A stretch of 64,000 bases of DNA from Nitrospirota bacterium (lineage in GTDB: Bacteria > Nitrospirota > Thermodesulfovibrionia > Thermodesulfovibrionales > Dissulfurispiraceae). The stretch spans positions 1,408,001 to 1,472,000 of the forward strand of contig CAWBMP010000004.1 of NCBI GenBank assembly GCA_963790025.1, written 5' to 3'. Below, piece after piece: positions 1 through 64,000 of the stretch. The notes beneath the pieces are model-generated. The model was given only the letters and a program-made list of their open reading frames with translations, ran no database searches and was not told the origin of the DNA. A program made the translations under genes and the position numbers. Positions within the stretch are counted from its first letter, which is position 1, and each line of letters opens with the position of its first letter.

Positions 1-872
1 GAAAAAACATGTTTCCCGGTAAATGATGGACTTTTAGGATATTTTTTTTCTATCTGTTGGATTATACCCTGCACTTCAGTCCATGTCGTTTCGCTGACAA
101 TAGGAGCAACTTCAACAAATATCCATTCCGATTCCGGTTTTAACTCCCAAGATTTTTTATTGCCTTTACTACGAGAATAGTTGGCACGCTTCACGCCCTT
201 ATATGTAGCGTCCGTCAGTATACGCTTTATACTTGTTTTGCCAAACTCACCATTGCCCCGAGTCCGATATCCTTTCTTATTCATTAATTGTGCTGTGGTA
301 AGCAGTTTCCGGCATGTCAGAAACACTTGATATATCTCACCCACAATTACAGCCTCTTCCGGATTTATTATAAGTTGCTTGTCTTGCCACATATAGCCAA
401 AAGGCCCTTTCCCGCCGATGGGTTTTCCCATCTTCGCCCTTACGACAACCGAAGCGGCTACTCGTGATGCTATTTCTTCGCGCTCCCATTGTGCCAACGC
501 TCCTATAACCGTATAAAGGAGCCTGCCTGCCGCACTGCTTGTATCTATACTTTCTTCCAAGGAAACAAGATTTGCGTTATGTTTTTGAAAATAATCCGCG
601 ATTTCCAGTAATTGTCGTGAATTCCTCGCAAGCCTGGCGAGTTTACTGAAGACAAGCACTTCAATTTTGCCCGTTGCCACATCTGCAAGCATCCGTTTGG
701 CTTCGGAATCGCTGAGAACGTCCTTGCCAGAGACACCGGACAAATCGTATTTTTCCACCACGTCCCATTTCTTACTTTGACAAAAATAACGCGCTCGGGC
801 TTCGTGGTTCTGCGGAGATTCTCCCTTGGCTTGTTCGTCAGTGGAAACACGAATCCATATTCCGGCTTTCAT
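1..872 (-). CDS. Large serine recombinase/integrase (3' end runs off the window; absent from ORF track)
   Basis: Manual translation MKAGIWIRVSTDEQAKGESP...VFSKLARLARN...SLEESIDTSSAAGRLLYTVIGALAQWEREEIASR...PFGY; catalytic RVST motif followed by a recombinase domain; GGAG upstream of ATG 872. Confidence 0.93.
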   Translation of the reverse strand, partial: MKAGIWIRVSTDEQAKGESPQNHEARARYFCQSKKWDVVEKYDLSGVSGKDVLSDSEAKRMLADVATGKIEVLVFSKLARLARNSRQLLEIADYFQKHNANLVSLEESIDTSSAAGRLLYTVIGALAQWEREEIASRVAASVVVRAKMGKPIGGKGPFGYMWQDKQLIINPEEAVIVGEIYQVFLTCRKLLTTAQLMNKKGYRTRGNGEFGKTSIKRILTDATYKGVKRANYSRSKGNKKSWELKPESEWIFVEVAPIVSETTWTEVQGIIQQIEKKYPKSPSFTGKHVF

Positions 873-942
873 TATTTTCTCTCCATAAAGTTAATAAAAC
901 GCATCGTTATTTTACCAATAATTACCTGATATTTCAATGAGA

Positions 943-1158
943 TTATTTGTCTCTTAATGTAATATAGATTGTTCTAAGAAGTGATGCCATTTTAGCCTTT
1001 TGCATGTCTTCCGGTATTTCTTTGAATGAATATGTCACCTTGACAGGTTGGTGTTTATCAGTTCGGCGGGGCGAGCAGTGCCCCGCAGTGGCATCTGGGC
1101 CAATAGCCGTATCCGGCATTATTTCCGATATTCTTGTTTTTACTACCAAATCCGCCAT
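943..1158 (-). CDS. Small hypothetical protein upstream of the LSR (possible RDF/regulator)
   Basis: 71-aa ORF co-oriented with the integrase; function inferred from position only. Confidence 0.4.
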   Translation of the reverse strand: MADLVVKTRISEIMPDTAIGPDATAGHCSPRRTDKHQPVKVTYSFKEIPEDMQKAKMASLLRTIYITLRDK

Positions 1159-1316
1159 ATATATATTTTATGGGTGGGCTTAGCGTAAGTGAAATCGGGC
1201 TTTTAAAACAGCAAAATGCTCTTTATTATCAAAGAGGTTCTTTGCAATGAAATATCAATTTGGAATTGCGAAAAAATGCAGGGGAATGTAGGGAACTACC
1301 TGTTTTGCCCGGAAAA

Positions 1317-1342
1317 AGCCCTTATGTTTCCATAAGGGCTTG
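1317..1342 (-). terminator. Intrinsic terminator-like hairpin after the MTase
   Basis: AAGCCCTTATG-TTTC-CATAAGGGCTT with an adjacent A-run (U-tract on the minus strand). Confidence 0.7.
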
Positions 1343-1375
1343 AGTGTAGGTTTGACTTACAGTCAGACTTTATGA

Positions 1376-2665
1376 TTATCTTGGTAAGTCTTTATCAAAA
1401 CATTCCACATATGTTGGTAGGTTGTCTTTATTTTTCTCCCACCGCTCGTCCATGATTTTGATTTCTTCTTCCGTCGGGTAATAGGGCGGCTCATATTCGG
1501 CATCAGCATACATCACATTATAGTCTCCGCCGTAGTAGGCTAATTCATCTTCATGTGCCTTCCATTCAGGGCTATTAAAAAACTTCTTTTCTTCATGGAG
1601 GGCAAAGTTAAAGTCAATCAGTCGTGGTAACCCCCGGATTGCTTTGCCAACCTTATAATTGCTCCACATCACTTCTATCCGTAGTTTTCTCTTCCCCTCC
1701 TCGTCGCATGGACCAGTATCGGTAACGGTTTTAAGTTCAATACGATTGCAATATCTCAATAGTTTGTTATACCACACATTTTTCTTACTTCCATAATTTG
1801 ATAACAGAAACCGTATACCATTTTTTTCTTGCTGTTTTAAGAGTATTGAAAGTAACAATGCATGATGCCCATCATTCATCTCAAAAGCATATTCATCCAG
1901 AAACATATCTTCCGATAATCCATCTTGACTGAGATTCTTACGTATGGCTCTCTTCACCCTCTCAGATGCGCTATATGGAGGATCACAATAGAAAAAAACA
2001 TCCTTTCCATATTTATTGGAACAGTCATTTATCAATTCCGAAAAACTCAAATTGCAAATCTTAATTGTTTGTAATTTGTTGTGATACGTTTGTAGTCTTT
2101 CTTTTCGTGCAAACCATGCCTCTTTTCTTCCGCCTGTCATGCCCGCAAATCCTGCATCAAGTTTCGCACCATACCCTTGCGATATAATGGTAAAAAATAA
2201 AAGTGCCGCATCAACGTGCGGCTTCTCGAAGCGGTATGTGTGGAGTTTTCTTTTGTTCTTTACGTAAACATCAGCGTAATACCAAAAATCGTCACGGTTA
2301 TACCCTATTCTATCAACACGACGTTTAAATTCAGGGAAAGTCTTTTCATCCTTGATAACATTCAAGCAATTATAAAGGAAAGGGTCCTTATCGTTGATAA
2401 TCATTACCTCATGTTGCGTTGTTTTATTAAACGATACAGTAGCAGCTCCGCAGAATGGTTCAACGTGAACCCTGACATCTGGTGGTGTCAGTGCATAGAT
2501 ATTCCTGCACAGTTTGTTTTTTCCTCCGAAGTAAGGAAAGAGAGAATAGATGCCCTCTTCTACCGGGTCTTGATCCGCCAGATCTTTTTCAAAAGAGTCA
2601 TCAGATCCTTCTATATAATCAGTGTCTATTTCATCCGTGTTGTCAAAAGATTCTTTCTTTTTCAT
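1376..2665 (-). CDS. Orphan D12-class (Dam-like) DNA N6-adenine methyltransferase
   Basis: PYFGGK, VEPFCGAA, INDKD and DPPY motifs; acidic N- and C-terminal extensions. Confidence 0.88.
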   Translation of the reverse strand: MKKKESFDNTDEIDTDYIEGSDDSFEKDLADQDPVEEGIYSLFPYFGGKNKLCRNIYALTPPDVRVHVEPFCGAATVSFNKTTQHEVMIINDKDPFLYNCLNVIKDEKTFPEFKRRVDRIGYNRDDFWYYADVYVKNKRKLHTYRFEKPHVDAALLFFTIISQGYGAKLDAGFAGMTGGRKEAWFARKERLQTYHNKLQTIKICNLSFSELINDCSNKYGKDVFFYCDPPYSASERVKRAIRKNLSQDGLSEDMFLDEYAFEMNDGHHALLLSILLKQQEKNGIRFLLSNYGSKKNVWYNKLLRYCNRIELKTVTDTGPCDEEGKRKLRIEVMWSNYKVGKAIRGLPRLIDFNFALHEEKKFFNSPEWKAHEDELAYYGGDYNVMYADAEYEPPYYPTEEEIKIMDERWEKNKDNLPTYVECFDKDLPR

Positions 2666-3795
2666 TTCTTTTTACCTCTTGATGTCTTCTTCTTTGCAGT
2701 TGCTGCAGGTTTTGAGGTAGCCATGATTTTTCTAACCGCAGTTGCTTCCTGTTCTTCTTGTCTTGCAACTGCCCTTCGTTCCGCGTCAACCACCTCGTCC
2801 TTGGCAGAGCGAAGTTTGCCGATGCATTCGGCTATCAGTTCCATACCGCCCATGCTCTCGACATCAAACTCGTCAATATTTTTCCTCGTGTCATAATTAC
2901 CCGCTTTGATGATGTTTTTCAACCGTGAAATAGATAAGCTTGACAGACTCTCAACTTGTGATTTCATCGCAAGAAATGTATCTTTTATATTGCCAATGCG
3001 TTTAATTATGACAGCGTCGCTTAACTTATTTGCTTTATTGTTATCATCGTCATCAGGATAGATATCCTCAATATCCGATAAATCTATGGTTTCCGATGCT
3101 TTATGGTATTTTCGTATCTCTCTTTGAATAGCCTGACTCAATGATGCAAGTGTAATTCTTTCTTTCCGGTTTTTAGTATACTCTCCATCTGCAAATGATT
3201 TAATCTTTATGATTAATTCTTTGTCTGTTATTTTATGCTCCTCAATTTTATGCTTTTTAATAATATCTGCAATTCTATCTATTTCATGATAGGTTTTGTC
3301 GCTTATTTTGGCTTTCCTACAAGCTTCCATTATTGCCCTACCTTTACCACCAACATCTTTTTTCCCCTGTCGCATTTTGGCAAGTTCTTTTTCTATCGGT
3401 AGCAATTGACGGACAAGACAGTATTTGTGCCAAAGCGGCAATTCAATGACCGTGGTGAATTGCCGATATACATAATCTCTTATTTCTAAGTCTCTTTGTT
3501 TCGACTCTGTTGCCACAATGCTGGCCATGATGCACGGTAGCGTCTCAATACCCAACTTTAAGGCAATATCGTAATAAACCTGATTCTGTAATACCTTAAA
3601 TTTACCTTTTGCTTCGTCAGGGATTACATGCAAAAACGCTTTTGGATATTTAAACTTTTTTAATTCCGCCATCTTAGTCTCGATTTCCGCAGGTGGCAAG
3701 TCGAAACCAAGTGGATAAGGGATAAGATTGGTTACGTCGATAGGTATTGCTTGAGGCGGTTTATGTTTGCTACCTGTCGCTCCAGTTACCTTCAT
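2662..3795 (-). CDS. Degenerate ParB/Srx N-terminal domain protein, translationally coupled to the MTase
   Basis: IDVTNLIPYP...FKVLQNQVYYDIALKLGIETLPC resembles ParB-N but lacks the canonical GxxR motif; HTH-like and coiled-coil C-terminal part; ATGA overlap. Confidence 0.55.
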   Translation of the reverse strand: MKVTGATGSKHKPPQAIPIDVTNLIPYPLGFDLPPAEIETKMAELKKFKYPKAFLHVIPDEAKGKFKVLQNQVYYDIALKLGIETLPCIMASIVATESKQRDLEIRDYVYRQFTTVIELPLWHKYCLVRQLLPIEKELAKMRQGKKDVGGKGRAIMEACRKAKISDKTYHEIDRIADIIKKHKIEEHKITDKELIIKIKSFADGEYTKNRKERITLASLSQAIQREIRKYHKASETIDLSDIEDIYPDDDDNNKANKLSDAVIIKRIGNIKDTFLAMKSQVESLSSLSISRLKNIIKAGNYDTRKNIDEFDVESMGGMELIAECIGKLRSAKDEVVDAERRAVARQEEQEATAVRKIMATSKPAATAKKKTSRGKKK

Positions 3796-3908
3796 GTTGA
3801 TCTCCTATGACCGTTATTTATAATCAATCACATAGATTGGATTTTATATTAATATACAAACAGGATGCAATGCGTCCAACAGCGGGGGTCTTAATCAAAG
3901 TCGCTTTT

Positions 3909-4172
3909 TCAAATTGTCCCCTCCCCTTTTTTCGCGCTAAATGTATTGTGACACTTCATGCACAGCCGTACCCTTTCAAAATATTCGTACCCTGCACCAT
4001 TATCAACATACATTTCACCGGCTTCAATATAACCAGTCCCAACGCATGGATGATAAGGCTGTCCCTTCTGACAACATGTGTGACGCTTCCTGGCTCTAAC
4101 CAGATTCTGCCCTTCCACCAATTGGATTTCCATTCTCCCTCCCGCGTTTTCGGGGATACAAGTCAAAGACAA
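3909..4172 (-). CDS. Small Cys-rich (Zn-finger-like) phage-type protein
   Basis: ARKRHTCC...IEAGEMY...LCMKC pattern. Confidence 0.55.
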   Translation of the reverse strand: MSLTCIPENAGGRMEIQLVEGQNLVRARKRHTCCQKGQPYHPCVGTGYIEAGEMYVDNGAGYEYFERVRLCMKCHNTFSAKKGEGTI

Positions 4173-4423
4173 GCCTTCCCCGTTGAATGCTTGAGACGCT
4201 TCTTTTTAACCGGTTCTTTTGGGACGAACCGAGTGCATCCGATATGCCCATCACTTAACACTTCGTTTCTAAGATTGCAAAACCTGCATCCAAATTCCGC
4301 CACCCATCTGGTATCAGAATGATATTTGCATTCTTGTGCCGGGTGTTCTTTTGTCTTTGATAAAATACAATTGATATAATTCTTTTTATTTTTCATATAG
4401 AGCTTTCCTCCAAACCTACTCAT
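4163..4423 (-). CDS. Small Cys-rich hypothetical protein
   Basis: AAGGAG RBS; CKY...CRFC...GC motifs. Confidence 0.5.
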   Translation of the reverse strand: MSRFGGKLYMKNKKNYINCILSKTKEHPAQECKYHSDTRWVAEFGCRFCNLRNEVLSDGHIGCTRFVPKEPVKKKRLKHSTGKACL

Positions 4424-4447
4424 GTTCTCCTTCAGATTTGTCGCTTG

Positions 4448-4951
4448 TCAGTTTCCCCTCTTATAATATTTCGCAAAGATTGAAAAGAACTCAGCGAAGG
4501 ATTGTTTCTCTGAATCATATTGCACGACTTCGGGTTTCCAGAGCTCACCGAATTGACGGCTAAATCTCCGATGAACAAAATCCTTGATTGTTTGAGACGT
4601 GAAATGAAAGATAAACGCATCATCATCCTTTAGAATTTGAACAGGATTTTCTTTGATATGGGCAAGCATTTCCTCTTCGTTATTAAACGAAACCTGCTTT
4701 ATTCCAGCCGCGCCCTTATCTCGAATCTCTCTACAGAAATCAGCAAAAGATTGTCCCCTAGCTGGATGGTGAGCAATAAGGTTCAGTTCATTGTTTTTGA
4801 TTGCAGCCCTTTCAATTTCCGGAGCGCAATCGGGACACACAGCATACGTCGCCATGATAAAACCACCACGTCTTTGACTATTTGTATACTCCTTGTCGCA
4901 CAAATCACACATTACTGTCCTATCGGCAGCTCTAATCACTTTCTCTTCCAT
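4448..4951 (-). CDS. Hypothetical protein with N-terminal CxxC..CxxC Zn ribbon
   Basis: CDLC...CPDC; GAGGTG RBS. Confidence 0.65.
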   Translation of the reverse strand: MEEKVIRAADRTVMCDLCDKEYTNSQRRGGFIMATYAVCPDCAPEIERAAIKNNELNLIAHHPARGQSFADFCREIRDKGAAGIKQVSFNNEEEMLAHIKENPVQILKDDDAFIFHFTSQTIKDFVHRRFSRQFGELWKPEVVQYDSEKQSFAEFFSIFAKYYKRGN

Positions 4952-5135
4952 ATACTCACCTCATAGAAAAACCGTTTTTTTTAGCCGACAATCGGCATGT
5001 TATATTTAACCATCGTGCGAGAGATAGAGTCGAGAGAAAAATATATAACATTGATTTCTCACAGTATTTTTTTGCAGGTGAACCGGTGCAATGAATTTCC
5101 CTGCTATTTCAGGGAGATTCAGGGAAATTGAGGGA
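4949..5135 (-). promoter_or_regulatory. Duplicated upstream/promoter module (copy A)
   Basis: 4949-5020 matches 31465-31536 at 71/72 nt; 5077-5115 matches 31592-31630 at 37/39 nt (manual alignment). Confidence 0.8.
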
Positions 5136-5271
5136 AGGTTATCTTCTGTGTATGTTGAACCTACACACACCATGCAAAACTTCGATTATAAAATCAGGGA
5201 TAAACAGGAGAAAGTCTGATATTATCAAAACGCAAAAAAGCCTTCCTCAAGGGAAGGCGTGTGGTTACTCT

Positions 5272-5496
5272 TTAAATTTCCCAGCGGTAAGCAAATCCTG
5301 ACTCTATCGCTTCTTTTAACTCCATAACTGTGAATTCACCATCGGCAGGCCCGTCTACCAAAACGACGATATCGTTATTATTGGCTTTCTTGCGGGCTTT
5401 GTTGATTGTCCTCATATACTGCACTGCCTCGGCTTCCTCCTCAAATGTTTTCATATCGATGTAATGCCCACCAGTCAACAACTTAGATTTCACCAT
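5272..5496 (-). CDS. Small hypothetical protein
   Basis: GGGAG RBS; followed by a GCCTTCC/GGAAGGC terminator-like hairpin at about 5240-5258. Confidence 0.6.
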   Translation of the reverse strand: MVKSKLLTGGHYIDMKTFEEEAEAVQYMRTINKARKKANNNDIVVLVDGPADGEFTVMELKEAIESGFAYRWEI

Positions 5497-5652
5497 TGTT
5501 ATTCTCCCTTATAACCATTGTCGAACCACATTCTTCGCACATTTCACCTTATCATAACTATCGTTACTATATCCGTTGTGGCACAGTTTTTCAAGATTGC
5601 AATGGCATCTGCGATTGACACTTGTTGATAGCCCTGTTCCGTCTTTACGATA

Positions 5653-6498
5653 TTAATCATTCTCCTTCTTGTCGTTCAGTATAAAGTCGACGGCTTTCTG
5701 TGCCGCGCTTGCCGCTTTAATCAGCAGTTTCTTATCCGCCCTGATAGTCTGCATCCATGACAGGATATAGCCTGCGGAACTATCCGTGGTGGTTCTATCA
5801 ATCCCGGTATGCCCACAAAGGTATGCGGCTCCGAATTCGGCTGTCATCTCTTCAAATCCATAAGCGTCGGTTCCGAAGCCACTGTTCTCGATTAGTGAGG
5901 GACGGTTTAACCTTTTTTCATGCCCAGTGCTGTGAGAAAGTTCATGAAACAAAACTTCATAATAGCCGTCAATTGTTCCAAACTGTTTTGGCGCAGGCAA
6001 CTTTATAAAGTCTTTTTGATGTGAGTAATAAGCCTTGCTCCCGCCAAAATAAATACGGGGAGGGGAAGGCATCTCCTTCATTATTTGCTCGCATGAAGAA
6101 ATCGGATTAGCGGGTTTATCGCTTATCTCCGGTTCCAGTGTTGTTTGTTCCAGATTGAATACAGAATAATACCGGAGAACCGGCACCTGCTCTTTCTTTT
6201 TATCGGTATCCGAGGTATCGTTATCGGCATCCTTGTCAAGCAAGGTAAAATATACGACAGGGCTTGCTTGCTCGCCCCGTTTCACTTTTCCCTTACAATC
6301 ATTAACCTGCTTGAATGTCAGCCAGTATGGCGACGCATACCCTGCCATGTTAAGCAGGATAAGATTGATACCTCTATACTCTTTTTTTGAAACATAGTTC
6401 CGAGGCAGTCCCATGCTACTCCACGGCTGTCGCCATGGGATTATTCCCTGCTCCATTTTTGCCAAAATCCGCTCAGTGATGATGTCATATACAGACAT
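5653..6498 (-). CDS. ardC: ArdC-family ssDNA-binding antirestriction protein (zincin-like C-terminus)
   Basis: IPWRQPW, YRGIN, WLTFKQ, YSVFNLEQT, HELSHSTGH, YGFEEMTAEFGA; AGGAGGG RBS before MSVYD. Confidence 0.92.
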   Translation of the reverse strand: MSVYDIITERILAKMEQGIIPWRQPWSSMGLPRNYVSKKEYRGINLILLNMAGYASPYWLTFKQVNDCKGKVKRGEQASPVVYFTLLDKDADNDTSDTDKKKEQVPVLRYYSVFNLEQTTLEPEISDKPANPISSCEQIMKEMPSPPRIYFGGSKAYYSHQKDFIKLPAPKQFGTIDGYYEVLFHELSHSTGHEKRLNRPSLIENSGFGTDAYGFEEMTAEFGAAYLCGHTGIDRTTTDSSAGYILSWMQTIRADKKLLIKAASAAQKAVDFILNDKKEND

Positions 6499-6585
6499 TG
6501 TAGCCCTCCTTGTCATGACATCCCCATGCAGGAGGGATGCCGATCGTTCAAAATCCCGTCCCGCATACAGGTAGCCCGGAGGCTA

Positions 6586-6729
6586 TCATCGCAAAAGCCT
6601 TAATAACCTATCGGTTAACTCAACGCATAAAAGTATTCGCTCAACGATGTGCAGTATTAGTATCACGCCACTATGTTGCGTCCCGATGTGACATCGGAGC
6701 CTCTCGTAAATATCCCTAAAAATCGGCAT
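6586..6729 (-). CDS. 47-aa small protein (not in ORF track)
   Basis: AAGGAG RBS 8 nt upstream of ATG; MPIFRDIYERLRCHIGTQHSGVILILHIVERILLCVELTDRLLRLLR. Confidence 0.45.
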   Translation of the reverse strand: MPIFRDIYERLRCHIGTQHSGVILILHIVERILLCVELTDRLLRLLR

Positions 6730-6829
6730 GATTAAGTCTCCTTAAAATTGATGGGCACCCATACAGGAGGTGCCTTATTTAACACAACCCCTGCCTGAAC
6801 AGGTTGCCTACCATAATGGAGGCACATGA

Positions 6830-7195
6830 TTACACCGGATGCTTTTCTATCTGTCTATTTGCCTTTTCGCACTCTTTGGCATACCACGCTTCAAGAATTT
6901 CACGGGCAATAGTAGCCGCTCCCCCCTGCCCACCTCTTTTCCAGCCCTGTTCCGCCAGATGGCTTAATAATCCTGAAGAGATTCTCACCACAAGCACATC
7001 AGAGTTGCGAGCCGCCATAAAACGCTGACGTTTCAATGCAGATTTATCTGTTTCCGGAGTAATACCGGGTAACAGAGTTTTGTTTGATGCTGTCGGCTTT
7101 TCATCCTTCTTTGTTTCCGGCTTTACCACTTTCTTAACCGCTGTTGTTGCAGAACCCTTTACCGCTTTCTTTTCAACTTTCTTCTTTGTTGACAT
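6830..7195 (-). CDS. Basic-tailed, possibly RHH-type DNA-binding protein
   Basis: Lys-rich N-terminus; VLVVRISSGLLSHL...ATIAREILEAW beta-helix-helix pattern. Confidence 0.5.
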   Translation of the reverse strand: MSTKKKVEKKAVKGSATTAVKKVVKPETKKDEKPTASNKTLLPGITPETDKSALKRQRFMAARNSDVLVVRISSGLLSHLAEQGWKRGGQGGAATIAREILEAWYAKECEKANRQIEKHPV

Positions 7196-7699
7196 AACTC
7201 TCACCTCAATAGAAATAGTTATACACCGTCGAATGACGGTCGTCAGAATTGGAAACAGCAGGACAAAGCCTGCTGTGATAGGACGTTAAACATTACACTC
7301 ATCCGTAGACGGAAGTGATATCACTGGGATGTGATTATAAACTCGCCATAAGGCGTGGAAGTCAGAACCAATTACGGCGCTGAAAGAACTTTATAAATGC
7401 ACGTTACCGTGCCGGTTGGTATGCAGTCAAGGGATTTTTTTATTGCAATTTGGGCAGGTAAAATATCAAATGGAACTGATTAAAATCTGATAATCTTATT
7501 AAACGGCTCTACCGTGGTATCTATTTCAATTATGTCATCACTGTCATCGGCACGATATGCCAATAGGGAATTGTTTGGTAGTTTTTCGATGAGAATCTTA
7601 TGTTTCCGGCAGCGTTGCTAAAATGTAAATCCGTTATGCGTATGCTCAAGGATAACCCGGAGAGTTTCAAACAATGTCATAGGTTTATATTTAGTCCTT

Positions 7700-8296
7700 T
7701 TAATTACTCTTTCTCTTTTTTTTCTTTGACTCTTCAATCAACTTTCTTAGCTCTTTGTTTGCTTGATCCAGTTCTTTTTTGTATTTTCGACATACCATAA
7801 CTTTTTCCACCTGGCCGTACTCTACCAAGCCCTTCGTTTTGCCGCAGCCGCAAGCACATTCACCAGGTTTTGGCATAGGATGAGGCATAGTTGCATCCTC
7901 TATCCCACATTCCGTGAGCAAAATCATAACGTCGAGGGGGGTAGGATACAAAGACAGTGCAGAAAGTTTCTCAATAACATCTATAAAATATGGCAAAACA
8001 TCCCAGCTCAGGCCGCCGTTAGCGATTTCAACCGTTAATATCTCCTTCTTTGGATCGTATCCATCATCTATATCTCCCTCAGTTGGCAAACGCCATATAA
8101 ATAGTAATGCTATTCTTACAGGATCTTCTCCATCCCAATCAAGATCATCAATGGCATTGCCGGAAGAACGTTCTATCCCCACAAAAATTGCTTCAGTCTC
8201 ATCGTCAAACGATTCTTTAATCTCTTTCAGGTCCCATGACTGGGATACAAGCTGAAAATATCTTTCGAGTTTTAATCCTTCTGGCCATCTCTCCAT
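7700..8296 (-). CDS. Hypothetical protein with C-terminal CxCGCG motif
   Basis: AAGGAG RBS; ECACGCG. Confidence 0.65.
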   Translation of the reverse strand: MERWPEGLKLERYFQLVSQSWDLKEIKESFDDETEAIFVGIERSSGNAIDDLDWDGEDPVRIALLFIWRLPTEGDIDDGYDPKKEILTVEIANGGLSWDVLPYFIDVIEKLSALSLYPTPLDVMILLTECGIEDATMPHPMPKPGECACGCGKTKGLVEYGQVEKVMVCRKYKKELDQANKELRKLIEESKKKKRKSN

Positions 8297-8482
8297 GAAG
8301 TGTTCTCCTTAACGGTTTTCTGGTTTATAGACAGAATCAGTGTCCTTTTTTCAATCTCTTAAGAATTCTGAGCAGATGCTTTATTCTGAATTTGTCTTTA
8401 GACTCGTGGAGCGACGGATAAACTCGCAGCCAGCCCGACTTATCGTACTCTACTGTTTTCTTTGTCTTTCTCATATAACAAC

Positions 8483-8788
8483 TCAGTCCTGTCTATTCAT
8501 CACATCCCCGAGCCGCCGCATCTCAGGCGACGCCGAGAATATTTCATCCGACACGCTCTCAAGTGCCGCCAGGCATGCCGGGCATAGTCCGCTCAAATCA
8601 TCCTCGGCGAATCCCAGACATTTTCCACCACATTGTCCGACCTTACTCTTACTGAGCATGTTATTGATAGCATCCTCGATCCCGGCGACTTCTTCTGCCA
8701 GTCTCTTGTTGAATTCATGCTCTTTATGCTCTCTGTCGTCCATACAGGCATAGTGTAATAAATAAGCATATATATTTTCCACAGTCAA
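8483..8788 (-). CDS. Small Zn-finger hypothetical protein
   Basis: CGGKC...LCPAC. Confidence 0.5.
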   Translation of the reverse strand: MTVENIYAYLLHYACMDDREHKEHEFNKRLAEEVAGIEDAINNMLSKSKVGQCGGKCLGFAEDDLSGLCPACLAALESVSDEIFSASPEMRRLGDVMNRQD

Positions 8789-8914
8789 TCATTATTTGCC
8801 TATTTTTTCATCACAACAGGACAGACACTTGAAAGATAAGCAGTCTCCTTTATCGATTAACAGGTTCCAAACAATTCCTGTGAATAAGTCCCCTCTGATA
8901 TAATACTTTTCACT

Positions 8915-9082
8915 ATGGCAGAAGTGTTGAAAAAGGATGAAACTGTATCCCTCGAGGAAGTAGTAGTTTCCAATGTCTTTACACAGGAAGCATTGATAAA
9001 CGTCCTCGTAAACAAGTGTCTAATAACTAAGGAAGAAATTATAGAAGAAATAAAACGGCTTAAGGCAGCGGTGCCGGAATGA
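8915..9082 (+). CDS. 55-aa small helical protein (not in ORF track)
   Basis: MAEVLKKDETVSLEEVVVSNVFTQEALINVLVNKCLITKEEIIEEIKRLKAAVPE; ATGA overlap with the NERD gene. Confidence 0.6.
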   Translation: MAEVLKKDETVSLEEVVVSNVFTQEALINVLVNKCLITKEEIIEEIKRLKAAVPE

Positions 9083-9864
9083 ATATAATGTTTAACGCGG
9101 CCTTCCATCAGTTTTTAGCCTCATGGCCTCTATTTCTTATTATCATTGTCGCTTTGATAGCTGTAACCATATTTAAACACAGAAAGGTGAAGGGATGGGT
9201 CGGCGAAAAAGTCACCACGGCAGGACTATGGAGCCTGCTGGATAAGGGTACCTATCGACGGATTGACGATCTGATTATACCTGCATCAGATGGCACTACC
9301 CAAATAGACCATCTACTTGTGTCGAAATTCGGCATATTTGTGATCGAGACGAAAAACTACCAAGGCTGGATCTATGGTAAACAGCTGGATGATAAGTGGA
9401 CACAGAATATATACGGCCATAAGAACCAGTTTCAAAACCCGCTCAAACAGAACTACCGGCATGCCAAAAGCCTGACAGAATTTCTCAAAATTGATGATAG
9501 TCTCATTAACCCACTGATTTTCTTTGTTGGAGATTGCCAATTCAAAACTCCCATGCCGCCGAACGTATTAAACAGCGGCTTGATTCCGTATATCAAAGGA
9601 TTTACCCAGGAGCGGCTAACGGAACAAGAAGTCGAAGAGATTGAAAAGAAACTCCTGATGCTGAAGCAGGACAAGTCGCTGAACTTGGAAACACACTTGG
9701 AATCACTGCGAGAGCGTCATGAATCGGCAATATGCCCCAAATGCGGCGGCCAGCTCGTGGAACGGGTAGCAAAAAGGGGTGCCTCTGCCGGTAGCTCTTT
9801 TTGGGGCTGTTCGAATTATCCAAGGTGTAAATATGCAAGAAAGGGTGGAAATGAATTGGATTAA
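9079..9864 (+). CDS. Membrane-anchored NERD nuclease-domain protein with topoisomerase C4 Zn ribbon
   Basis: N-terminal TM; KGWVGE, TTQIDHLLVSKFGIFVIETKN, QNPLKQN; CPKCGG...FWGCSNYPRC. Confidence 0.9.
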   Translation: MNIMFNAAFHQFLASWPLFLIIIVALIAVTIFKHRKVKGWVGEKVTTAGLWSLLDKGTYRRIDDLIIPASDGTTQIDHLLVSKFGIFVIETKNYQGWIYGKQLDDKWTQNIYGHKNQFQNPLKQNYRHAKSLTEFLKIDDSLINPLIFFVGDCQFKTPMPPNVLNSGLIPYIKGFTQERLTEQEVEEIEKKLLMLKQDKSLNLETHLESLRERHESAICPKCGGQLVERVAKRGASAGSSFWGCSNYPRCKYARKGGNELD

Positions 9865-10399
9865 GGTCCATAGATTATTATGTGCTTTGTTTTCCGTTGT
9901 TATCGTTTGCGGATATTCAACTGCACAGGCTATCGATGTCCCGGTCAACACGACCGCCCATGTATATTTCTCGCCTGACGGTGGAGGGACCACCGCTATA
10001 GTAAAGGCTATCGAGAATGCCAAATCGGAAATACTCGTTCAGGCGTATTCCTTCACTTCCGCACCCATAGCAAAAGCATTGGTTGATGCTCATAAGCGAG
10101 GTGTGCATATCGAGATTATATTGGATAAATCCAATAACACTGCCAAATACTCAGCCGCTGACTTCACGGCACACGCCGGTATCCCGACTTATATTGACGC
10201 CCAGCATGCCATTGCACATAATAAAATTATGATTATCGACAGGGAAACGGTGATTACCGGCTCCTTTAACTTCACCAAGGCTGCGGAAGAAAAAAATGCG
10301 GAGAACCTTATTATTATCAAGTCAAAGGCATTGGCAAAGACGTATGCCGATAATTGGAACAGGCATGAAGGGCATTCGGAAGTGTATCGAGGGAGATAA
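9851..10399 (+). CDS. Secreted phospholipase D-family (Nuc-like) endonuclease
   Basis: Signal peptide; FSPDGG, QAYSFTS, single HNK(x4)D motif, TGSFNFT, NAEN. Confidence 0.9.
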   Translation: MNWIKVHRLLCALFSVVIVCGYSTAQAIDVPVNTTAHVYFSPDGGGTTAIVKAIENAKSEILVQAYSFTSAPIAKALVDAHKRGVHIEIILDKSNNTAKYSAADFTAHAGIPTYIDAQHAIAHNKIMIIDRETVITGSFNFTKAAEEKNAENLIIIKSKALAKTYADNWNRHEGHSEVYRGR

Positions 10400-10435
10400 C
10401 AAATAATTGATGAACATAGAATTAGGCGTAAGCCA

Positions 10436-10575
10436 GGTTACACTTATGGTTACAAAAGTTACTCCGAGGTTACTCCAAAAAAGGGGCTAAGTGTAACCGG
10501 TTATTCTTTGGCCTATATTCCAATAAGTTTACGGTTACATTCTCGGAGTAACAACCTGTAACCGGAAGTGTAACC
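10436..10575. repeat. Array of GGTTAC/GTAACC short repeats in both orientations
   Basis: About 9 GTTAC/GTAAC cores in 140 bp. Confidence 0.8.
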
Positions 10576-10698
10576 GTAAGGTGAGAGCGATATTCTTCAA
10601 ATAGCAGTCTCTATCAATCCCCTATGTGCTAAAATACGCCGTGTTGATGTATATCTGATACGCAATCGGTAGGGGCGGGGGATAAGAAAGCCAAAGCT

Positions 10699-13449
10699 AT
10701 GAACCAGACGCCAGAGGAGATAGCGCGTGACCACATTGATAGGCAGTTAATTCAGTGCGGCTGGATTATTCAGGATAAAAAAAAGATAGATTTGTGGGCT
10801 TCGCTGGGTGTTGTTGTCCGTGAATATCAAACAGACACTGGCCCGGCTGATTATATCTTATTCGTCAACGGCAAGCCGGTAGGTGTTATCGAGGCTAAAA
10901 AAGAAGAGGAAGGATATCATTTAACCTCTGCCGAAACCCAATCAGCCGATTATGCAACCAGCAAACTTAAACATCTGAATAATGACCCTCTGCCATTTGT
11001 CTATGAAAGCACGGGAGTGCTTACAAGATTTACCGACTATCGAGACCCAAAGCCCCGTTCGCGCCCTGTTTTTTCCTTTCATCGTCCGGAAACATTTCAC
11101 CAGTGGCTCAAAAAAGAAAAGACATTAAGGAGCAGGCTCCTTGATTTGACAGTTTTGCCCACAGAAGGCTTACGCGATTGCCAGATAACAGCCATTTCAA
11201 ACCTTGAAATATCTTTTAAAGAGAATAGACCCAAAGCCCTTATTCAGATGGCTACAGGTTCAGGAAAGACATTCGCCGCCATTACCTTTATATACCGTCT
11301 GCTGAAACATTGCGATGCCAAACGAGTTCTCTTTCTTGTTGATACCAGAAATCTCGGAGAGCAGGCAGAACAAGAATTTATGGCTTATACCCCGAACGAT
11401 GATAATAGAAAGTTTATTGAACTCTATAATGTGCAGCGGTTGAAGTCCAATTATGTGGCTACCGACAGCCAAGTTTGTATAAGCACTATTCAAAGACTTT
11501 ATTCTATTTTGAAGGGGGAAGAACTGGAAGAATCAGCAGAGGAAACGAACCCCGGTGAAATTGAGTGGGGTAAGCGCGAACCTTTGCCTGTGGTATACAA
11601 TGAAAAAATACCGATAGAGTTTTTCGACTTTATAGTGATTGATGAATGCCATCGTAGCATATACAATCTGTGGAAACAGGTTCTGGAATACTTTGATAGT
11701 TTTCTTATCGGATTAACCGCGACACCGGATAAACGGACATTTGGATTTTTCAATCAAAATGTCGTAAGCGAATACACTCATGAAGAAGCCGTGGCGGACG
11801 GTGTTAATGTTGGCTACAATGTATTTCTGATTGAAACGGAAGTCACTAAGAAGGGTTCTGTTATCTGGAAAGGTGAATATGTGGATTTCAGGGAAAAACA
11901 GTCTCGAAAGAGGCGATGGGAGCAACTTGATGAGGATGTCGCCTATTCTGCAAAGAAACTTGATGAGGACGTCGTTAATCCCAACCAGATAAGGGCTATT
12001 GTAAGAACTTTTAAAGATAAATTATCTGAAATATTCCCCAACCGTGAGGAAGTTCCCAAAACCCTTATATTTGCAAAGACTGATAGCCATGCCGATGATA
12101 TCATCCAGATTGTGCGTGAGGAGTTTGGTGAGGGTAATGCATTCTGCAAGAAAATCACATATAAGACTGAAGAAGACCCTAAATCGGTGTTGGCTCAGTT
12201 CCGCAATGACTATTACCCAAGGGTAGCCGTTACTGTTGATATGATAGCAACCGGAACCGATGTGAAGCCCCTCGAATGTCTGATATTTATGCGGGATGTA
12301 AAAAGTAAAAACTACTATGAGCAGATGAAGGGGCGGGGGACACGCACAATATCATTGGATGACTTGAGAAAGGTCACCCCTTCTGCTCACTATACCAAGG
12401 ACCATTTCATCATTGTTGACGCCATAGGGGTATCAAAAACCTTAAAAACAGATAGCCGTCCACTGGAACGGAAGCCCAGTGCTTCCCTTAAAGACTTGCT
12501 TGCCGCTGTGACTGTTGGCGCGCGCGATGAGGATTTATTTACCACCCTTGCAGGACGTATCAGCAGACTGGACAAGATAATGACGGAAAAGGAAAAGAGC
12601 ACCTTTACTGACAAGGCAAAGGGCAAACGCGCTGGACAAGTTGCAAAGGAGTTGTTAAACGCTTATGACCCTGACATGATTGAAACGACTGCTCGTGAAA
12701 AATTTAACCTGGCTAATTATGATATTCCGACAGAAGAACAATTAAAGGAAACACAGGACATATTGATTATAAAAGCATCATCCAATTTCAACGGCGACTT
12801 GAATACCTACATAGAAAACGTCCGAAAGGTGCATGAGCAGATAATAGATATTACTAATCCAGATACTGTTGAATATGTCGGGTGGGATAAACAGGCAAAG
12901 GCAGGGGCATCGGAATTGATACAAGACTTCAAAAGTTATATTGAGGTGCACAAGGATGAAATTACAGCCCTGCAGATATTTTATAGCCAGCCGTATCGCA
13001 GGCGAGAACTCACCTACTCCATGATAAAAGATGTGCTGGAGAACTTGAAATCCGATAAGCCACTACTTGCTCCCTTGAGGATATGGCAGGCATATGAACA
13101 CCTTGAAACAGTTAATGGAAGCCCGAAGAACGAACTGATAGCACTTGTATCCCTTATCCGCAAAATAGTCGGGATTGACTCCACGCTCACTGCTTATGAC
13201 AAGACAGTGGATAAAAACTTCCAGGACTGGGTATTTCGTAAGCAGGCAGGAACATTGAAATTTAACGAGGAGCAGATGCAGTGGCTTCGGATGATTAAAG
13301 AGCATGTCGTAACATCCTTTCATATTGAAAAAGATGATTTTGACTTAAACCCCTTCAATGAACAGGGCGGGTTAGGCAAGATGTGGCGTCTCTTCGGTGA
13401 TAAGACAGATGAAATTATTGAAGAACTGAACGAAGCGTTGGCGGCTTAG
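10699..13449 (+). CDS. hsdR: Type I restriction endonuclease R subunit (EcoEI-like C-terminus)
   Basis: ADYILF...VIEAKK nuclease motif; MATGSGKT, DECHRS, LTATP, TGTD, QMKGRGTR helicase motifs. Confidence 0.95.
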   Translation: MNQTPEEIARDHIDRQLIQCGWIIQDKKKIDLWASLGVVVREYQTDTGPADYILFVNGKPVGVIEAKKEEEGYHLTSAETQSADYATSKLKHLNNDPLPFVYESTGVLTRFTDYRDPKPRSRPVFSFHRPETFHQWLKKEKTLRSRLLDLTVLPTEGLRDCQITAISNLEISFKENRPKALIQMATGSGKTFAAITFIYRLLKHCDAKRVLFLVDTRNLGEQAEQEFMAYTPNDDNRKFIELYNVQRLKSNYVATDSQVCISTIQRLYSILKGEELEESAEETNPGEIEWGKREPLPVVYNEKIPIEFFDFIVIDECHRSIYNLWKQVLEYFDSFLIGLTATPDKRTFGFFNQNVVSEYTHEEAVADGVNVGYNVFLIETEVTKKGSVIWKGEYVDFREKQSRKRRWEQLDEDVAYSAKKLDEDVVNPNQIRAIVRTFKDKLSEIFPNREEVPKTLIFAKTDSHADDIIQIVREEFGEGNAFCKKITYKTEEDPKSVLAQFRNDYYPRVAVTVDMIATGTDVKPLECLIFMRDVKSKNYYEQMKGRGTRTISLDDLRKVTPSAHYTKDHFIIVDAIGVSKTLKTDSRPLERKPSASLKDLLAAVTVGARDEDLFTTLAGRISRLDKIMTEKEKSTFTDKAKGKRAGQVAKELLNAYDPDMIETTAREKFNLANYDIPTEEQLKETQDILIIKASSNFNGDLNTYIENVRKVHEQIIDITNPDTVEYVGWDKQAKAGASELIQDFKSYIEVHKDEITALQIFYSQPYRRRELTYSMIKDVLENLKSDKPLLAPLRIWQAYEHLETVNGSPKNELIALVSLIRKIVGIDSTLTAYDKTVDKNFQDWVFRKQAGTLKFNEEQMQWLRMIKEHVVTSFHIEKDDFDLNPFNEQGGLGKMWRLFGDKTDEIIEELNEALAA

Positions 13450-13450
13450 A

Positions 13451-14917
13451 ATGGTTGCATTGCGTAAAACGCCAAAGGAATGGCTATTAACAAATTTAGG
13501 CACCGCTGCTACCTATTTGAATGGCAGAGCTTTCAAACCATCAGAATGGGAAGGTGCAGGAATACCTATTATCCGTATTCAAAATCTGAACGACCCTGAT
13601 GCCAAATATAATTACTCATCCCAATCTTTTGAAAGCAGATACAAAATATATAACGGTGATTTGTTATTTGCGTGGTCTGCGTCTCTGGGAGCATATATAT
13701 GGAAAGGTGAGGATGCATGGCTAAACCAGCACATCTTTAAAGTTATTCCAGGTGCTCATACCGATAAACATTTTTTATATTTCTTTTTAAACAGGGTAGT
13801 TGCGGAATTATATGCAAAGGCTCACGGTTCTGGCATGGTTCACGTTACAAAAGGAGTTTTTGAGAAACACTATTTTCCTCTACCCCCTCTCCCTGAACAG
13901 CGAGCCATCGTTTCAAAGATTGAGCAACTCCTCAGCGACTTAGACAATGGGATAGCAAGTTTCAAGGTAGCATTGGAACAACTTAAAGTTTACCGTCAGT
14001 CTGTGTTGAAATGGGCATTTGAAGGAAAATTAACAGAAGATTGGCGTAAAAAGCAGAAGAACCTCTCTGATGCAAAGGATTTACTGGAACAAATAAGAAT
14101 TGAGAGGGAAAGGCTGACTAAAGTAAATGGCACAAAAGTTAGGAATGTATACCCTATTGCGGAAGAATGCTTAACGACACTACCGGAACTGACAAAAGGT
14201 TGGATATGGGTTAAACTGGGGGAAATTGCATTAAAGATAACTGATGGTGAACATGTTACTCCTCAAAGGGCTTCTAAAGGAGTATACCTTTTATCTGCAA
14301 GAAATATTCAAAATGGCTATTTAGATTTGTCCAAGGTTGATTATATACCCTATGAGGAATACGAGAGAATAATTAAACGATGCTACCCTCAAGCAGGTGA
14401 TATTTTAATTTCTTGCTCTGGAAGCATCGGCAGAGTGTGTGCCGTTCCGAAAGAGATAGAATTTACACTGGTAAGAAGCGTGGCGTTAGTTAAATTAATT
14501 CAACAGTTAACTACATCAAAGTTTATGGAATATTGCCTTCAATCTCCGCTTCTTCAAAGGCAAATTGATGAAAAAAAGAAAGCAACTGCCCAGGCTAATA
14601 TATTCTTGCAGCCCATATCAGAATTGATATTTCCGCTATGCTCAGTTGCAGAACAATATGTAGTCGTTCAAGAAATAGAAACTCGCCTCTCCGTATGTGA
14701 TAATCTTGAAGAGAACATCAACCAGAGCCTGCAAACAGCAGAAGCATTACGACAAAGTATCCTCAAAAAAGCATTTGAAGGTAGACTTCTTTCTGATGTG
14801 GAACTGGAGAATGCTCGTAAAGCCCCAGATTGGGAACCTGCTGACAGCTTACTTGAACGCATCAAGGCTGAAAGGACATCTGTGCAAAAACCAAAGGCAA
14901 AACTAATAAAGAGGTAA
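13451..14917 (+). CDS. hsdS: Type I R-M specificity subunit
   Basis: Two TRDs; PLPPLPEQRAIV conserved region; LRQSILKKAFEGRL; EPADSLLERIKAER tail. Confidence 0.93.
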   Translation: MVALRKTPKEWLLTNLGTAATYLNGRAFKPSEWEGAGIPIIRIQNLNDPDAKYNYSSQSFESRYKIYNGDLLFAWSASLGAYIWKGEDAWLNQHIFKVIPGAHTDKHFLYFFLNRVVAELYAKAHGSGMVHVTKGVFEKHYFPLPPLPEQRAIVSKIEQLLSDLDNGIASFKVALEQLKVYRQSVLKWAFEGKLTEDWRKKQKNLSDAKDLLEQIRIERERLTKVNGTKVRNVYPIAEECLTTLPELTKGWIWVKLGEIALKITDGEHVTPQRASKGVYLLSARNIQNGYLDLSKVDYIPYEEYERIIKRCYPQAGDILISCSGSIGRVCAVPKEIEFTLVRSVALVKLIQQLTTSKFMEYCLQSPLLQRQIDEKKKATAQANIFLQPISELIFPLCSVAEQYVVVQEIETRLSVCDNLEENINQSLQTAEALRQSILKKAFEGRLLSDVELENARKAPDWEPADSLLERIKAERTSVQKPKAKLIKR

Positions 14918-14919
14918 TC

Positions 14920-16404
14920 GTGACTGATAATAATACATCAAGTATCATTTCAAAAGTATGGAGTTTCTGTAATACCCTCCGTGACGACGGAGTAGGTTAT
15001 GGGGATTATCTTGAACAACTTACATATCTTCTATTCCTTAAATTGGCAGATGAGTTCTCAAAGCCTCCCTATAACCGTAAACTGCCTGTGCCAAAGGATT
15101 ATAACTGGGAAAGCCTTTCCTCCAGACGTGGCGCAGATTTGGAAGCGCATTACACTATCCTACTTCGTGAACTTTCAAAGCAAAAAGGAATTCTCGGACA
15201 GATATTCATAAAAAGCCAGAATAAGATTCAGGACCCTGCCAAACTCTATCGCATCATAGATATGATTGATAAGGAAGTGTGGAGTGAAATGGGGACTGAC
15301 ATAAAGGGGCAGATTTATGAGGGGCTTCTTGAAAAGAATGCAGAGGACACTAAAAGCGGAGCAGGGCAATACTTCACGCCCCGAGCGCTTATTAAGTCAA
15401 TGGTAGCCTGCCTGAAACCAGAGCCGATGAAGACTATTGCTGACCCGGCATGTGGCACCGGAGGGTTCTTCTTGGCGGCGTATGATTTTATAGCAGGTAA
15501 TTACTCTCTTGATAAAGAACAAAAGCGGTTCCTAAAATTTAAGACATTTTCAGGCAATGAAATCGTTGCCAGCACCAGAAGGCTTGCCCTGATGAATTTA
15601 TTTCTCCATAACATAGGCGATATTGATAGCGAAAACTTCATTTCATCGGCTGATGCTCTGATTGCGGATACCGGCATAAGGGTTGACTATGTTTTGGCAA
15701 ATCCGCCTTTTGGGAAGAAAAGCAGTATGACTTTTACCAATGACGAAGGTGAGCAGGAAAGCGAGGACTTAACATATAACAGGCAGGATTTCTGGGTTAC
15801 CACCAGCAATAAACAACTCAATTTTGTTCAGCATATCCGCACAATGCTTAAAACCGATGGACGGGCTGCGGTTGTTGTCCCCGACAATGTGCTTTTTGAA
15901 GGTGGCGCCGGTGAGACTGTCCGGCAGAAATTACTGGAAACAACCGAACTCCATACAATTCTGCGCCTTCCAACTGGACTATTTTATAAGCAGGGTGTAA
16001 AAGCGAATGTTATCTTCTTTGACAATAATCCCGCTTCCAAAACAGCATGGACAAAGGACGTGTGGATATACGATTACCGGACAAATATTCATCATACACT
16101 GAAAAAGAACCCGATGCAGTTTACTGATTTACAGGATTTCATAAATTGCTACAACCCACATAATCGCCATAAAAGGAAAGAAACGTGGCATGCTGATACA
16201 AATCCGGAAGGGCGCTGGAGAAAATTCACCTATGATGAGATTACAAAGAGGGATAAAACCAGCCTCGATATTATATGGCTGAAAGATAAAAGCCTTGCCA
16301 ATCTTGATAATCTGCCAGACCCGGATGTATTGGCTGATGAAATCATCGAGAATATTGAAGCGGGACTGGAAAGTTTTAAGGCTATTTATAATATTGTTAA
16401 ATAA
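14920..16404 (+). CDS. hsdM: Type I R-M N6-adenine methyltransferase
   Basis: GQYFTPR, DPACGTGGF, NPPF. Confidence 0.95.
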   Translation: MTDNNTSSIISKVWSFCNTLRDDGVGYGDYLEQLTYLLFLKLADEFSKPPYNRKLPVPKDYNWESLSSRRGADLEAHYTILLRELSKQKGILGQIFIKSQNKIQDPAKLYRIIDMIDKEVWSEMGTDIKGQIYEGLLEKNAEDTKSGAGQYFTPRALIKSMVACLKPEPMKTIADPACGTGGFFLAAYDFIAGNYSLDKEQKRFLKFKTFSGNEIVASTRRLALMNLFLHNIGDIDSENFISSADALIADTGIRVDYVLANPPFGKKSSMTFTNDEGEQESEDLTYNRQDFWVTTSNKQLNFVQHIRTMLKTDGRAAVVVPDNVLFEGGAGETVRQKLLETTELHTILRLPTGLFYKQGVKANVIFFDNNPASKTAWTKDVWIYDYRTNIHHTLKKNPMQFTDLQDFINCYNPHNRHKRKETWHADTNPEGRWRKFTYDEITKRDKTSLDIIWLKDKSLANLDNLPDPDVLADEIIENIEAGLESFKAIYNIVK

Positions 16405-16442
16405 TTTATATCGGAACAAATAGGACCGTTACGTAGCAATAA

Positions 16443-16871
16443 TTAAGGTTTCTTTGAGATATATTTATCCATTCTCTCGGTAAGGTGACGGACTTCTTCT
16501 TTCATATCTTGCCTGTAGTTTGTTAAATCCGACTTGAGATTATCAATTTTATTTGTTAAGGAGTTATATGCCGATACCACTAAAGCGATAAATATTATAA
16601 TAGCAAAAAAAGCTTCCAAAAACTGAACATGCTCAGAGAACTTAAACTTCTTGGCTGGCATAATCGCTTTGTATACACCAGCGGAGTGTTCACCCCCTTC
16701 GGGTGTATAGATTGTGCTATCGGAGGACGGCAAACTCATGAAATCCTGTCCCGTCGCAGAATAACTATCGCCCGTTCTTGTGACGGGACTGGCCTCAAGG
16801 GATTTTTGGTATTCTCTCCTTTGAATGTCTCTACTCTTTGTCCTTGGGGGAATTGTTTTTTTTCTTGTCAT
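16443..16871 (-). CDS. Single-TM coiled-coil protein coupled to the upstream TIGR04255-like gene
   Basis: Ser/Thr-rich linker, TM AFFAIIIFIALVVSAY, coiled-coil tail; ATGA overlap. Confidence 0.65.
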   Translation of the reverse strand: MTRKKTIPPRTKSRDIQRREYQKSLEASPVTRTGDSYSATGQDFMSLPSSDSTIYTPEGGEHSAGVYKAIMPAKKFKFSEHVQFLEAFFAIIIFIALVVSAYNSLTNKIDNLKSDLTNYRQDMKEEVRHLTERMDKYISKKP

Positions 16872-17620
16872 AGTGTTTTTTGAAACACTTCAAAATTAAA
16901 CTTCGCCTTTATACTGTCTTCTATGTAACTCTGTGCTTCAGCAACATGATAGTTTATATTTATATCAGCAAAAGTTCTGAGAGGCATATAGTAATACTGA
17001 TAATCGGCGGCAAGCTTTATAACCGTAGGGAAACTTAACTCTTCGCCTAATTCTTTCATGGGTTCTCTTGCAGATATTATCTCAACAAAAGCATTCCGAT
17101 AGTCAGCCTTTTTGTCCGGCTGATATATCGCGTCTGAAGTTGGGTTCTTAAGGGCAAATCGTATCACAACATTATCGGGTGTGCCTTTCATATCAACTTT
17201 AAGAACTTTAGAGTATATCTCCTTTGCCGAATTTTCGAAGGAAGCAATTCTGTATTGGAAAACTACCCCCACCCTATCTATCTTATTCTTTCCTTCAGTA
17301 AGCGGTATGGCTATTTTTGACAGTTCAGTAAACATATCTTCAACGGTGGATATATCTATCTGGGGTTCTGCTGACATATCACAATTTAGGGTTAATCCGT
17401 CTGTGCCATAAATTACAGAAAGAGTGCCTTCTTCATCTCTGATGTCTACACTGAGGCTATCTGGATGCCCTATCATGGTGAAGCTTTTTTCCGGAAAGGG
17501 ATAATTGCCCTGAAGAGGTATTACTTTATCCAAGAATTCGCTTATTTTATTAGTTGCCTGAAATGTTCTCTTGTGCCTAAGCCCAATAACAACCCTCTCA
17601 AGTTCCCAAATATCCTTCAT
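16868..17620 (-). CDS. Hypothetical protein, possibly a divergent TIGR04255-like protein
   Basis: 250 aa; KIDRVGVVFQY resembles the VERLGLRYIN motif of 19537-20265; GGGGG RBS. Confidence 0.5.
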   Translation of the reverse strand: MKDIWELERVVIGLRHKRTFQATNKISEFLDKVIPLQGNYPFPEKSFTMIGHPDSLSVDIRDEEGTLSVIYGTDGLTLNCDMSAEPQIDISTVEDMFTELSKIAIPLTEGKNKIDRVGVVFQYRIASFENSAKEIYSKVLKVDMKGTPDNVVIRFALKNPTSDAIYQPDKKADYRNAFVEIISAREPMKELGEELSFPTVIKLAADYQYYYMPLRTFADININYHVAEAQSYIEDSIKAKFNFEVFQKTL

Positions 17621-17857
17621 ATCCCCCCCTAATGCAACTTTGGTTATCAGCAAACCTGCAAAATTATATCATATTACAAAAAGTTATAAAAATATCGCTC
17701 AATAAAAAAGGCTCGGTAGGGGTTTGTCCGCCACAAGAATGAATCTTTTTTCATCTGTCTACTCATAACGGACAATAATAATAGCAATCACCGGTTGTCT
17801 GTTTCCCCTTATTACGGTATACTCGCAGCGTTTATAAAAATTAGAGGGCATAGGTTA

Positions 17858-18514
17858 ATGGCAACCGTTATGAAAATCGGAATCTACGCAAGAGTTAGCA
17901 CGCGCGACAAACAGGAAGTCGAGAACCAATTATCGCAACTACGGCAATACTGCGAACGCAATGGTTATAAAGTTTTCAAAGAATATATCGATACCGATTC
18001 AGGCAGTAATCCAGACAGGACACAGTTCCGCGCCATGTTTCAAGACGCTTATCAGAAGAAATTTGACTCGGTGTTGTTTTGGGCTTTGGATAGGTTCAGC
18101 CGTGAAGGCGCTCGTGAGACAATAAATTATTTATCGGAATTGGAATCCTATGGTATCAGTTTTATTTCCTTTACCGAGCCGTATCTCAATTCCATTGGAA
18201 TTTTCAAAGATGCCATTATTTCCATCCTGGCCACTCTTGCCAAGCAGGAGAAAATTAGGATACAGGAACGGGTGCGCGCAGGACTGGAAAGAGCCAAGGC
18301 AAAAGGTATGAAGTTGGGGAAGAAATCATTGGCGCCCATTGAACGGAAGAAAATCATTGAAGCCCATCTTGCCAACAAGAGCCTCTCTGTCAGACAACTT
18401 GCCAAAACCTTAAAGATGAAACCCGGCAGTGTTCACAAAACCCTATCACTTTTTAGGACAGGGAAATGTAATAATGACGGCATTTTACAGGATAGTTCTT
18501 CGCGTTCACTATGA
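17858..18514 (+). CDS. Small serine resolvase/invertase with C-terminal HTH
   Basis: YARVST, DRFSR, ERVRAGLERAKAKGMKLG, SVRQLAKTL. Confidence 0.93.
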   Translation: MATVMKIGIYARVSTRDKQEVENQLSQLRQYCERNGYKVFKEYIDTDSGSNPDRTQFRAMFQDAYQKKFDSVLFWALDRFSREGARETINYLSELESYGISFISFTEPYLNSIGIFKDAIISILATLAKQEKIRIQERVRAGLERAKAKGMKLGKKSLAPIERKKIIEAHLANKSLSVRQLAKTLKMKPGSVHKTLSLFRTGKCNNDGILQDSSSRSL

Positions 18515-18531
18515 CAGGTGTTTGATGAACA
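18429..18531. promoter_or_regulatory. Putative res-like site overlapping the resolvase 3' end
   Basis: GTTCACAAAACC and GTTCA-N17-TGAAC dyad. Confidence 0.35.
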
Positions 18532-18597
18532 TACTATGAAGTGTATAAGATAAGGCAATAATATTGAATTCTGAGCGAAGTATTGATTTGTCGCCGT

Positions 18598-19215
18598 TTA
18601 ATTAATGATGCCCTTATTCCTATCAACTTTTTCCTGAATTCTTGTAAAATGAACGGATAATTTAAAAAGCAATAAATAAAAACCATAATCACTAAGGCAC
18701 AGAATCCTTATGTCTTTTAAATTCTTGCCTATCATTGTATTATCGGAACTATTAATTCTATCCAAAAAAACTATCGATTCGTCCTCAATACCATAGCCAT
18801 TCGGCAAATAAAACAATTGAGTGACATATTGTTTTCTGACGGTAGCCACAAAGGTCTCTATCTTAGAATTGTCAATTCCATTGGCTTCTAACAAGATAAT
18901 AATTTTTTTTAGTTTCACAATTGGTGCATAAATAAGATTACGTGAAATATACCGTGTCTCCTTGGGCTGATTATCACAGGTATTAGACAAGATCATGCAC
19001 GGTGCATAATGTATAGTTGGAGCAGGTAAGTTTACAATGGGCAAATCCGTTATAACATCACCTTGAAAAATTACATCTTGGTTTAAAATCTGTGTAGTGT
19101 AAATTCGTGAGTCAATATTTTCAGGGAATTGCTCCAATTCTTCAAGAAGTGCTATGGTTGATTCAGCAGATAAATATTGAGGCAGATACTTCTTAACTTC
19201 TTCCCATGGAATCAT
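18598..19215 (-). CDS. Hypothetical protein (QGD...ILSNTCD pattern; possible PemK/MazF-like fold)
   Basis: FQGDVI, CMILSNTCD, YAPIV, FYLP, LSVHFTR; third gene of the TIGR04255 operon. Confidence 0.6.
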   Translation of the reverse strand: MIPWEEVKKYLPQYLSAESTIALLEELEQFPENIDSRIYTTQILNQDVIFQGDVITDLPIVNLPAPTIHYAPCMILSNTCDNQPKETRYISRNLIYAPIVKLKKIIILLEANGIDNSKIETFVATVRKQYVTQLFYLPNGYGIEDESIVFLDRINSSDNTMIGKNLKDIRILCLSDYGFYLLLFKLSVHFTRIQEKVDRNKGIIN

Positions 19216-19223
19216 ATTAATGA

Positions 19224-19553
19224 CTACAATAACTCCGCAAAATTGTCATTAATAATCTTCACAATTATAGGGTCTATATTTTCAGATTTCTCCAACAGAT
19301 TAGATGCAAATTTATTTAATGTTTTAATTTGATGCAGTGCCTGCATTTCCTCACAGGTCATGGAATAATAAAATACTTTCAAATATTCTTCCCATGGCTT
19401 GCTATCCGCAATTACATTTAAGTCATAATTTTGAGCAGGGGTTAACAAATCCTCACGTAGTCCATAAGTTATTATTGCAAATGTTGCGGTTGCTGATAGT
19501 CCTAACATGATTAATTTGCTTGTTGATGGAGTCACTTTATTGTCCTCCTGCAT
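19224..19553 (-). CDS. Small protein with N-terminal hydrophobic segment
   Basis: Overlaps the TIGR04255 stop; LIMLGLSATATFAIITYGL. Confidence 0.6.
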   Translation of the reverse strand: MQEDNKVTPSTSKLIMLGLSATATFAIITYGLREDLLTPAQNYDLNVIADSKPWEEYLKVFYYSMTCEEMQALHQIKTLNKFASNLLEKSENIDPIIVKIINDNFAELL

Positions 19554-20265
19554 ACGTAGGATTTAATGTTTCTAAAAAATCCGGGTTAAGCAAACCAAAA
19601 AATAATTTCTTTTCTTCTTCATGCCCTTTAAGAAGCAAATCAGAGTAAGATGTCAAAAACCCATCAAGATTCTCAGTGGTAGAAGTATCAATGTCAATAA
19701 CAGAACCCGATAAAATCTTATTCTGAACACCCAAGGATGTTTTATTTGTAATTTGAAGCACAGATGTGAATTCATTACTTTTAAGTTCAGTCCGAATAAA
19801 TGTATTATTGCTTTTCAACGGTTCGTTGCATAAATTAACTCCCAATGAAATCTTTTGAAATATGTCAAAATCAAAGAAGTTAATATATCTTAGTCCAAGT
19901 CGTTCCACTTTTTTAATAACATCAACTTCTCTTATCTTCTCGAATACATCGGCAATTTCCCTCAAGAAAATTTCCCATCCAACATATTCCGTTGGACTGC
20001 TTATAGAAATTACCTTGGGGCCTATCAATGCTCCGAAGGTTTCATTATTTATTTTATAATGAGGCTGATTTATAAAGTTAGGGTCTTGATGTCTTATCTG
20101 TTCAGGTATTTGCAAAATAGGTAATGGGTTAACCGTTGGATATTTATGTTGGAGTGCTTTAAATATTATGCCGAATACTGCGGAATATACGATATTAGGT
20201 TCAAACACGATACCAATGTTGGCATCAATAATCGGACAAGGGTCTATCTTTACCGGTATTTTCAT
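19537..20265 (-). CDS. TIGR04255 family protein
   Basis: PCPIIDA..FE, LPILQIPEQIR, YVGWE, VERLGLRYINFF, VIDID, H..EK..FF.LL. Confidence 0.8.
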   Translation of the reverse strand: MKIPVKIDPCPIIDANIGIVFEPNIVYSAVFGIIFKALQHKYPTVNPLPILQIPEQIRHQDPNFINQPHYKINNETFGALIGPKVISISSPTEYVGWEIFLREIADVFEKIREVDVIKKVERLGLRYINFFDFDIFQKISLGVNLCNEPLKSNNTFIRTELKSNEFTSVLQITNKTSLGVQNKILSGSVIDIDTSTTENLDGFLTSYSDLLLKGHEEEKKLFFGLLNPDFLETLNPTYAGGQ

Positions 20266-20367
20266 TAGGTTATAAATATTATATAAAGTCTACAGGAAAA
20301 GTCTATATATGAAATGATTCGTCAGTGAAGTTTGGTAACAATGCTATATTGTGGCATTTTTATTTTT

Positions 20368-20625
20368 TTATGAATCCAATTTCTCGTAAACAAAAGTCGT
20401 TGTTGCTCCCATTAATGGTCCTATTATTTCTTTTCTCTTAACATTACATAAATTCTCAAATTTCGTGCTTCCCAATGCGGAACATACTGCGGGCAATGAC
20501 TGAGACAGGGACATCTGATGATGGATGTCTCCCGCCCTGACTGAAACCAGTTTGTCATTTCTTTTTCTTGCAGGGTTAATATAATTGTTCTTTGTAAATT
20601 CCCTAATCAAGTCTGCTTTTTTCAT
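20368..20625 (-). CDS. Small hypothetical, possibly a wHTH-like DNA-binding domain
   Basis: VRAGDIH...PAVCSAL; AGGAG RBS. Confidence 0.6.
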   Translation of the reverse strand: MKKADLIREFTKNNYINPARKRNDKLVSVRAGDIHHQMSLSQSLPAVCSALGSTKFENLCNVKRKEIIGPLMGATTTFVYEKLDS

Positions 20626-20643
20626 TTTAATTGTTCTCCTATC

Positions 20644-22044
20644 CTACCACTGTAGCCCTCTTTTAATTAAAACATCTTGTGCGTCTTTATCGCCCAGTCG
20701 CGAGGCTGTTTTGTAATCTTTGATTGCCTGCTGTTGGTTGCCTAATTTGTCATAAGCAAATCCCCGATTAAAGTAAGCCCCTGCGTCGTCAGGCTTAAGT
20801 TCTATCGCTTTATTGAAATCCTTAATTGCCTCCTGATAGTTGCCTAACTCCGCATAATCAGCCCCCCGATTACTATGAGCATATGGATAATCAGGCTTGA
20901 GTTTTATTACCTCTGACAAATCCTTAATAGCCTGCTGATGATTGCCCAAACTCCCATAAGCAAATCCCCTACGATAATAAGCCTCTGGGTCATCAGGCTT
21001 GAGTTCTATTACTTTGCTGTAATTCTTTATCGCCTCTTGAAAGTTGCCTAAACTGCGATAAGCAAGTCCCCTATCGTAATAAGCCTCAGCAAACGCGGGC
21101 TTGAGATTTATCGCTTCGTTGAAGTCTTTAATCGCCTCCTGAAAGTTGCCTAAATTGTAATAAGCAATTCCCATACCGTAATAAGCCTCAGCCCAATCAG
21201 GGTTGAGTTTTATCGCTCTGTTATATTCTTTAACAGCCTGCTGATGATTGCCCAATCTATCGTAAGAGAACCCCCTACCATAATAAGCAAGCACAGAAAC
21301 TGGTTCAAGTTTTATTGCATTATCGTAATCTTTAATAGCCTGCTGATAGTTACCTAATCTTTCGTAAGCAACTCCCCGATTATGATAAGTCAATGCGACA
21401 TCAGGTTTGAGTTCTATGGCTTTAGTAAATGCTTCCGATGCTTCTTTCCATCGTTCTGCGTTAGAAGCCTCATAACCCTTTTCAACCCAATCAACCGCAT
21501 TAAGCCCACTTATTGTCTTTTCATATGCATCTATATTTTGAGCCTCTGTTTTTTTATCCAAATCATTTGATTTTGTTGCTACCTCAAGTTTTCTTCTTAG
21601 CCTTTCGTTCTCTTTGGTTAATTCCTCTGCCTTCTTCCTTGTTTCTTCAAGTTCTTGTGTCTTGTATCTGTTTTCAACAAGTTTCTTTAAGATTTTTTCC
21701 ACTTCTTTAGGGTCAGCAGACACCTTTGCCTTCAGCCAATAAGACTTTCCGTCCCATTTTTCATCTATCACTTCCGCACCCACAATACCCGCCGAATATG
21801 TAGTCACCTGGTCTTTCGTAAGCTGCATGTTCTTTACTTCGGTCTCGCTGACAAGATACGTGCCCAGTTCTTCAAGCAACAGCCTCTTTACCGTTTCAAG
21901 AGCAAGCGTCCTACTTGAGTTCCTGCTGTCAAAATCGCTGGCTTGGTATGTGTATTCCTTCTCAAAAGTTACGGTTTCTGCAAGGGCTAACGACGGAGAT
22001 AAACAGATGATGATAAAACACAATATAAGACAGGCACGCTTCAT
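20644..22044 (-). CDS. Exported tetratricopeptide-repeat protein
   Basis: Signal peptide; about 8 tandem 34-aa TPRs (AYYNRG...QAIKDY..AI.LKP). Confidence 0.92.
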   Translation of the reverse strand: MKRACLILCFIIICLSPSLALAETVTFEKEYTYQASDFDSRNSSRTLALETVKRLLLEELGTYLVSETEVKNMQLTKDQVTTYSAGIVGAEVIDEKWDGKSYWLKAKVSADPKEVEKILKKLVENRYKTQELEETRKKAEELTKENERLRRKLEVATKSNDLDKKTEAQNIDAYEKTISGLNAVDWVEKGYEASNAERWKEASEAFTKAIELKPDVALTYHNRGVAYERLGNYQQAIKDYDNAIKLEPVSVLAYYGRGFSYDRLGNHQQAVKEYNRAIKLNPDWAEAYYGMGIAYYNLGNFQEAIKDFNEAINLKPAFAEAYYDRGLAYRSLGNFQEAIKNYSKVIELKPDDPEAYYRRGFAYGSLGNHQQAIKDLSEVIKLKPDYPYAHSNRGADYAELGNYQEAIKDFNKAIELKPDDAGAYFNRGFAYDKLGNQQQAIKDYKTASRLGDKDAQDVLIKRGLQW

Positions 22045-22480
22045 ATATCCCCCAAGTATAGAATAGCCTTATTCTATTAATGTGTCAGCACTGCGTCAAG
22101 GTAATATTCACGCTTTTTCATGATATCCATGCTTTTCCATGAGCATATATATTATATAATGAGAACACAAATATTACGTTCCTCGATTTTTTTGATAATC
22201 GGACAGCACCGGACAGCAAACGTATATATAGGAGCCGTCTGCCAAGCCCCTCTGTGATAGGAGTTGGAAGGTAGATTTAAAACGATGACAAAACCACAGA
22301 CTTGATAACGATGCACGGACGGGGGTAGGGTTTAGTAGTTCAAAGAATAGAAAATGACATAGTAAGGTATTAACCACGCCGAGACAGTGGCTTAAAAGGC
22401 TTTACGTTAAGCCACTGTAAACGATTTATGTCAGGTTCGACGGTTTTTTTATCACTCAATGACTTTTTTTAAAATAATTA

Positions 22481-23326
22481 TTATATTTTCTTTGCCTTTG
22501 ACTTTGACGTCGCCTTTGACTTTGCCATTACGGCTTTTATAGAGTCTTTCCACTTTACCTGGCGATGTCCTTTAAGAGCCTTGACGAGCCGTTTGATTTC
22601 ATCATTGGATTGCAAGGCTTCAATTTTTTCAATTGCCTTCACATTTTTCGGGATGGATGTGTCCACGCGAGTCCGCATCATCTTCATTTTGCCCAGCCAA
22701 ATAGTCTCGCTAACATGTTTCGCAATCTCCTTCACCGTAATTAATGCGTCGTCTGTCCCAAGGAGCATCGGCTCCATTGATACCGATGTGTTAAATCCAT
22801 GATCAAAAGCATAGGCAAGGGATTTTAATCTCTCAGACGGTGACGGGGCGCCGGGTTCCCAGAATTTGGCGACTTCATTCTTCAGCGTGCCGACAGTGAA
22901 CCGGAATAAAATCTGCTTCTTGAATTCACCGAATTCATCACACAACCTCTTGATGCACCGCAAATGTGGCTTAGATACAATTAGAACTTCATTGCCTGCT
23001 TTAAGCAAACTTCTAAGCACAGTAATGGCATGTGGTAAATAATCGGGAGATATGTCATGTGTCGTCGGAAACATTACCGTTCCCTTATATTTCTTGTGTT
23101 TGCTTTCAACTTTACTCTTATCGACGATCTCGTTGCTCCAATCTGCTCGTTTAAGCCTGCCATACCGCACAGCCATGCTTCGGGCATAGCAGTAGAGGCA
23201 ATCGTGAGAACAGCCCAATCCAATATTGATATTCTTTTCCGCCCATTCTTTGGTTCCTGTGCCTGTCCTCTTTTTGGGTTTTATAATTGTTTTTTTATTT
23301 GTCTTTGTGGCTTTCTTTTTTGGCAT
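22481..23326 (-). CDS. Radical SAM protein (SPL/DUF5131-like)
   Basis: GTKEWA, GCSHDCLYCYA (CxxxCxxC), WEPGAP, SMEPML. Confidence 0.82.
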   Translation of the reverse strand: MPKKKATKTNKKTIIKPKKRTGTGTKEWAEKNINIGLGCSHDCLYCYARSMAVRYGRLKRADWSNEIVDKSKVESKHKKYKGTVMFPTTHDISPDYLPHAITVLRSLLKAGNEVLIVSKPHLRCIKRLCDEFGEFKKQILFRFTVGTLKNEVAKFWEPGAPSPSERLKSLAYAFDHGFNTSVSMEPMLLGTDDALITVKEIAKHVSETIWLGKMKMMRTRVDTSIPKNVKAIEKIEALQSNDEIKRLVKALKGHRQVKWKDSIKAVMAKSKATSKSKAKKI

Positions 23327-23461
23327 GATTGTTATTCCTCCTTTTCCTAAAGTCCCGCCATTTTAGCACTATCAGCGTAATCCTATTCATACATTAAAAT
23401 GTGGTTGCGACAGGTTTTATCCTTTAATATCGGGAATAAATGACTAATCTTAAATTTGCCG

Positions 23462-23631
23462 TTATGAAGGGTATGAATAGTATGAAAGCACTTTTATAAT
23501 TTTCGCATACGTATACATATATTGTTTTTTTATGAAATTGCCTTCATAGTATTCACAAACCTTCATGAGCCTTTTAAATCAATAAGATATAACCATGAAG
23601 GACAATGAAAGGTTCCGGCAACCCTTCATGG
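23462..23631. repeat. Array of ATGAA(GG)/(CC)TTCAT short repeats between divergent genes
   Basis: About 9 copies in both orientations. Confidence 0.7.
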
Positions 23632-23691
23632 TTTTTCGGCTGCTAAAAAGACGGTTGGCATGGCGGTTAAGGTGAACTATAATTATAGTGT

Positions 23692-24132
23692 ATGAAACGC
23701 AATACACAACACACATCTTCCGCCGCTGTGATGGCTACTGGAGCCGAACTTTCCCGACGGGGTTATGATGTTACTTTCACTCTCGGTAATACACGTAAAG
23801 TGGACATGTTGTGCTCGGTTCCGGATGGGCAAACTTTCAAAATTCAGGTGAAGGGAATTTCTAATCCAGCTGCTTTTTACATTGATAAATCTTTTTTCGA
23901 TGGAGATGCTCAACAATACCTCTTTTTGGTAGTTGTACTCGTTCCGAAATGCATTAGCTCACCGTTTAAATTCTTTATTCTTTCCCATAAAGAAGCACAG
24001 GAGGAATTTAATAAACTGCCCACACATAAAAGGGATGGCAGTCTCATTACAAAAGGGTTTGGACTCGGTTGGAGTTCGATTAAGTTTTATGAGAATAGGT
24101 GGAATACATTCCCTATAGTTCAGAAGGAATAA
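23692..24132 (+). CDS. PD-(D/E)XK-fold nuclease
   Basis: ELSRRGY...GNTRKVDML...KIQVKG. Confidence 0.75.
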   Translation: MKRNTQHTSSAAVMATGAELSRRGYDVTFTLGNTRKVDMLCSVPDGQTFKIQVKGISNPAAFYIDKSFFDGDAQQYLFLVVVLVPKCISSPFKFFILSHKEAQEEFNKLPTHKRDGSLITKGFGLGWSSIKFYENRWNTFPIVQKE

Positions 24133-24151
24133 GCCCTACCACTCAATTAAA

Positions 24152-24262
24152 ACCAACATACCAATAAACCAATAAACCTGCTTGGCAGTGCTGGCTATGA
24201 AAAAACAGCATTATAAGAGCCGTCATAGCCTGCCTGCCAATAAACTCAAACCAATAAACTGT
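24152..24262. repeat. CCAATAAAC repeats flanking a TTGGCAG..GGCTATGA / TCATAGCC..CTGCCAA inverted repeat
   Basis: Four CCAATAAAC copies plus a dyad. Confidence 0.65.
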
Positions 24263-24547
24263 CTATATCTTCCGGTGAATAATAAGCTCACAGTCCGCTT
24301 TCTGTGGTTTACGCCTGCCTGTCATGATGTCAAAGACAATTTGAGGGACATCATATCCGGCCTGCGTTAAATCAGAAATAATCTGGGTAGCCGACACAGT
24401 CTCGCGTGGATAAGCGAACTCGACATCGTATTCATGAAACTCCCGCAATATGTCCTGTAACTGGGCATTAAGATATTCATCCATCAGTTCCGTTGTTTCC
24501 ACTTGCCTCGCCCTCGGCGATTTCTTTTTCTTGAATATTTTAAACAT
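24263..24547 (-). CDS. Hypothetical protein
   Basis: AAGGAGG RBS before MFKIFKKKK. Confidence 0.6.
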   Translation of the reverse strand: MFKIFKKKKSPRARQVETTELMDEYLNAQLQDILREFHEYDVEFAYPRETVSATQIISDLTQAGYDVPQIVFDIMTGRRKPQKADCELIIHRKI

Positions 24548-24605
24548 AGTAGCGTCCTCCTTATTTCCTATAAATATATGACGATGCAACTGCAAAAATA
24601 AATCA

Positions 24606-24743
24606 TGGTGTGTGTGGGGTTAAAAAAATCTCCGAAAGGCAAAACCAGTGCAGAGCAGAAACAGCCGTGGTGTGTGTGGGTTGAACCTACGAAGTCAGAA
24701 ACAGGGCAGAGGCAAGAAGAGTCTTTAAATCTGGTGTGTGTGG
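24606..24743. repeat. Three TGGTGTGTGTGG direct repeats (periods 62 and 64 bp)
   Basis: Exact 12-mers at 24606, 24668 and 24732. Confidence 0.8.
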
Positions 24744-24792
24744 TAAAAGAACCGGAGAGCCATTAAAGAAATAGGATAATTACTAAAAAATC

Positions 24793-25020
24793 TTAGTCAT
24801 CCCCGTGGTTAATATTGTCAATATAAAATTTATCTGTGATTGAAAGACTGGTTGTTCTTTCCATGTCGTTACAGTTATCGTCTTCTTCGTGTCTGCCGAT
24901 ACTTTCATTGTTTATTCCTTTATTATTCTTAATACCTTTCCGTATTCTGTAAATAATTATGCCAGCAAGCGATACAAACACAATCATAAATCCGATAGTA
25001 ATAATGCCTTCAAAGTTCAT
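24793..25020 (-). CDS. Small single-TM protein
   Basis: GGAGG RBS; IITIGFMIVFVSLAGIIIY. Confidence 0.5.
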   Translation of the reverse strand: MNFEGIITIGFMIVFVSLAGIIIYRIRKGIKNNKGINNESIGRHEEDDNCNDMERTTSLSITDKFYIDNINHGDD

Positions 25021-25302
25021 TTTACCGCCTCCCACAAATCCAATATTGCCGCCGATATCCATGCTTCAATATACCACATATCGGAACTATATATGAGAAC
25101 CTCATTCTTTTATACGGTGTTACCACATAAAGAAACTATATATAGTCGCCAGATTGTTTTATCGTGACACTCATAAAGTAGTCTCAATGTGTAGTTCCCA
25201 ATTTATTTTATTGATGCCACGCAATCAGGAGTTGCATTTTGGGTATTTACAGAGCGTGAGGGTATGCACCGCATACCTGACACTATATATCGGAGGTAAG
25301 TA

Positions 25303-25536
25303 ATGAAAGTTTTTGTAAAGGTAACGCTGAACCAATCATCAGCATTTGAAAAACTTATAATGCAGGAACTCGGAGACAACCGCGCGGGCAGTATTAAGAA
25401 ATTATCGTATGAGGGGATATTATTCCGACGTTTTCTTGCCTCGCTACTCCCTGCACAAACGGAAACTGTAACACCCATTTCGGAACCGAAGAAAAATGAA
25501 CCGACGGGCATAGGCGATATCATGGGAGAATTTTAA
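25303..25536 (+). CDS. Small hypothetical protein (possible RHH)
   Basis: GGAGG RBS; 77 aa. Confidence 0.5.
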   Translation: MKVFVKVTLNQSSAFEKLIMQELGDNRAGSIKKLSYEGILFRRFLASLLPAQTETVTPISEPKKNEPTGIGDIMGEF

Positions 25537-25539
25537 TTT

Positions 25540-25929
25540 ATGGCGATACCAAAGAAAGTTGAACGATTAATACTGAATATAGCCAGCAGGACAGACAACC
25601 CCATGGATTTCGCTATGGCTATACTGCACGAACGCCGTCTTATACGCTGGCGACTGTCTCGATTATCAAAGGCAGACAAGGTGAACCTAATAGCAACTTC
25701 GAAGCCTGGCCTCCATAACGCTATGGACATATTTCTCTATAGCAGAATGTCCGGACTATTGCAGTCAGGGAAAACCATACGCATGCATGAAGTGCTGTCT
25801 GAAGCATCCAAGTTTTTTCAGTGTTCAATTACACTTTCATTAAAAATAAAAGCATACCGTGTAAGGGAGATTGTCTATCAGGAGCGTAAATATAAAAAGA
25901 GGAAAATGCAGGCTGTGCTGGAAACATAG
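25540..25929 (+). CDS. Basic hypothetical protein
   Basis: 129-aa ORF directly downstream of 25303-25536. Confidence 0.45.
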   Translation: MAIPKKVERLILNIASRTDNPMDFAMAILHERRLIRWRLSRLSKADKVNLIATSKPGLHNAMDIFLYSRMSGLLQSGKTIRMHEVLSEASKFFQCSITLSLKIKAYRVREIVYQERKYKKRKMQAVLET

Positions 25930-26107
25930 TCTCTCACCAAGCATAATAATGATACGTTTTTTTTAGTTTTGCATAATTCACCAACCTAAAAAACAGCATC
26001 ACCGCCGAAGTCGAAGCCGTTGCCTTTCCGTTCCGACAGCCGTCGCTAAACTTATGTTCCTCCTGTCAAAAGATTGAAAAGCAAGAATTGACATTTCATC
26101 GAGAACT

Positions 26108-27172
26108 CTAATATTTATGCTGAACCGGCGGCCATGGGAAAGTATTAAAGTCAATTTCTTTAATAGTTCCATCTTCATTATGTAACCATGTCATTACACT
26201 ATCGGGGGGGACAAAAATTGAGCTAAGGGGAACGTCTAATCTATCCGCCAACAGCTGTGCATAAACATTCGATTTCCACTCGTCAAACAATGGCTTCTTG
26301 CTAAGCCCCGCTAATGGCATCTGGTATACCTTGAGTGTTTCTTTTCCTTCCTCTTCAAACCATATATACTTCGGAACTCTATTAAAGAGTGCAGCCTTGT
26401 AGCTAACGCAAGTAGCAATTTCTTGAAATTGAACCGGATGTAATGCCATGTCCCTATATTTATCCCAGAAGTCATCATCATATTGTTGTGCCCCGCCATC
26501 TTGTAAGACAGCAATTATACCGACATCTGACATGCGGCAGGATATGAACATGTTATTTAAACCATCACCAAAATCCCATTGATACCTGACGTCATCTGGA
26601 GATTTAGTTTTGAAAATAAGGAGTGAGGCTGGGAAGAACCCATCGAATATTATGGGACGTCTTAGGCTCTGTAAAAAAAAATGATGCATCTGAAATTCGT
26701 TCAGCAATTCAGGTGAGGTTATAGCCTCACTTTCAGGGGAACTTCTATCAAACGCTAAAAAAAGTTCCTTATACAGTATTCCGTAAAATATTTTCCCAAG
26801 CCACTGAAAAAGGGTTAACTTATCTAACGTTTGAACAGCCTTGACTCCCTGTGCAACTGCATCGGCAACTTTAGTTTCTATAGGTTGAAGAACTTTGTTA
26901 TTACATTCGTAGCAGGCAGGTATCGTTAACTGTCTATATAAAATTGTTGTTCCATTCAGAAGATATAATTTTTGGTCCCATAACTCATAAGAGTTCTGAG
27001 CCCATGTTGGAATTACATGTTCTCTTGTTAACGATTTTTGCGTTACCTTCTGTCCGCATAAAAAACAATGCTCATCACTAAAACTGCGTTCGAAAACTGC
27101 CTTGTATAACCTACTGGGAGCATCACTTTCCATAATACAATTATACATATCTGACATAAGAAATTTACACAA
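26108..27172 (-). CDS. HNH-like endonuclease domain protein (start uncertain, may be 27133)
   Basis: CFLCG...TREHVIP.W...IPACYECNN. Confidence 0.75.
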   Translation of the reverse strand: MCKFLMSDMYNCIMESDAPSRLYKAVFERSFSDEHCFLCGQKVTQKSLTREHVIPTWAQNSYELWDQKLYLLNGTTILYRQLTIPACYECNNKVLQPIETKVADAVAQGVKAVQTLDKLTLFQWLGKIFYGILYKELFLAFDRSSPESEAITSPELLNEFQMHHFFLQSLRRPIIFDGFFPASLLIFKTKSPDDVRYQWDFGDGLNNMFISCRMSDVGIIAVLQDGGAQQYDDDFWDKYRDMALHPVQFQEIATCVSYKAALFNRVPKYIWFEEEGKETLKVYQMPLAGLSKKPLFDEWKSNVYAQLLADRLDVPLSSIFVPPDSVMTWLHNEDGTIKEIDFNTFPWPPVQHKY

Positions 27173-27242
27173 TGACGCTATGAAAAGTTATCACCAATAT
27201 GTAATATATAAGCGTGCGAGGGAATGAAAGGAGCAGAATAAG

Positions 27243-27788
27243 ATGGCATTTTTGATTTATGAAAAACAAGGTAATTATTTAATTCCAACCGGAGAATATT
27301 ACAGTCTTGCTGGATATAACTTGATATATAATTTGTGGGAGAAGAGAAAGAAACCAACTGATGAGGGTTGGCACATGAGCGCCGATGATTTAATTCAAGA
27401 ATATACCGAAGGCAAGGGCAATATTGAGACCCACTCACTTCTTATAGACTTCCATCCTGGCGCTACGAGAAGAATCGGAATTATAGAACTTTTGGATATT
27501 TATGCATATACATATTCTGGTAGTTCTGACATTGAAGCGGCTTGGACGCCAATGATGCTTAGATTACGAGAAGTTTTTTACAAGGATGATTATAAAAATG
27601 AAATCACCAGGTCGGAAAAGGAAGCAACGCTGAAGAAACTCGCACAACCTTCAGCAGATGCCGACGATTTTGTCGAGTTTCTATATCTCAATGGAAATGA
27701 TAAGGGTTGGAACTGGGGTCGTAACGGAATGGTAAATGCGGCATTCATACATGCTCCGGCAAGAGCATATTTCAAGAAATATTTTTAG
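27243..27788 (+). CDS. Hypothetical protein
   Basis: AAGGAG RBS; 181 aa, Trp/Tyr-rich. Confidence 0.7.
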   Translation: MAFLIYEKQGNYLIPTGEYYSLAGYNLIYNLWEKRKKPTDEGWHMSADDLIQEYTEGKGNIETHSLLIDFHPGATRRIGIIELLDIYAYTYSGSSDIEAAWTPMMLRLREVFYKDDYKNEITRSEKEATLKKLAQPSADADDFVEFLYLNGNDKGWNWGRNGMVNAAFIHAPARAYFKKYF

Positions 27789-27997
27789 TAAGCCGAATAT
27801 TGTGGTAAGTAATTCATTGATAATCCCTAAAGGTATTGCAGACGGGTTATACCGTGTAATGAAAAAGGCATAGTGCAAATAATCATACCTTGTTTACCAT
27901 GTCAAGCATCGAAATAGTCACATCCGCCGTAAGCAACGATATTGCCATTTGTAACTTTTCAGGCTATATCAAACATCTTGTCTGTCACTCGCCAAAA

Positions 27998-28333
27998 TTA
28001 TCTGTCCTCCTGCCAAGCCCAAGCCGCTATTGTTGGGTTTCCCGGTTCAACGCTCTCTATCTGCATATCGGGGGTTACATCAAACCATACTTTACGTAAC
28101 TCTTGCGGATACTTTGGATTAATATGTTCGAGTGCATGAGAAACAAAGGATGCAGGGGAATAGTATACACCTGCCCCTGCTCCCATTTGCGCAGAATACT
28201 CCGCCTCGATTCTCGCCGCCAAGGGTGCATCTCTTTTCTTAATCCTATTGAAGATTTGGTAAGGGAAAAGGAAATGTCCTCCCGACTCCCTGAGAACCTC
28301 TATAAGAACAGCGTCAATTTCATTAAAATGCAT
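27998..28333 (-). CDS. Hypothetical protein
   Basis: AAGGAGG RBS; co-oriented with the upstream NDT-like gene. Confidence 0.65.
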   Translation of the reverse strand: MHFNEIDAVLIEVLRESGGHFLFPYQIFNRIKKRDAPLAARIEAEYSAQMGAGAGVYYSPASFVSHALEHINPKYPQELRKVWFDVTPDMQIESVEPGNPTIAAWAWQEDR

Positions 28334-28357
28334 CTGTAAGCCTCCTTGTGTTACGAA

Positions 28358-29329
28358 TTATTCATCTGTAAGTATGGCATCTTCCGGGAGTGTCGCTCGA
28401 ATTGTCGCCTTTAACTCCTCTCCCGTTGCATCCGGATTATCCGCATCCCATTTTATCGTAAGGTGATGGTTGGTATCAAAATGTGTCTTAGCCTTGTCAA
28501 ACTTAGTTTTTTCACAGGTATAAATCACCGGTTTATTTAAGCCCTCTGCATATCCAGCTTCCCAGTATGCCCCGGCATTGTCATGAGTAAGGTCGGCAAT
28601 CAAAAATCGTGATGTCCGTATTTCTACTCGTAATCTATCGTCAATCAGTCCTGCCCGCTGATTGTCCGTTAACAGGCGCAAATCAAACCCAGTTTTTTGA
28701 ACGGCAGGCTTAAAGACGTTTTCAACAATTGTCTTCAGTGGCTCTTCTCCAAATTTCATAGCCATAAACGCCTTTCGGCTACTCTTAACTCCTTTCTTCA
28801 ACTCTTCATAGTATTTCCATCCATCAAACGTAAGAGTCTGAGATAAATTGTTGACACTATATTCCCCTCCTTTACCTTCAATCAGTTTTTTGCTAACCAG
28901 ATATAGAAGAATAAAATAGAATCCGTCGTCGGACTTTGCACCGATAATTGACTGGTGAGTCTGTGCCCTGATATCCATGCACTCCCCTGGACCTTTAACA
29001 TTGTCACCCAACCACAAGATAAAGTTGTCGGCTTGCTCCATTGGATTTGGCAGTTTGCCTTTTAAGACGGTTTCAACAATATCCTTTGAAAGCAATGGTG
29101 TCTTCATGCGACGAACGCTATGGCTGAGCAATGCAATTCTTTCAGTGTCGTTATCAAGTATGCCCTTAAGAGAGGCATGCATTACAAAATCCACTGAGAA
29201 TTCTCCGCACCTTGGACAATCATATGTCGTATCCATGCCCATTATGTTTGGTGCACGCCCGCGCGCCGCTGTCTGTGCGGGATGAAAAAGTGTCGAATTG
29301 CATATTAAACATTGCGTTTCTATTTCCAT
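28358..29329 (-). CDS. Zn-ribbon + wHTH + nucleoside 2-deoxyribosyltransferase/TIR-like domain protein
   Basis: CLIC..CPRC; LTFDGW; AFMAMKF...IADLTHDNAGAYWEAGYAEGLNKPVI...HFD. Confidence 0.8.
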   Translation of the reverse strand: MEIETQCLICNSTLFHPAQTAARGRAPNIMGMDTTYDCPRCGEFSVDFVMHASLKGILDNDTERIALLSHSVRRMKTPLLSKDIVETVLKGKLPNPMEQADNFILWLGDNVKGPGECMDIRAQTHQSIIGAKSDDGFYFILLYLVSKKLIEGKGGEYSVNNLSQTLTFDGWKYYEELKKGVKSSRKAFMAMKFGEEPLKTIVENVFKPAVQKTGFDLRLLTDNQRAGLIDDRLRVEIRTSRFLIADLTHDNAGAYWEAGYAEGLNKPVIYTCEKTKFDKAKTHFDTNHHLTIKWDADNPDATGEELKATIRATLPEDAILTDE

Positions 29330-29390
29330 GATGTGCTCCCTTTTCGGTAAATATAACACAGCCGAGCAAGCCTTCAATAGCTTGAAACTA

Positions 29391-29487
29391 CATTTTCAGC
29401 CCATATCAGACATCCTGTCAGCCTAAAATAACGGTGTGTAGAGCTTTATATTAAGCCGTTCTTGCCCTTCCGGATGGGAAAAGGTAT
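29391..29487. repeat. About 97-bp direct repeat, copy 1 (flanks SRAP)
   Basis: About 78% ungapped identity to 30262-30359 by manual alignment. Confidence 0.8.
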
Positions 29488-29553
29488 GGAATGGCGGGGA
29501 ATGAACCTGATAGCGATAAACGCTGAAATGCCGTATATGTATTAACCTTGTAT

Positions 29554-30222
29554 TCACTCTTCAACTGGCAGTATATTTGTTGCCGAATCGAACTTCGGAG
29601 AATTTACCGTATTAGACACCTGATACATCTCCATTTCTTCTGATGCATAGGGACGCAGAAAACCCTTCAGTGCATTGTAATCCTTAACCCCCGGATTTAA
29701 CCACAAGTCCACGTTCTCCTCCGGGACTATGACCGGCATGCGGTTATGTATGGCAGATACCAAACTATTCGACTCAGTTGTGATAATTGCGCATCCGCAA
29801 ATTTTACTTACAGCAGGCAATGACGAATACTGATATAGTCCAGCAAAGCCCATGGGCTTGCCGGATTTTAACCTGATGTAATAAGGAATCTTTTTCTGTT
29901 TGTCTCGCTTCCACTCATAAAACCCATCGGCTATAACCAGACACCTGTGTTTTTTGAATGCCTCTTTGAAGTATGGTTTCTCATCAATAGTCTCGGCTCT
30001 GGCATTAATCATGGGGCTTGCTTCGGAAATATCTTTTATCCATGGAGGCAAGAACCCCCACCGGCATTTGATAAGTTCCCTTATCCCTGTATCGTTGATA
30101 ATGACGATATCTTGCGAAGGTGCAATATTATGGCTGGAGGAAATCTCAAATGATGCAGGCGCCGCATGGAATATCTCTATTATTGTAGAGACGGGACTGC
30201 TTCTGACAAATCTGCCACACAT
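29554..30222 (-). CDS. SOS response-associated peptidase (SRAP/YedK/HMCES family)
   Basis: MCGRF N-terminus, NIAPSQ, INARAET, GFYEW, HNRMPV. Confidence 0.95.
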   Translation of the reverse strand: MCGRFVRSSPVSTIIEIFHAAPASFEISSSHNIAPSQDIVIINDTGIRELIKCRWGFLPPWIKDISEASPMINARAETIDEKPYFKEAFKKHRCLVIADGFYEWKRDKQKKIPYYIRLKSGKPMGFAGLYQYSSLPAVSKICGCAIITTESNSLVSAIHNRMPVIVPEENVDLWLNPGVKDYNALKGFLRPYASEEMEMYQVSNTVNSPKFDSATNILPVEE

Positions 30223-30261
30223 GATTTAACATATCATTCCGGGCAGGATATGTCCATTTAC

Positions 30262-30359
30262 CACTTTTGAGCCTATATCAGACAACCTGTCTGTCTGAGA
30301 AAGTGGCGTGTCGGGCTTTATATTAAGCCTTTTTTGCCTTCCCGGTAGCAAAAAGGTAT
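30262..30359. repeat. About 97-bp direct repeat, copy 2 (flanks SRAP)
   Basis: Shares ATATCAGACA.CCTGTC, GCTTTATATTAAGCC and AAAAGGTAT with 29391-29487. Confidence 0.8.
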
Positions 30360-30398
30360 CAATACGCCACTCGAGGCCGAAGTAAGCCCAAATAGGCT

Positions 30399-31157
30399 CT
30401 ATTTCAATTTTGGGAATTCCTGTGTAAAAGTTCCGCAATAATCCTTGATATTGTTTTTCATGAAAATCGGGATTTTATAAGCTTTGCATTGCCTTGTTAT
30501 TTCATTTACCCATGCCCTGTCGGGAGCAGGAGCATTTTTACCTGTCTGGGCTCCCAGTATTATCCACTGAAAGTCCGCCAAGTCAAAACTTATTGGGCCG
30601 AGGAGAGGTTCAATGCTCAGGAACCTGACAGGCGCCGACACCTTCTTTAATATCTCCGCCCTTGCCATATCTCTGTCGGAATTAACGGAAGTCCCTACAT
30701 AAGAATTATCAGGGAATTTAAACTCCGCCAACCTTTTCGGATTTTTTGTCAGGAACATGAAAGTATGCCGGGAACATTCTTTTGTCACCTTCAGCACCGC
30801 CTCTATCCAGTCAGTCGGAACCCATGCTCCAAACAAATCGCCGACGTCAACAACAAATACCTTGCCCGGTTCCTTTGCCTTATATGGTTCAACCAGCCTA
30901 TGCGGATAAAAAGTGCAGTCATAGCCGTAGGGATTGATTTCCCCCTGCTTCGCAATATGCGTTCCACCGCTCTCCCTTTTTCGCCAGTCTTTCTCGTAGA
31001 CAAGTTCTCCGGCCTTATTCTTGTACCGAGCCCCGAACCTGTTAAGCGGTGAAGTTGATTTCAAGGTGTTGTAGCAGTATTGGTTACGGCATGCGTGATA
31101 GCACCCGGATACCGGGTTCCAAGTGTAGTCGCACCACTCAATAGATGTTTTATTCAT
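30399..31157 (-). CDS. DUF5131 (phage Gp37/Gp68) radical SAM-like protein
   Basis: TSIEWCDYTWNPVSGC, VFV..GDLF, FLTKNP, FLSIEPLL, WIILGAQTG. Confidence 0.9.
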   Translation of the reverse strand: MNKTSIEWCDYTWNPVSGCYHACRNQYCYNTLKSTSPLNRFGARYKNKAGELVYEKDWRKRESGGTHIAKQGEINPYGYDCTFYPHRLVEPYKAKEPGKVFVVDVGDLFGAWVPTDWIEAVLKVTKECSRHTFMFLTKNPKRLAEFKFPDNSYVGTSVNSDRDMARAEILKKVSAPVRFLSIEPLLGPISFDLADFQWIILGAQTGKNAPAPDRAWVNEITRQCKAYKIPIFMKNNIKDYCGTFTQEFPKLK

Positions 31158-31467
31158 GTTTGCTCCTCCTGCTCCTTAATTTGGACTCAACCACGAGTGG
31201 TTGCTCACCCTCGGGGTAGAAGAGCCCGCCGTCAAGTTCATCCACTCTAGTTGCTGGGTGGCACAAGTAGACGATATATCCGCGTCTCCCCATGTAAGTT
31301 CTTCCCCCGCTCCTAACACAATTCCGTTTAGCTTCTTCTATTGTGTCACCTTTCCCCCAATACCCTGGTGTCCCTGCCGTCTTACAGAGGTATTCGTAAC
31401 CTTTAAGTTTTGCCATTACCTGATCCTCATAAGTCGTGCCAGTTGTCTCTGATGACTGCTCGATCAT
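31150..31467 (-). CDS. Hypothetical protein
   Basis: GAGGTG RBS within the duplicated upstream module. Confidence 0.65.
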   Translation of the reverse strand: MIEQSSETTGTTYEDQVMAKLKGYEYLCKTAGTPGYWGKGDTIEEAKRNCVRSGGRTYMGRRGYIVYLCHPATRVDELDGGLFYPEGEQPLVVESKLRSRRSKHE

Positions 31468-31640
31468 ATACTCACCTCATAGAAAAACCGTTTTTTTTAG
31501 CCGACAATCGCCATGTTATATTTAACCATCGTGCGATAGGTAGAGTCCAGTCGAAAAAAATAATCTTTAAAATTCAACAATATTCTCAACCGGTGACCCG
31601 GTGCAATGAATTTCCCTGCAATTTCAGGGAATTGAGGGAA
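31465..31640 (-). promoter_or_regulatory. Duplicated upstream/promoter module (copy B)
   Basis: Near-identical to 4949-5135 in two blocks with conserved spacing. Confidence 0.8.
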
Positions 31641-31884
31641 ACGGGAAAGCGCTGACATCCGACATGAGTTTAAAACCATAGGACGCAGAATTGAACCTTA
31701 CGCCGATAATCACGCAAATTTGCAGGCTCTCCTTGGTAGTCCCTGATCCATACAAGTCTCCGGCCATATTTATCCAACCTCCACCAATCTCTTGTCTCAT
31801 CATCCTTTATCCTGTTTGCGTTCTCTTCCTTCTCGTTCTTTTTTTATTGAAGTGGGATATGGTACATATAGAATAGTCTCCTAA

Positions 31885-31998
31885 AATAGGAGTGCTAATT
31901 ATGTAAGAAGTGGCTTTAAACGCTACTGTTTTAGGAGTGTTTTTTTGCATGATTGATTTAAACGCTACCATTATAGGAGCGTAAGCACTCCTATAATA
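31885..31998. repeat. Iteron-like repeats, putative replication origin
   Basis: TTTAAACGCTAC x2 (42-bp period), TAGGAGYG x3, dyad ATTATAGGAG-N8-CTCCTATAAT; directly 3' of the wHTH gene. Confidence 0.6.
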
Positions 31999-32005
31999 GG
32001 GGTTG

Positions 32006-32410
32006 TTACTGTTTTCCATGAACTTCCTCACAGTATCCATCATGTCGTTCCAGGAATTCCGGAGTCCCGTATCGTTGGTATCTTTGCGAGAGACGGTATT
32101 TCGTGCAGGCTTTTCCCTGATATCTCATGCCGCCCCTATGGACAATATCAACGAATCCGAGTTCATGTAGCCGCTTTATGCCCCTATCAAAAGCAGAGGC
32201 ATGTAAGCCTGATTTCTTCGCTTCTCTGTAGGTGAGAGTGAATTCGTATGAAAACCTGTCGTGTGGATTGTTCGTTTTGACTTTTCGCATACAAAGAATC
32301 AGAGCGTGCATGGCAGCACCGGTTAGCTCCTTAAATGATAGGCTGTCAATAATTTCATATGTGATCGGCACAAAGCCACCAACAATTTTATTGCTCTTTT
32401 TCTTCTTCAC
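32006..32410 (-). CDS. Winged-HTH protein, possible replication initiator
   Basis: FVPITYEIIDSLSFKELTGAA...FTLTYREAK...FDRGIKRLHELGFV. Confidence 0.6.
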   Translation of the reverse strand: MKKKKSNKIVGGFVPITYEIIDSLSFKELTGAAMHALILCMRKVKTNNPHDRFSYEFTLTYREAKKSGLHASAFDRGIKRLHELGFVDIVHRGGMRYQGKACTKYRLSQRYQRYGTPEFLERHDGYCEEVHGKQ

Positions 32411-32419
32411 AATATTTCA

Positions 32420-32620
32420 TCATTGCCCCACTTCTTCGGGCGAGCGGCTCCCCGCAGGCGACCCGATGCCAGAGGGGAGTGGCGTAAATCCACTCCCGTT
32501 GTTGAAATGGTTCTCCACCTGTGATACAGTATTTTTATCAATTTTGTTCAGCGATTTATTGGAAAGCCCTTGTTCCCGCAAGGGCTTTTCCATTCCCTTA
32601 CCTGCGTCAACTATTTTCAT
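32420..32620 (-). CDS. Small hypothetical protein
   Basis: GGAGGAG RBS; ATGA coupling. Confidence 0.4.
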   Translation of the reverse strand: MKIVDAGKGMEKPLREQGLSNKSLNKIDKNTVSQVENHFNNGSGFTPLPSGIGSPAGSRSPEEVGQ

Positions 32621-33024
32621 TTGGCTCCTCCGCAGATATGCCCACTTTCAGATTCCAAAGTCTCACCACATTGCAAACATCTATCTATTTCCAACTGGAC
32701 TAATATCCACCACCCGTTTCTTATCCGCACCGGTAGATGTTCGACGTTTTCAAAGGCTCGTTTTAAGACCCACCTCACCGGTTGGGCAAAAGATGGACAT
32801 GGCCAACGCACCAACGCAACCTCTAGCCATGAGGCAAAATCGAAATCCTTATCCAGTATCTTTGCGACACTCAGAGGATAAAGATCTGTTTTCTCCATTG
32901 TATCGCGGCAGTCATCATGACTGCCCGTGTAAATTACGGACCCTCGCAGGGTATCCATTGTGAACCCAACGACAACGTAATCTGCCAAGGGCTTTTCCAC
33001 TTCCTTACTTGATGTTTTCACCAT
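32617..33024 (-). CDS. Hypothetical protein
   Basis: GGAG RBS; overlaps the ERF gene end. Confidence 0.55.
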   Translation of the reverse strand: MVKTSSKEVEKPLADYVVVGFTMDTLRGSVIYTGSHDDCRDTMEKTDLYPLSVAKILDKDFDFASWLEVALVRWPCPSFAQPVRWVLKRAFENVEHLPVRIRNGWWILVQLEIDRCLQCGETLESESGHICGGAK

Positions 33025-33832
33025 TTTTACTCTCCTTGTCTTTCTGTTCTTTTGCTTCCTTTTCCTTTACCATTTTAATCAGTGTTCCGATTAGCGTTAT
33101 CGCCTGCTTTTTGGAAATATCCTTTGTGCTTTCAAGACGGCCATCAATGCCCAAAATCCGAGCAGTTTCCGCAAGCCTACGCTCTCTTTCCTGCCTCAAA
33201 AATGGTGTAAATTCGGCATCCTGTTCTGGCTCCTGATACCCCAATATCATGAACTCCTTGTGGATGCGTCCCAGTTGATCATTTGTCAGTTTTTCATCAT
33301 CAGTGTGGAAAACTTTTTCCGCCACTGATTCTACCGGCTTGATTGTCGGGTTATCTGCATCCTGTTTTTCCCGACGCACAAAGGATTCCAGTTCCACTGC
33401 CTCAACAGGCGGCAAGGGTTTGAGATTTACATTTCCTCTTCCGCATGCGGCGTTGCCGTCATCATCGTCGTCATCCGTCGCAATTCCGACAATGCCCATG
33501 AGCGAATATCGTCTCGCATAGGTTATAGCGGAACCAATTCCCTGCGGGTCGTTTTTTACAGGCGGCATCGACAATTTACTGCTTATCCACTGACCCGAGT
33601 TATGCATAAGTGTCGTTACGACTATCACAGCGTCTGGACTGCATTCGGTTGTCTGGGTTACTGATAATCCGTTATCAGATAGCGGTTTGCGAATTACGTC
33701 CCAACATGCAGAAAGCGGTGCGTATTTGGATTTATAAAACGGATTCGTTAAACCCTTTGCCACACTCCCTATTGCACCCTGTGTTTTGCTTAATGCCGCT
33801 GCCAACTCGTTAATGCTTGGTGAACTTTCCAT
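33005..33832 (-). CDS. ERF-family ssDNA annealing recombinase
   Basis: NPFYKSKYAPL, LMHNSGQWISS, DPQGIGSAITYARRYSL, DDDG. Confidence 0.92.
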   Translation of the reverse strand: MESSPSINELAAALSKTQGAIGSVAKGLTNPFYKSKYAPLSACWDVIRKPLSDNGLSVTQTTECSPDAVIVVTTLMHNSGQWISSKLSMPPVKNDPQGIGSAITYARRYSLMGIVGIATDDDDDDGNAACGRGNVNLKPLPPVEAVELESFVRREKQDADNPTIKPVESVAEKVFHTDDEKLTNDQLGRIHKEFMILGYQEPEQDAEFTPFLRQERERRLAETARILGIDGRLESTKDISKKQAITLIGTLIKMVKEKEAKEQKDKESKNGENIK

Positions 33833-33833
33833 A

Positions 33834-33998
33834 TTACTTTTCCTCCTGTTGTAATTTTTCCAAAATGTACACCCTCAACATTGTTGCTACATACATCCCT
33901 TTCCGCACGGCAACTTGACGGATTTGCTCCACCACGCTACCGGGCAGACGAAGATGCACACACTTGTCTTTCCTTACTGCCGTGTCTACTACATTCAT
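33834..33998 (-). CDS. RHH/CopG-like small DNA-binding protein
   Basis: VHLRLPGSVVEQIRQVAVRKGMYVATMLRVYILEKL. Confidence 0.7.
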   Translation of the reverse strand: MNVVDTAVRKDKCVHLRLPGSVVEQIRQVAVRKGMYVATMLRVYILEKLQQEEK

Positions 33999-34155
33999 CC
34001 TTTGTTCTCCTTTGTGTCTCGATTTATAGAATATGAGACACTTCATTGTTATTAAAAAAGCAGAATGAGATTCAATCTGCTCGCCTATGCTGCTAATTTA
34101 TCTCTCCAAAAAACGTAAGTCAAAAAACATTGCAATGCTTATTATTTCATTGCAA

Positions 34156-34926
34156 TCACCTATCCACCATGTCATCCGCGCAGTATGAACAAATCTGAGT
34201 CCAGCCTTGTGCTCTCCATTCAGAGATAGAACATAGGTCATCATCGATACACTTGTAGTTCAAAACTTCGTAAAAACCATCGGAAAGTGAATCGAAATTC
34301 CTTTCTATATAGTCTGAGATGCTTCCTCCATACTCACTTTCCAGCTCCGACATGAATTTGCTATCTTCAGTATCAATCTCGATTATGTATTCTGTTTCCT
34401 CACACCTCGTTTCATATCGTATGATCCTAAATTTTGTCATCTGACCCGTTTCAAAGACGTCGCTCTCATTGCCAAAAACATCCAACTGTTTTCCAACGAT
34501 CTTATTTTTCAGTTTATTTTCTTCCTCATGAGGGTCAATCGCTTTTTGTCTCAAACGCTGATTTTCCACCTGTAACTCTGTGACTATTTTATTAAGCCGA
34601 TTGTTTTCGGTTTGCTCAAACAACAATAGTCTCCATAGGTGTAAAGGTTCATTCATGCCACCTCCCTCGTCGTATTGGCAATAATGCAAGTAGTGATCTT
34701 TACAGAGGAAAAAATCGTGTTTGATGTGTGTTGCTATCGCATCACCACATACCTCGCATTCCTCTTTTCCAAAATTTAAAAATTTCTTCATCCACTCCGC
34801 CTCATACTCATCGCTTCCTCTTTCGCGACATAAGGCATAGTCGACAAAGTCGGATAATCCTTCCTCCTCGAGCCCTCCTTGTTTGCCAATCTGTTTAATT
34901 TCATTTTCATCCAAACTTTTAATCAT
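34156..34926 (-). CDS. Acidic hypothetical protein with Zn-finger and coiled coil
   Basis: GGAGGGG RBS; CEVC...LCKDH. Confidence 0.6.
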   Translation of the reverse strand: MIKSLDENEIKQIGKQGGLEEEGLSDFVDYALCRERGSDEYEAEWMKKFLNFGKEECEVCGDAIATHIKHDFFLCKDHYLHYCQYDEGGGMNEPLHLWRLLLFEQTENNRLNKIVTELQVENQRLRQKAIDPHEEENKLKNKIVGKQLDVFGNESDVFETGQMTKFRIIRYETRCEETEYIIEIDTEDSKFMSELESEYGGSISDYIERNFDSLSDGFYEVLNYKCIDDDLCSISEWRAQGWTQICSYCADDMVDR

Positions 34927-35143
34927 CTTTCCCCTCCATCAAAAGTTTTATTTGCCGGTAACTTGACCTGCATGCATATTTAAACTCTGTTTTCCGCGCC
35001 TTCCAAATCGGGTTTTTACGATAATGATACGACGTTGATTTATCACAGTATTTTTTTGCAATGGATTGCAATGACATTTTATTTTTTATTTCAGGGAAAT
35101 GAGGGAAATGTCTGTAATGGGGAATAATAGATACTGTTAAGGG

Positions 35144-35665
35144 TTAAAAACCATGTCGGGATAATGTCTCTGTGAAGGCAGGTTGTTTGTATGTAGAACC
35201 TACAGTCTCATCCAAAAATTTGGCTATCAACTGCAAATTCTTTTGTGATGGCTTTATGCGTCCAGATATCCAATCCGTTAACTGTTCGGGGTGTCGATTC
35301 ATCACCTTCGCCAGTCGCTCATATGATAATCCATTAACCTTCTTATAAAAATCCAGATTTCTGACAACATCTTCAATAGGTGGACGCTCAAATGGCATAT
35401 AGCCGAGGAACTCAATAATCTTGGGTATATGGACTAATTCCGGTTCTGTTAAGTCCTTCTCCCAGTGAAGTATTGTCTGTTCAGATACCCGGAATATTGT
35501 CGAAACTGCCAATTGTGTTAAGTTTCTATCCATACGAGCTTTTCTGATGTGTTCGCCTATCCGTGTCGGCACTTTGGGATAGCCTTTTGGCGACATTTCT
35601 GGTAAAATCAAAGACATGCGATATAGGAGCATCTTTGAAAAAGTTGGAAAAGTGTCCGCAGGAAT
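35144..35665 (-). CDS. Tandem XRE-family HTH protein; frame open up to and across the att junction, start unclear (ATGs at 35632/35617 lack an SD)
   Basis: GYP..PTRIGEHIRKARMDRNLTQ...TILHWEK..EP; second HTH GLSYERLAKVMNRHPEQLTDWISGRIKP. Confidence 0.8.
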   Translation of the reverse strand: MPADTFPTFSKMLLYRMSLILPEMSPKGYPKVPTRIGEHIRKARMDRNLTQLAVSTIFRVSEQTILHWEKDLTEPELVHIPKIIEFLGYMPFERPPIEDVVRNLDFYKKVNGLSYERLAKVMNRHPEQLTDWISGRIKPSQKNLQLIAKFLDETVGSTYKQPAFTETLSRHGF

Positions 35666-35675
35666 GTCCCTGCGG
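35656..35675. other. Putative attR of the LSR island
   Basis: Dyad CCGCAGG-AATGTC-CCTGCGG centred on TG 35665-35666, exactly where comM similarity (CPCGY) resumes. Confidence 0.7.
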
Positions 35676-36141
35676 TTACCTGGGCGACCCGCGGCATCAG
35701 TGCACCTGCACTCCCGGCATGACCAATCGCTACCGGTCAAAAATCTCGGGGCCGCTCATGGACCGTATCGATATTCATGTAAACGTGCCCTCCGTTCCTT
35801 ACAAGGAACTATCAGGAGACTATTCCGGAGAGAAGTCGGAACTATTACGGCTGCGGGTATATGAGGCAAGAGAACGGCAGTTGAACAGGTTCAAAGGCGA
35901 TAAAATTTTCGCCAACGGCCAGATGAAGACAAGGCATATAAAGAAGTACTGTGCTCTTTCCGAAGATGCTCACAGCCTTCTTGATACCGCCATGCAGCGG
36001 CTTAACTTAAGTGCTCGCGCTTATTCAAGGATACTTAAAGTCGCGCGGACAGTAGCAGACCTGGACAGTGCCGAGGCAATCGGGAGCAGCCATGTCGCCG
36101 AGGCAATACAGTACCGCATGCTCGACAGGGGACAAGTTTAG
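35665..36141 (+). pseudogene. comM: 3' fragment of comM/yifB (Mg-chelatase-like AAA+), disrupted by the island
   Basis: CPCGYLGDPRHQCTC...KISGPLMDRIDI...LSARAYSRILKVARTVADL...AEAIQYR; the normal upstream AAMNP motif is replaced by island sequence. Confidence 0.92.
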
Positions 36142-36210
36142 GCGGGACCGGCGTATTTACTTTTACGTTTCGTGTTGCTACAATTAAGGAAAATTATGCC
36201 GGAGGTCTTG

Positions 36211-36684
36211 ATGGCACAAAAAAAATCAATAGCAAAAAAGAAAACTCCAGTAAAGAAAGCTGCTGTTGCAAAGACAGCGGCACCAAAAAAGATCACTGCA
36301 AAAGTACCGGCCCAAAAAGCTGCGGCAAAAAAGATTAGTGTAAAGACACCCGCTAAAAAAGTTGCGGCAAAAAAGATTCCTGCCCAAAAGGCTGCTGTCA
36401 AAAAGACGCCGGCAAAAAAGGCGATTATTGAACGGAAACCTGCACTCCTCAAAACCGCTGTAAAGAAAGCCGGTACCGCTAAAAAGTCAATGTCCGGGAA
36501 AGTAGCTGTACCCAAGCGGGCAATCAAAAAAATAACATCTATAACGGCTGAGTCAATTCCTGTAAAGCCTGCGGTACAGGCACCCATAACAGCCAGAAAA
36601 CCCGGACTGGCTTCGGTAATCGCAAAAATAACGGATACAAATAGGAAATCGGCCCCAACAAATGGAGGGCCCCTCAAAAACTGA
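36211..36684 (+). CDS. Histone H1-like Lys/Ala/Pro-rich protein
   Basis: Repeated PAKK/AAKK motifs; GGAGG RBS. Confidence 0.75.
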   Translation: MAQKKSIAKKKTPVKKAAVAKTAAPKKITAKVPAQKAAAKKISVKTPAKKVAAKKIPAQKAAVKKTPAKKAIIERKPALLKTAVKKAGTAKKSMSGKVAVPKRAIKKITSITAESIPVKPAVQAPITARKPGLASVIAKITDTNRKSAPTNGGPLKN

Positions 36685-36833
36685 AGCGGCCCGGAAGCGT
36701 GCTGCCTAAAAAGTACAAGCAGAGTACGGGCTATATGTGCCAGGTAAAAAGTTTTGGTGCCTATAGGCGACAACTTACATTATTCAGCGGTTAAGTTTTA
36801 ATAAGACGCATAATAAAAATATGGAGGAACTCT

Positions 36834-37013
36834 ATGAAAATTGAACTGGAAGGGACACTGATCAAATTTACGCCGGAGAACGAAAGGGAAAAGAAAGAAC
36901 TCAATCAGTTGTGGGTAATCATAATAGGATGTGTAGACCAGGGGAAGAAACTGGTGCCGGTAGGAGAATATCTTCCCGGCATAAAGGAAGTTGCAGTCTT
37001 TAATATGGAATAA
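36834..37013 (+). CDS. 59-aa conserved-looking small protein (not in ORF track)
   Basis: GGAGG RBS; MKIELEGTLIKFTPENERE...KKLVPVGEYLPG; followed by a terminator. Confidence 0.75.
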   Translation: MKIELEGTLIKFTPENEREKKELNQLWVIIIGCVDQGKKLVPVGEYLPGIKEVAVFNME

Positions 37014-37030
37014 GGCGAGACTGGAACAGA

Positions 37031-37066
37031 AAGGGGACAGCGCTAAATAGTGCTGTCCTCTTTTTG
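37031..37066 (+). terminator. Intrinsic terminator
   Basis: AGGGGACAGCGCTA/TAGTGCTGTCCTCT hairpin plus T-run. Confidence 0.7.
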
Positions 37067-37114
37067 CAGCCCTGCGCTCCTTGGCTGCACTTTTCAGCTT
37101 TCCAGGAGAAAGTT

Positions 37115-37504
37115 ATGAAAACTTTGATGATCTTCTTTGTCGCATGCCTCGTTATTTCCTCGGGATGCACCAGCAATGTCTCGAAAACCACTGAGAAAGG
37201 GCTGTTTCATTTAGAACTTAGCGGTCAGGGACATCTCCTCAAAGAGGGCAGAAATGAAGTTCAGATACATATCACAGATAATAAAGGCATGGATGTGGCA
37301 GGCGCATTGATCGAGATTACTCCGTTCATGCCTGAACACGGTCATGGCAGCATGTGGCCCCCTACGGTAACTGAAAAAAGGAAAGGTTTATACCGGGCCG
37401 TCATTGTTCTACAGATGAGCGGTCACTGGGAACTCAGGATCAGGATACGCAAGGGAGATATTGAAGACAGCACTGTATTTGATTTTCCCAATGTTATGAA
37501 GTAG
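37115..37504 (+). CDS. FixH/YtkA-like lipoprotein
   Basis: Lipobox ISSGC; PFMPEHGHG, GLYRA, MSGHWEL. Confidence 0.8.
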   Translation: MKTLMIFFVACLVISSGCTSNVSKTTEKGLFHLELSGQGHLLKEGRNEVQIHITDNKGMDVAGALIEITPFMPEHGHGSMWPPTVTEKRKGLYRAVIVLQMSGHWELRIRIRKGDIEDSTVFDFPNVMK

Positions 37505-37550
37505 ACAGACCCTGTCATACCTGCCGCCACACGTACAGGGATTTGATTGG

Positions 37551-37772
37551 TTATGACGCTTTACCTGTCGGTTTCGAAGAATCTTCCGGTGATCTATTTC
37601 GTCTTTCATTGCCCTTATAACTGCCGCCTCTTCCTCTGACAGGCTCCGTGGCAATGCTCACCCACCCTTCTGAACGGTAAAATTGTTTGATAGTCTTTGC
37701 AGCTATGAGGTCGCAAAGAATGGACGGGTCAACCATACCAAGAGTGCCATCCTGATATATTACCTTAATCAT
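37551..37772 (-). CDS. GSU3473-family small protein
   Basis: MIKVIYQDG...FYRSEGWV...VRG...YKGNERR. Confidence 0.75.
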   Translation of the reverse strand: MIKVIYQDGTLGMVDPSILCDLIAAKTIKQFYRSEGWVSIATEPVRGRGGSYKGNERRNRSPEDSSKPTGKAS

Positions 37773-37943
37773 AATATTCTCTCCTTATCACAGAACTGCG
37801 AGGTTCCTGATGATTCAATCACTTGCTGCTGGCCGGTATGGCCCCTAACCTTATAGACACTTCTATTTGCCTTACAGACACTTTTAATTATATAGTTATC
37901 CTTAATTTTTCAAATGTCAAGAGTAAGTAGGGTCGGGTAGTGC

Positions 37944-39326
37944 TCAGGATATTAATTCTTTCAAATGTCTGATGAGTTCGCTCACCGCTGTCTGCGCGCT
38001 GCCGTAGAGCATACGCGTATTTTCTGCATAAAACAACGAGTTGTCGATCCCGGAATAGCCGGTACCTTTGCCGCGCTTAATCACTATTACATTGTGAGCA
38101 CGGTCAGCGTTCAGAATCGGCATGCCATATATGGGGCTCGATTTGTCTGTGCGCGCTGCGGGGTTTACCACGTCATTGGCCCCGATTACGACCGCCACAT
38201 CGGCCTCAGAAAATTCCTGGTTGATCTCGTCCAGATCAAAAATCTTCTCGTAGGGCACGCCCGCTTCAGCCAGAAGTACATTCATATGCCCGGGCATACG
38301 CCCTGCAACCGGATGGATGGCGAATTTGATCTCAATCCCGGCCTCCTCCAGGAGGTCGGTCATTTCCTTGACCTTGCCCTGCGCCCGCCCCACTGCCATG
38401 CCATAACCGGGGATGATTATCACCTTCCGCGCGTAGCGGACCATTACTGCAGCATCCAATGCAGAGATCTCTTTCATAGTCCCGGTTACCCCTGCACTGC
38501 CGGCCAGGACCTCGCCAGTAATCGGTTTGAACAGGATATTTAAGACCGGACGGTTCATTGCCCTGGCCATGAGATTGGTAAGGAGAGAGCCTGCTGCGCC
38601 CACCACAATACCGGCAATTATCAGGGCTGGGTTGTTCAGTACGTAGCCTTCGAACCCTACGGCAAGACCTGTAAAGGCATTGAAAAGCGAAATCACCACG
38701 GGCATGTCGGCGCCTCCTATGGGCATGGTGATAATTGCACCGAGCACGAGCGCTAGTGTGAAAAAAGCTATAATACTTATATTCGTGCCGGAGACAACCA
38801 TATGGAATGCGGCCACAATCGTAAGCGCTGCAAAAGAAATATTCACCGCATTTTGTCCAGGCAGGCGTATGGCCTTTCGTAAGATGCCCTGCAGCTTGGC
38901 AAAGGCGATGCAGGAACCGGAGAACGATACAGTACCGATCAGGGCACCCAGGACCGCCAGCACCGTTGCTGCCGCACTGTGCGCTTCGCCCCGGCCAAGT
39001 TCAAATGCTGCAATAGCAGCAGCGGAGCCGCCCCCCATCCCGTTAAACAGTGCAACCATCTGTGGCATATCAGTCATTCTGACCACCTTTGCCGACCACC
39101 AGGAAATGCTGCCGCCAAGGGCGAGGGCAAGTATGATCAGCGCATAATTGCTCATGCCGGGCCAGGCAAAAGTAACCAGGGTCGCCAGCATCATTCCTGC
39201 TCCGGCCCAGACAATGCCACGTCGCGCAGTCACGGGAGACGACATTCCCTTTAACCCCAATATAAATAGGAACGCTACTACAAAGTAGCTCGAATTGATT
39301 ATGAACCGGAAGCTCATTGCTGTCAT
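37944..39326 (-). CDS. pntB: NAD(P) transhydrogenase beta subunit
   Basis: MPQMVALFNGMGG, GGADMPVVISL, HPVAGRMPGHMNVLLAEA, GANDVVNPAA. Confidence 0.97.
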   Translation of the reverse strand: MTAMSFRFIINSSYFVVAFLFILGLKGMSSPVTARRGIVWAGAGMMLATLVTFAWPGMSNYALIILALALGGSISWWSAKVVRMTDMPQMVALFNGMGGGSAAAIAAFELGRGEAHSAAATVLAVLGALIGTVSFSGSCIAFAKLQGILRKAIRLPGQNAVNISFAALTIVAAFHMVVSGTNISIIAFFTLALVLGAIITMPIGGADMPVVISLFNAFTGLAVGFEGYVLNNPALIIAGIVVGAAGSLLTNLMARAMNRPVLNILFKPITGEVLAGSAGVTGTMKEISALDAAVMVRYARKVIIIPGYGMAVGRAQGKVKEMTDLLEEAGIEIKFAIHPVAGRMPGHMNVLLAEAGVPYEKIFDLDEINQEFSEADVAVVIGANDVVNPAARTDKSSPIYGMPILNADRAHNVIVIKRGKGTGYSGIDNSLFYAENTRMLYGSAQTAVSELIRHLKELIS

Positions 39327-39628
39327 CTTTTAGAGGATTCTTTCGTCTTTCCGCTCTTGAACATGGCGAGCATGCGTTCCGTGACCACATAGCCGCCGGC
39401 GGCATTGGCTGCCCCGAGCAGTACCGCCAGGAAGCCGATAGCCTTCTCAAAAGGCGTTTGCGCCTGTCCTAACACAACCATTGCACCCACCAGCACCACA
39501 CCGTGAATGAAATTCGAGCCTGACATGAGAGGCGTGTGCAGGATTACAGGCACCCGCGATATAACCTCATAACCGGCGAATGCAGCCAACATGAATATAT
39601 AGAGTGCGGCAAAGCCTTCCATAGGCAC
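39323..39628 (-). CDS. pntA: NAD(P) transhydrogenase alpha subunit, part 2
   Basis: LHTPLMSGSNFIHG, GGYVVTERMLAMF. Confidence 0.95.
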   Translation of the reverse strand: MPMEGFAALYIFMLAAFAGYEVISRVPVILHTPLMSGSNFIHGVVLVGAMVVLGQAQTPFEKAIGFLAVLLGAANAAGGYVVTERMLAMFKSGKTKESSKR

Positions 39629-39675
39629 CTCCTTACAAAAATTGCTCCCGATGCTTCGGCATTATGGCACTTTTT

Positions 39676-40800
39676 TCATAATCCCAGTGATCTTCGAGCA
39701 CTTTCATTGCGGACCTGTCCCTCAACGGTGAAGGCGCTCCCCTGAATGATCTCGTCGCTCCAGTCAAGTCTGAGTTCGCCGTCTTTAAGATGAGGGGCTA
39801 AAAAATTAAACAGGTTTCTGGAATACATTTCCGAGGCGTGGACAGGCATGCTGGATGGCAGGTTGACCGGGCCGAAAATAGTGACACCGTCCATGATCAC
39901 TGTCTCGCCTGCCCGTGTGCCGGCCACATTGCCGCCTCCCTCCGCAGCCATGTCCACGATCACAGCACTCCGTTTCATACCAGCCACCATGTCTTCAGTG
40001 ACGATCAGGGGGCTTTTCTTTCCTGGCAAGGCAGCCGTAGTGATCAGTACGTCAACTTGAGAAATTGCCTTCGCGAGTTTTTCTTTCTGGACCTTTTTTT
40101 CCTCTTCCGTCAATTCTCTCGCATACCCGCCGGCTCCGCCCGCAGACATGCCGGCATCTATGAATCTCGCTCCGACTGACTCTGCCTGCTCCCTGGTTTC
40201 ACTACGCACGTCATAAGCTTCAACAATCGCGCCTAGGCGATGGGCAGTCGCTATCGCCTGCAGACCTGCAACTCCCACGCCGATTACAAGCACCCGCGCC
40301 GGGCTCAGAGTCCCGGCTGCGAACGTTATCATAGGGAAGAATTTCGGGCAGTTCCCCGCAGCTATGATTGCACAGAGATAACCGGCCACCGTAGCTTGTG
40401 ACGTAAGAGCATCCATGCTCTGGGCCCGCGAAATACGCGGAATCAATTCGAGAGCAAAGCTGGTTATTTGCTTCTCACACAATAGTCCTGCACGTTCCGG
40501 GTTTTCGAAGGGGTGCAGGAAACCGGTTAGTACAGTGCCCGGGCGCATCGTCCGTATCTCCTCTTTTGTGGGCGCCTGCACCTTGAATATAACCTGAGAT
40601 CTGGCATATACCTCTTCAGCATCCGCCGCAATATCCACTTGCCCGAATTCCTCGTCGCGGAAATGGCTCCCCGAGCCAGCGCCGCGCTCTATACAAATAC
40701 CTGCCCCCAGGGCCTTGAACTTTGAGGCCACTTCGGGCACCAGGGCCACGCGCTTCTCACCCTTAACCGACTCCTTCGGAACTCCTATTATGAGGGCCAT
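39676..40800 (-). CDS. pntA: NAD(P) transhydrogenase alpha subunit, part 1
   Basis: EKRVALVP, PRISRAQSMDALTSQ, GVGVAGLQA. Confidence 0.95.
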   Translation of the reverse strand: MALIIGVPKESVKGEKRVALVPEVASKFKALGAGICIERGAGSGSHFRDEEFGQVDIAADAEEVYARSQVIFKVQAPTKEEIRTMRPGTVLTGFLHPFENPERAGLLCEKQITSFALELIPRISRAQSMDALTSQATVAGYLCAIIAAGNCPKFFPMITFAAGTLSPARVLVIGVGVAGLQAIATAHRLGAIVEAYDVRSETREQAESVGARFIDAGMSAGGAGGYARELTEEEKKVQKEKLAKAISQVDVLITTAALPGKKSPLIVTEDMVAGMKRSAVIVDMAAEGGGNVAGTRAGETVIMDGVTIFGPVNLPSSMPVHASEMYSRNLFNFLAPHLKDGELRLDWSDEIIQGSAFTVEGQVRNESARRSLGL

Positions 40801-41149
40801 AATGAGATCATTATATCACCTTTAGTGCGTTTGGGTATCTCAAGGGCAAATTTCGTCTTTTTACCTTTTATAGAAATTATGAAGTAATATTGATACATTT
40901 ATAAAAAGGCTGCAACTCGGGGGAGAAGGCGGTTGGGACTACCTGACTGTTGATAGTGCAGCAAGGACTTTACAGTGTTCGATATTGAACTTTTACGAAA
41001 CATCAATCAAGTCGCCTGGTAATCAGTAATTCAATTTGTGAGATATTTTGAAGGGTACCGCGCTACAGCTAATATTACTATAGCAATCAATTACTATTGT
41101 AATTGAGGATAAGCTATTGTATACTGGGCTCCAAAAAAATTCCCTAGTC

Positions 41150-41225
41150 GCAAAAAAACACAAACCATTGGTAAAGAGGCGACTGAAAACTTCGGATCTT
41201 ATAACAAAGATGGCCAGACTGTACT
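41150..41225 (+). ncRNA. Degenerate c-di-GMP-I/GEMM-like riboswitch candidate
   Basis: AAACCAT..GTAA..GAC.GAAA..GGATCT..AGATGGCC order resembles GEMM-I; P2 pairing is poor. Confidence 0.35.
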
Positions 41226-41247
41226 ATTAACAAAAGGAGTACATGAT

Positions 41248-42456
41248 ATGACTGAAGGTTCTATTATTGACAAAGGGCTGGATATTGATAATCTTATACC
41301 TAAAGATATCACTCTGAAAGCTGAAAATGTAGGTGTTCTAAAGGCCAATCTCGATTTATTTACGCTAACTGCACTGGCTATTATGGCAGGCGTCTTCATA
41401 TCACTAGGTTCGGCTTTTTTTACTGTAGCGATTGCGGGAAACGGAGTTGCAGGAGCTATTAAACTGCCGGCTGGCATTATAAGGATCGTGGGAGGGATAG
41501 TATTTGGTCTTGGACTCATTTTAGTTGTAATAGCAGGGGCGGAGCTATTCACGGGTAATGTTTTGATTATCATGGCTGCTGCCAGCAAAAAGATAACCAT
41601 CGGCAAGGTGTTAAGAAATTGGTCAGTGGTTTACACAGGTAATTTTATAGGCTCCGTCATAACGGCATACCTGGTATATAAATGCGGCCAGTATAAATTA
41701 CTTGATGGTATTTTCGGTGTGCAGGCTTTGTCAATTGCCAACGGAAAGTGCGCTATGCCTTTTATCGAGGCAATGACGAGGGGGATTTTATGTAACGCCC
41801 TGGTGTGCCTTGCCATTTGGCTCTGTTTTTCCGGTCGCACGGTAGTAGACAAGATTACCGGCATAATCTTTCCTGTTACTGCTTTCGTAGCCATGGGGTT
41901 TGAGCACTGCGTGGCAAATATGTACCTTGTGCCTGTCGGCATCTTTATAAAGACGTATGCCGGTCCAGAATTTTGGCTTGCTACAGGCAAGACCGCCGCA
42001 GAGTTTTCTGTCCTTACATGGAAAAACTTGTTCATCGTCAACCTGCTTCCCGTATCGATCGGTAATACAATAGGCGGTTTTATGATAGGCCTTATGTACT
42101 GGGTGATTTACGATCGATCAAATATTTTAAATACCGAAAATCAAAAGGAGCTGCTCAAGAAACTCATAGGCCGGGGCCGGAGGAAATTTGAACGTCACGA
42201 TGCAGAAGGTGTCGTGACTATATATAGACATTTATCTTCCTTTAAAGGACTGCTAAAAAACATAAGTGAAGGCGGCTTGCTATGTACGCTTGACAAGAAT
42301 GACCTCACTGCCGGCACGTTAGAAAGGATAACGTTAGATATTGAATCGGAAATGGTTTCAGGTCATGAATCGGTTAAAAAAACTATAACGGGATTAAGCG
42401 GCCGTCTGATCAACATCAGTACAGGGGCATCCGATCAGGTGGACATTTCTATTTAA
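41248..42456 (+). CDS. Formate/nitrite transporter fused to a C-terminal PilZ domain (truncated by TAA; frame continues to 42528)
   Basis: GAELFTGN, GILCNALVCLA, FEHCVANMY, GNTIGG; PilZ RRKFER and NISEGG motifs. Confidence 0.88.
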   Translation: MTEGSIIDKGLDIDNLIPKDITLKAENVGVLKANLDLFTLTALAIMAGVFISLGSAFFTVAIAGNGVAGAIKLPAGIIRIVGGIVFGLGLILVVIAGAELFTGNVLIIMAAASKKITIGKVLRNWSVVYTGNFIGSVITAYLVYKCGQYKLLDGIFGVQALSIANGKCAMPFIEAMTRGILCNALVCLAIWLCFSGRTVVDKITGIIFPVTAFVAMGFEHCVANMYLVPVGIFIKTYAGPEFWLATGKTAAEFSVLTWKNLFIVNLLPVSIGNTIGGFMIGLMYWVIYDRSNILNTENQKELLKKLIGRGRRKFERHDAEGVVTIYRHLSSFKGLLKNISEGGLLCTLDKNDLTAGTLERITLDIESEMVSGHESVKKTITGLSGRLINISTGASDQVDISI

Positions 42457-42817
42457 TTTATCGACGTCACGCCGGAAAAAAGAAGAGAGATTATTAATTT
42501 CATTAACTGGATACCCAAAAAGAACTAGAAAACCGGTATATTGTCAGTATCACATTTCGCGAAGTCCGGCTCACTCTTACTTGCTGTGAACTGAGGCCCT
42601 ATGCAAGCCTTTCCAGAAGACATTAATAAAGAATGTGGACAAGACACTTTACAGAGCGAAGATGCAGGGAAAGGACAGAATTAGTTGTCTGAGATGAAAC
42701 GGACCCAAGAATTGGCAGAGAAGCCACGCTATAACATTAATCATGAATTTATAACAAAAAATGTTACCGGGACCATGTTTTTGTCGACCGATACACTCAA
42801 ATATTGACTTATACTCT

Positions 42818-43732
42818 TTATTCACCTCCGTTTTTCTGTTTTTTCTTTTTCTTGCTCAAGCTCGCAACTTGCTCAACCCCGGATAGAAAGAACCGCTCAC
42901 TGAAGCCTGCTGCAAAAGCCAAGACGAGATAGGTTGCTTGCGTATTCTCAGAAGCCGTGACAATCTTTATCACGCCGGATACCTGGATCAGATAGATGAT
43001 CAAACCGCTGGCAGCTCCGATTAAGGGTTTGAGGCACAGCAGGGTCCTGCGAATGTAATAGGCGGAAGAAGGTGCTTCTAGTGATTCCATGGTCGAAAGC
43101 GCGCTAACGAACCCACCGATAGAGCCGAAAACGATAACGGCGAGGATGAATGTCCATGTGACCTTGGGCATTTGAAGAAACTCTGGAACTAGCCAGAGAC
43201 TGCCGCCCAGCAGGCCGCCGAGGATTATGGCGGTGAACAAAAGGCGTGTGCGCAGGAGGTTCACCTTGCGCCAATGGGCATCTCGTGCATCGGCAGTGAG
43301 CAGGGAAAGGCGCTCCATGTCGAAACGGATTTCCTGCATTGGAAGGGCATGGGCATGTCTGTCCTCTTCGTGTTTTGGCAGATGGAGCCGAAGAGACTCT
43401 TCGATCCTGTCGAGATCGCCTTCGTATTGCTTCTGTTCTTCCTTGGCGATGTAAGAAAGACTGCCTCGGATATCTACGACTACCTGGAGAAGATCAGAGA
43501 CAGAGCCAATACGACATATCATATGTCGAATCGTGTGGAGCATCTGCCAAATCTTGTCATAAGCGGAATAAGAAAGAAATATCCGGTGATTAAATGTATC
43601 TTCGGCCTGTTCGAGCCACTTGCGGCATTCCGTAATGTCTTTACCTTCCTGTTTGAGTTTTTCCAGTACAGTATGGATATTCTGGATCTTAACCAGAATC
43701 TGAGGATCCCTGCCTACGCTATGTTTTCGCAT
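42818..43732 (-). CDS. Helical N-domain plus 4-TM membrane protein
   Basis: AAGGAGG RBS; GSIGGFVSAL, KPLIGAASG, AFAAGFSERF. Confidence 0.8.
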   Translation of the reverse strand: MRKHSVGRDPQILVKIQNIHTVLEKLKQEGKDITECRKWLEQAEDTFNHRIFLSYSAYDKIWQMLHTIRHMICRIGSVSDLLQVVVDIRGSLSYIAKEEQKQYEGDLDRIEESLRLHLPKHEEDRHAHALPMQEIRFDMERLSLLTADARDAHWRKVNLLRTRLLFTAIILGGLLGGSLWLVPEFLQMPKVTWTFILAVIVFGSIGGFVSALSTMESLEAPSSAYYIRRTLLCLKPLIGAASGLIIYLIQVSGVIKIVTASENTQATYLVLAFAAGFSERFFLSGVEQVASLSKKKKKQKNGGE

Positions 43733-44059
43733 TGTCTTACCTCCTTTTCCAGTTTTTTTATGATCCCATATGCTGTCGCACAATTTAACAGAAATCGGCC
43801 TTGCAATCCCAGTTTAATTCCTTCATCAACTTTTGTTTTATCATTCTGCTGCGCTGCTGGTTTCCTTGTTCCTGTGTTTTTACTTTCTTTACATCCGGAC
43901 AGCAAAAGGAGAAAAATTGACAGTAATTTGCGCTATCCACAGAGCTGTATAGACACACTCGAATAAAGACCGTCCTCGGATATCTAAAGTTTTATCTGCG
44001 TATCCACTTCCGGAAACAGGGCAAATATTTTATTATTATCTTCTTGTATCACGCTTACG

Positions 44060-44257
44060 CTATGGCGTTTCTTCACTACCGGTACCACCTCTTTTGGTCA
44101 GCGGCACCTCCTCGCTGCCGCTGCCGCCTTTCTTCTTGCGTGCGAGTGACACAGAAATAGCCGATTCGACGTCCGCAGCAGACGCCTTCGGTAGATAATT
44201 TTTAGAAGCCGTATCGTCCTCTTTTCTCCTGCGCAACGGATTACTCTTCTTAGCCAT
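44060..44257 (-). CDS. Small basic hypothetical protein
   Basis: AGGAGGT RBS. Confidence 0.5.
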   Translation of the reverse strand: MAKKSNPLRRRKEDDTASKNYLPKASAADVESAISVSLARKKKGGSGSEEVPLTKRGGTGSEETP

Positions 44258-44300
44258 TTTTGCTACCTCCTATCTGGGTGATGCATCAACCGCATCCTCG

Positions 44301-46652
44301 TCATTTGCCGGGTATGACCGAAAAGTCCTTGGTCTCATCACCGGTTTCCTTGCCGTTCTTCCATCCAACCGCCTTGAATGTGACCTTGTCATCGGGATTT
44401 GCATTCTGAATTTCAAGCGTGAGCACGGTTGCCGCCTTGACCGTGATCTTATCGAGAGCGATCGCTACCGCAGCACCACCGGGATCCTTCGCAGATTTCA
44501 CTTCGGCTCCGCTCCAGGTGAGGACTGCGCTATCGTCCTTGAAATTGTCGAACACCAGCTTGACCGTACCGGCGCCCTTGGCGACCTCGATCTTGTTAGT
44601 GCTCGCCCGAAAGTCAAATCCGGCTTTCGGCTTGGCAGAGGGCGCCTCGGCGAGCAGCAGGTCGAACGCGTGGTCTGCGATCTTGTCGGTGGCACAGCCT
44701 CGTCCGAAAGTGCACAGGCTGGGCTGGACGTACAGATGGCTCTGTTCGAGGACGATTTTTCCGAGCTTCCATTTGGCAGGCGAGGGGAATTGCAGAGCAA
44801 GTGTCCCCGTCGCCGGGTCAGGCCCGATAGTCTCCGCCGGGAATTCGTAGGATTTGCCGGTGCTGTTCATTAGTTGCAGAACCGCCGAAATTCCTCCCGC
44901 TGTTATTCCCGAAACGTTGCGCAGCACGATGTCGAGTTTTTCCTTGCCGTCATCGCGCATCAGTGCGGTTTGCTTCGGAATCACGATATCGGGCGGGACC
45001 GGCAGCTCAAACGAGGCCGACTTGGTCGCACTTTCGACCATGGTCGATGCCAGATATGCCCACAGCGAGTGCAAGTACCCCCCGTTGATACAGGCCAGGC
45101 GATAGTCATTGTCTGCGCTATTCTGAGTTGATTTGTCGTCACGGATCGCGCATTGTTCTTTAGGGAGAGTATCTAAAGCTTTACCTTGAGTCCCAGCCGG
45201 CCTGAGAATAATCTCTCTCGCAGCATCGTAAAACTTCTCATAAGTTGAGGTCTGGATCGGCCCGACCAGCCGTCTGAAGATATTGAGCTTCTCGTCTTGC
45301 GTCTTGAGCGACCAAGCAGCAAACATATTCGGGTAGCGGATCCGCAACGTTCGCTCGAAGGCGCTGTCGACCTCACCAACCAGGCTCAAGTCCTGACGCT
45401 CTTTCAGAAGCACGCCGCTCGACGTATCGCGGAAGTCGGTGTGGGTAATGACGCTCAGGGTGGGTGGTTCCAAGTCATCAGTTTGTGACGTATTCGTCTC
45501 AGAGATCCATGACTTGTTATTCAATACCAGATTCTTCCCTTTAGCGACAAGAGCCGTGGGAGGCGAGTCGGAGCTTCCGCTCGCCCCCGTTTCAAGCGTA
45601 TTGTTCCCCGTGCGAAAATAGGCCTCGGGGACGAGCAGCAGCAACGTGATATCATAGGTGCGCCCAACCAGGCTGTTGCCGCCGGTCGCCTCATTGGCGG
45701 CGCCGAGCCGTATATATATACCGTTGTCGTTCAGGCGAGCGACGGTGAGCAGACTGTTGACGTCGGGGGCCATAACAGACTCGCGATCACGATTTTCAGC
45801 GTTGGCGCCGATGTTTCCGCCAACTCCATGCACCATCAGGTTGACAGCGAGTCCGAGTTGGCGTGCGACTTCGGCCGCGCGTGACTTAATCGCCTGTTCG
45901 AGGTCGTCAGTCACGATTAGTGGGACCACGTAGGGCAATTTGATGCCAGGGATCGGTAGTTGCATTCTTTCCGAGGGAAAGAACTCGACCTGTGCGTGAA
46001 CGTCGTACGGCAAGTGTCGACGATACGGTATGGCGGCAAGCTGCATGCGGACCATATAGGGAATGTACCCTTTGCGCTTCGCAGCGTGTTCGACCTCACG
46101 GTTTATAAGTTGTACTGCCTGGTAAAGGGATGCGGCTGCCCGATACTGCAATAGCGGATCGAGGCCGAGGTCACCGCCGGAAGCCGCGCCCGATGGGAAT
46201 TCTCCGCCTGCCGGTGTACCGCTAGAGACGGTCGGTGCGACTCCTGTTTTTGTGTTCGCCCCAAGTCCGAGTGATACGCCAAAGGCATCAAGAATCTGCT
46301 GTTGGATGCGGGCAGTTACCGGCAGCACCTTCGATAGTGCCGCGTCACCATTAGCGAGGTTGAACTTCGGCTGCATCACGTCGGCGACTTGCTCCCAGCG
46401 GCTGACCGAATTTACCGACAGTAAAACACCGCCGGCCTCGTCTCGATAGTCGACGGTCGAGGGGGTGGAACGCGTGGGCGTCATACTACAGGAGGCCAGC
46501 AGCATCGTCACGGCAAGCGCTACCGGAACTGACGTCAGATAGCGTGGCTTATGTGAACTCATTTTGATAGACGCCAGCCTATCCCAAAAAAGCGAAAACT
46601 GTGGTCTGACTGCAGCTTCGCCAACTGGATTGGCGAGTTTTTCAACATTCAT
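44301..46652 (-). CDS. Large GC-rich putative lipoprotein of unknown function (start 46652 or 46562)
   Basis: Lipobox LLASC; beta-rich C-terminus; visibly higher GC than its neighbours. Confidence 0.75.
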   Translation of the reverse strand: MNVEKLANPVGEAAVRPQFSLFWDRLASIKMSSHKPRYLTSVPVALAVTMLLASCSMTPTRSTPSTVDYRDEAGGVLLSVNSVSRWEQVADVMQPKFNLANGDAALSKVLPVTARIQQQILDAFGVSLGLGANTKTGVAPTVSSGTPAGGEFPSGAASGGDLGLDPLLQYRAAASLYQAVQLINREVEHAAKRKGYIPYMVRMQLAAIPYRRHLPYDVHAQVEFFPSERMQLPIPGIKLPYVVPLIVTDDLEQAIKSRAAEVARQLGLAVNLMVHGVGGNIGANAENRDRESVMAPDVNSLLTVARLNDNGIYIRLGAANEATGGNSLVGRTYDITLLLLVPEAYFRTGNNTLETGASGSSDSPPTALVAKGKNLVLNNKSWISETNTSQTDDLEPPTLSVITHTDFRDTSSGVLLKERQDLSLVGEVDSAFERTLRIRYPNMFAAWSLKTQDEKLNIFRRLVGPIQTSTYEKFYDAAREIILRPAGTQGKALDTLPKEQCAIRDDKSTQNSADNDYRLACINGGYLHSLWAYLASTMVESATKSASFELPVPPDIVIPKQTALMRDDGKEKLDIVLRNVSGITAGGISAVLQLMNSTGKSYEFPAETIGPDPATGTLALQFPSPAKWKLGKIVLEQSHLYVQPSLCTFGRGCATDKIADHAFDLLLAEAPSAKPKAGFDFRASTNKIEVAKGAGTVKLVFDNFKDDSAVLTWSGAEVKSAKDPGGAAVAIALDKITVKAATVLTLEIQNANPDDKVTFKAVGWKNGKETGDETKDFSVIPGK

Positions 46653-46683
46653 CTGTTCCCTCCCCGAAATACTTTTTTCTGCA

Positions 46684-46749
46684 GCGCAACGAATAAGCTC
46701 CCGGGGAGGCGTGAGCAGCGCGCCGATGCAGTGAAGCACTTCGTTAGCT
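46684..46749 (+). other. Degenerate attC-like inverted repeat
   Basis: GCGCAAC...GTTAGCT ends, 66 bp; outer dyad GCAGC(G)CAACGAA / TTCGTTAGCTGC. Confidence 0.3.
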
Positions 46750-47213
46750 GCTGTCAGTATTAAAATAGGCTCTATTTTTTTAACTTATACCACATTTTAG
46801 CGTCGAGATCAACTTTCAATAAAAACAATAAGATATAAATGGTCCTGCTTCTTAAAATGCCTGTAATCTGTGTCTCCGACAAAATTAAGACAATTATTAA
46901 TAGAATAGGATAAGAAGGGACGATATCCTCAAGCTTACCTTTAGGTAGACAGTCTTAAAACAGAGTTTCCGACATGTTGCTCCATATATAAGCCGCCGTC
47001 AAATCGCCAGGCGCGCAATCATAATGGTGACGTTACGCTAATTACAAGCGGCACAGTTTTGGAGTTAGAGGTCCGTTCGAAATCAAGGTTTTTCAGTGGC
47101 CACTCCCGCCGCACGACAAAAGTTCTCTGAAAAAAATTCGCACAACCGCATAAGAGCATTTATAATAGAAGATGTTGCTTTTGGTTCAGAAACGTTATCA
47201 TAGGAGTTGAATC

Positions 47214-47546
47214 ATGGTGAGAAAACAACGGATAACATTCAGGAAGTCCGCAGTGAAACAGCCAGGCCAGGGCAAAACAGCTGCTGAAATCGTCAAAGAG
47301 TTAAAAGAGGGCAGCGCTCCGACTTCCAATTACAGGGAGCAATCCCTGAAAATCCATGGCCTGGTTTGTGCGAAATGCGGAAGAGATTTCGATTTCAATA
47401 ACCGGCATCTTCTTACGGTCCACCATAAAGACGGGAACCATCATAACAACCCCCCTGATGGCTCTAACTGGGAGAATCTTTGTATCTATTGTCATGACGA
47501 CGAACACAGCAGAGGGCTACTTGGAGACTACTTGAGGGGTAAATAA
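47214..47546 (+). CDS. yajD: YajD-family HNH nuclease
   Basis: YREQSLKI...CAKCGR...LTVHHKDGNHHNNPPDGSNWENLCIYCHDDEHSR. Confidence 0.9.
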   Translation: MVRKQRITFRKSAVKQPGQGKTAAEIVKELKEGSAPTSNYREQSLKIHGLVCAKCGRDFDFNNRHLLTVHHKDGNHHNNPPDGSNWENLCIYCHDDEHSRGLLGDYLRGK

Positions 47547-47562
47547 CCGGTAGATCGGAGCT

Positions 47563-47856
47563 ATGCAAAAAAAAGATACTGAACAGATAATGCGGGAATT
47601 CGGTTTGCGCCGTGACCGCCAGCTTTTGGCTATAGCAATTGCCCTGGTTTTACTTGTATTTCTTGCCTTGCTTCCTAACCGTCCCGATCTGATGGGAGAA
47701 TTCTCAAAAAATAATATTGTTTCAGCACAGTTTGTTATCATCGTCGCGTTTATCGGTTTCAGCGCCTTTAACTGGAGATGTCCCTCATGTAACAAATATC
47801 TGGGCACTGATATCAAAAGACGTATATGCAATAAGTGCAAAACCAGATTACGGTAG
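47563..47856 (+). CDS. 2-TM protein with C-terminal Zn ribbon
   Basis: NWRCPSCNKYLG...CNKC. Confidence 0.75.
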   Translation: MQKKDTEQIMREFGLRRDRQLLAIAIALVLLVFLALLPNRPDLMGEFSKNNIVSAQFVIIVAFIGFSAFNWRCPSCNKYLGTDIKRRICNKCKTRLR

Positions 47857-47873
47857 AAGGGTAAGGAGCAACT

Positions 47874-48074
47874 ATGGCAAAGTATACGGCACCTATTGAC
47901 GAAGACACACGGCAGAGGATTCTTGCATTACCGGGAACAGTAAAATTCTCAGCCTTTATGCGTAAGGCAATAGAGGTATTTGTTGAGGAGCTTGAGAAAG
48001 ACCCTGACCTGGAGCCTGAGAATTTTATGATCACTGTCACAGCCCGGAAAGATGCCTCAGATAAAAAAAGATAA
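47874..48074 (+). CDS. Small RHH-like hypothetical protein
   Basis: AAGGAG RBS; FSAFMRKAIE. Confidence 0.55.
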   Translation: MAKYTAPIDEDTRQRILALPGTVKFSAFMRKAIEVFVEELEKDPDLEPENFMITVTARKDASDKKR

Positions 48075-49269
48075 TAACGACACTAAAAAAAGCAGGATTT
48101 TGATTACCTGTGCAAAGGGCATACCGCCTTATTTGAGGGATGAGGTCCTTGCACTGGGGTTCCCTGTTCTTGATGAGAGCATTGCAGGCATAGCGACCGA
48201 GGGGAATATAGACGATACGCTCCGTCTCAATCTTCTGCTTCGTACTGCACACCGTGTTCTCTTTTTAATCAGGGAATTCTCTGCGCAGGACGCTGATGCT
48301 CTTTATCAGGGAGTGTCAGAGATTGCCTGGGAGGAATATATAGCGCCTGATGGATATGTGTGTGTTAATTCCAGCGTGGATAATCCGACCATAAGGGATT
48401 CACGTTTTGCAAATGTAAGGTGCAAGGATGCCATTGTAGACAGGATCAGGGAAAAGTGCGGGCGGCGTCCTGACTCAGGCCCCGATCAGGACAGGGCTGT
48501 TTTAAATCTTTACTGGAAGGACGACCTATGCTCCCTGTATCTTGATACCTCTGGGGAGCCCCTATCCCGCCGCGGTTATAGAAAGATCCCCATGACTGCA
48601 CCCATGCAGGAGACCCTTGCAGCTGCCGTTATTCAGGCGACTGGCTGGACATCTGTCCGGGCTTCCGGCAGTGGTCATTTCATTAATCCCATGTGTGGCA
48701 GCGGCACGCTTGCCATAGAGGCTGCCCTGATAGGACTGAACAGGGCCCCTGGGCTGCTGCGGGACAATTTCGGGTTCATGCATATCAAGGGATATAATGA
48801 ACCTGCATGGGACTGTCTGCGTTTGAAAGCAAAAAAGGCAGCAAAAAAAGCGCTGGATTGCCGGATTATTGCCACTGATATCAGGAGTGAGGCGGTTGAG
48901 GCGGCAAAGAAAAATGCTTCTACTGCCGGGGTGGAACATCTGATTGAATTCTCCGTATGTGATTATTCAGATACCCCGGTACCGGATGGAGGGGGGATAG
49001 TCATGCTCAACCCGGAATATGGAGAAAGAATGGGAAAGATCAAAGAGCTTGAGAGTGTTTACAAGGGCATCGGCGATTTTTTTAAGCAAAAGTGCGGGGG
49101 ATATACCGGATATCTATTTACCGGAAACCTTGACCTGGCAAAGAAGGTTGGACTGAGAGCAAAGCGACGGATTCAATTTTTTAACAGTAGGATAGAATGC
49201 AGGCTCCTTGCTTATGAATTGTACGAGGGCACCAGGAAGAACAAAAACACAGAGAAGTCATATGGATAA
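48052..49269 (+). CDS. THUMP-domain RNA methyltransferase (RlmL/YpsC-like)
   Basis: LDTSGEPLSRRGYR, APMQETLAA, PMCGSGT, NPEYGER. Confidence 0.92.
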   Translation: MPQIKKDNNDTKKSRILITCAKGIPPYLRDEVLALGFPVLDESIAGIATEGNIDDTLRLNLLLRTAHRVLFLIREFSAQDADALYQGVSEIAWEEYIAPDGYVCVNSSVDNPTIRDSRFANVRCKDAIVDRIREKCGRRPDSGPDQDRAVLNLYWKDDLCSLYLDTSGEPLSRRGYRKIPMTAPMQETLAAAVIQATGWTSVRASGSGHFINPMCGSGTLAIEAALIGLNRAPGLLRDNFGFMHIKGYNEPAWDCLRLKAKKAAKKALDCRIIATDIRSEAVEAAKKNASTAGVEHLIEFSVCDYSDTPVPDGGGIVMLNPEYGERMGKIKELESVYKGIGDFFKQKCGGYTGYLFTGNLDLAKKVGLRAKRRIQFFNSRIECRLLAYELYEGTRKNKNTEKSYG

Positions 49270-50557
49270 GACCGGACGGAATCAGTGGCTTCCAGAGCTG
49301 GTAATTGTATCGCTTCTCATAATAATCACTACAATAATATTCCGGCACACAAACGCCGACATTGCGCTTGAGAAGCATTTTTACTGCGAACAGTGCCCTG
49401 GCTCGAAATGGTTTCTTGATAAAAATATAGTCCTGCGTTTTTTTTATAACTTTGGTTCATGGCCTGCGGCATTTACGGTTATTGGCGCCCTGGCACTCTT
49501 AGTCATTAGTTATTTCAAGAGCACTCTTGTCCGGTACCGTATCTATTCGATTTTTCTCATCCTGGCACTGCTTATAGGCCCGGGATTTATTATCAACTCT
49601 GTGCTTAAGGTCCACTGGGGCAAGCCGCGTCCCAGCGAGATTCAGGAATTCGGAGGAAGGTGGGAGTATCAGAAGCTATTTCAAAAAGGTCAAAGCGGAA
49701 GGGGCAAATCATTTCCCTGTGGGCACTGCTCCATGGGGTATTTCTTTTTTGCCTTCTATTTTATTTTTAAAAACAAACGAAGAAGGCTCGCTTTATTCTT
49801 TCTGATTTTCGGAGTCGCTTACGGGACCATGATAGGGATTTCCAGGATGGCATTCGGAGGACATTTCCCGTCAGACGTGCTGTGGGCAGCTTTCATCCCT
49901 TTTCTCGTTCCCCTAGTCCTCTATTACTTTGTTTTGAATATCCCCGTGCGGGAGAGTTGTTTAAATGAGCCGGCCCGTCACGTTAGCCGGAGCAGAAAAA
50001 TATTTGTGGTTGTCGCTGCCGGGATACTGATTGTTTTGGTACTGGGAGCGCTTTTTCTTGCCACCCCGATCTATGAAGATATTCATCACAGGACAAGTGA
50101 AGAGTATTTGAATCCAGGCCCATTCTCGGTAGACATACACTGCTCCAGGTGCGATCTGGATCTTTATCTTGAAAATGCCGCTGACGCGGCAGTGACTGTT
50201 TCTGGTGCCGCCCAGGGCTTCGGGTTCCCGACCAATAAAATTGTTCATTCCTTTTATGAAACCTCCCGGCAGGGTGTTCGCACTGTGTTTTTTGACCTGA
50301 CACACAAGGGCCTTTTTTCAGAACTGGTCAATACAATACGAGTGAATTTGAAGAAAAAACACCTCGATAGTCTCAATATTATGGTTGATGACGGAGATGT
50401 TACAGTCCATGACAGCCCGGATGCGGGCATAGATAGGGCATTGCCCGAAACAAGACTCGTTATCACCGTTAAACACGGAACACTGACACTGCCGGATCAT
50501 TTTCATGGGAAGACAATGATACTCAACGTGCCTGCTGGCGGTTTGAAATACCGCTAA
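49262..50557 (+). CDS. PAP2-family membrane phosphatase with C-terminal extension
   Basis: K..WGKPRP, SFPCGH, SRMAFGGHFPSDV. Confidence 0.88.
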   Translation: MDKTGRNQWLPELVIVSLLIIITTIIFRHTNADIALEKHFYCEQCPGSKWFLDKNIVLRFFYNFGSWPAAFTVIGALALLVISYFKSTLVRYRIYSIFLILALLIGPGFIINSVLKVHWGKPRPSEIQEFGGRWEYQKLFQKGQSGRGKSFPCGHCSMGYFFFAFYFIFKNKRRRLALFFLIFGVAYGTMIGISRMAFGGHFPSDVLWAAFIPFLVPLVLYYFVLNIPVRESCLNEPARHVSRSRKIFVVVAAGILIVLVLGALFLATPIYEDIHHRTSEEYLNPGPFSVDIHCSRCDLDLYLENAADAAVTVSGAAQGFGFPTNKIVHSFYETSRQGVRTVFFDLTHKGLFSELVNTIRVNLKKKHLDSLNIMVDDGDVTVHDSPDAGIDRALPETRLVITVKHGTLTLPDHFHGKTMILNVPAGGLKYR

Positions 50558-50625
50558 ATGTAACAAGAAATTAACCGCCGTCCGGCCCTCATTTATGTTA
50601 TTGTTAATGTACAAATAATACGGAG

Positions 50626-51384
50626 GTGACCCAATTGAACAGAATTGTATTTTCGCTGGTGGCTGCCTTTATCTTATTTCCTACCGCATATGCATGTGGC
50701 GCTGATACGAAGTGCGAGACTCTGACTAAAGATGAAGCAACGGCTATTGTGAGGAATTTGAACCCCACTGTTAGCGTTCTTGATGTCAGACCAGGCCCCG
50801 TAGCTGATTTGTGGGAGGTAACGATAGCTACCGGTGGGCAAAAGGTGCTGGCGTATGTCGATTGCTCAAAGCGATACCTGATAATGGGAGAAGTGATCGA
50901 CATAAAACAAAAGAAGTTTCTTACGCGGGAACGCATGACCGAGATCAATAAGGTCGATGTATCGTCCATTCCCCTGGATGACGCACTTGTCCTGGGTGAT
51001 AAAGACGCCCCTCACAAGATCATTGTTTTTGATGATCCGGAATGACCATACTGCGCTAAACTTCATCAGGTGATGAAGCAGGTTGTTGAAAAGAGAAAAG
51101 ACATTGTTTTCCTTATAAAAATGTACCCGCTTCCCATGCACAAGGGTTCTTATGACAAGGCAAAGGCCATAGTATGTGAAAAGTCGCTTACGTTGCTTGA
51201 GGATGCTTTTGAAAACAAAACTATTCCGGCAGCCAAATGTAATACGCCGGTTATCGACGATAATATAAAATTGGGAGGCAAGCTCGGTATCTCGGGCACG
51301 CCCGCGATTATATTCCCTGACGGCAGAGTTATCCCGGGGTATATGGAGGCCGAGCCTCTGATTCAGGAAATAGACAAGAAATGA
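50626..51384 (+). CDS. dsbC: DsbC/DsbG-like thiol:disulfide isomerase, selenoprotein (UGA 51043-51045 = Sec, U-P-Y-C)
   Basis: VFDDPE-TGA-PYCAKLH stays in frame across the two annotated ORFs; GISGTP cis-Pro loop; signal peptide and dimerisation domain; downstream SECIS-like hairpin. Confidence 0.88.
51061..51078 (+). promoter_or_regulatory. Bacterial SECIS-like hairpin
   Basis: CTTCATC-AGGT-GATGAAG; G-containing loop 22 nt after the UGA. Confidence 0.75.
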
Positions 51385-51466
51385 CAAGAAATGCAGGTAC
51401 AGGTTTAGGCAGAGGTTAAGAGTAAAAGAAAAAAGGCGGACAGTATTCCGCGACTTTGCCTTAACC

Positions 51467-51646
51467 TCAACCTTTACCTTTACCTGGTTTTCTATCATAC
51501 TTCAGGCATTCAATATTTGAGGCCTTGAACACCTCACCGGAAGGCATGCTTTTGCTTTTAAAGCCCAATGCATTACATCCATAAGGGAAGTGCTTGTCCC
51601 AGGTGATGTAAAAATACTTGCATGTGTAACAATCAATATGTTCCAT
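51467..51646 (-). CDS. 59-aa Cys-rich protein (not in ORF track)
   Basis: MEHIDCYTCKYFYITWDKHFPYGCNALGFKSKSMPS...IECLKY. Confidence 0.75.
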   Translation of the reverse strand: MEHIDCYTCKYFYITWDKHFPYGCNALGFKSKSMPSGEVFKASNIECLKYDRKPGKGKG

Positions 51647-51731
51647 ATAAAAATACGTGCTGCGTACTGCGTTCAGCGTACAAAGTACAAAAAAATCCCG
51701 AAATCAGTCTTTGAACTTAGCACGCAGCACG

Positions 51732-52268
51732 CTATAACGCCGTTGTTGCTTCATTTATATCGTCCCGTATTAATATCAAAACATCCGGCTGATTAATCGG
51801 CACCCCCTCAAGTATTTCTTTCAATGCCGCGGTGTCAAACCTGTAGCAAACGGCATCTCGCACATAGGTCAGCGAAAAATCTATGTCAGGGTGCCCTCCT
51901 ATGAGCACCATCATCGTAGCCCCCAAATTCCCCAGAGGCTTTCTGTCGATGTGGCTGCGCTGAAAAGTCGCTGTGGTGCAAGTTCCCTTGCCAGGGGAGG
52001 ATTCTATGGAAAATGATCCGGTGCACTGTTCAGCCGCCTGTTTGAGCAACGGAATGCCGAGGCCGAAACTCCTTACAGATTTTGTAGTAAAAAAAGGGTC
52101 GCTCACTTTCTCAAGAGTTTCGGCATCCATTCCCCTGCCGTCATCGCGAACGCTGAGAGTAAAGAGATCTTCGGCCGTACTCTCTATTATGGCTATGTCG
52201 ATTTTCTTCGCCCAGGCATCAACAGAATTTTCAGCTATATCGAGCAGATGCAATGACAAATCTTCCAT
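51732..52268 (-). CDS. HATPase_c ATP-binding protein
   Basis: MEDLSLHLLDIAENS, DDGRGM, DPFFTT, GLGIP, HIDRKPLG. Confidence 0.9.
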   Translation of the reverse strand: MEDLSLHLLDIAENSVDAWAKKIDIAIIESTAEDLFTLSVRDDGRGMDAETLEKVSDPFFTTKSVRSFGLGIPLLKQAAEQCTGSFSIESSPGKGTCTTATFQRSHIDRKPLGNLGATMMVLIGGHPDIDFSLTYVRDAVCYRFDTAALKEILEGVPINQPDVLILIRDDINEATTAL

Positions 52269-52338
52269 AAAACACCCCTTAAAGAGGCAAAAGCGAAAAA
52301 GTGCTTTCGTTGTTGCCTCCGACCTCCAACCTCTAACC

Positions 52339-53085
52339 TCAAGCCTTTCGTTTGCTCCACTTCATTTCCCGTTCACCTTTAAATGCCCTGGCTATCTCAT
52401 CAAATGAGGGTTCACTGAGGAGAAACGTTGTGGTCCTCCTGCCTATATCGCTCAGGTTGTGTGCATCGGACGAGGTAACCCATGGGATTGCTGTATAGCT
52501 GCTGAACTTTGCGGTTGACTCCATCCATTCCATATTATACGAAATTTCAAGTGCATCGAATGCGGCGTCGTCCGGAATGAAGCCTAACTGGGATATAACG
52601 CTGAAATGTTCCCTGTCAATATGACTGGCAATAGCTATCCCGCCAAATACATGTATATTTTTAACCAGTTCTCCTAGAGGAAGGCTGGTTGCACCAATAA
52701 GGAGTCTCTTGTTAAAGGCCAGGATTTCATCTAACTCGTTAACGACCAATTGATACCCTATGTTGCGTTCGTCGTTAGAACCATCCTGTAATGCATCATA
52801 TGCGATTTCCTGCATTGCGGCAGCGTTTTCCGTCGAATTAAAGAGAGCCAGCACATGGACCTCCTCCTGAGAGGTCAACTCCATAGCGGGCAGCACAGTA
52901 ATACCCTGATCGAGGCCTGTCCTGACAGCAACCTCGGTATTTTCGGCAGAATTATGGTCTGCTATGGCTATTATCTGCAACCCTTTCGCGAGTGCCGAGT
53001 TAATTATCCGGCGGGGGGTCATATCAAGTTCAGCACAGGGTGACAGGCAGGAATGTATGTGAAGGTCAGCCTTATAGTATCTCAC
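52339..53085 (-). CDS. PHP-domain metallophosphoesterase
   Basis: DLHIHSCLSPC, ADHN, EEVH, HIDR, SSDAH. Confidence 0.9.
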   Translation of the reverse strand: MRYYKADLHIHSCLSPCAELDMTPRRIINSALAKGLQIIAIADHNSAENTEVAVRTGLDQGITVLPAMELTSQEEVHVLALFNSTENAAAMQEIAYDALQDGSNDERNIGYQLVVNELDEILAFNKRLLIGATSLPLGELVKNIHVFGGIAIASHIDREHFSVISQLGFIPDDAAFDALEISYNMEWMESTAKFSSYTAIPWVTSSDAHNLSDIGRRTTTFLLSEPSFDEIARAFKGEREMKWSKRKA

Positions 53086-53112
53086 TGGACCCGAACGAGG
53101 TTAACGGTCTTT

Positions 53113-53460
53113 TCACGAAGAGCGGCTGTCTTTCAACATCGTATAAAGAAGCCCTGCAAGCTCGAATGTGGAATCAGTGCTTACCATGATCGTCACTTTT
53201 TCAGCCTCGGCTTTTCTTACTGTCGCCGCTTCGGGGTTTCTTCCGTTTGTTAAAATCAGAGCGGATATACCTTTAATGATTGCCACTGCCACAATGTTGG
53301 GGTGTGTCTGTAGCGTTATCCATAGTTCATGGTCTTTGCTATTGGCCATCACATCGGAAAGGAGGTCACTGACATAGCAACCGCTTACCGGTTTGGATAT
53401 ATCTCCCTTAACTACTACATTCAATCCAAGCCTTTCGGCAATATTACTGACTGTCAGCAT
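53113..53460 (-). CDS. DRTGG-domain protein
   Basis: YVSDLLSDVM, WITLQTHPNIVAVA. Confidence 0.85.
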   Translation of the reverse strand: MLTVSNIAERLGLNVVVKGDISKPVSGCYVSDLLSDVMANSKDHELWITLQTHPNIVAVAIIKGISALILTNGRNPEAATVRKAEAEKVTIMVSTDSTFELAGLLYTMLKDSRSS

Positions 53461-53908
53461 TTTTCTCCTTTAGGTGAAAAAAAATTTCCAGGGTTGTCCC
53501 CTCCCCGACAACTGAGTCGATATTAAGGATGTCAGCACATTTTTTAATATTCGGGAGCCCCATTCCGGCCCCCCATCCCATCTCACGCACCCAATCGGGA
53601 GCGGTGGAGTATCCTTCCTGCATGGCCAGCTCTATATTCTCTATCCCCGGCCCCATATCGGTAAAGGTAACAGTAAGGGTATTACGGGTAATAAGATAGT
53701 GCATTGTTCCTGCAACCGCATGAATGATGACATTCATTTCCGCTTCAAAGGCCGCTATGGCAGCCCTTCTCACTATTTCCTGCTCAACGTCAAGAGTGGT
53801 GAGTCTCGCTTTCAATTCGCTGGAAGCTACGCCGGCATTAGTGAAATCCCCGCCGAAGAGCTCGAAGCATCCCTCCAGGGACTCCACTGAATCATCGTCC
53901 GGCATCAT
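53444..53908 (-). CDS. Anti-sigma regulatory factor (Ser/Thr kinase, RsbT-like)
   Basis: DFTNAG.ASS, EAEMNVIIHA, DMGPGI, GAGMGLPNI. Confidence 0.88.
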   Translation of the reverse strand: MMPDDDSVESLEGCFELFGGDFTNAGVASSELKARLTTLDVEQEIVRRAAIAAFEAEMNVIIHAVAGTMHYLITRNTLTVTFTDMGPGIENIELAMQEGYSTAPDWVREMGWGAGMGLPNIKKCADILNIDSVVGEGTTLEIFFHLKEKNADSQ

Positions 53909-54255
53909 TCCTCCACGCAACTTCTCAACCCCGCACCATATAGTATCCCGCATGTTGTGTACATGGGCAGGACCGTTGTCACGAGCACAATTTTTTTCTC
54001 TTCAGCAAGAGCTATCATATCTTTTTCCGGTCTTGCGCCTAAAGCCAGCAGTACCGCTGATATATCGGATATTTCGGCGCTCCTGATTACTTGCGCCTGG
54101 TTCAGGCATGTAACCAGAAGTGCCCCTCTTTTCCCATACCGCAATACATTGCTCAAAAGGTCGGCGCTGCAGACAGATGTGATGTCAAGCGATGCCGCGT
54201 TACCGTTGACCACTATGGTCCCGTTAACCATCTCCAGTATTTGCGAAATATGCAT
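53905..54255 (-). CDS. DRTGG-domain protein
   Basis: ADLLSNVL, QVIRSAEI, CGILY. Confidence 0.85.
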   Translation of the reverse strand: MHISQILEMVNGTIVVNGNAASLDITSVCSADLLSNVLRYGKRGALLVTCLNQAQVIRSAEISDISAVLLALGARPEKDMIALAEEKKIVLVTTVLPMYTTCGILYGAGLRSCVEE

Positions 54256-54264
54256 TGAACTCCT

Positions 54265-55407
54265 TCAAGCTGCCGGCGGCACCGGCAGATGAATGAAGAA
54301 GCTAGCCCCGCTGTCCGGTGTGTTTTTATTTTTAACAAATATAGTGCCTTCGTGTTTTTTGATAATTCCGTAGCTAACGGCAAGTCCGAGCCCCGTACCT
54401 TTGCCGGCGGGTTTAGTGGTAAAGAACGGCTCAAATATCTTACCGATCAGGTCTTCGGGGATAGCGGGGCCGGTGTCTGTAATTTCGAACTCGACCCATT
54501 TTTTTTCGTGATTTTCAAACAGACGGGTTGCCAGGGTTATTTTGCCCTTTTGCTGCATTGCATCGGCTGCATTTATCAGCAGATTCAAAAATACCTGCTG
54601 GATCTGGTTGGGATCGATACTTACATCGGGGATCGAAGTGTCGAGCAGCAGATCAATTTGAATATTAAGGAACCTCGATTGATGCTTCACCATTTCAAGC
54701 GTATTTGAAATCAATGTATTCAGATTGACCATCTTTTTCTCTGAAGCGGTCTTTCTCGAGAAACCGAGGAGCCCCTTTATGATTTTCGCGCAACGTTCCG
54801 CCTGATCAATTATGGTGTTAAGGTCTTCTATATCCAGTACATTTTCAGGAGGGGTCCGCTTCAGCATAAGATGTGAAAAGGTGACGATGCCAGTAAGTGG
54901 ATTGTTTATTTCATGGGCAACGCCGGCTGCCATGCGTCCCAGCGAGGCGAGCTTTTCCGTATTGATCAGTTGTTCCTGGGCCTTGTATATGTCGCAGGTT
55001 TTTTTCTGCACTTCATCTTCGAGGTTTTTGGTCCAGTCTTCCATCTTTTCCCTGTATTCTTTCAGCTCGTCCGCCATGGAATTAAAGGAATGGGCCAGGA
55101 GCCCGATTTCATCGTCACTCTCGATATTGATCCTACAGTCCATGTCCCCGGCAGAAAGGCGTTTCATCCCTTCAACCAGGAACGAAAGAGGCTTCGTAAC
55201 AAAGAAATAAAGGATCAGGAACAGAATTACCGTTATGATTACAACAAAGGGGCCGCCATAAGCAAAAGTTTTTTCGAGGGGAACGTCCGGAAACTGTTTG
55301 TTGAAAGTCAAAGCAAAGAGAAACCCCACAAACACCATGAGGCCGCCGATTCCGATTATAAGTTTTCCAGCAAGAGAATTTATTTTTATTTTCAGAAGTG
55401 AACGCAT
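54265..55407 (-). CDS. HAMP sensor histidine kinase
   Basis: 2 TM, HAMP, AHEINNPL, N/G boxes. Confidence 0.93.
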   Translation of the reverse strand: MRSLLKIKINSLAGKLIIGIGGLMVFVGFLFALTFNKQFPDVPLEKTFAYGGPFVVIITVILFLILYFFVTKPLSFLVEGMKRLSAGDMDCRINIESDDEIGLLAHSFNSMADELKEYREKMEDWTKNLEDEVQKKTCDIYKAQEQLINTEKLASLGRMAAGVAHEINNPLTGIVTFSHLMLKRTPPENVLDIEDLNTIIDQAERCAKIIKGLLGFSRKTASEKKMVNLNTLISNTLEMVKHQSRFLNIQIDLLLDTSIPDVSIDPNQIQQVFLNLLINAADAMQQKGKITLATRLFENHEKKWVEFEITDTGPAIPEDLIGKIFEPFFTTKPAGKGTGLGLAVSYGIIKKHEGTIFVKNKNTPDSGASFFIHLPVPPAA

Positions 55408-55567
55408 TATTAATAATACCTAAACACTTATTTACAGTCAACTTTAGGTTATGAACTCAGGTGGGGTCCGGAAACGGGTTTAGGTCTTGCTTCAAGTCAT
55501 GCTATAATAGTCCACCACGGTTGCGCCATTATAATAAAAAGTGAGGTTGAAAGGATGCGGGGCAGAC

Positions 55568-55963
55568 ATGACTAAAGGCAGGGTGCTTATTATAGATGAT
55601 GAAGAGATTGTGCGGATAAGCTGTCATCGTATCCTCGCTCCGGAAGGATATGAGGTCAGGAGCGCGGAGAGTGCGGCTGAAGGGTTCGCCATGCTCGAAA
55701 AAGATCCCTCGGATATTGTACTTACCGATTTTAAAATGCCTGACATCGATGGAATCGAGGTGCTGAAGAGGATTAAAGCTCAGTGGCCGGACATAGAGGT
55801 AATAATGATTACCGGATACCAGACGATCTCTGCTTCGGCAACTAACGCTGCAGAGGCCATCAGGAGTCTTGGGGCCTTTGATTATATAGAAAAGCCTTTT
55901 ATTCCCGATGCTATTCTCGAAGTCATTGATAAGGCGATGTCGCGCAAAAAAACCAAGAGCTAA
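55568..55963 (+). CDS. Single-domain response regulator
   Basis: LIIDDE, LTDFKMP, ITGY, KPF. Confidence 0.92.
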   Translation: MTKGRVLIIDDEEIVRISCHRILAPEGYEVRSAESAAEGFAMLEKDPSDIVLTDFKMPDIDGIEVLKRIKAQWPDIEVIMITGYQTISASATNAAEAIRSLGAFDYIEKPFIPDAILEVIDKAMSRKKTKS

Positions 55964-56048
55964 GAGCGCAGAGCCAAGAGCCTGAGGAAAACTGAAAGTA
56001 TTTTTGTTTTTGGCTCTCGACTCTTTGCTCTATAGCTCTTAGCTTTTT

Positions 56049-56210
56049 TTAATGACCGCCTGGGAAGAATGTCATGCTTATCCAGTACAGTACAAAAATA
56101 AGTCCGGTCCCCAGGCCTATACTCCAGCCTATGAGTTTTTTCTCAATAGGCAGCAGCGGCTCATATTCCATCTTTTTCAGCTCGTCAGACAATTTTGGTT
56201 CTTCAGCCAT
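56049..56210 (-). CDS. 53-aa single-TM partner of the YeiH-type transporter (not in ORF track)
   Basis: AGGAGG RBS; EYEPLLPIEKKLIGWSIGLG. Confidence 0.75.
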   Translation of the reverse strand: MAEEPKLSDELKKMEYEPLLPIEKKLIGWSIGLGTGLIFVLYWISMTFFPGGH

Positions 56211-56220
56211 AAGACCTCCT

Positions 56221-57864
56221 TTAACCTGTTACTATCGGCGGCTTAACTCCATGGAAGAAAAGCCATGAAATGAAAAGCCCTATCCAGATAATAAAACCGA
56301 AAAGACATAAGAGATAAACTGCTGCCAGCTTGCCTATCCCTTCTTCCCATAACTTCTTGAAGTTGGACACAACGCCAATGGTGAAGAAGGTCATTGTAAA
56401 GAATATACCCCTGAAGACATTCCCCTCGCCCATTGCCGCTTTCGTCTTTCCCATAAGGCCGGGGAAATGCAGGCCCAGATATAATACAATGAAGAATGTG
56501 ATTACATAGCCAATGACAAATTTGGGGAACCGGTGCCATATCTCCACAACCCGGACCCTCTCCCCGGGCTTGCACTCTATAACGGTGCACCATACTATAG
56601 CGAGTACAAATGCCCACACGCCGATGAAAATATCGATAAACACTTTTACCGTTGCGGCGGCCCCCACTATCCAGCCTTCCTTGTAGTTTACTCCTTCCAT
56701 TGCCAGTGCCTTTGCTCTTACAAGGGATTCCGTGACCGCGCCACTTGCGACTGCTGCACCATCGGTTTTTACTGCCAGTCCCATCCAGGCGCCAGCTACC
56801 ATAGGTTCCTTCCACAGGAAATTCTCAGCCAGAAATGGAAGCACGAGAAGTTCGACAACAGCAAATATTACAACCAGGGAAGAAACCATAATCGGGACTA
56901 TTGGCCTCGCCCTTATAGCACCGCCCGTTGCAATAGCTGCAGACACTCCGCAGATGGATATGCCGGATGCAAGGGGAGCAGCCCATTCCTTGCTGAATTT
57001 GAAATATTTCCTTGCAATAAGGTACACAAGCGCCCAGTATATGAGATAAGCCTCGACAATGGCACAAAGTCCCCTGAACATGACTGCGGTAGCCAGTCCC
57101 AGTTTTTCGGCCGCAACTACGCCGAGGAATCCCCCGAGGATAACGATTGCGGTCTTAATATAAAGCTCAGGCCTTACCGCCTCTTTTATTGCTTTGGCTA
57201 TGCCGGGGAAGAAATTGCCCACAACCAGCCCGGCAATAAGGGCGACTATAAAACCGGCCTCAGGCGTTAACTTCAGCGACCACGAGATCCCGAACTTCTT
57301 CATGTCGGGAGGGGTCGTCACTGCGATATTTGCATAACTGCCGATGATCCAGCAAATATAGCTTGCCCAGAATACTACCGTGAAGCCGAAAATAAATTTA
57401 CCCACATTCGCCTTCAGCGCCAACGCACCCAATGTCATGAGGACCAGCAGAAAAAGATAGGTGAGCAACAGAGAAGCGAAGCCCGACAAGCCCTTCTTTT
57501 CGTACTTCTCTCCGACCTTTAGCTGACTTGTATCTTCTTTTATAGTAATAGCCTCTTCTTTGCCGTCACCTTTTTTCAACGTGAGCTTCTGACCATCTAT
57601 TTTTGTAATATCACCCTTGATTCCCTGAAAGTCTTTTGATATCGGTGCAAGTGCTTTTGAAGAATCGGTCCATACGCTTGTAGTTACTCCCCAACCGAGG
57701 ATGTCCGCTCCAACAAATGTGCCCAAGGAGAGGACGAACAGGAAAAGGCCGATCCACAGCGACATCCAATCTTCGCTTATTCCCTTTTTCTCTACTGCGC
57801 ACGCTTTAGGCGTATCACATTTTCCTTCAGCCAATTTGTCTTCGTCTATACGGTTCTCGTCCAT
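56221..57864 (-). CDS. YeiH/putative sulfate exporter family transporter
   Basis: Multi-TM; ELYIKTAIV, SICGVSAAIA, RFPKFVIG. Confidence 0.88.
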   Translation of the reverse strand: MDENRIDEDKLAEGKCDTPKACAVEKKGISEDWMSLWIGLFLFVLSLGTFVGADILGWGVTTSVWTDSSKALAPISKDFQGIKGDITKIDGQKLTLKKGDGKEEAITIKEDTSQLKVGEKYEKKGLSGFASLLLTYLFLLVLMTLGALALKANVGKFIFGFTVVFWASYICWIIGSYANIAVTTPPDMKKFGISWSLKLTPEAGFIVALIAGLVVGNFFPGIAKAIKEAVRPELYIKTAIVILGGFLGVVAAEKLGLATAVMFRGLCAIVEAYLIYWALVYLIARKYFKFSKEWAAPLASGISICGVSAAIATGGAIRARPIVPIMVSSLVVIFAVVELLVLPFLAENFLWKEPMVAGAWMGLAVKTDGAAVASGAVTESLVRAKALAMEGVNYKEGWIVGAAATVKVFIDIFIGVWAFVLAIVWCTVIECKPGERVRVVEIWHRFPKFVIGYVITFFIVLYLGLHFPGLMGKTKAAMGEGNVFRGIFFTMTFFTIGVVSNFKKLWEEGIGKLAAVYLLCLFGFIIWIGLFISWLFFHGVKPPIVTG

Positions 57865-58083
57865 GCAGTATACCCCCTGTTTTGCGCGTTATCAAAAAAC
57901 CACTAAAAAGGTTCCCAGAGCTTGAGGAATCAATCACCCCCTTTTGTAATGTCTGGGGCAATGTGCAACGACTAATTCTACCACAAAAATAAAAGCAGCA
58001 AGTAGCAAGCAATAACGGCATAAAAAAATTTTAATTTTTCCCCCTTCGCTACTGACTGCTTGCTACTTGCCGCTTTTATTTTG

Positions 58084-58440
58084 CTATGAAGTCGTTTTTT
58101 TCATTAATTGCTTTATGGTGGCCTTCAGATTGGTCAAGTCCGATGATTTTACTACATAGGCATCGGAGACCCAGACCGAAAAATCGTCCCTGTAATCATA
58201 GGCAGTCAGCATGATGATAGGCACGTTGGGTCTTTTCTCCTTCATCAGTCTCAATACCTGAATGCCGTCCATGTCGGGCATGAGTATATCGAGAGTGACG
58301 ATATCAGGGTTTTCCCTTTCGAACACCTCCAGTCCCTCTTTACCGGAATTAGCAGTGACTACTGTGTATCCCTCGTCCTCAAGCTCAATCTGGTAGAGTT
58401 TCAGTATGTTTTTTTCATCATCGACAACCAGTATTTTCAT
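58084..58440 (-). CDS. Single-domain response regulator
   Basis: MKILVVDDE, LDILMP, YVVKSSD. Confidence 0.92.
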   Translation of the reverse strand: MKILVVDDEKNILKLYQIELEDEGYTVVTANSGKEGLEVFERENPDIVTLDILMPDMDGIQVLRLMKEKRPNVPIIMLTAYDYRDDFSVWVSDAYVVKSSDLTNLKATIKQLMKKTTS

Positions 58441-58441
58441 A

Positions 58442-61135
58442 TCAGCCCTCCTGTAACGGCATGTAAATTTTGAATGTTGCACCCACTCCCCAGTTGCTTT
58501 CCACCTCAATTCTCCCGCCGTGCTCTTCAATGATCCTTTTAGTTATGGAAAGGCCGAGACCCGTCCCGTCCGGACGGGTTGTAAAGAATGGGTCAAAGAC
58601 ACGATTAATATCCTCCCGCCTGATACCGCATCCGTTGTCTTCGACTTCTACAACAACCTCGCTGCTTTCAGTCCTATGCCCCAGTAAATCGGGTTCGGCC
58701 CGCAAAGGTTTCAGGTAAGCCCTTATGACTATACTCCCGGTGTCCGTCGCCTGGTTGGCATTGGTCAGGAGATTAAGGAGCACCTCTTTGAACCTGTCGG
58801 AATCAGCAAATAACCTAATCGGCTGGGCCATCTCCCTGACAAGGAGATTGCCTCTTTCATTAGCCGCCGGTCCGAGAAGGTTAACAATACTGTCGATTAT
58901 TTCAACAAGGTCGATCTCCGTCTTCCTTATCGGGGTGCTTTTAACAAAGCTAAGCGTATCATTGAGGATACTTTCGAGGCGGCTTACTTCATCTACGATA
59001 ATTCTCGAGTATTCCTTCAAATCGGTGTCCAGCCTTTTTTCGAGCCTCCGGGCAAAGCCTCCTATAGACAGAAGCGGGTTTCTGATCTCATGGGCGACTT
59101 TAGCGGCCATCTCACCGAGGGCCGCCATCCTGTCGGCCGTGGCCACTTTTTCACGCAGTTTCTTAAGTTCAGATATATCTCTGACTATATGCACCGTGCC
59201 GATAAGCTCTCCGGTTTTATCGAAGATAGGAGAGCTGGAGGCCAGGAACGTGCCGCCTAGTTGCGGGTCATCAAGCTCCTCGATATATGGTTTGTTGGTG
59301 AGTATGGTTTTGTGATGCGGGCATTTTTTCCAGGGTTCCCTGGTGCCGTGAAATACTTCATAGCATTTCTTGCCAATAATCGATTCCATAGGTTTGCCGA
59401 GTCTGGTCAGGACCGCTCTATTGACCTTTCTGATCGTGTAATCATTGCTGTTGAAATAAACCAGATCGGATATCGATTCGAAAATGTTTTCCAGCTCCTG
59501 TTCCGCTTCAGCCAGATGCTCGAAAAGGCGCGCGTTTTCTATAGCGGAGGCCATATGGTCGGAGAACCCTTTGAGAAATTCCATGTCAAGGTCGTTAATG
59601 GGCCTGCTGGTGTAAATGTTATCAACCCACAAAACTCCAATGACTTTATCCCGTGATATGAGGGGGAGTACGGCGTAGGCAAGTGTGCCTAACTGCTGTA
59701 TCAGAATGGTGTCAGAAAGCGGTTCGGCATAAACATTGGTGACATTGAAAGCCCGTTTTTCTTTCAGTGCTTTAGTAAGGATTGTGTCGGTTTCCAGAGA
59801 GACCTCGACCCCGCAGCAGAGTCTGTCCATGAAAGAATCTTTTCTTAGCGGGCCCTTCTCAATGTCCTCCATAATGGAGGTAAGGTTCTTCTGTTCATTG
59901 GTAATCCGCGACCATATCTCCCAGGCCTCCTCATGGCTTGAAGGCCCTACGCCCATTGCACCTCTTAAGACGTTTTGCTGCTCGTCGAGTAAAAAGAGCA
60001 TGGCCCTGTTAAACCCCAGGCCGTCTCCCATAGTGACGGCCGTCAGGACCATCCTCAACAGTTTATCGAGTTCAAGGGTACCCCTCATCGCAGAGCTTAT
60101 GAGCAGCAGCTTTGAGAGCACCGCATTTTTGTTCACCAGCTCTTTTTCGATCCGCTTTTTCTCTGTTATGTCACGCGCTATGCCGCTTATTCCGACAATA
60201 GCGCCAGAGGAGTCTTTAATGGGTGAGAGGGTAAGATTAACGTCCAGAAGGCGCCCATCCTTGGTCCTCCTGACTGTTTCTATATCCTTGATGGTTTCTC
60301 CCTTTCCTACGCGTTCAGTATAGCCATCTTCCACTTCTCTGAGAAAATCGGGAATAAAAGGCATGTACCCCCCGATAACCTCATTTGGCCAATAGCCGTA
60401 GATCTTCTCGGCGCCGATATTCCATGAGGTGACAATACCCTTCATGTCAGTGGTCACAATAGCGTCGGCGGAATTCTGTATAAAACCCTGCAGATGATCC
60501 CAAAGTTCCTCGGCCTTATGTTTGGCTGCAAGGGCTTCCTTCTCCTGCCTCACGGCATTCTCATATAAAACGGATTTGTCTATAACGATTGCAGCAATGG
60601 AAGCAAAACCTTCCAATGTTATCTGGTCTTCCGAGGTAAACGGAACTATTGACTCCTTTTGCTCTTTATCAACCTTTTTTTTATTGTACAGCGCAAAGGT
60701 CCCTATTATGTGATCGCCTATTTTTAAAGGGGTGCATATAGCTGTTTGCATATCTACGTATTGTGAAACACGACTGAGATCTTCCGGGCTTTGCGCGAAC
60801 ATGGTTTTTCCCTCTTCTATCGCTTTCCAGGCAATGCCTTCACCCAAATGAAGTGTCAGGGCGTCCCTCATTTCAGGCGGGAAGCCATAATCAGCCTTGA
60901 CCTTAAGGGCGCCGTCTTCTCTAAGGCGCAGTATGCATCCTGTCGCATTAAAGAGTTTGGCTGTCTCCTCCGAAACCTTTTCCAATAGCTCATTGAAATC
61001 CCGGGCTGATATAATGGCCCTGGTAAGTTCAAAGATAACAGACAGCCTGTTAAGTTGTTCCTTTGCAGTTTGGAGCGCTTCTGTCCCGCAGTCCTTCAGC
61101 AGTGATTTCTCGTCCGTATGTCCGTTGTTTTCCAT
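58442..61135 (-). CDS. GAF-PAS-GAF-PAS sensor histidine kinase
   Basis: Two GAF and two PAS domains, AHEIRNPL, DPFFTT, GTGLGL. Confidence 0.93.
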   Translation of the reverse strand: MENNGHTDEKSLLKDCGTEALQTAKEQLNRLSVIFELTRAIISARDFNELLEKVSEETAKLFNATGCILRLREDGALKVKADYGFPPEMRDALTLHLGEGIAWKAIEEGKTMFAQSPEDLSRVSQYVDMQTAICTPLKIGDHIIGTFALYNKKKVDKEQKESIVPFTSEDQITLEGFASIAAIVIDKSVLYENAVRQEKEALAAKHKAEELWDHLQGFIQNSADAIVTTDMKGIVTSWNIGAEKIYGYWPNEVIGGYMPFIPDFLREVEDGYTERVGKGETIKDIETVRRTKDGRLLDVNLTLSPIKDSSGAIVGISGIARDITEKKRIEKELVNKNAVLSKLLLISSAMRGTLELDKLLRMVLTAVTMGDGLGFNRAMLFLLDEQQNVLRGAMGVGPSSHEEAWEIWSRITNEQKNLTSIMEDIEKGPLRKDSFMDRLCCGVEVSLETDTILTKALKEKRAFNVTNVYAEPLSDTILIQQLGTLAYAVLPLISRDKVIGVLWVDNIYTSRPINDLDMEFLKGFSDHMASAIENARLFEHLAEAEQELENIFESISDLVYFNSNDYTIRKVNRAVLTRLGKPMESIIGKKCYEVFHGTREPWKKCPHHKTILTNKPYIEELDDPQLGGTFLASSSPIFDKTGELIGTVHIVRDISELKKLREKVATADRMAALGEMAAKVAHEIRNPLLSIGGFARRLEKRLDTDLKEYSRIIVDEVSRLESILNDTLSFVKSTPIRKTEIDLVEIIDSIVNLLGPAANERGNLLVREMAQPIRLFADSDRFKEVLLNLLTNANQATDTGSIVIRAYLKPLRAEPDLLGHRTESSEVVVEVEDNGCGIRREDINRVFDPFFTTRPDGTGLGLSITKRIIEEHGGRIEVESNWGVGATFKIYMPLQEG

Positions 61136-61170
61136 TATGCTCTGGTCAAATTAGCTGTTTCTTCACATTT

Positions 61171-62619
61171 TTATTTTAACGTATTTTGATAAATTGCATT
61201 TTGATAAATTGCAATATATTTCTGCGCAGATTTTTTCCATGAGAAATCCTTATCCATGGCATTGCGCATCATTTCCAGCCAGGCCTTTTTATCATTAAAG
61301 GTTTTCAGTGCCCGCCTAACAGCCTGCATAAATGAGGTCAAGCTGTATTCTCCAAAAAGAAACCCGGTTTTATCGTCCTCTATCGTATCTGATATCCCCC
61401 CTGTTTTGCGCGCCACCGGGATGGTCCCGTAACGCATGGCTATCATCTGCCCGAGCCCGCATGGCTCATATCTTGAGGGCATCAAAAATATGTCAGATCC
61501 GGCATAGGCAAGACGGGCGAACGGCTCATCAAATTCTGTGTAGAAGAAAAAGCCGCCGTGTGAGCGTTTTCTTACTGAATCCAGCATTGCCTGATAGTGG
61601 TCATCACCCTGGCCGATTACCACTATATTTGCTCCTTCCTTGAGCAGGTCGGGGATAGCCTCCGCAAGCAGGTCGATCCCTTTCTGGTATGAAAGCCTTC
61701 CAATAAAGCATATAAGCGGACCTCGCGTGGCATTGTCCAACGAGGCTTTTTTTATTAACTCTTTTTTGCAGGCCTGCTTGCCGAGGAGATTGGATTTATC
61801 ATAGTTATTGACAAGAAAATCATCAGTGGAGGGGTCCCATTCTTTGTAGTCTATCCCGTTTATTATACCGACAATAGACGCGCCCCTTTTTCTGAGGACC
61901 CCGTCCAAACCGAAGCCAAATTCAGGAGTACGTATTTCCTCAGAATAGGTGTTGCTTACCGTTGTTATCAAATCCGCCCCGACAATTCCAGCTTTCAGGA
62001 AATTTACTTTGCCGTAAAATTCGATGCCTTCAGGATTGAAGACAGAGGCGCCCAATCCGGTTATCTCCAGTGTCTGGGGCGGGAAAATTCCCTGGTAGCC
62101 GAGATTGTGGATAGTAATGACAGAAGCAGCCTTTTTTAAAGAAGGCACATAACTGTATAAAGTTTTCATTAATAGTGGTATGAGTGCGGTCTGCCAGTCA
62201 TGACAGTGCATAACGTCAATCTGAAGGTCCAGCCTTTTGCAGACCTCAAGAACGCTTTTTGAGAAAAAGGCAAAACGCTGGTCATTGTCAGGGTAATCAC
62301 CGGAAGGTGTTCCGTATAGTTCATCCCTGAAAAAGAAATTTTCGTTCCCGATAAAATAGATGTTTGGGGTTGGACCGCCAATGCTGCTTGTAAGCACTTT
62401 ACAGGGTCTCGCCGTATTTCCGATCGGGATGTCCATTTCAATACCGCTGTCACGGATCTTGGCGCTGAAGCGTTCGGCTGTCGTTTTATAATATGGAATG
62501 AACAGCAGGGCATCGTGCTTCATGGAAAGGAACTTGCGGAAAAGTGTTCCCGCCACATCGGCGAGGCCCCCTGTTTTGGAAAAAGGGACCGCCTCTGAAG
62601 ACACGATGGCTATTCTCAT
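61171..62619 (-). CDS. glgA: Glycogen synthase
   Basis: KTGGLADV, HCHDWQT, TIHNLGYQG, PSRYEPCGL. Confidence 0.96.
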   Translation of the reverse strand: MRIAIVSSEAVPFSKTGGLADVAGTLFRKFLSMKHDALLFIPYYKTTAERFSAKIRDSGIEMDIPIGNTARPCKVLTSSIGGPTPNIYFIGNENFFFRDELYGTPSGDYPDNDQRFAFFSKSVLEVCKRLDLQIDVMHCHDWQTALIPLLMKTLYSYVPSLKKAASVITIHNLGYQGIFPPQTLEITGLGASVFNPEGIEFYGKVNFLKAGIVGADLITTVSNTYSEEIRTPEFGFGLDGVLRKRGASIVGIINGIDYKEWDPSTDDFLVNNYDKSNLLGKQACKKELIKKASLDNATRGPLICFIGRLSYQKGIDLLAEAIPDLLKEGANIVVIGQGDDHYQAMLDSVRKRSHGGFFFYTEFDEPFARLAYAGSDIFLMPSRYEPCGLGQMIAMRYGTIPVARKTGGISDTIEDDKTGFLFGEYSLTSFMQAVRRALKTFNDKKAWLEMMRNAMDKDFSWKKSAQKYIAIYQNAIYQNTLK

Positions 62620-63614
62620 ATTTTTGCTTCTTTCAAGTACTGGGTCGCTTCCTCAGGGGGTGTGGGGTTGATAAAAAAACCCGAGCCCCACTCAAACCCT
62701 GCTGTTTTGGTGAGCTTGGGAACAATTTCAAGATGCCAGTGGTAGTAGTCGTTGATTTCCTCTTTGAAAGGGGAGGTGTGAATAATAAAATTGTAAGGAG
62801 GAATATCAAGGACTTTGTCCAGTTGTCTCAGGGTCCGTTGAAGGATTTCCGCGAAGCTGGAAAAGCTCTTGTCCGGCGGAGAAAAATTCGACTCGTGCTT
62901 TTTAGGCAAAATCCATGTTTCAAAGGGCTCCCTGGGAGCAAAAGGCGAGATCGATACATATTTATCGTTCTCGTAAATTACCCGTTTATCAGCGCTCAAT
63001 TCCTGGTTAACGATATCGCAGAATATGCAGCGCTCCTTGTTATCATAATATTTTTTTGCTGAATCCATTTCCTCTTTGACACTCTTGGGTACTATGGGGA
63101 GGGCTATGAGCTGGCTATGCGTATGTTCCAGTGAGGAGCCCGCTATTTCGCCCTCGTTCTTGAAAATCAGGACATACTTGAGCCGGACGTCTTTATTGAG
63201 GTCTGTAAGTCTGAAGAAGTAGGCCCATAGCACATCCTCAACCGCCCTGAGCGACATTGTAGCGAGGGAAAGTTGGTGGTCAGGTGTCTCTATAATGACT
63301 TCATGAGCACCCACTCCGTTCATCATGTCAAAGACTCCCTCCCCTCTTTTGGCCAGTTCCCCCTGTATTTGCAATGCGGGAAACTTGTTGGGCACAACCC
63401 TGAGCGTCCATCCCGGTGAATTTGGAGATGTGCCTGCCGGTCTGAACGCCATGATCTCCGGAGTTGTAGTATGTTCGTTGCCGGGACAAAACGGACAGAA
63501 TCCACCGGCCCTCCTTTTTTGCGAGGGGGAGATGAAGTCTGAAGGTCTTTTCCCGCGTTCTATCGATATGATGACCCATCTGCCGGAAATGGGGTCCTTT
63601 CTTAATTCAGGCAT
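62616..63614 (-). CDS. galT: Galactose-1-phosphate uridylyltransferase
   Basis: MPELRKDP, CPFCPGNE, NKFPAL, HTHSQ, GFEWGSG. Confidence 0.94.
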   Translation of the reverse strand: MPELRKDPISGRWVIISIERGKRPSDFISPSQKRRAGGFCPFCPGNEHTTTPEIMAFRPAGTSPNSPGWTLRVVPNKFPALQIQGELAKRGEGVFDMMNGVGAHEVIIETPDHQLSLATMSLRAVEDVLWAYFFRLTDLNKDVRLKYVLIFKNEGEIAGSSLEHTHSQLIALPIVPKSVKEEMDSAKKYYDNKERCIFCDIVNQELSADKRVIYENDKYVSISPFAPREPFETWILPKKHESNFSPPDKSFSSFAEILQRTLRQLDKVLDIPPYNFIIHTSPFKEEINDYYHWHLEIVPKLTKTAGFEWGSGFFINPTPPEEATQYLKEAKI

Positions 63615-63725
63615 ATGTCCTCCTTATTGAAGTCGTTCGGTGTACTGTGTATTGCGTTAAAAAATATGGGTATACACAACGCCGTACGCTGCACGACTTC
63701 TTTTGAATGGTATAATTATAGCACT

Positions 63726-64000
63726 ATGAAACCAAGTTTTCATGCCGGTTCTGTTAATAGTCCGTTCGAAGATCCGTGTGTTTACATTAGAATAATCAGA
63801 GAGAACCGGGCAATGCTTTTCGATGCAGGCGATATCGGCAAGCTCAGTCAGGGCAGTCTCCTGAAGATCACCGATGTATTTGTCTCCCATACCCATATAG
63901 ATCATTTTATCGGTTTCGATAAGCTGTTGAGGGCCGTTCTGAGGAGGGATATCCCGCTGAAAGTATTCGGCCCCGCAAATATTATCGATTGTGTTGCAGG
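63726..64000 (+). CDS. MBL-fold hydrolase (RNase Z-like), 5' part; runs off the window
   Basis: MKPSF...NSPFEDP...LFDAG...FVSHTHIDHFIGFD. Confidence 0.85.
   Translation, partial: MKPSFHAGSVNSPFEDPCVYIRIIRENRAMLFDAGDIGKLSQGSLLKITDVFVSHTHIDHFIGFDKLLRAVLRRDIPLKVFGPANIIDCVA

Follow-up and report, generated by a model that had tools for sequence, protein, structure and literature searches.

A serine recombinase gene very probably split by its own attP in a genomic island inserted into comM of a Nitrospirota bacterium

The described systems closest to the locus analysed here are the "suicidal" integrases of the SSV type and the integration-dependent immunity of mycobacteriophages, for which Broussard et al. 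(2013) is said to be the source. In the former (SSV1, SSV2, pTN3, pT26-2), which occur in archaeal viruses and plasmids, att lies within the integrase's own gene and integration splits the gene; only the free form encodes the whole integrase, and both split pieces are called inactive pseudogenes in a 2021 review, which also describes the self-gene-splitting principle as exclusive to archaeal tyrosine integrases (PMC8371274). In the latter, described for clusters G, N, and P (BPs, Brujita), attP lies inside the repressor gene next to int (PMC9262239). A C-terminal module that sets the direction of recombination is known on a serine integrase from an engineered integrase-RDF fusion (PMC5737554). 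Integration of a serine recombinase (LSR) element into a conserved coding sequence is exemplified by Listeria phage A118 in comK, where excision restores the gene (PMC3556126). The LSR catalogue of Durrant et al. names an "ATP-dependent protease" gene as the target of 12.4% of the site-specific LSRs predicted there (10.1101/2021.11.05.467528); our guess is that this target is comM/YifB. The available parts of the A118 and Durrant texts make no mention of an attP inside the LSR gene or of an HTH tail, and "helix-turn-helix" occurs 0 times in the Durrant main text. Among open-access papers and bioRxiv, no serine recombinase or bacterial integrase split by its own attP was found.

The present locus was analysed in a stretch of 64,000 nucleotides, hereafter the window (G000:C4:1408001-1472000), and all window positions are counted from its first base; features further to the left are given in L001 coordinates. 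An LSR gene is located at one end of an island inserted in comM, and an ORF encoding two HTH domains is located at the other. Judging from the sequences, the HTH ORF is very probably the 3' third of the LSR gene: attP would lie in its linker, integration would split the gene, and the circle state would restore it. The att site inside the recombinase's own coding sequence is a likeness to the SSV-type integrases, and the LSR system resembles them in this one respect without being a member. The SSV-type enzymes are archaeal tyrosine recombinases (Phage_integr_3) with tRNA targets, whereas here a bacterial serine recombinase targets comM. Their split takes an N-terminal piece off the catalytic part and leaves fragments that cannot make an active enzyme, whereas here the canonical enzyme stays whole, an added HTH tail is removed, and the integrated ORF keeps all predicted canonical LSR domains. 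With integration-dependent immunity the locus shares an attP in the gene of an HTH protein, an integration that alters the C-terminus of the product, and a difference between the proteins of the free and integrated states. In the mycobacteriophages, the gene that is cut is a separate repressor gene, co-transcribed with a tyrosine int, and attB is a tRNA gene, a set of features that the LSR island does not have; here the integrase itself is cut and comM is the target. The truncated repressor is the active, stable form, which has lost an ssrA-like tag, whereas the integrase here loses its HTH part. The engineered fusion is synthetic and carries a known RDF favouring attL x attR; the fusion here is natural and confined to the attP state, and no RDF role is attributed to its tail, an XRE-type tandem HTH.

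The island occupies positions 1..35664 of the window, begins ~606 nt to the left of it, and measures ~36.27 kb in total; its GC content is below that of the flank (from 38 kb on). The interrupted gene, comM, is used in natural transformation. Its 5' fragment (L001 2337-3392, left of the window) has 352 codons ending in A-A-M-N-P and matches ChlI and Mg_chelatase positions 1-158, and its 3' fragment (35665..36141, plus strand) has 158 codons from C-P-C-G-Y plus a stop and matches Mg_chelatase 159-206 and Mg_chelatase_C (1.9e-33). The fragments abut without loss and give ChlI, Mg_chelatase, and Mg_chelatase_C in the order of ComM/YifB; the insertion of the island inactivates comM. The cargo recognised by Pfam comprises a D12 methylase, ArdC with a metallopeptidase domain, NERD and PLD nucleases, a small resolvase, a type I R-M system (10699-16404), a TPR protein, a radical-SAM protein, ERF, SRAP, and DUF5131. 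Pfam identified no phage structural genes in the island, which has the appearance of an integrative and probably mobilisable element carrying defence genes as cargo. The cargo varies among relatives, and only the LSR and the HTH/att unit are common to them.

The central dinucleotide of the attR crossover is located at 35665..35666; it is TG on the plus strand and CA on the LSR-sense strand and represents the first two bases of the first Cys codon in comM N-P-C-P-C-G. The junctions read ...AAT CCC TG followed by the island at attL, and the island followed by TG T CCC TGC... at attR. The first-pass annotation had set the crossover at D|I of the HTH frame, which is the right region but not the exact point, since this position falls between the two bases of the true dinucleotide CA (35666-35665, minus strand). 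A repeated hexamer at the att sites of this genome permits two readings, with a 6-bp or a 2-bp core. The six-base core (attB N-P-C-G-Y) was rejected in favour of the 2-bp TG on three grounds. The match to the Mg_chelatase profile is interrupted at 158/159, which is precisely the P/C boundary. In all of the 16 islands compared in this work, CA closes the island side of attL and is followed at once by the antisense Pro codon, and RCA, the antisense Cys codon, closes the host side of attR. Contigs of relatives in which comM is uninterrupted (run X3) match the window from 35665 or 35668 onward, and the sequence in front of that point is the end of the 5' half. In run X1, which contains this organism, no contig covers 35474-35711. 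The two core readings are 6 nt apart and both keep the frame, so the argument from the reading frame is independent of the choice between them. The attP inverted repeat has its right arm, GGACACTTTT (minus strand), at 35648..35657 and its left arm, AAAACTGTCC, at attL, to the left of window base 1; each arm is separated from the central CA by 7 nt. The arms of this island are 10 nt each, with 9/10 positions pairing, and symmetric arms are also found in other islands, reaching 15-19 nt in some relatives. The predicted att sites thus have the form expected for a serine integrase, with CA/TG common to attL and attR and symmetric arms in 16/16 islands. The predicted attP consists of inverted arms around CA, in the linker between the LSR core and the two XRE-type HTH domains.

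The LSR gene starts at ATG 872 and is read on the minus strand; its first 290 codons occupy 1..872, and codons 291-511 lie left of window base 1, the whole integrated ORF being L001 3340-4872. It has the domain order of a serine integrase: a resolvase domain with the nucleophilic serine (PF00239, 1.1e-30, residues 5-150 in Pfam), then a Recombinase domain (PF07508, 4.5e-18) and a zinc ribbon (Zn_ribbon_recom, PF13408, 5.4e-4). S10 in the motif V-S-T is invariant across the alignment of fused proteins. The zinc ribbon scores 20.7 bits, under the cut-off of 25.3, and its four Cys are invariant in the family alignments. A promoter-like site, a consensus match only (TTGAAA, 17 nt, TAAAAT, with TG; 10/12 matches), is located at 909..937 on the minus strand (L001 4937-4909), ~37 nt upstream of the LSR start. 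The gene lies on the same strand as the HTH ORF and reads outward towards attL, as had been stated at the outset. The opposite possibility, that the LSR stops before attL at a terminator, is not what was found: the integrated ORF of 511 codons continues through the crossover for another 18 codons of antisense comM before its stop, and a search of L001 3000-5300 for terminator-like sites found none. It thus consists of a 493-aa core and 18 comM-encoded residues, which agrees with the earlier proposal that integration cuts the HTH part off from the LSR. In viral contigs, the best LSR relative was 44% identical, and no match to the HTH part was obtained.

The segment at the other end of the island (35144..35665, minus strand) contains 173 codons (I-P-A-D-T-F ... 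G-F) and the stop at 35144-35146. A linker of ~34 residues with low AlphaFold2 confidence (~35563-35665, minus strand) is followed on the same strand by HTH domain 1 (~35405-35560) and HTH domain 2 (~35192-35368), both delimited by profile match and AlphaFold2 model. In Pfam, the tandem-HTH ORF has two HTH_3/HTH_19 domains at ORF residues 62-114 and 136-178 (HTH_3 2.7e-16; HTH_19 8.6e-09). This genome carries a single LSR and a single HTH module of the family. The minus-strand frame is uninterrupted between 35740 and its stop codon (35144-35146). It extends 91 nt beyond the junction into antisense comM, and the first-pass annotation was right that it stays open up to and through the crossover. 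Two of the three in-frame ATGs listed there (35632 and 35617) are correct, and the third lies at 35596, 3 nt from the position given (35593). The claim that these ATGs lack an SD also holds: duplex energies with the canonical anti-SD are +2.7 kcal (35632), -0.9 (35617), and +0.6 (35596) vs. a median of -5.1 kcal over 27 island starts, many of which reach -7 to -11.6, and a background median of -2.2. A scan of 34800-36300 for sigma-70-like sites, which relies on consensus matching and which many promoters escape, gave 3 sites vs. 2.7 expected, none of them correctly placed upstream of the HTH ORF on the minus strand. A promoter and start of its own had been named as an argument against a dependence of the HTH ORF on excision; no SD, consensus promoter, or conserved start was found.

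These data bear on whether the HTH ORF is simply an independent XRE regulator gene that is expressed in the integrated state, its promoter having gone unrecognised and its start needing no SD, and that shares a frame with the LSR only by coincidence. Three in-frame ATGs do precede the first helix in this island, promoter scans by consensus miss many promoters, and many members of the family are called as stand-alone proteins of 128-240 aa. Such calls, given without genomic context, were the top matches, along with proteins of many HTH repeats, when 1.84 billion representatives were searched with the profile of the HTH module. An ATG between the junction and the first helix, however, is present in just 5/16 islands, two of these ATGs being created by the junction, and an SD of -6 kcal or better precedes any ATG/GTG/TTG candidate start of the HTH part in 3/16. 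Against an independent gene stand also the in-frame reconstruction of 16/16 islands in two codon phases, the conservation of the peptide before the first Met with natural fused proteins, and the very existence of natural fused ORFs, all of which are described below. We regard this explanation as highly improbable; the HTH part is probably not a stand-alone gene.

The attP was rebuilt in silico by joining the island ends at CA with a script. In the rebuilt sequence, the LSR frame passes through T-F into I-P-A-D-T-F, exactly the run that had been predicted, and a single ORF of 666 aa results (493 of the LSR core and 173 of the HTH segment). Homologous comM islands gave the same in-frame join: together with our own, the islands of 15 genomes from several phyla were continuous in 16/16 cases (ORFs of 628-709 aa), which share ancestry and are not 16 independent trials. 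The codon phase of CA is C|A in 8 islands and CA|N in 8, and the phase of the HTH part matches every time. The linker varies in length as well, and 82-113 nt separate the junction from the first helix. Selection for a continuous ORF would predict just such a combination of a phase change with several frame-keeping indels. The host-encoded tail of the integrated LSR, 18 aa here, is 8 aa in 10/16 islands. Each of the 16 rebuilt proteins can be aligned to a natural fused protein by one HSP spanning the junction, as in rebuilt G001 vs. P0013 (75.7% identical over 639 aa, 0 gaps) and rebuilt G007 vs. P0065 (74.6% identical, 1 gap). A lack of frame conservation upstream of the first Met had been put forward as a counter-argument; the homologues keep the frame there, and even the peptide.

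Natural proteins of this architecture were found among the LSR homologues. The search yielded 4511 homologues at E <= 0.001 among 8000 scored candidates, and among the 120 that were listed, 8 are uninterrupted LSR-HTH proteins of 598-658 aa with HTH_3 (PF01381), the remaining ones being mostly 483-515 aa long. In the 8 fused homologues, similarity to the LSR extends as far as ...C-K-x-x-Q/H-T, and similarity to the HTH ORF begins at D-T-F and covers the part of the HTH ORF that precedes its first Met. With an insensitive word index, two longer proteins with the HTH part were found, both of them recombinase-HTH proteins. A scan of metagenomes gave 80 loci: 42 standard comM integrations, 2 in reverse orientation, 18 contig ends, 10 other, and 8 uninterrupted LSR-HTH ORFs of 631-674 aa. 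The best dinucleotide-centred inverted repeat in the linker of these fused ORFs is centred on CA in 7/8; in L236 it is centred on GA. Where the flanks of a fused locus are long, as in three cases, genes of mobile elements lie on either side of it (type IV coupling proteins, ArdC, IS21, Thoeris-like TIR, SLATT, methylases), which fits the joined ends of an element. The fused protein P0109 and P0103 are 95% identical to residue 493 and unrelated beyond; in P0103 the LSR reads into an alcohol-dehydrogenase-like gene, and the two appear to be a natural attP/attL pair at another target. The rebuilt 666-aa ORF and the natural fused genes bear out the earlier expectation that attP sets the 3' end of the LSR directly upstream of the HTH part and fuses the two in frame.

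Scanning of the genome collection with the fused-protein alignment gave 80 loci from many phyla, the hosts of the relatives being bacteria. By our own count from the table, the LSR abuts antisense comM ending in A-A-M-N-P at 56/80 loci; at 3/80 it has the opposite orientation and abuts the comM 3' part in sense, and 21/80 have no adjacent comM (contig ends, other targets, and L129 with a partial match). Thirty of these genomes were searched as a whole. The LSR matches profile positions 1 to ~495, and in 16/30 genomes a separate HTH match (~490-505 to 640) lies 14-140 kb upstream of it, with contig and strand shared. The HTH match was on another contig or not listed in the other 14/30, including G002 and G011 with the LSR only. 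In paired genomes of standard orientation, the HTH ORF abuts the comM 3' part in 15/15. In the reverse-orientation subclade, the LSR of L084 and L180 ends at a conserved in-frame TGA 26 nt before the crossover, and the two parts would there be separate ORFs or joined by readthrough only. The frame past this TGA is in phase with the HTH frame at the other end of G026 by hand calculation from coordinates. The relative G026/L083 has an assembly gap (NN), and the join as read gives a stop at the crossover.

Arrays of several HTH/att units with a single LSR were found in G007 and G008. Such arrays, the abundance of related elements in many phyla, and the position of attP inside the recombinase gene, as in SSV1, pTN3, and pT26-2 (PMC8371274), would fit a "suicidal" system in which the tail-less LSR is inactive and the island stays locked until a related incoming element supplies the full-length enzyme in trans. 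Unlike in the SSV integrases, however, the split spares every catalytic and DNA-binding domain of a canonical LSR. The HTH fragments are, moreover, intact in 16/16 islands, and 8/80 metagenome loci are in the attP state, which argues for frequent cycling. A locked state of the island is therefore unlikely in our opinion.

The structure of the HTH segment was predicted by AlphaFold2 from a 19-row alignment. pLDDT was 54-66 for residues 1-30 and 94-98 for residues 31-150, which form two four-helix bundles; with two HTH_3 stretches and two predicted four-helix units, the tail is of the XRE/HTH_3 type. The nearest Foldseek matches of the HTH units were P22 c2, 434 Cro, C-proteins, ImmR, and HipB, all at E >= 0.02; only single-domain XRE relatives were obtained, with no tandem analogue and no match at E <= 0.001. 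The predicted complex of the LSR core and the HTH module scored 0.42 (best of 3 controls 0.00), against a mark reached by 116/157 solved complexes and 2/215 mismatched pairs, which at <= 0.60 was reached by 18 of the 157 solved complexes and by both passing mismatches. Contacts agreed between the runs by at least 51%, and the pLDDT of the partner was at least 75. The prediction lends weak support to the HTH module docking on the LSR core.

XRE-type HTH domains are typical transcription factors, which speaks against an accessory role in recombination. With the same anatomy of the locus, the tail might be a transcription factor that signals the circle state. Fused or cleaved, it would repress or activate a promoter of the element or its transfer or replication genes, similar to integration-dependent immunity. 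Both domains have XRE-type folds resembling phage repressors, and the long low-confidence linker of the model suggests that the tail could reach distant DNA. In the circle, the ERF/SRAP/DUF5131 operon follows the HTH part on the same strand, and in this island an ATTGCAA direct repeat (twice, with a 10-nt period) lies ~70 nt past the HTH stop. This repeat is not conserved, however, and no shared motif, operator-like repeat, or palindrome was found in the DNA 3' of the HTH stop across the 16 islands. Nothing beside the HTH part is conserved between islands, whose cargo differs, and the common presence of the LSR and the HTH/att unit alone ties the tail to recombination. A circle-state transcription switch is accordingly possible, if somewhat doubtful. 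Since conservation of the tail goes with the recombination module, not with any neighbouring gene, and since the arrays have one HTH/att unit per cassette, a role in recombination is favoured over both cargo regulation and a locked, helper-dependent state. We tentatively propose, short of an even chance, that the HTH tail serves the recombinase itself as an accessory module, which may bind DNA or dock on the core and may be needed or regulatory in the circle, and that it is not a cargo regulator.

The accessory-module reading would work as follows. As attP lies in the linker-coding stretch and the comM target is the TG of a Cys codon, recombination would cut the LSR gene. In the integrated state, the HTH part lies at the far end of the 36-kb island, where no promoter, SD, or conserved start was found. 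Excision would yield a rebuilt comM and a 666-aa LSR-HTH gene on the circle. The full-length protein would be made only from the free circle, after excision or after transfer into a new cell, and would for this reason be the form that performs integration. The integrated copy encodes only the tail-less core, which would thus be the sole form made from it and the form available for excision. The truncated core keeps all canonical LSR domains, and so the tail may be dispensable for catalysis. Recombination would in this way toggle the enzyme between two isoforms. It is conceivable, though we consider it rather unlikely, that direction is written in the topology itself, with attP circles alone encoding an integrase that bears the tail and integrated copies alone encoding an excisase that lacks it, maybe without a separate directionality factor. 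Among genes within 4 kb upstream of the LSR, no conserved RDF candidate was found, since no gene was common to more than 17/52 loci; this island was not among the 17 loci of the largest upstream gene cluster.

The proposed split would extend the principle of self-gene-cutting recombinases to bacteria and to serine recombinases, in a milder version in which a domain is detached and the enzyme is not killed. It suggests how a serine integrase could distinguish integration from excision. In catalogues compiled from integrated elements, the LSR-HTH family would appear with a C-terminus that is truncated and in part host-encoded, and the tail would be entered as a small HTH regulator with no relation to it, while the native integration enzyme would be ~150 residues longer. 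The family is widespread, the same two bases of comM being used in 56/80 genome loci and 42/80 metagenome loci. If the direction of recombination is indeed written in the topology, comM-targeting elements across many bacterial phyla would carry a self-contained integrase-plus-att module, and recombinase-less cassettes that keep the HTH/att unit could regain a full-length gene in any circle formed.

The island of the source genome, inserted in comM, carries a defence-type cargo block (window positions 9079–16404) in which a NERD nuclease bearing a topoisomerase zinc ribbon is accompanied by a PLD-like nuclease and by a complete type I restriction-modification system consisting of HsdR (10699–13449), HsdS (13451–14917), and HsdM (14920–16404). 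A D12 methylase (1379–2665) and an ArdC anti-restriction protein (5656–6516) were encoded within the island but outside this block. A small serine resolvase or invertase of 239 aa (17795–18514), possessing only the Resolvase domain, was also found within the island and was unrelated to the large serine recombinase (LSR) at the island end. The family profile search revealed another weak resolvase match elsewhere in the source genome (G000:C4:1313854–1314306).

On the minus strand, approximately 70 nt past the stop codon of the HTH segment and ahead of the next operon, a direct repeat was detected (35053–35070), formed by two copies of ATTGCAA with a 10-nt period. This repeat could be a binding site; it was not conserved in the 15 comM islands of other genomes used for comparison.

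The HTH-module profile also matched proteins composed of many XRE HTH repeats (P0122–P0128). One example of 4162 aa contained 24 matched stretches and another of 1002 aa contained 10, and in P0123 (393 aa) the entire HTH module, including the P-K-I-I-E-F-L-G-Y motif, was present three times.

Arrays in which a single LSR is accompanied by multiple HTH/att units, i.e., the 3′ segment of the split LSR gene together with the att junction, were observed in some genomes (L178, G007:C15:458764–467631; L177, L262, and L263, G008:C45). In the G007 array, 29 nt remaining from the 3′ end of comM preceded the second unit. The G008 array contained three units with a period of 6.2 kb, preceded by ...CA, with neither comM nor an LSR remnant there. 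In the Nitrospirota MAG G001, three extra comM-3′/HTH junctions were located on the short contigs C109, C140, and C80 (L259, L260, and L261). These junctions differed from one another, and the complete island was found separately on contig C9. This MAG probably represents several strains binned together, each with a different comM island.

Elements in the opposite orientation occupied the identical comM position in three genome loci (L083, L084, and L085) and two metagenome loci (L180 and L234), where the LSR is followed by the 3′ part of comM in sense. A conserved TGA terminates the LSR 26 nt short of the crossover in L084 and L180. In L083, a locus containing an NN gap, the LSR frame as assembled continues into comM, giving a 618-aa ORF.

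P0103 (locus L109), a close relative of the uninterrupted LSR-HTH protein P0109, was inserted in an alcohol-dehydrogenase-like gene instead of comM; its LSR ORF continues into this gene, resulting in a 704-aa product with an ADH_zinc_N domain. This insertion demonstrates target switching within the family.
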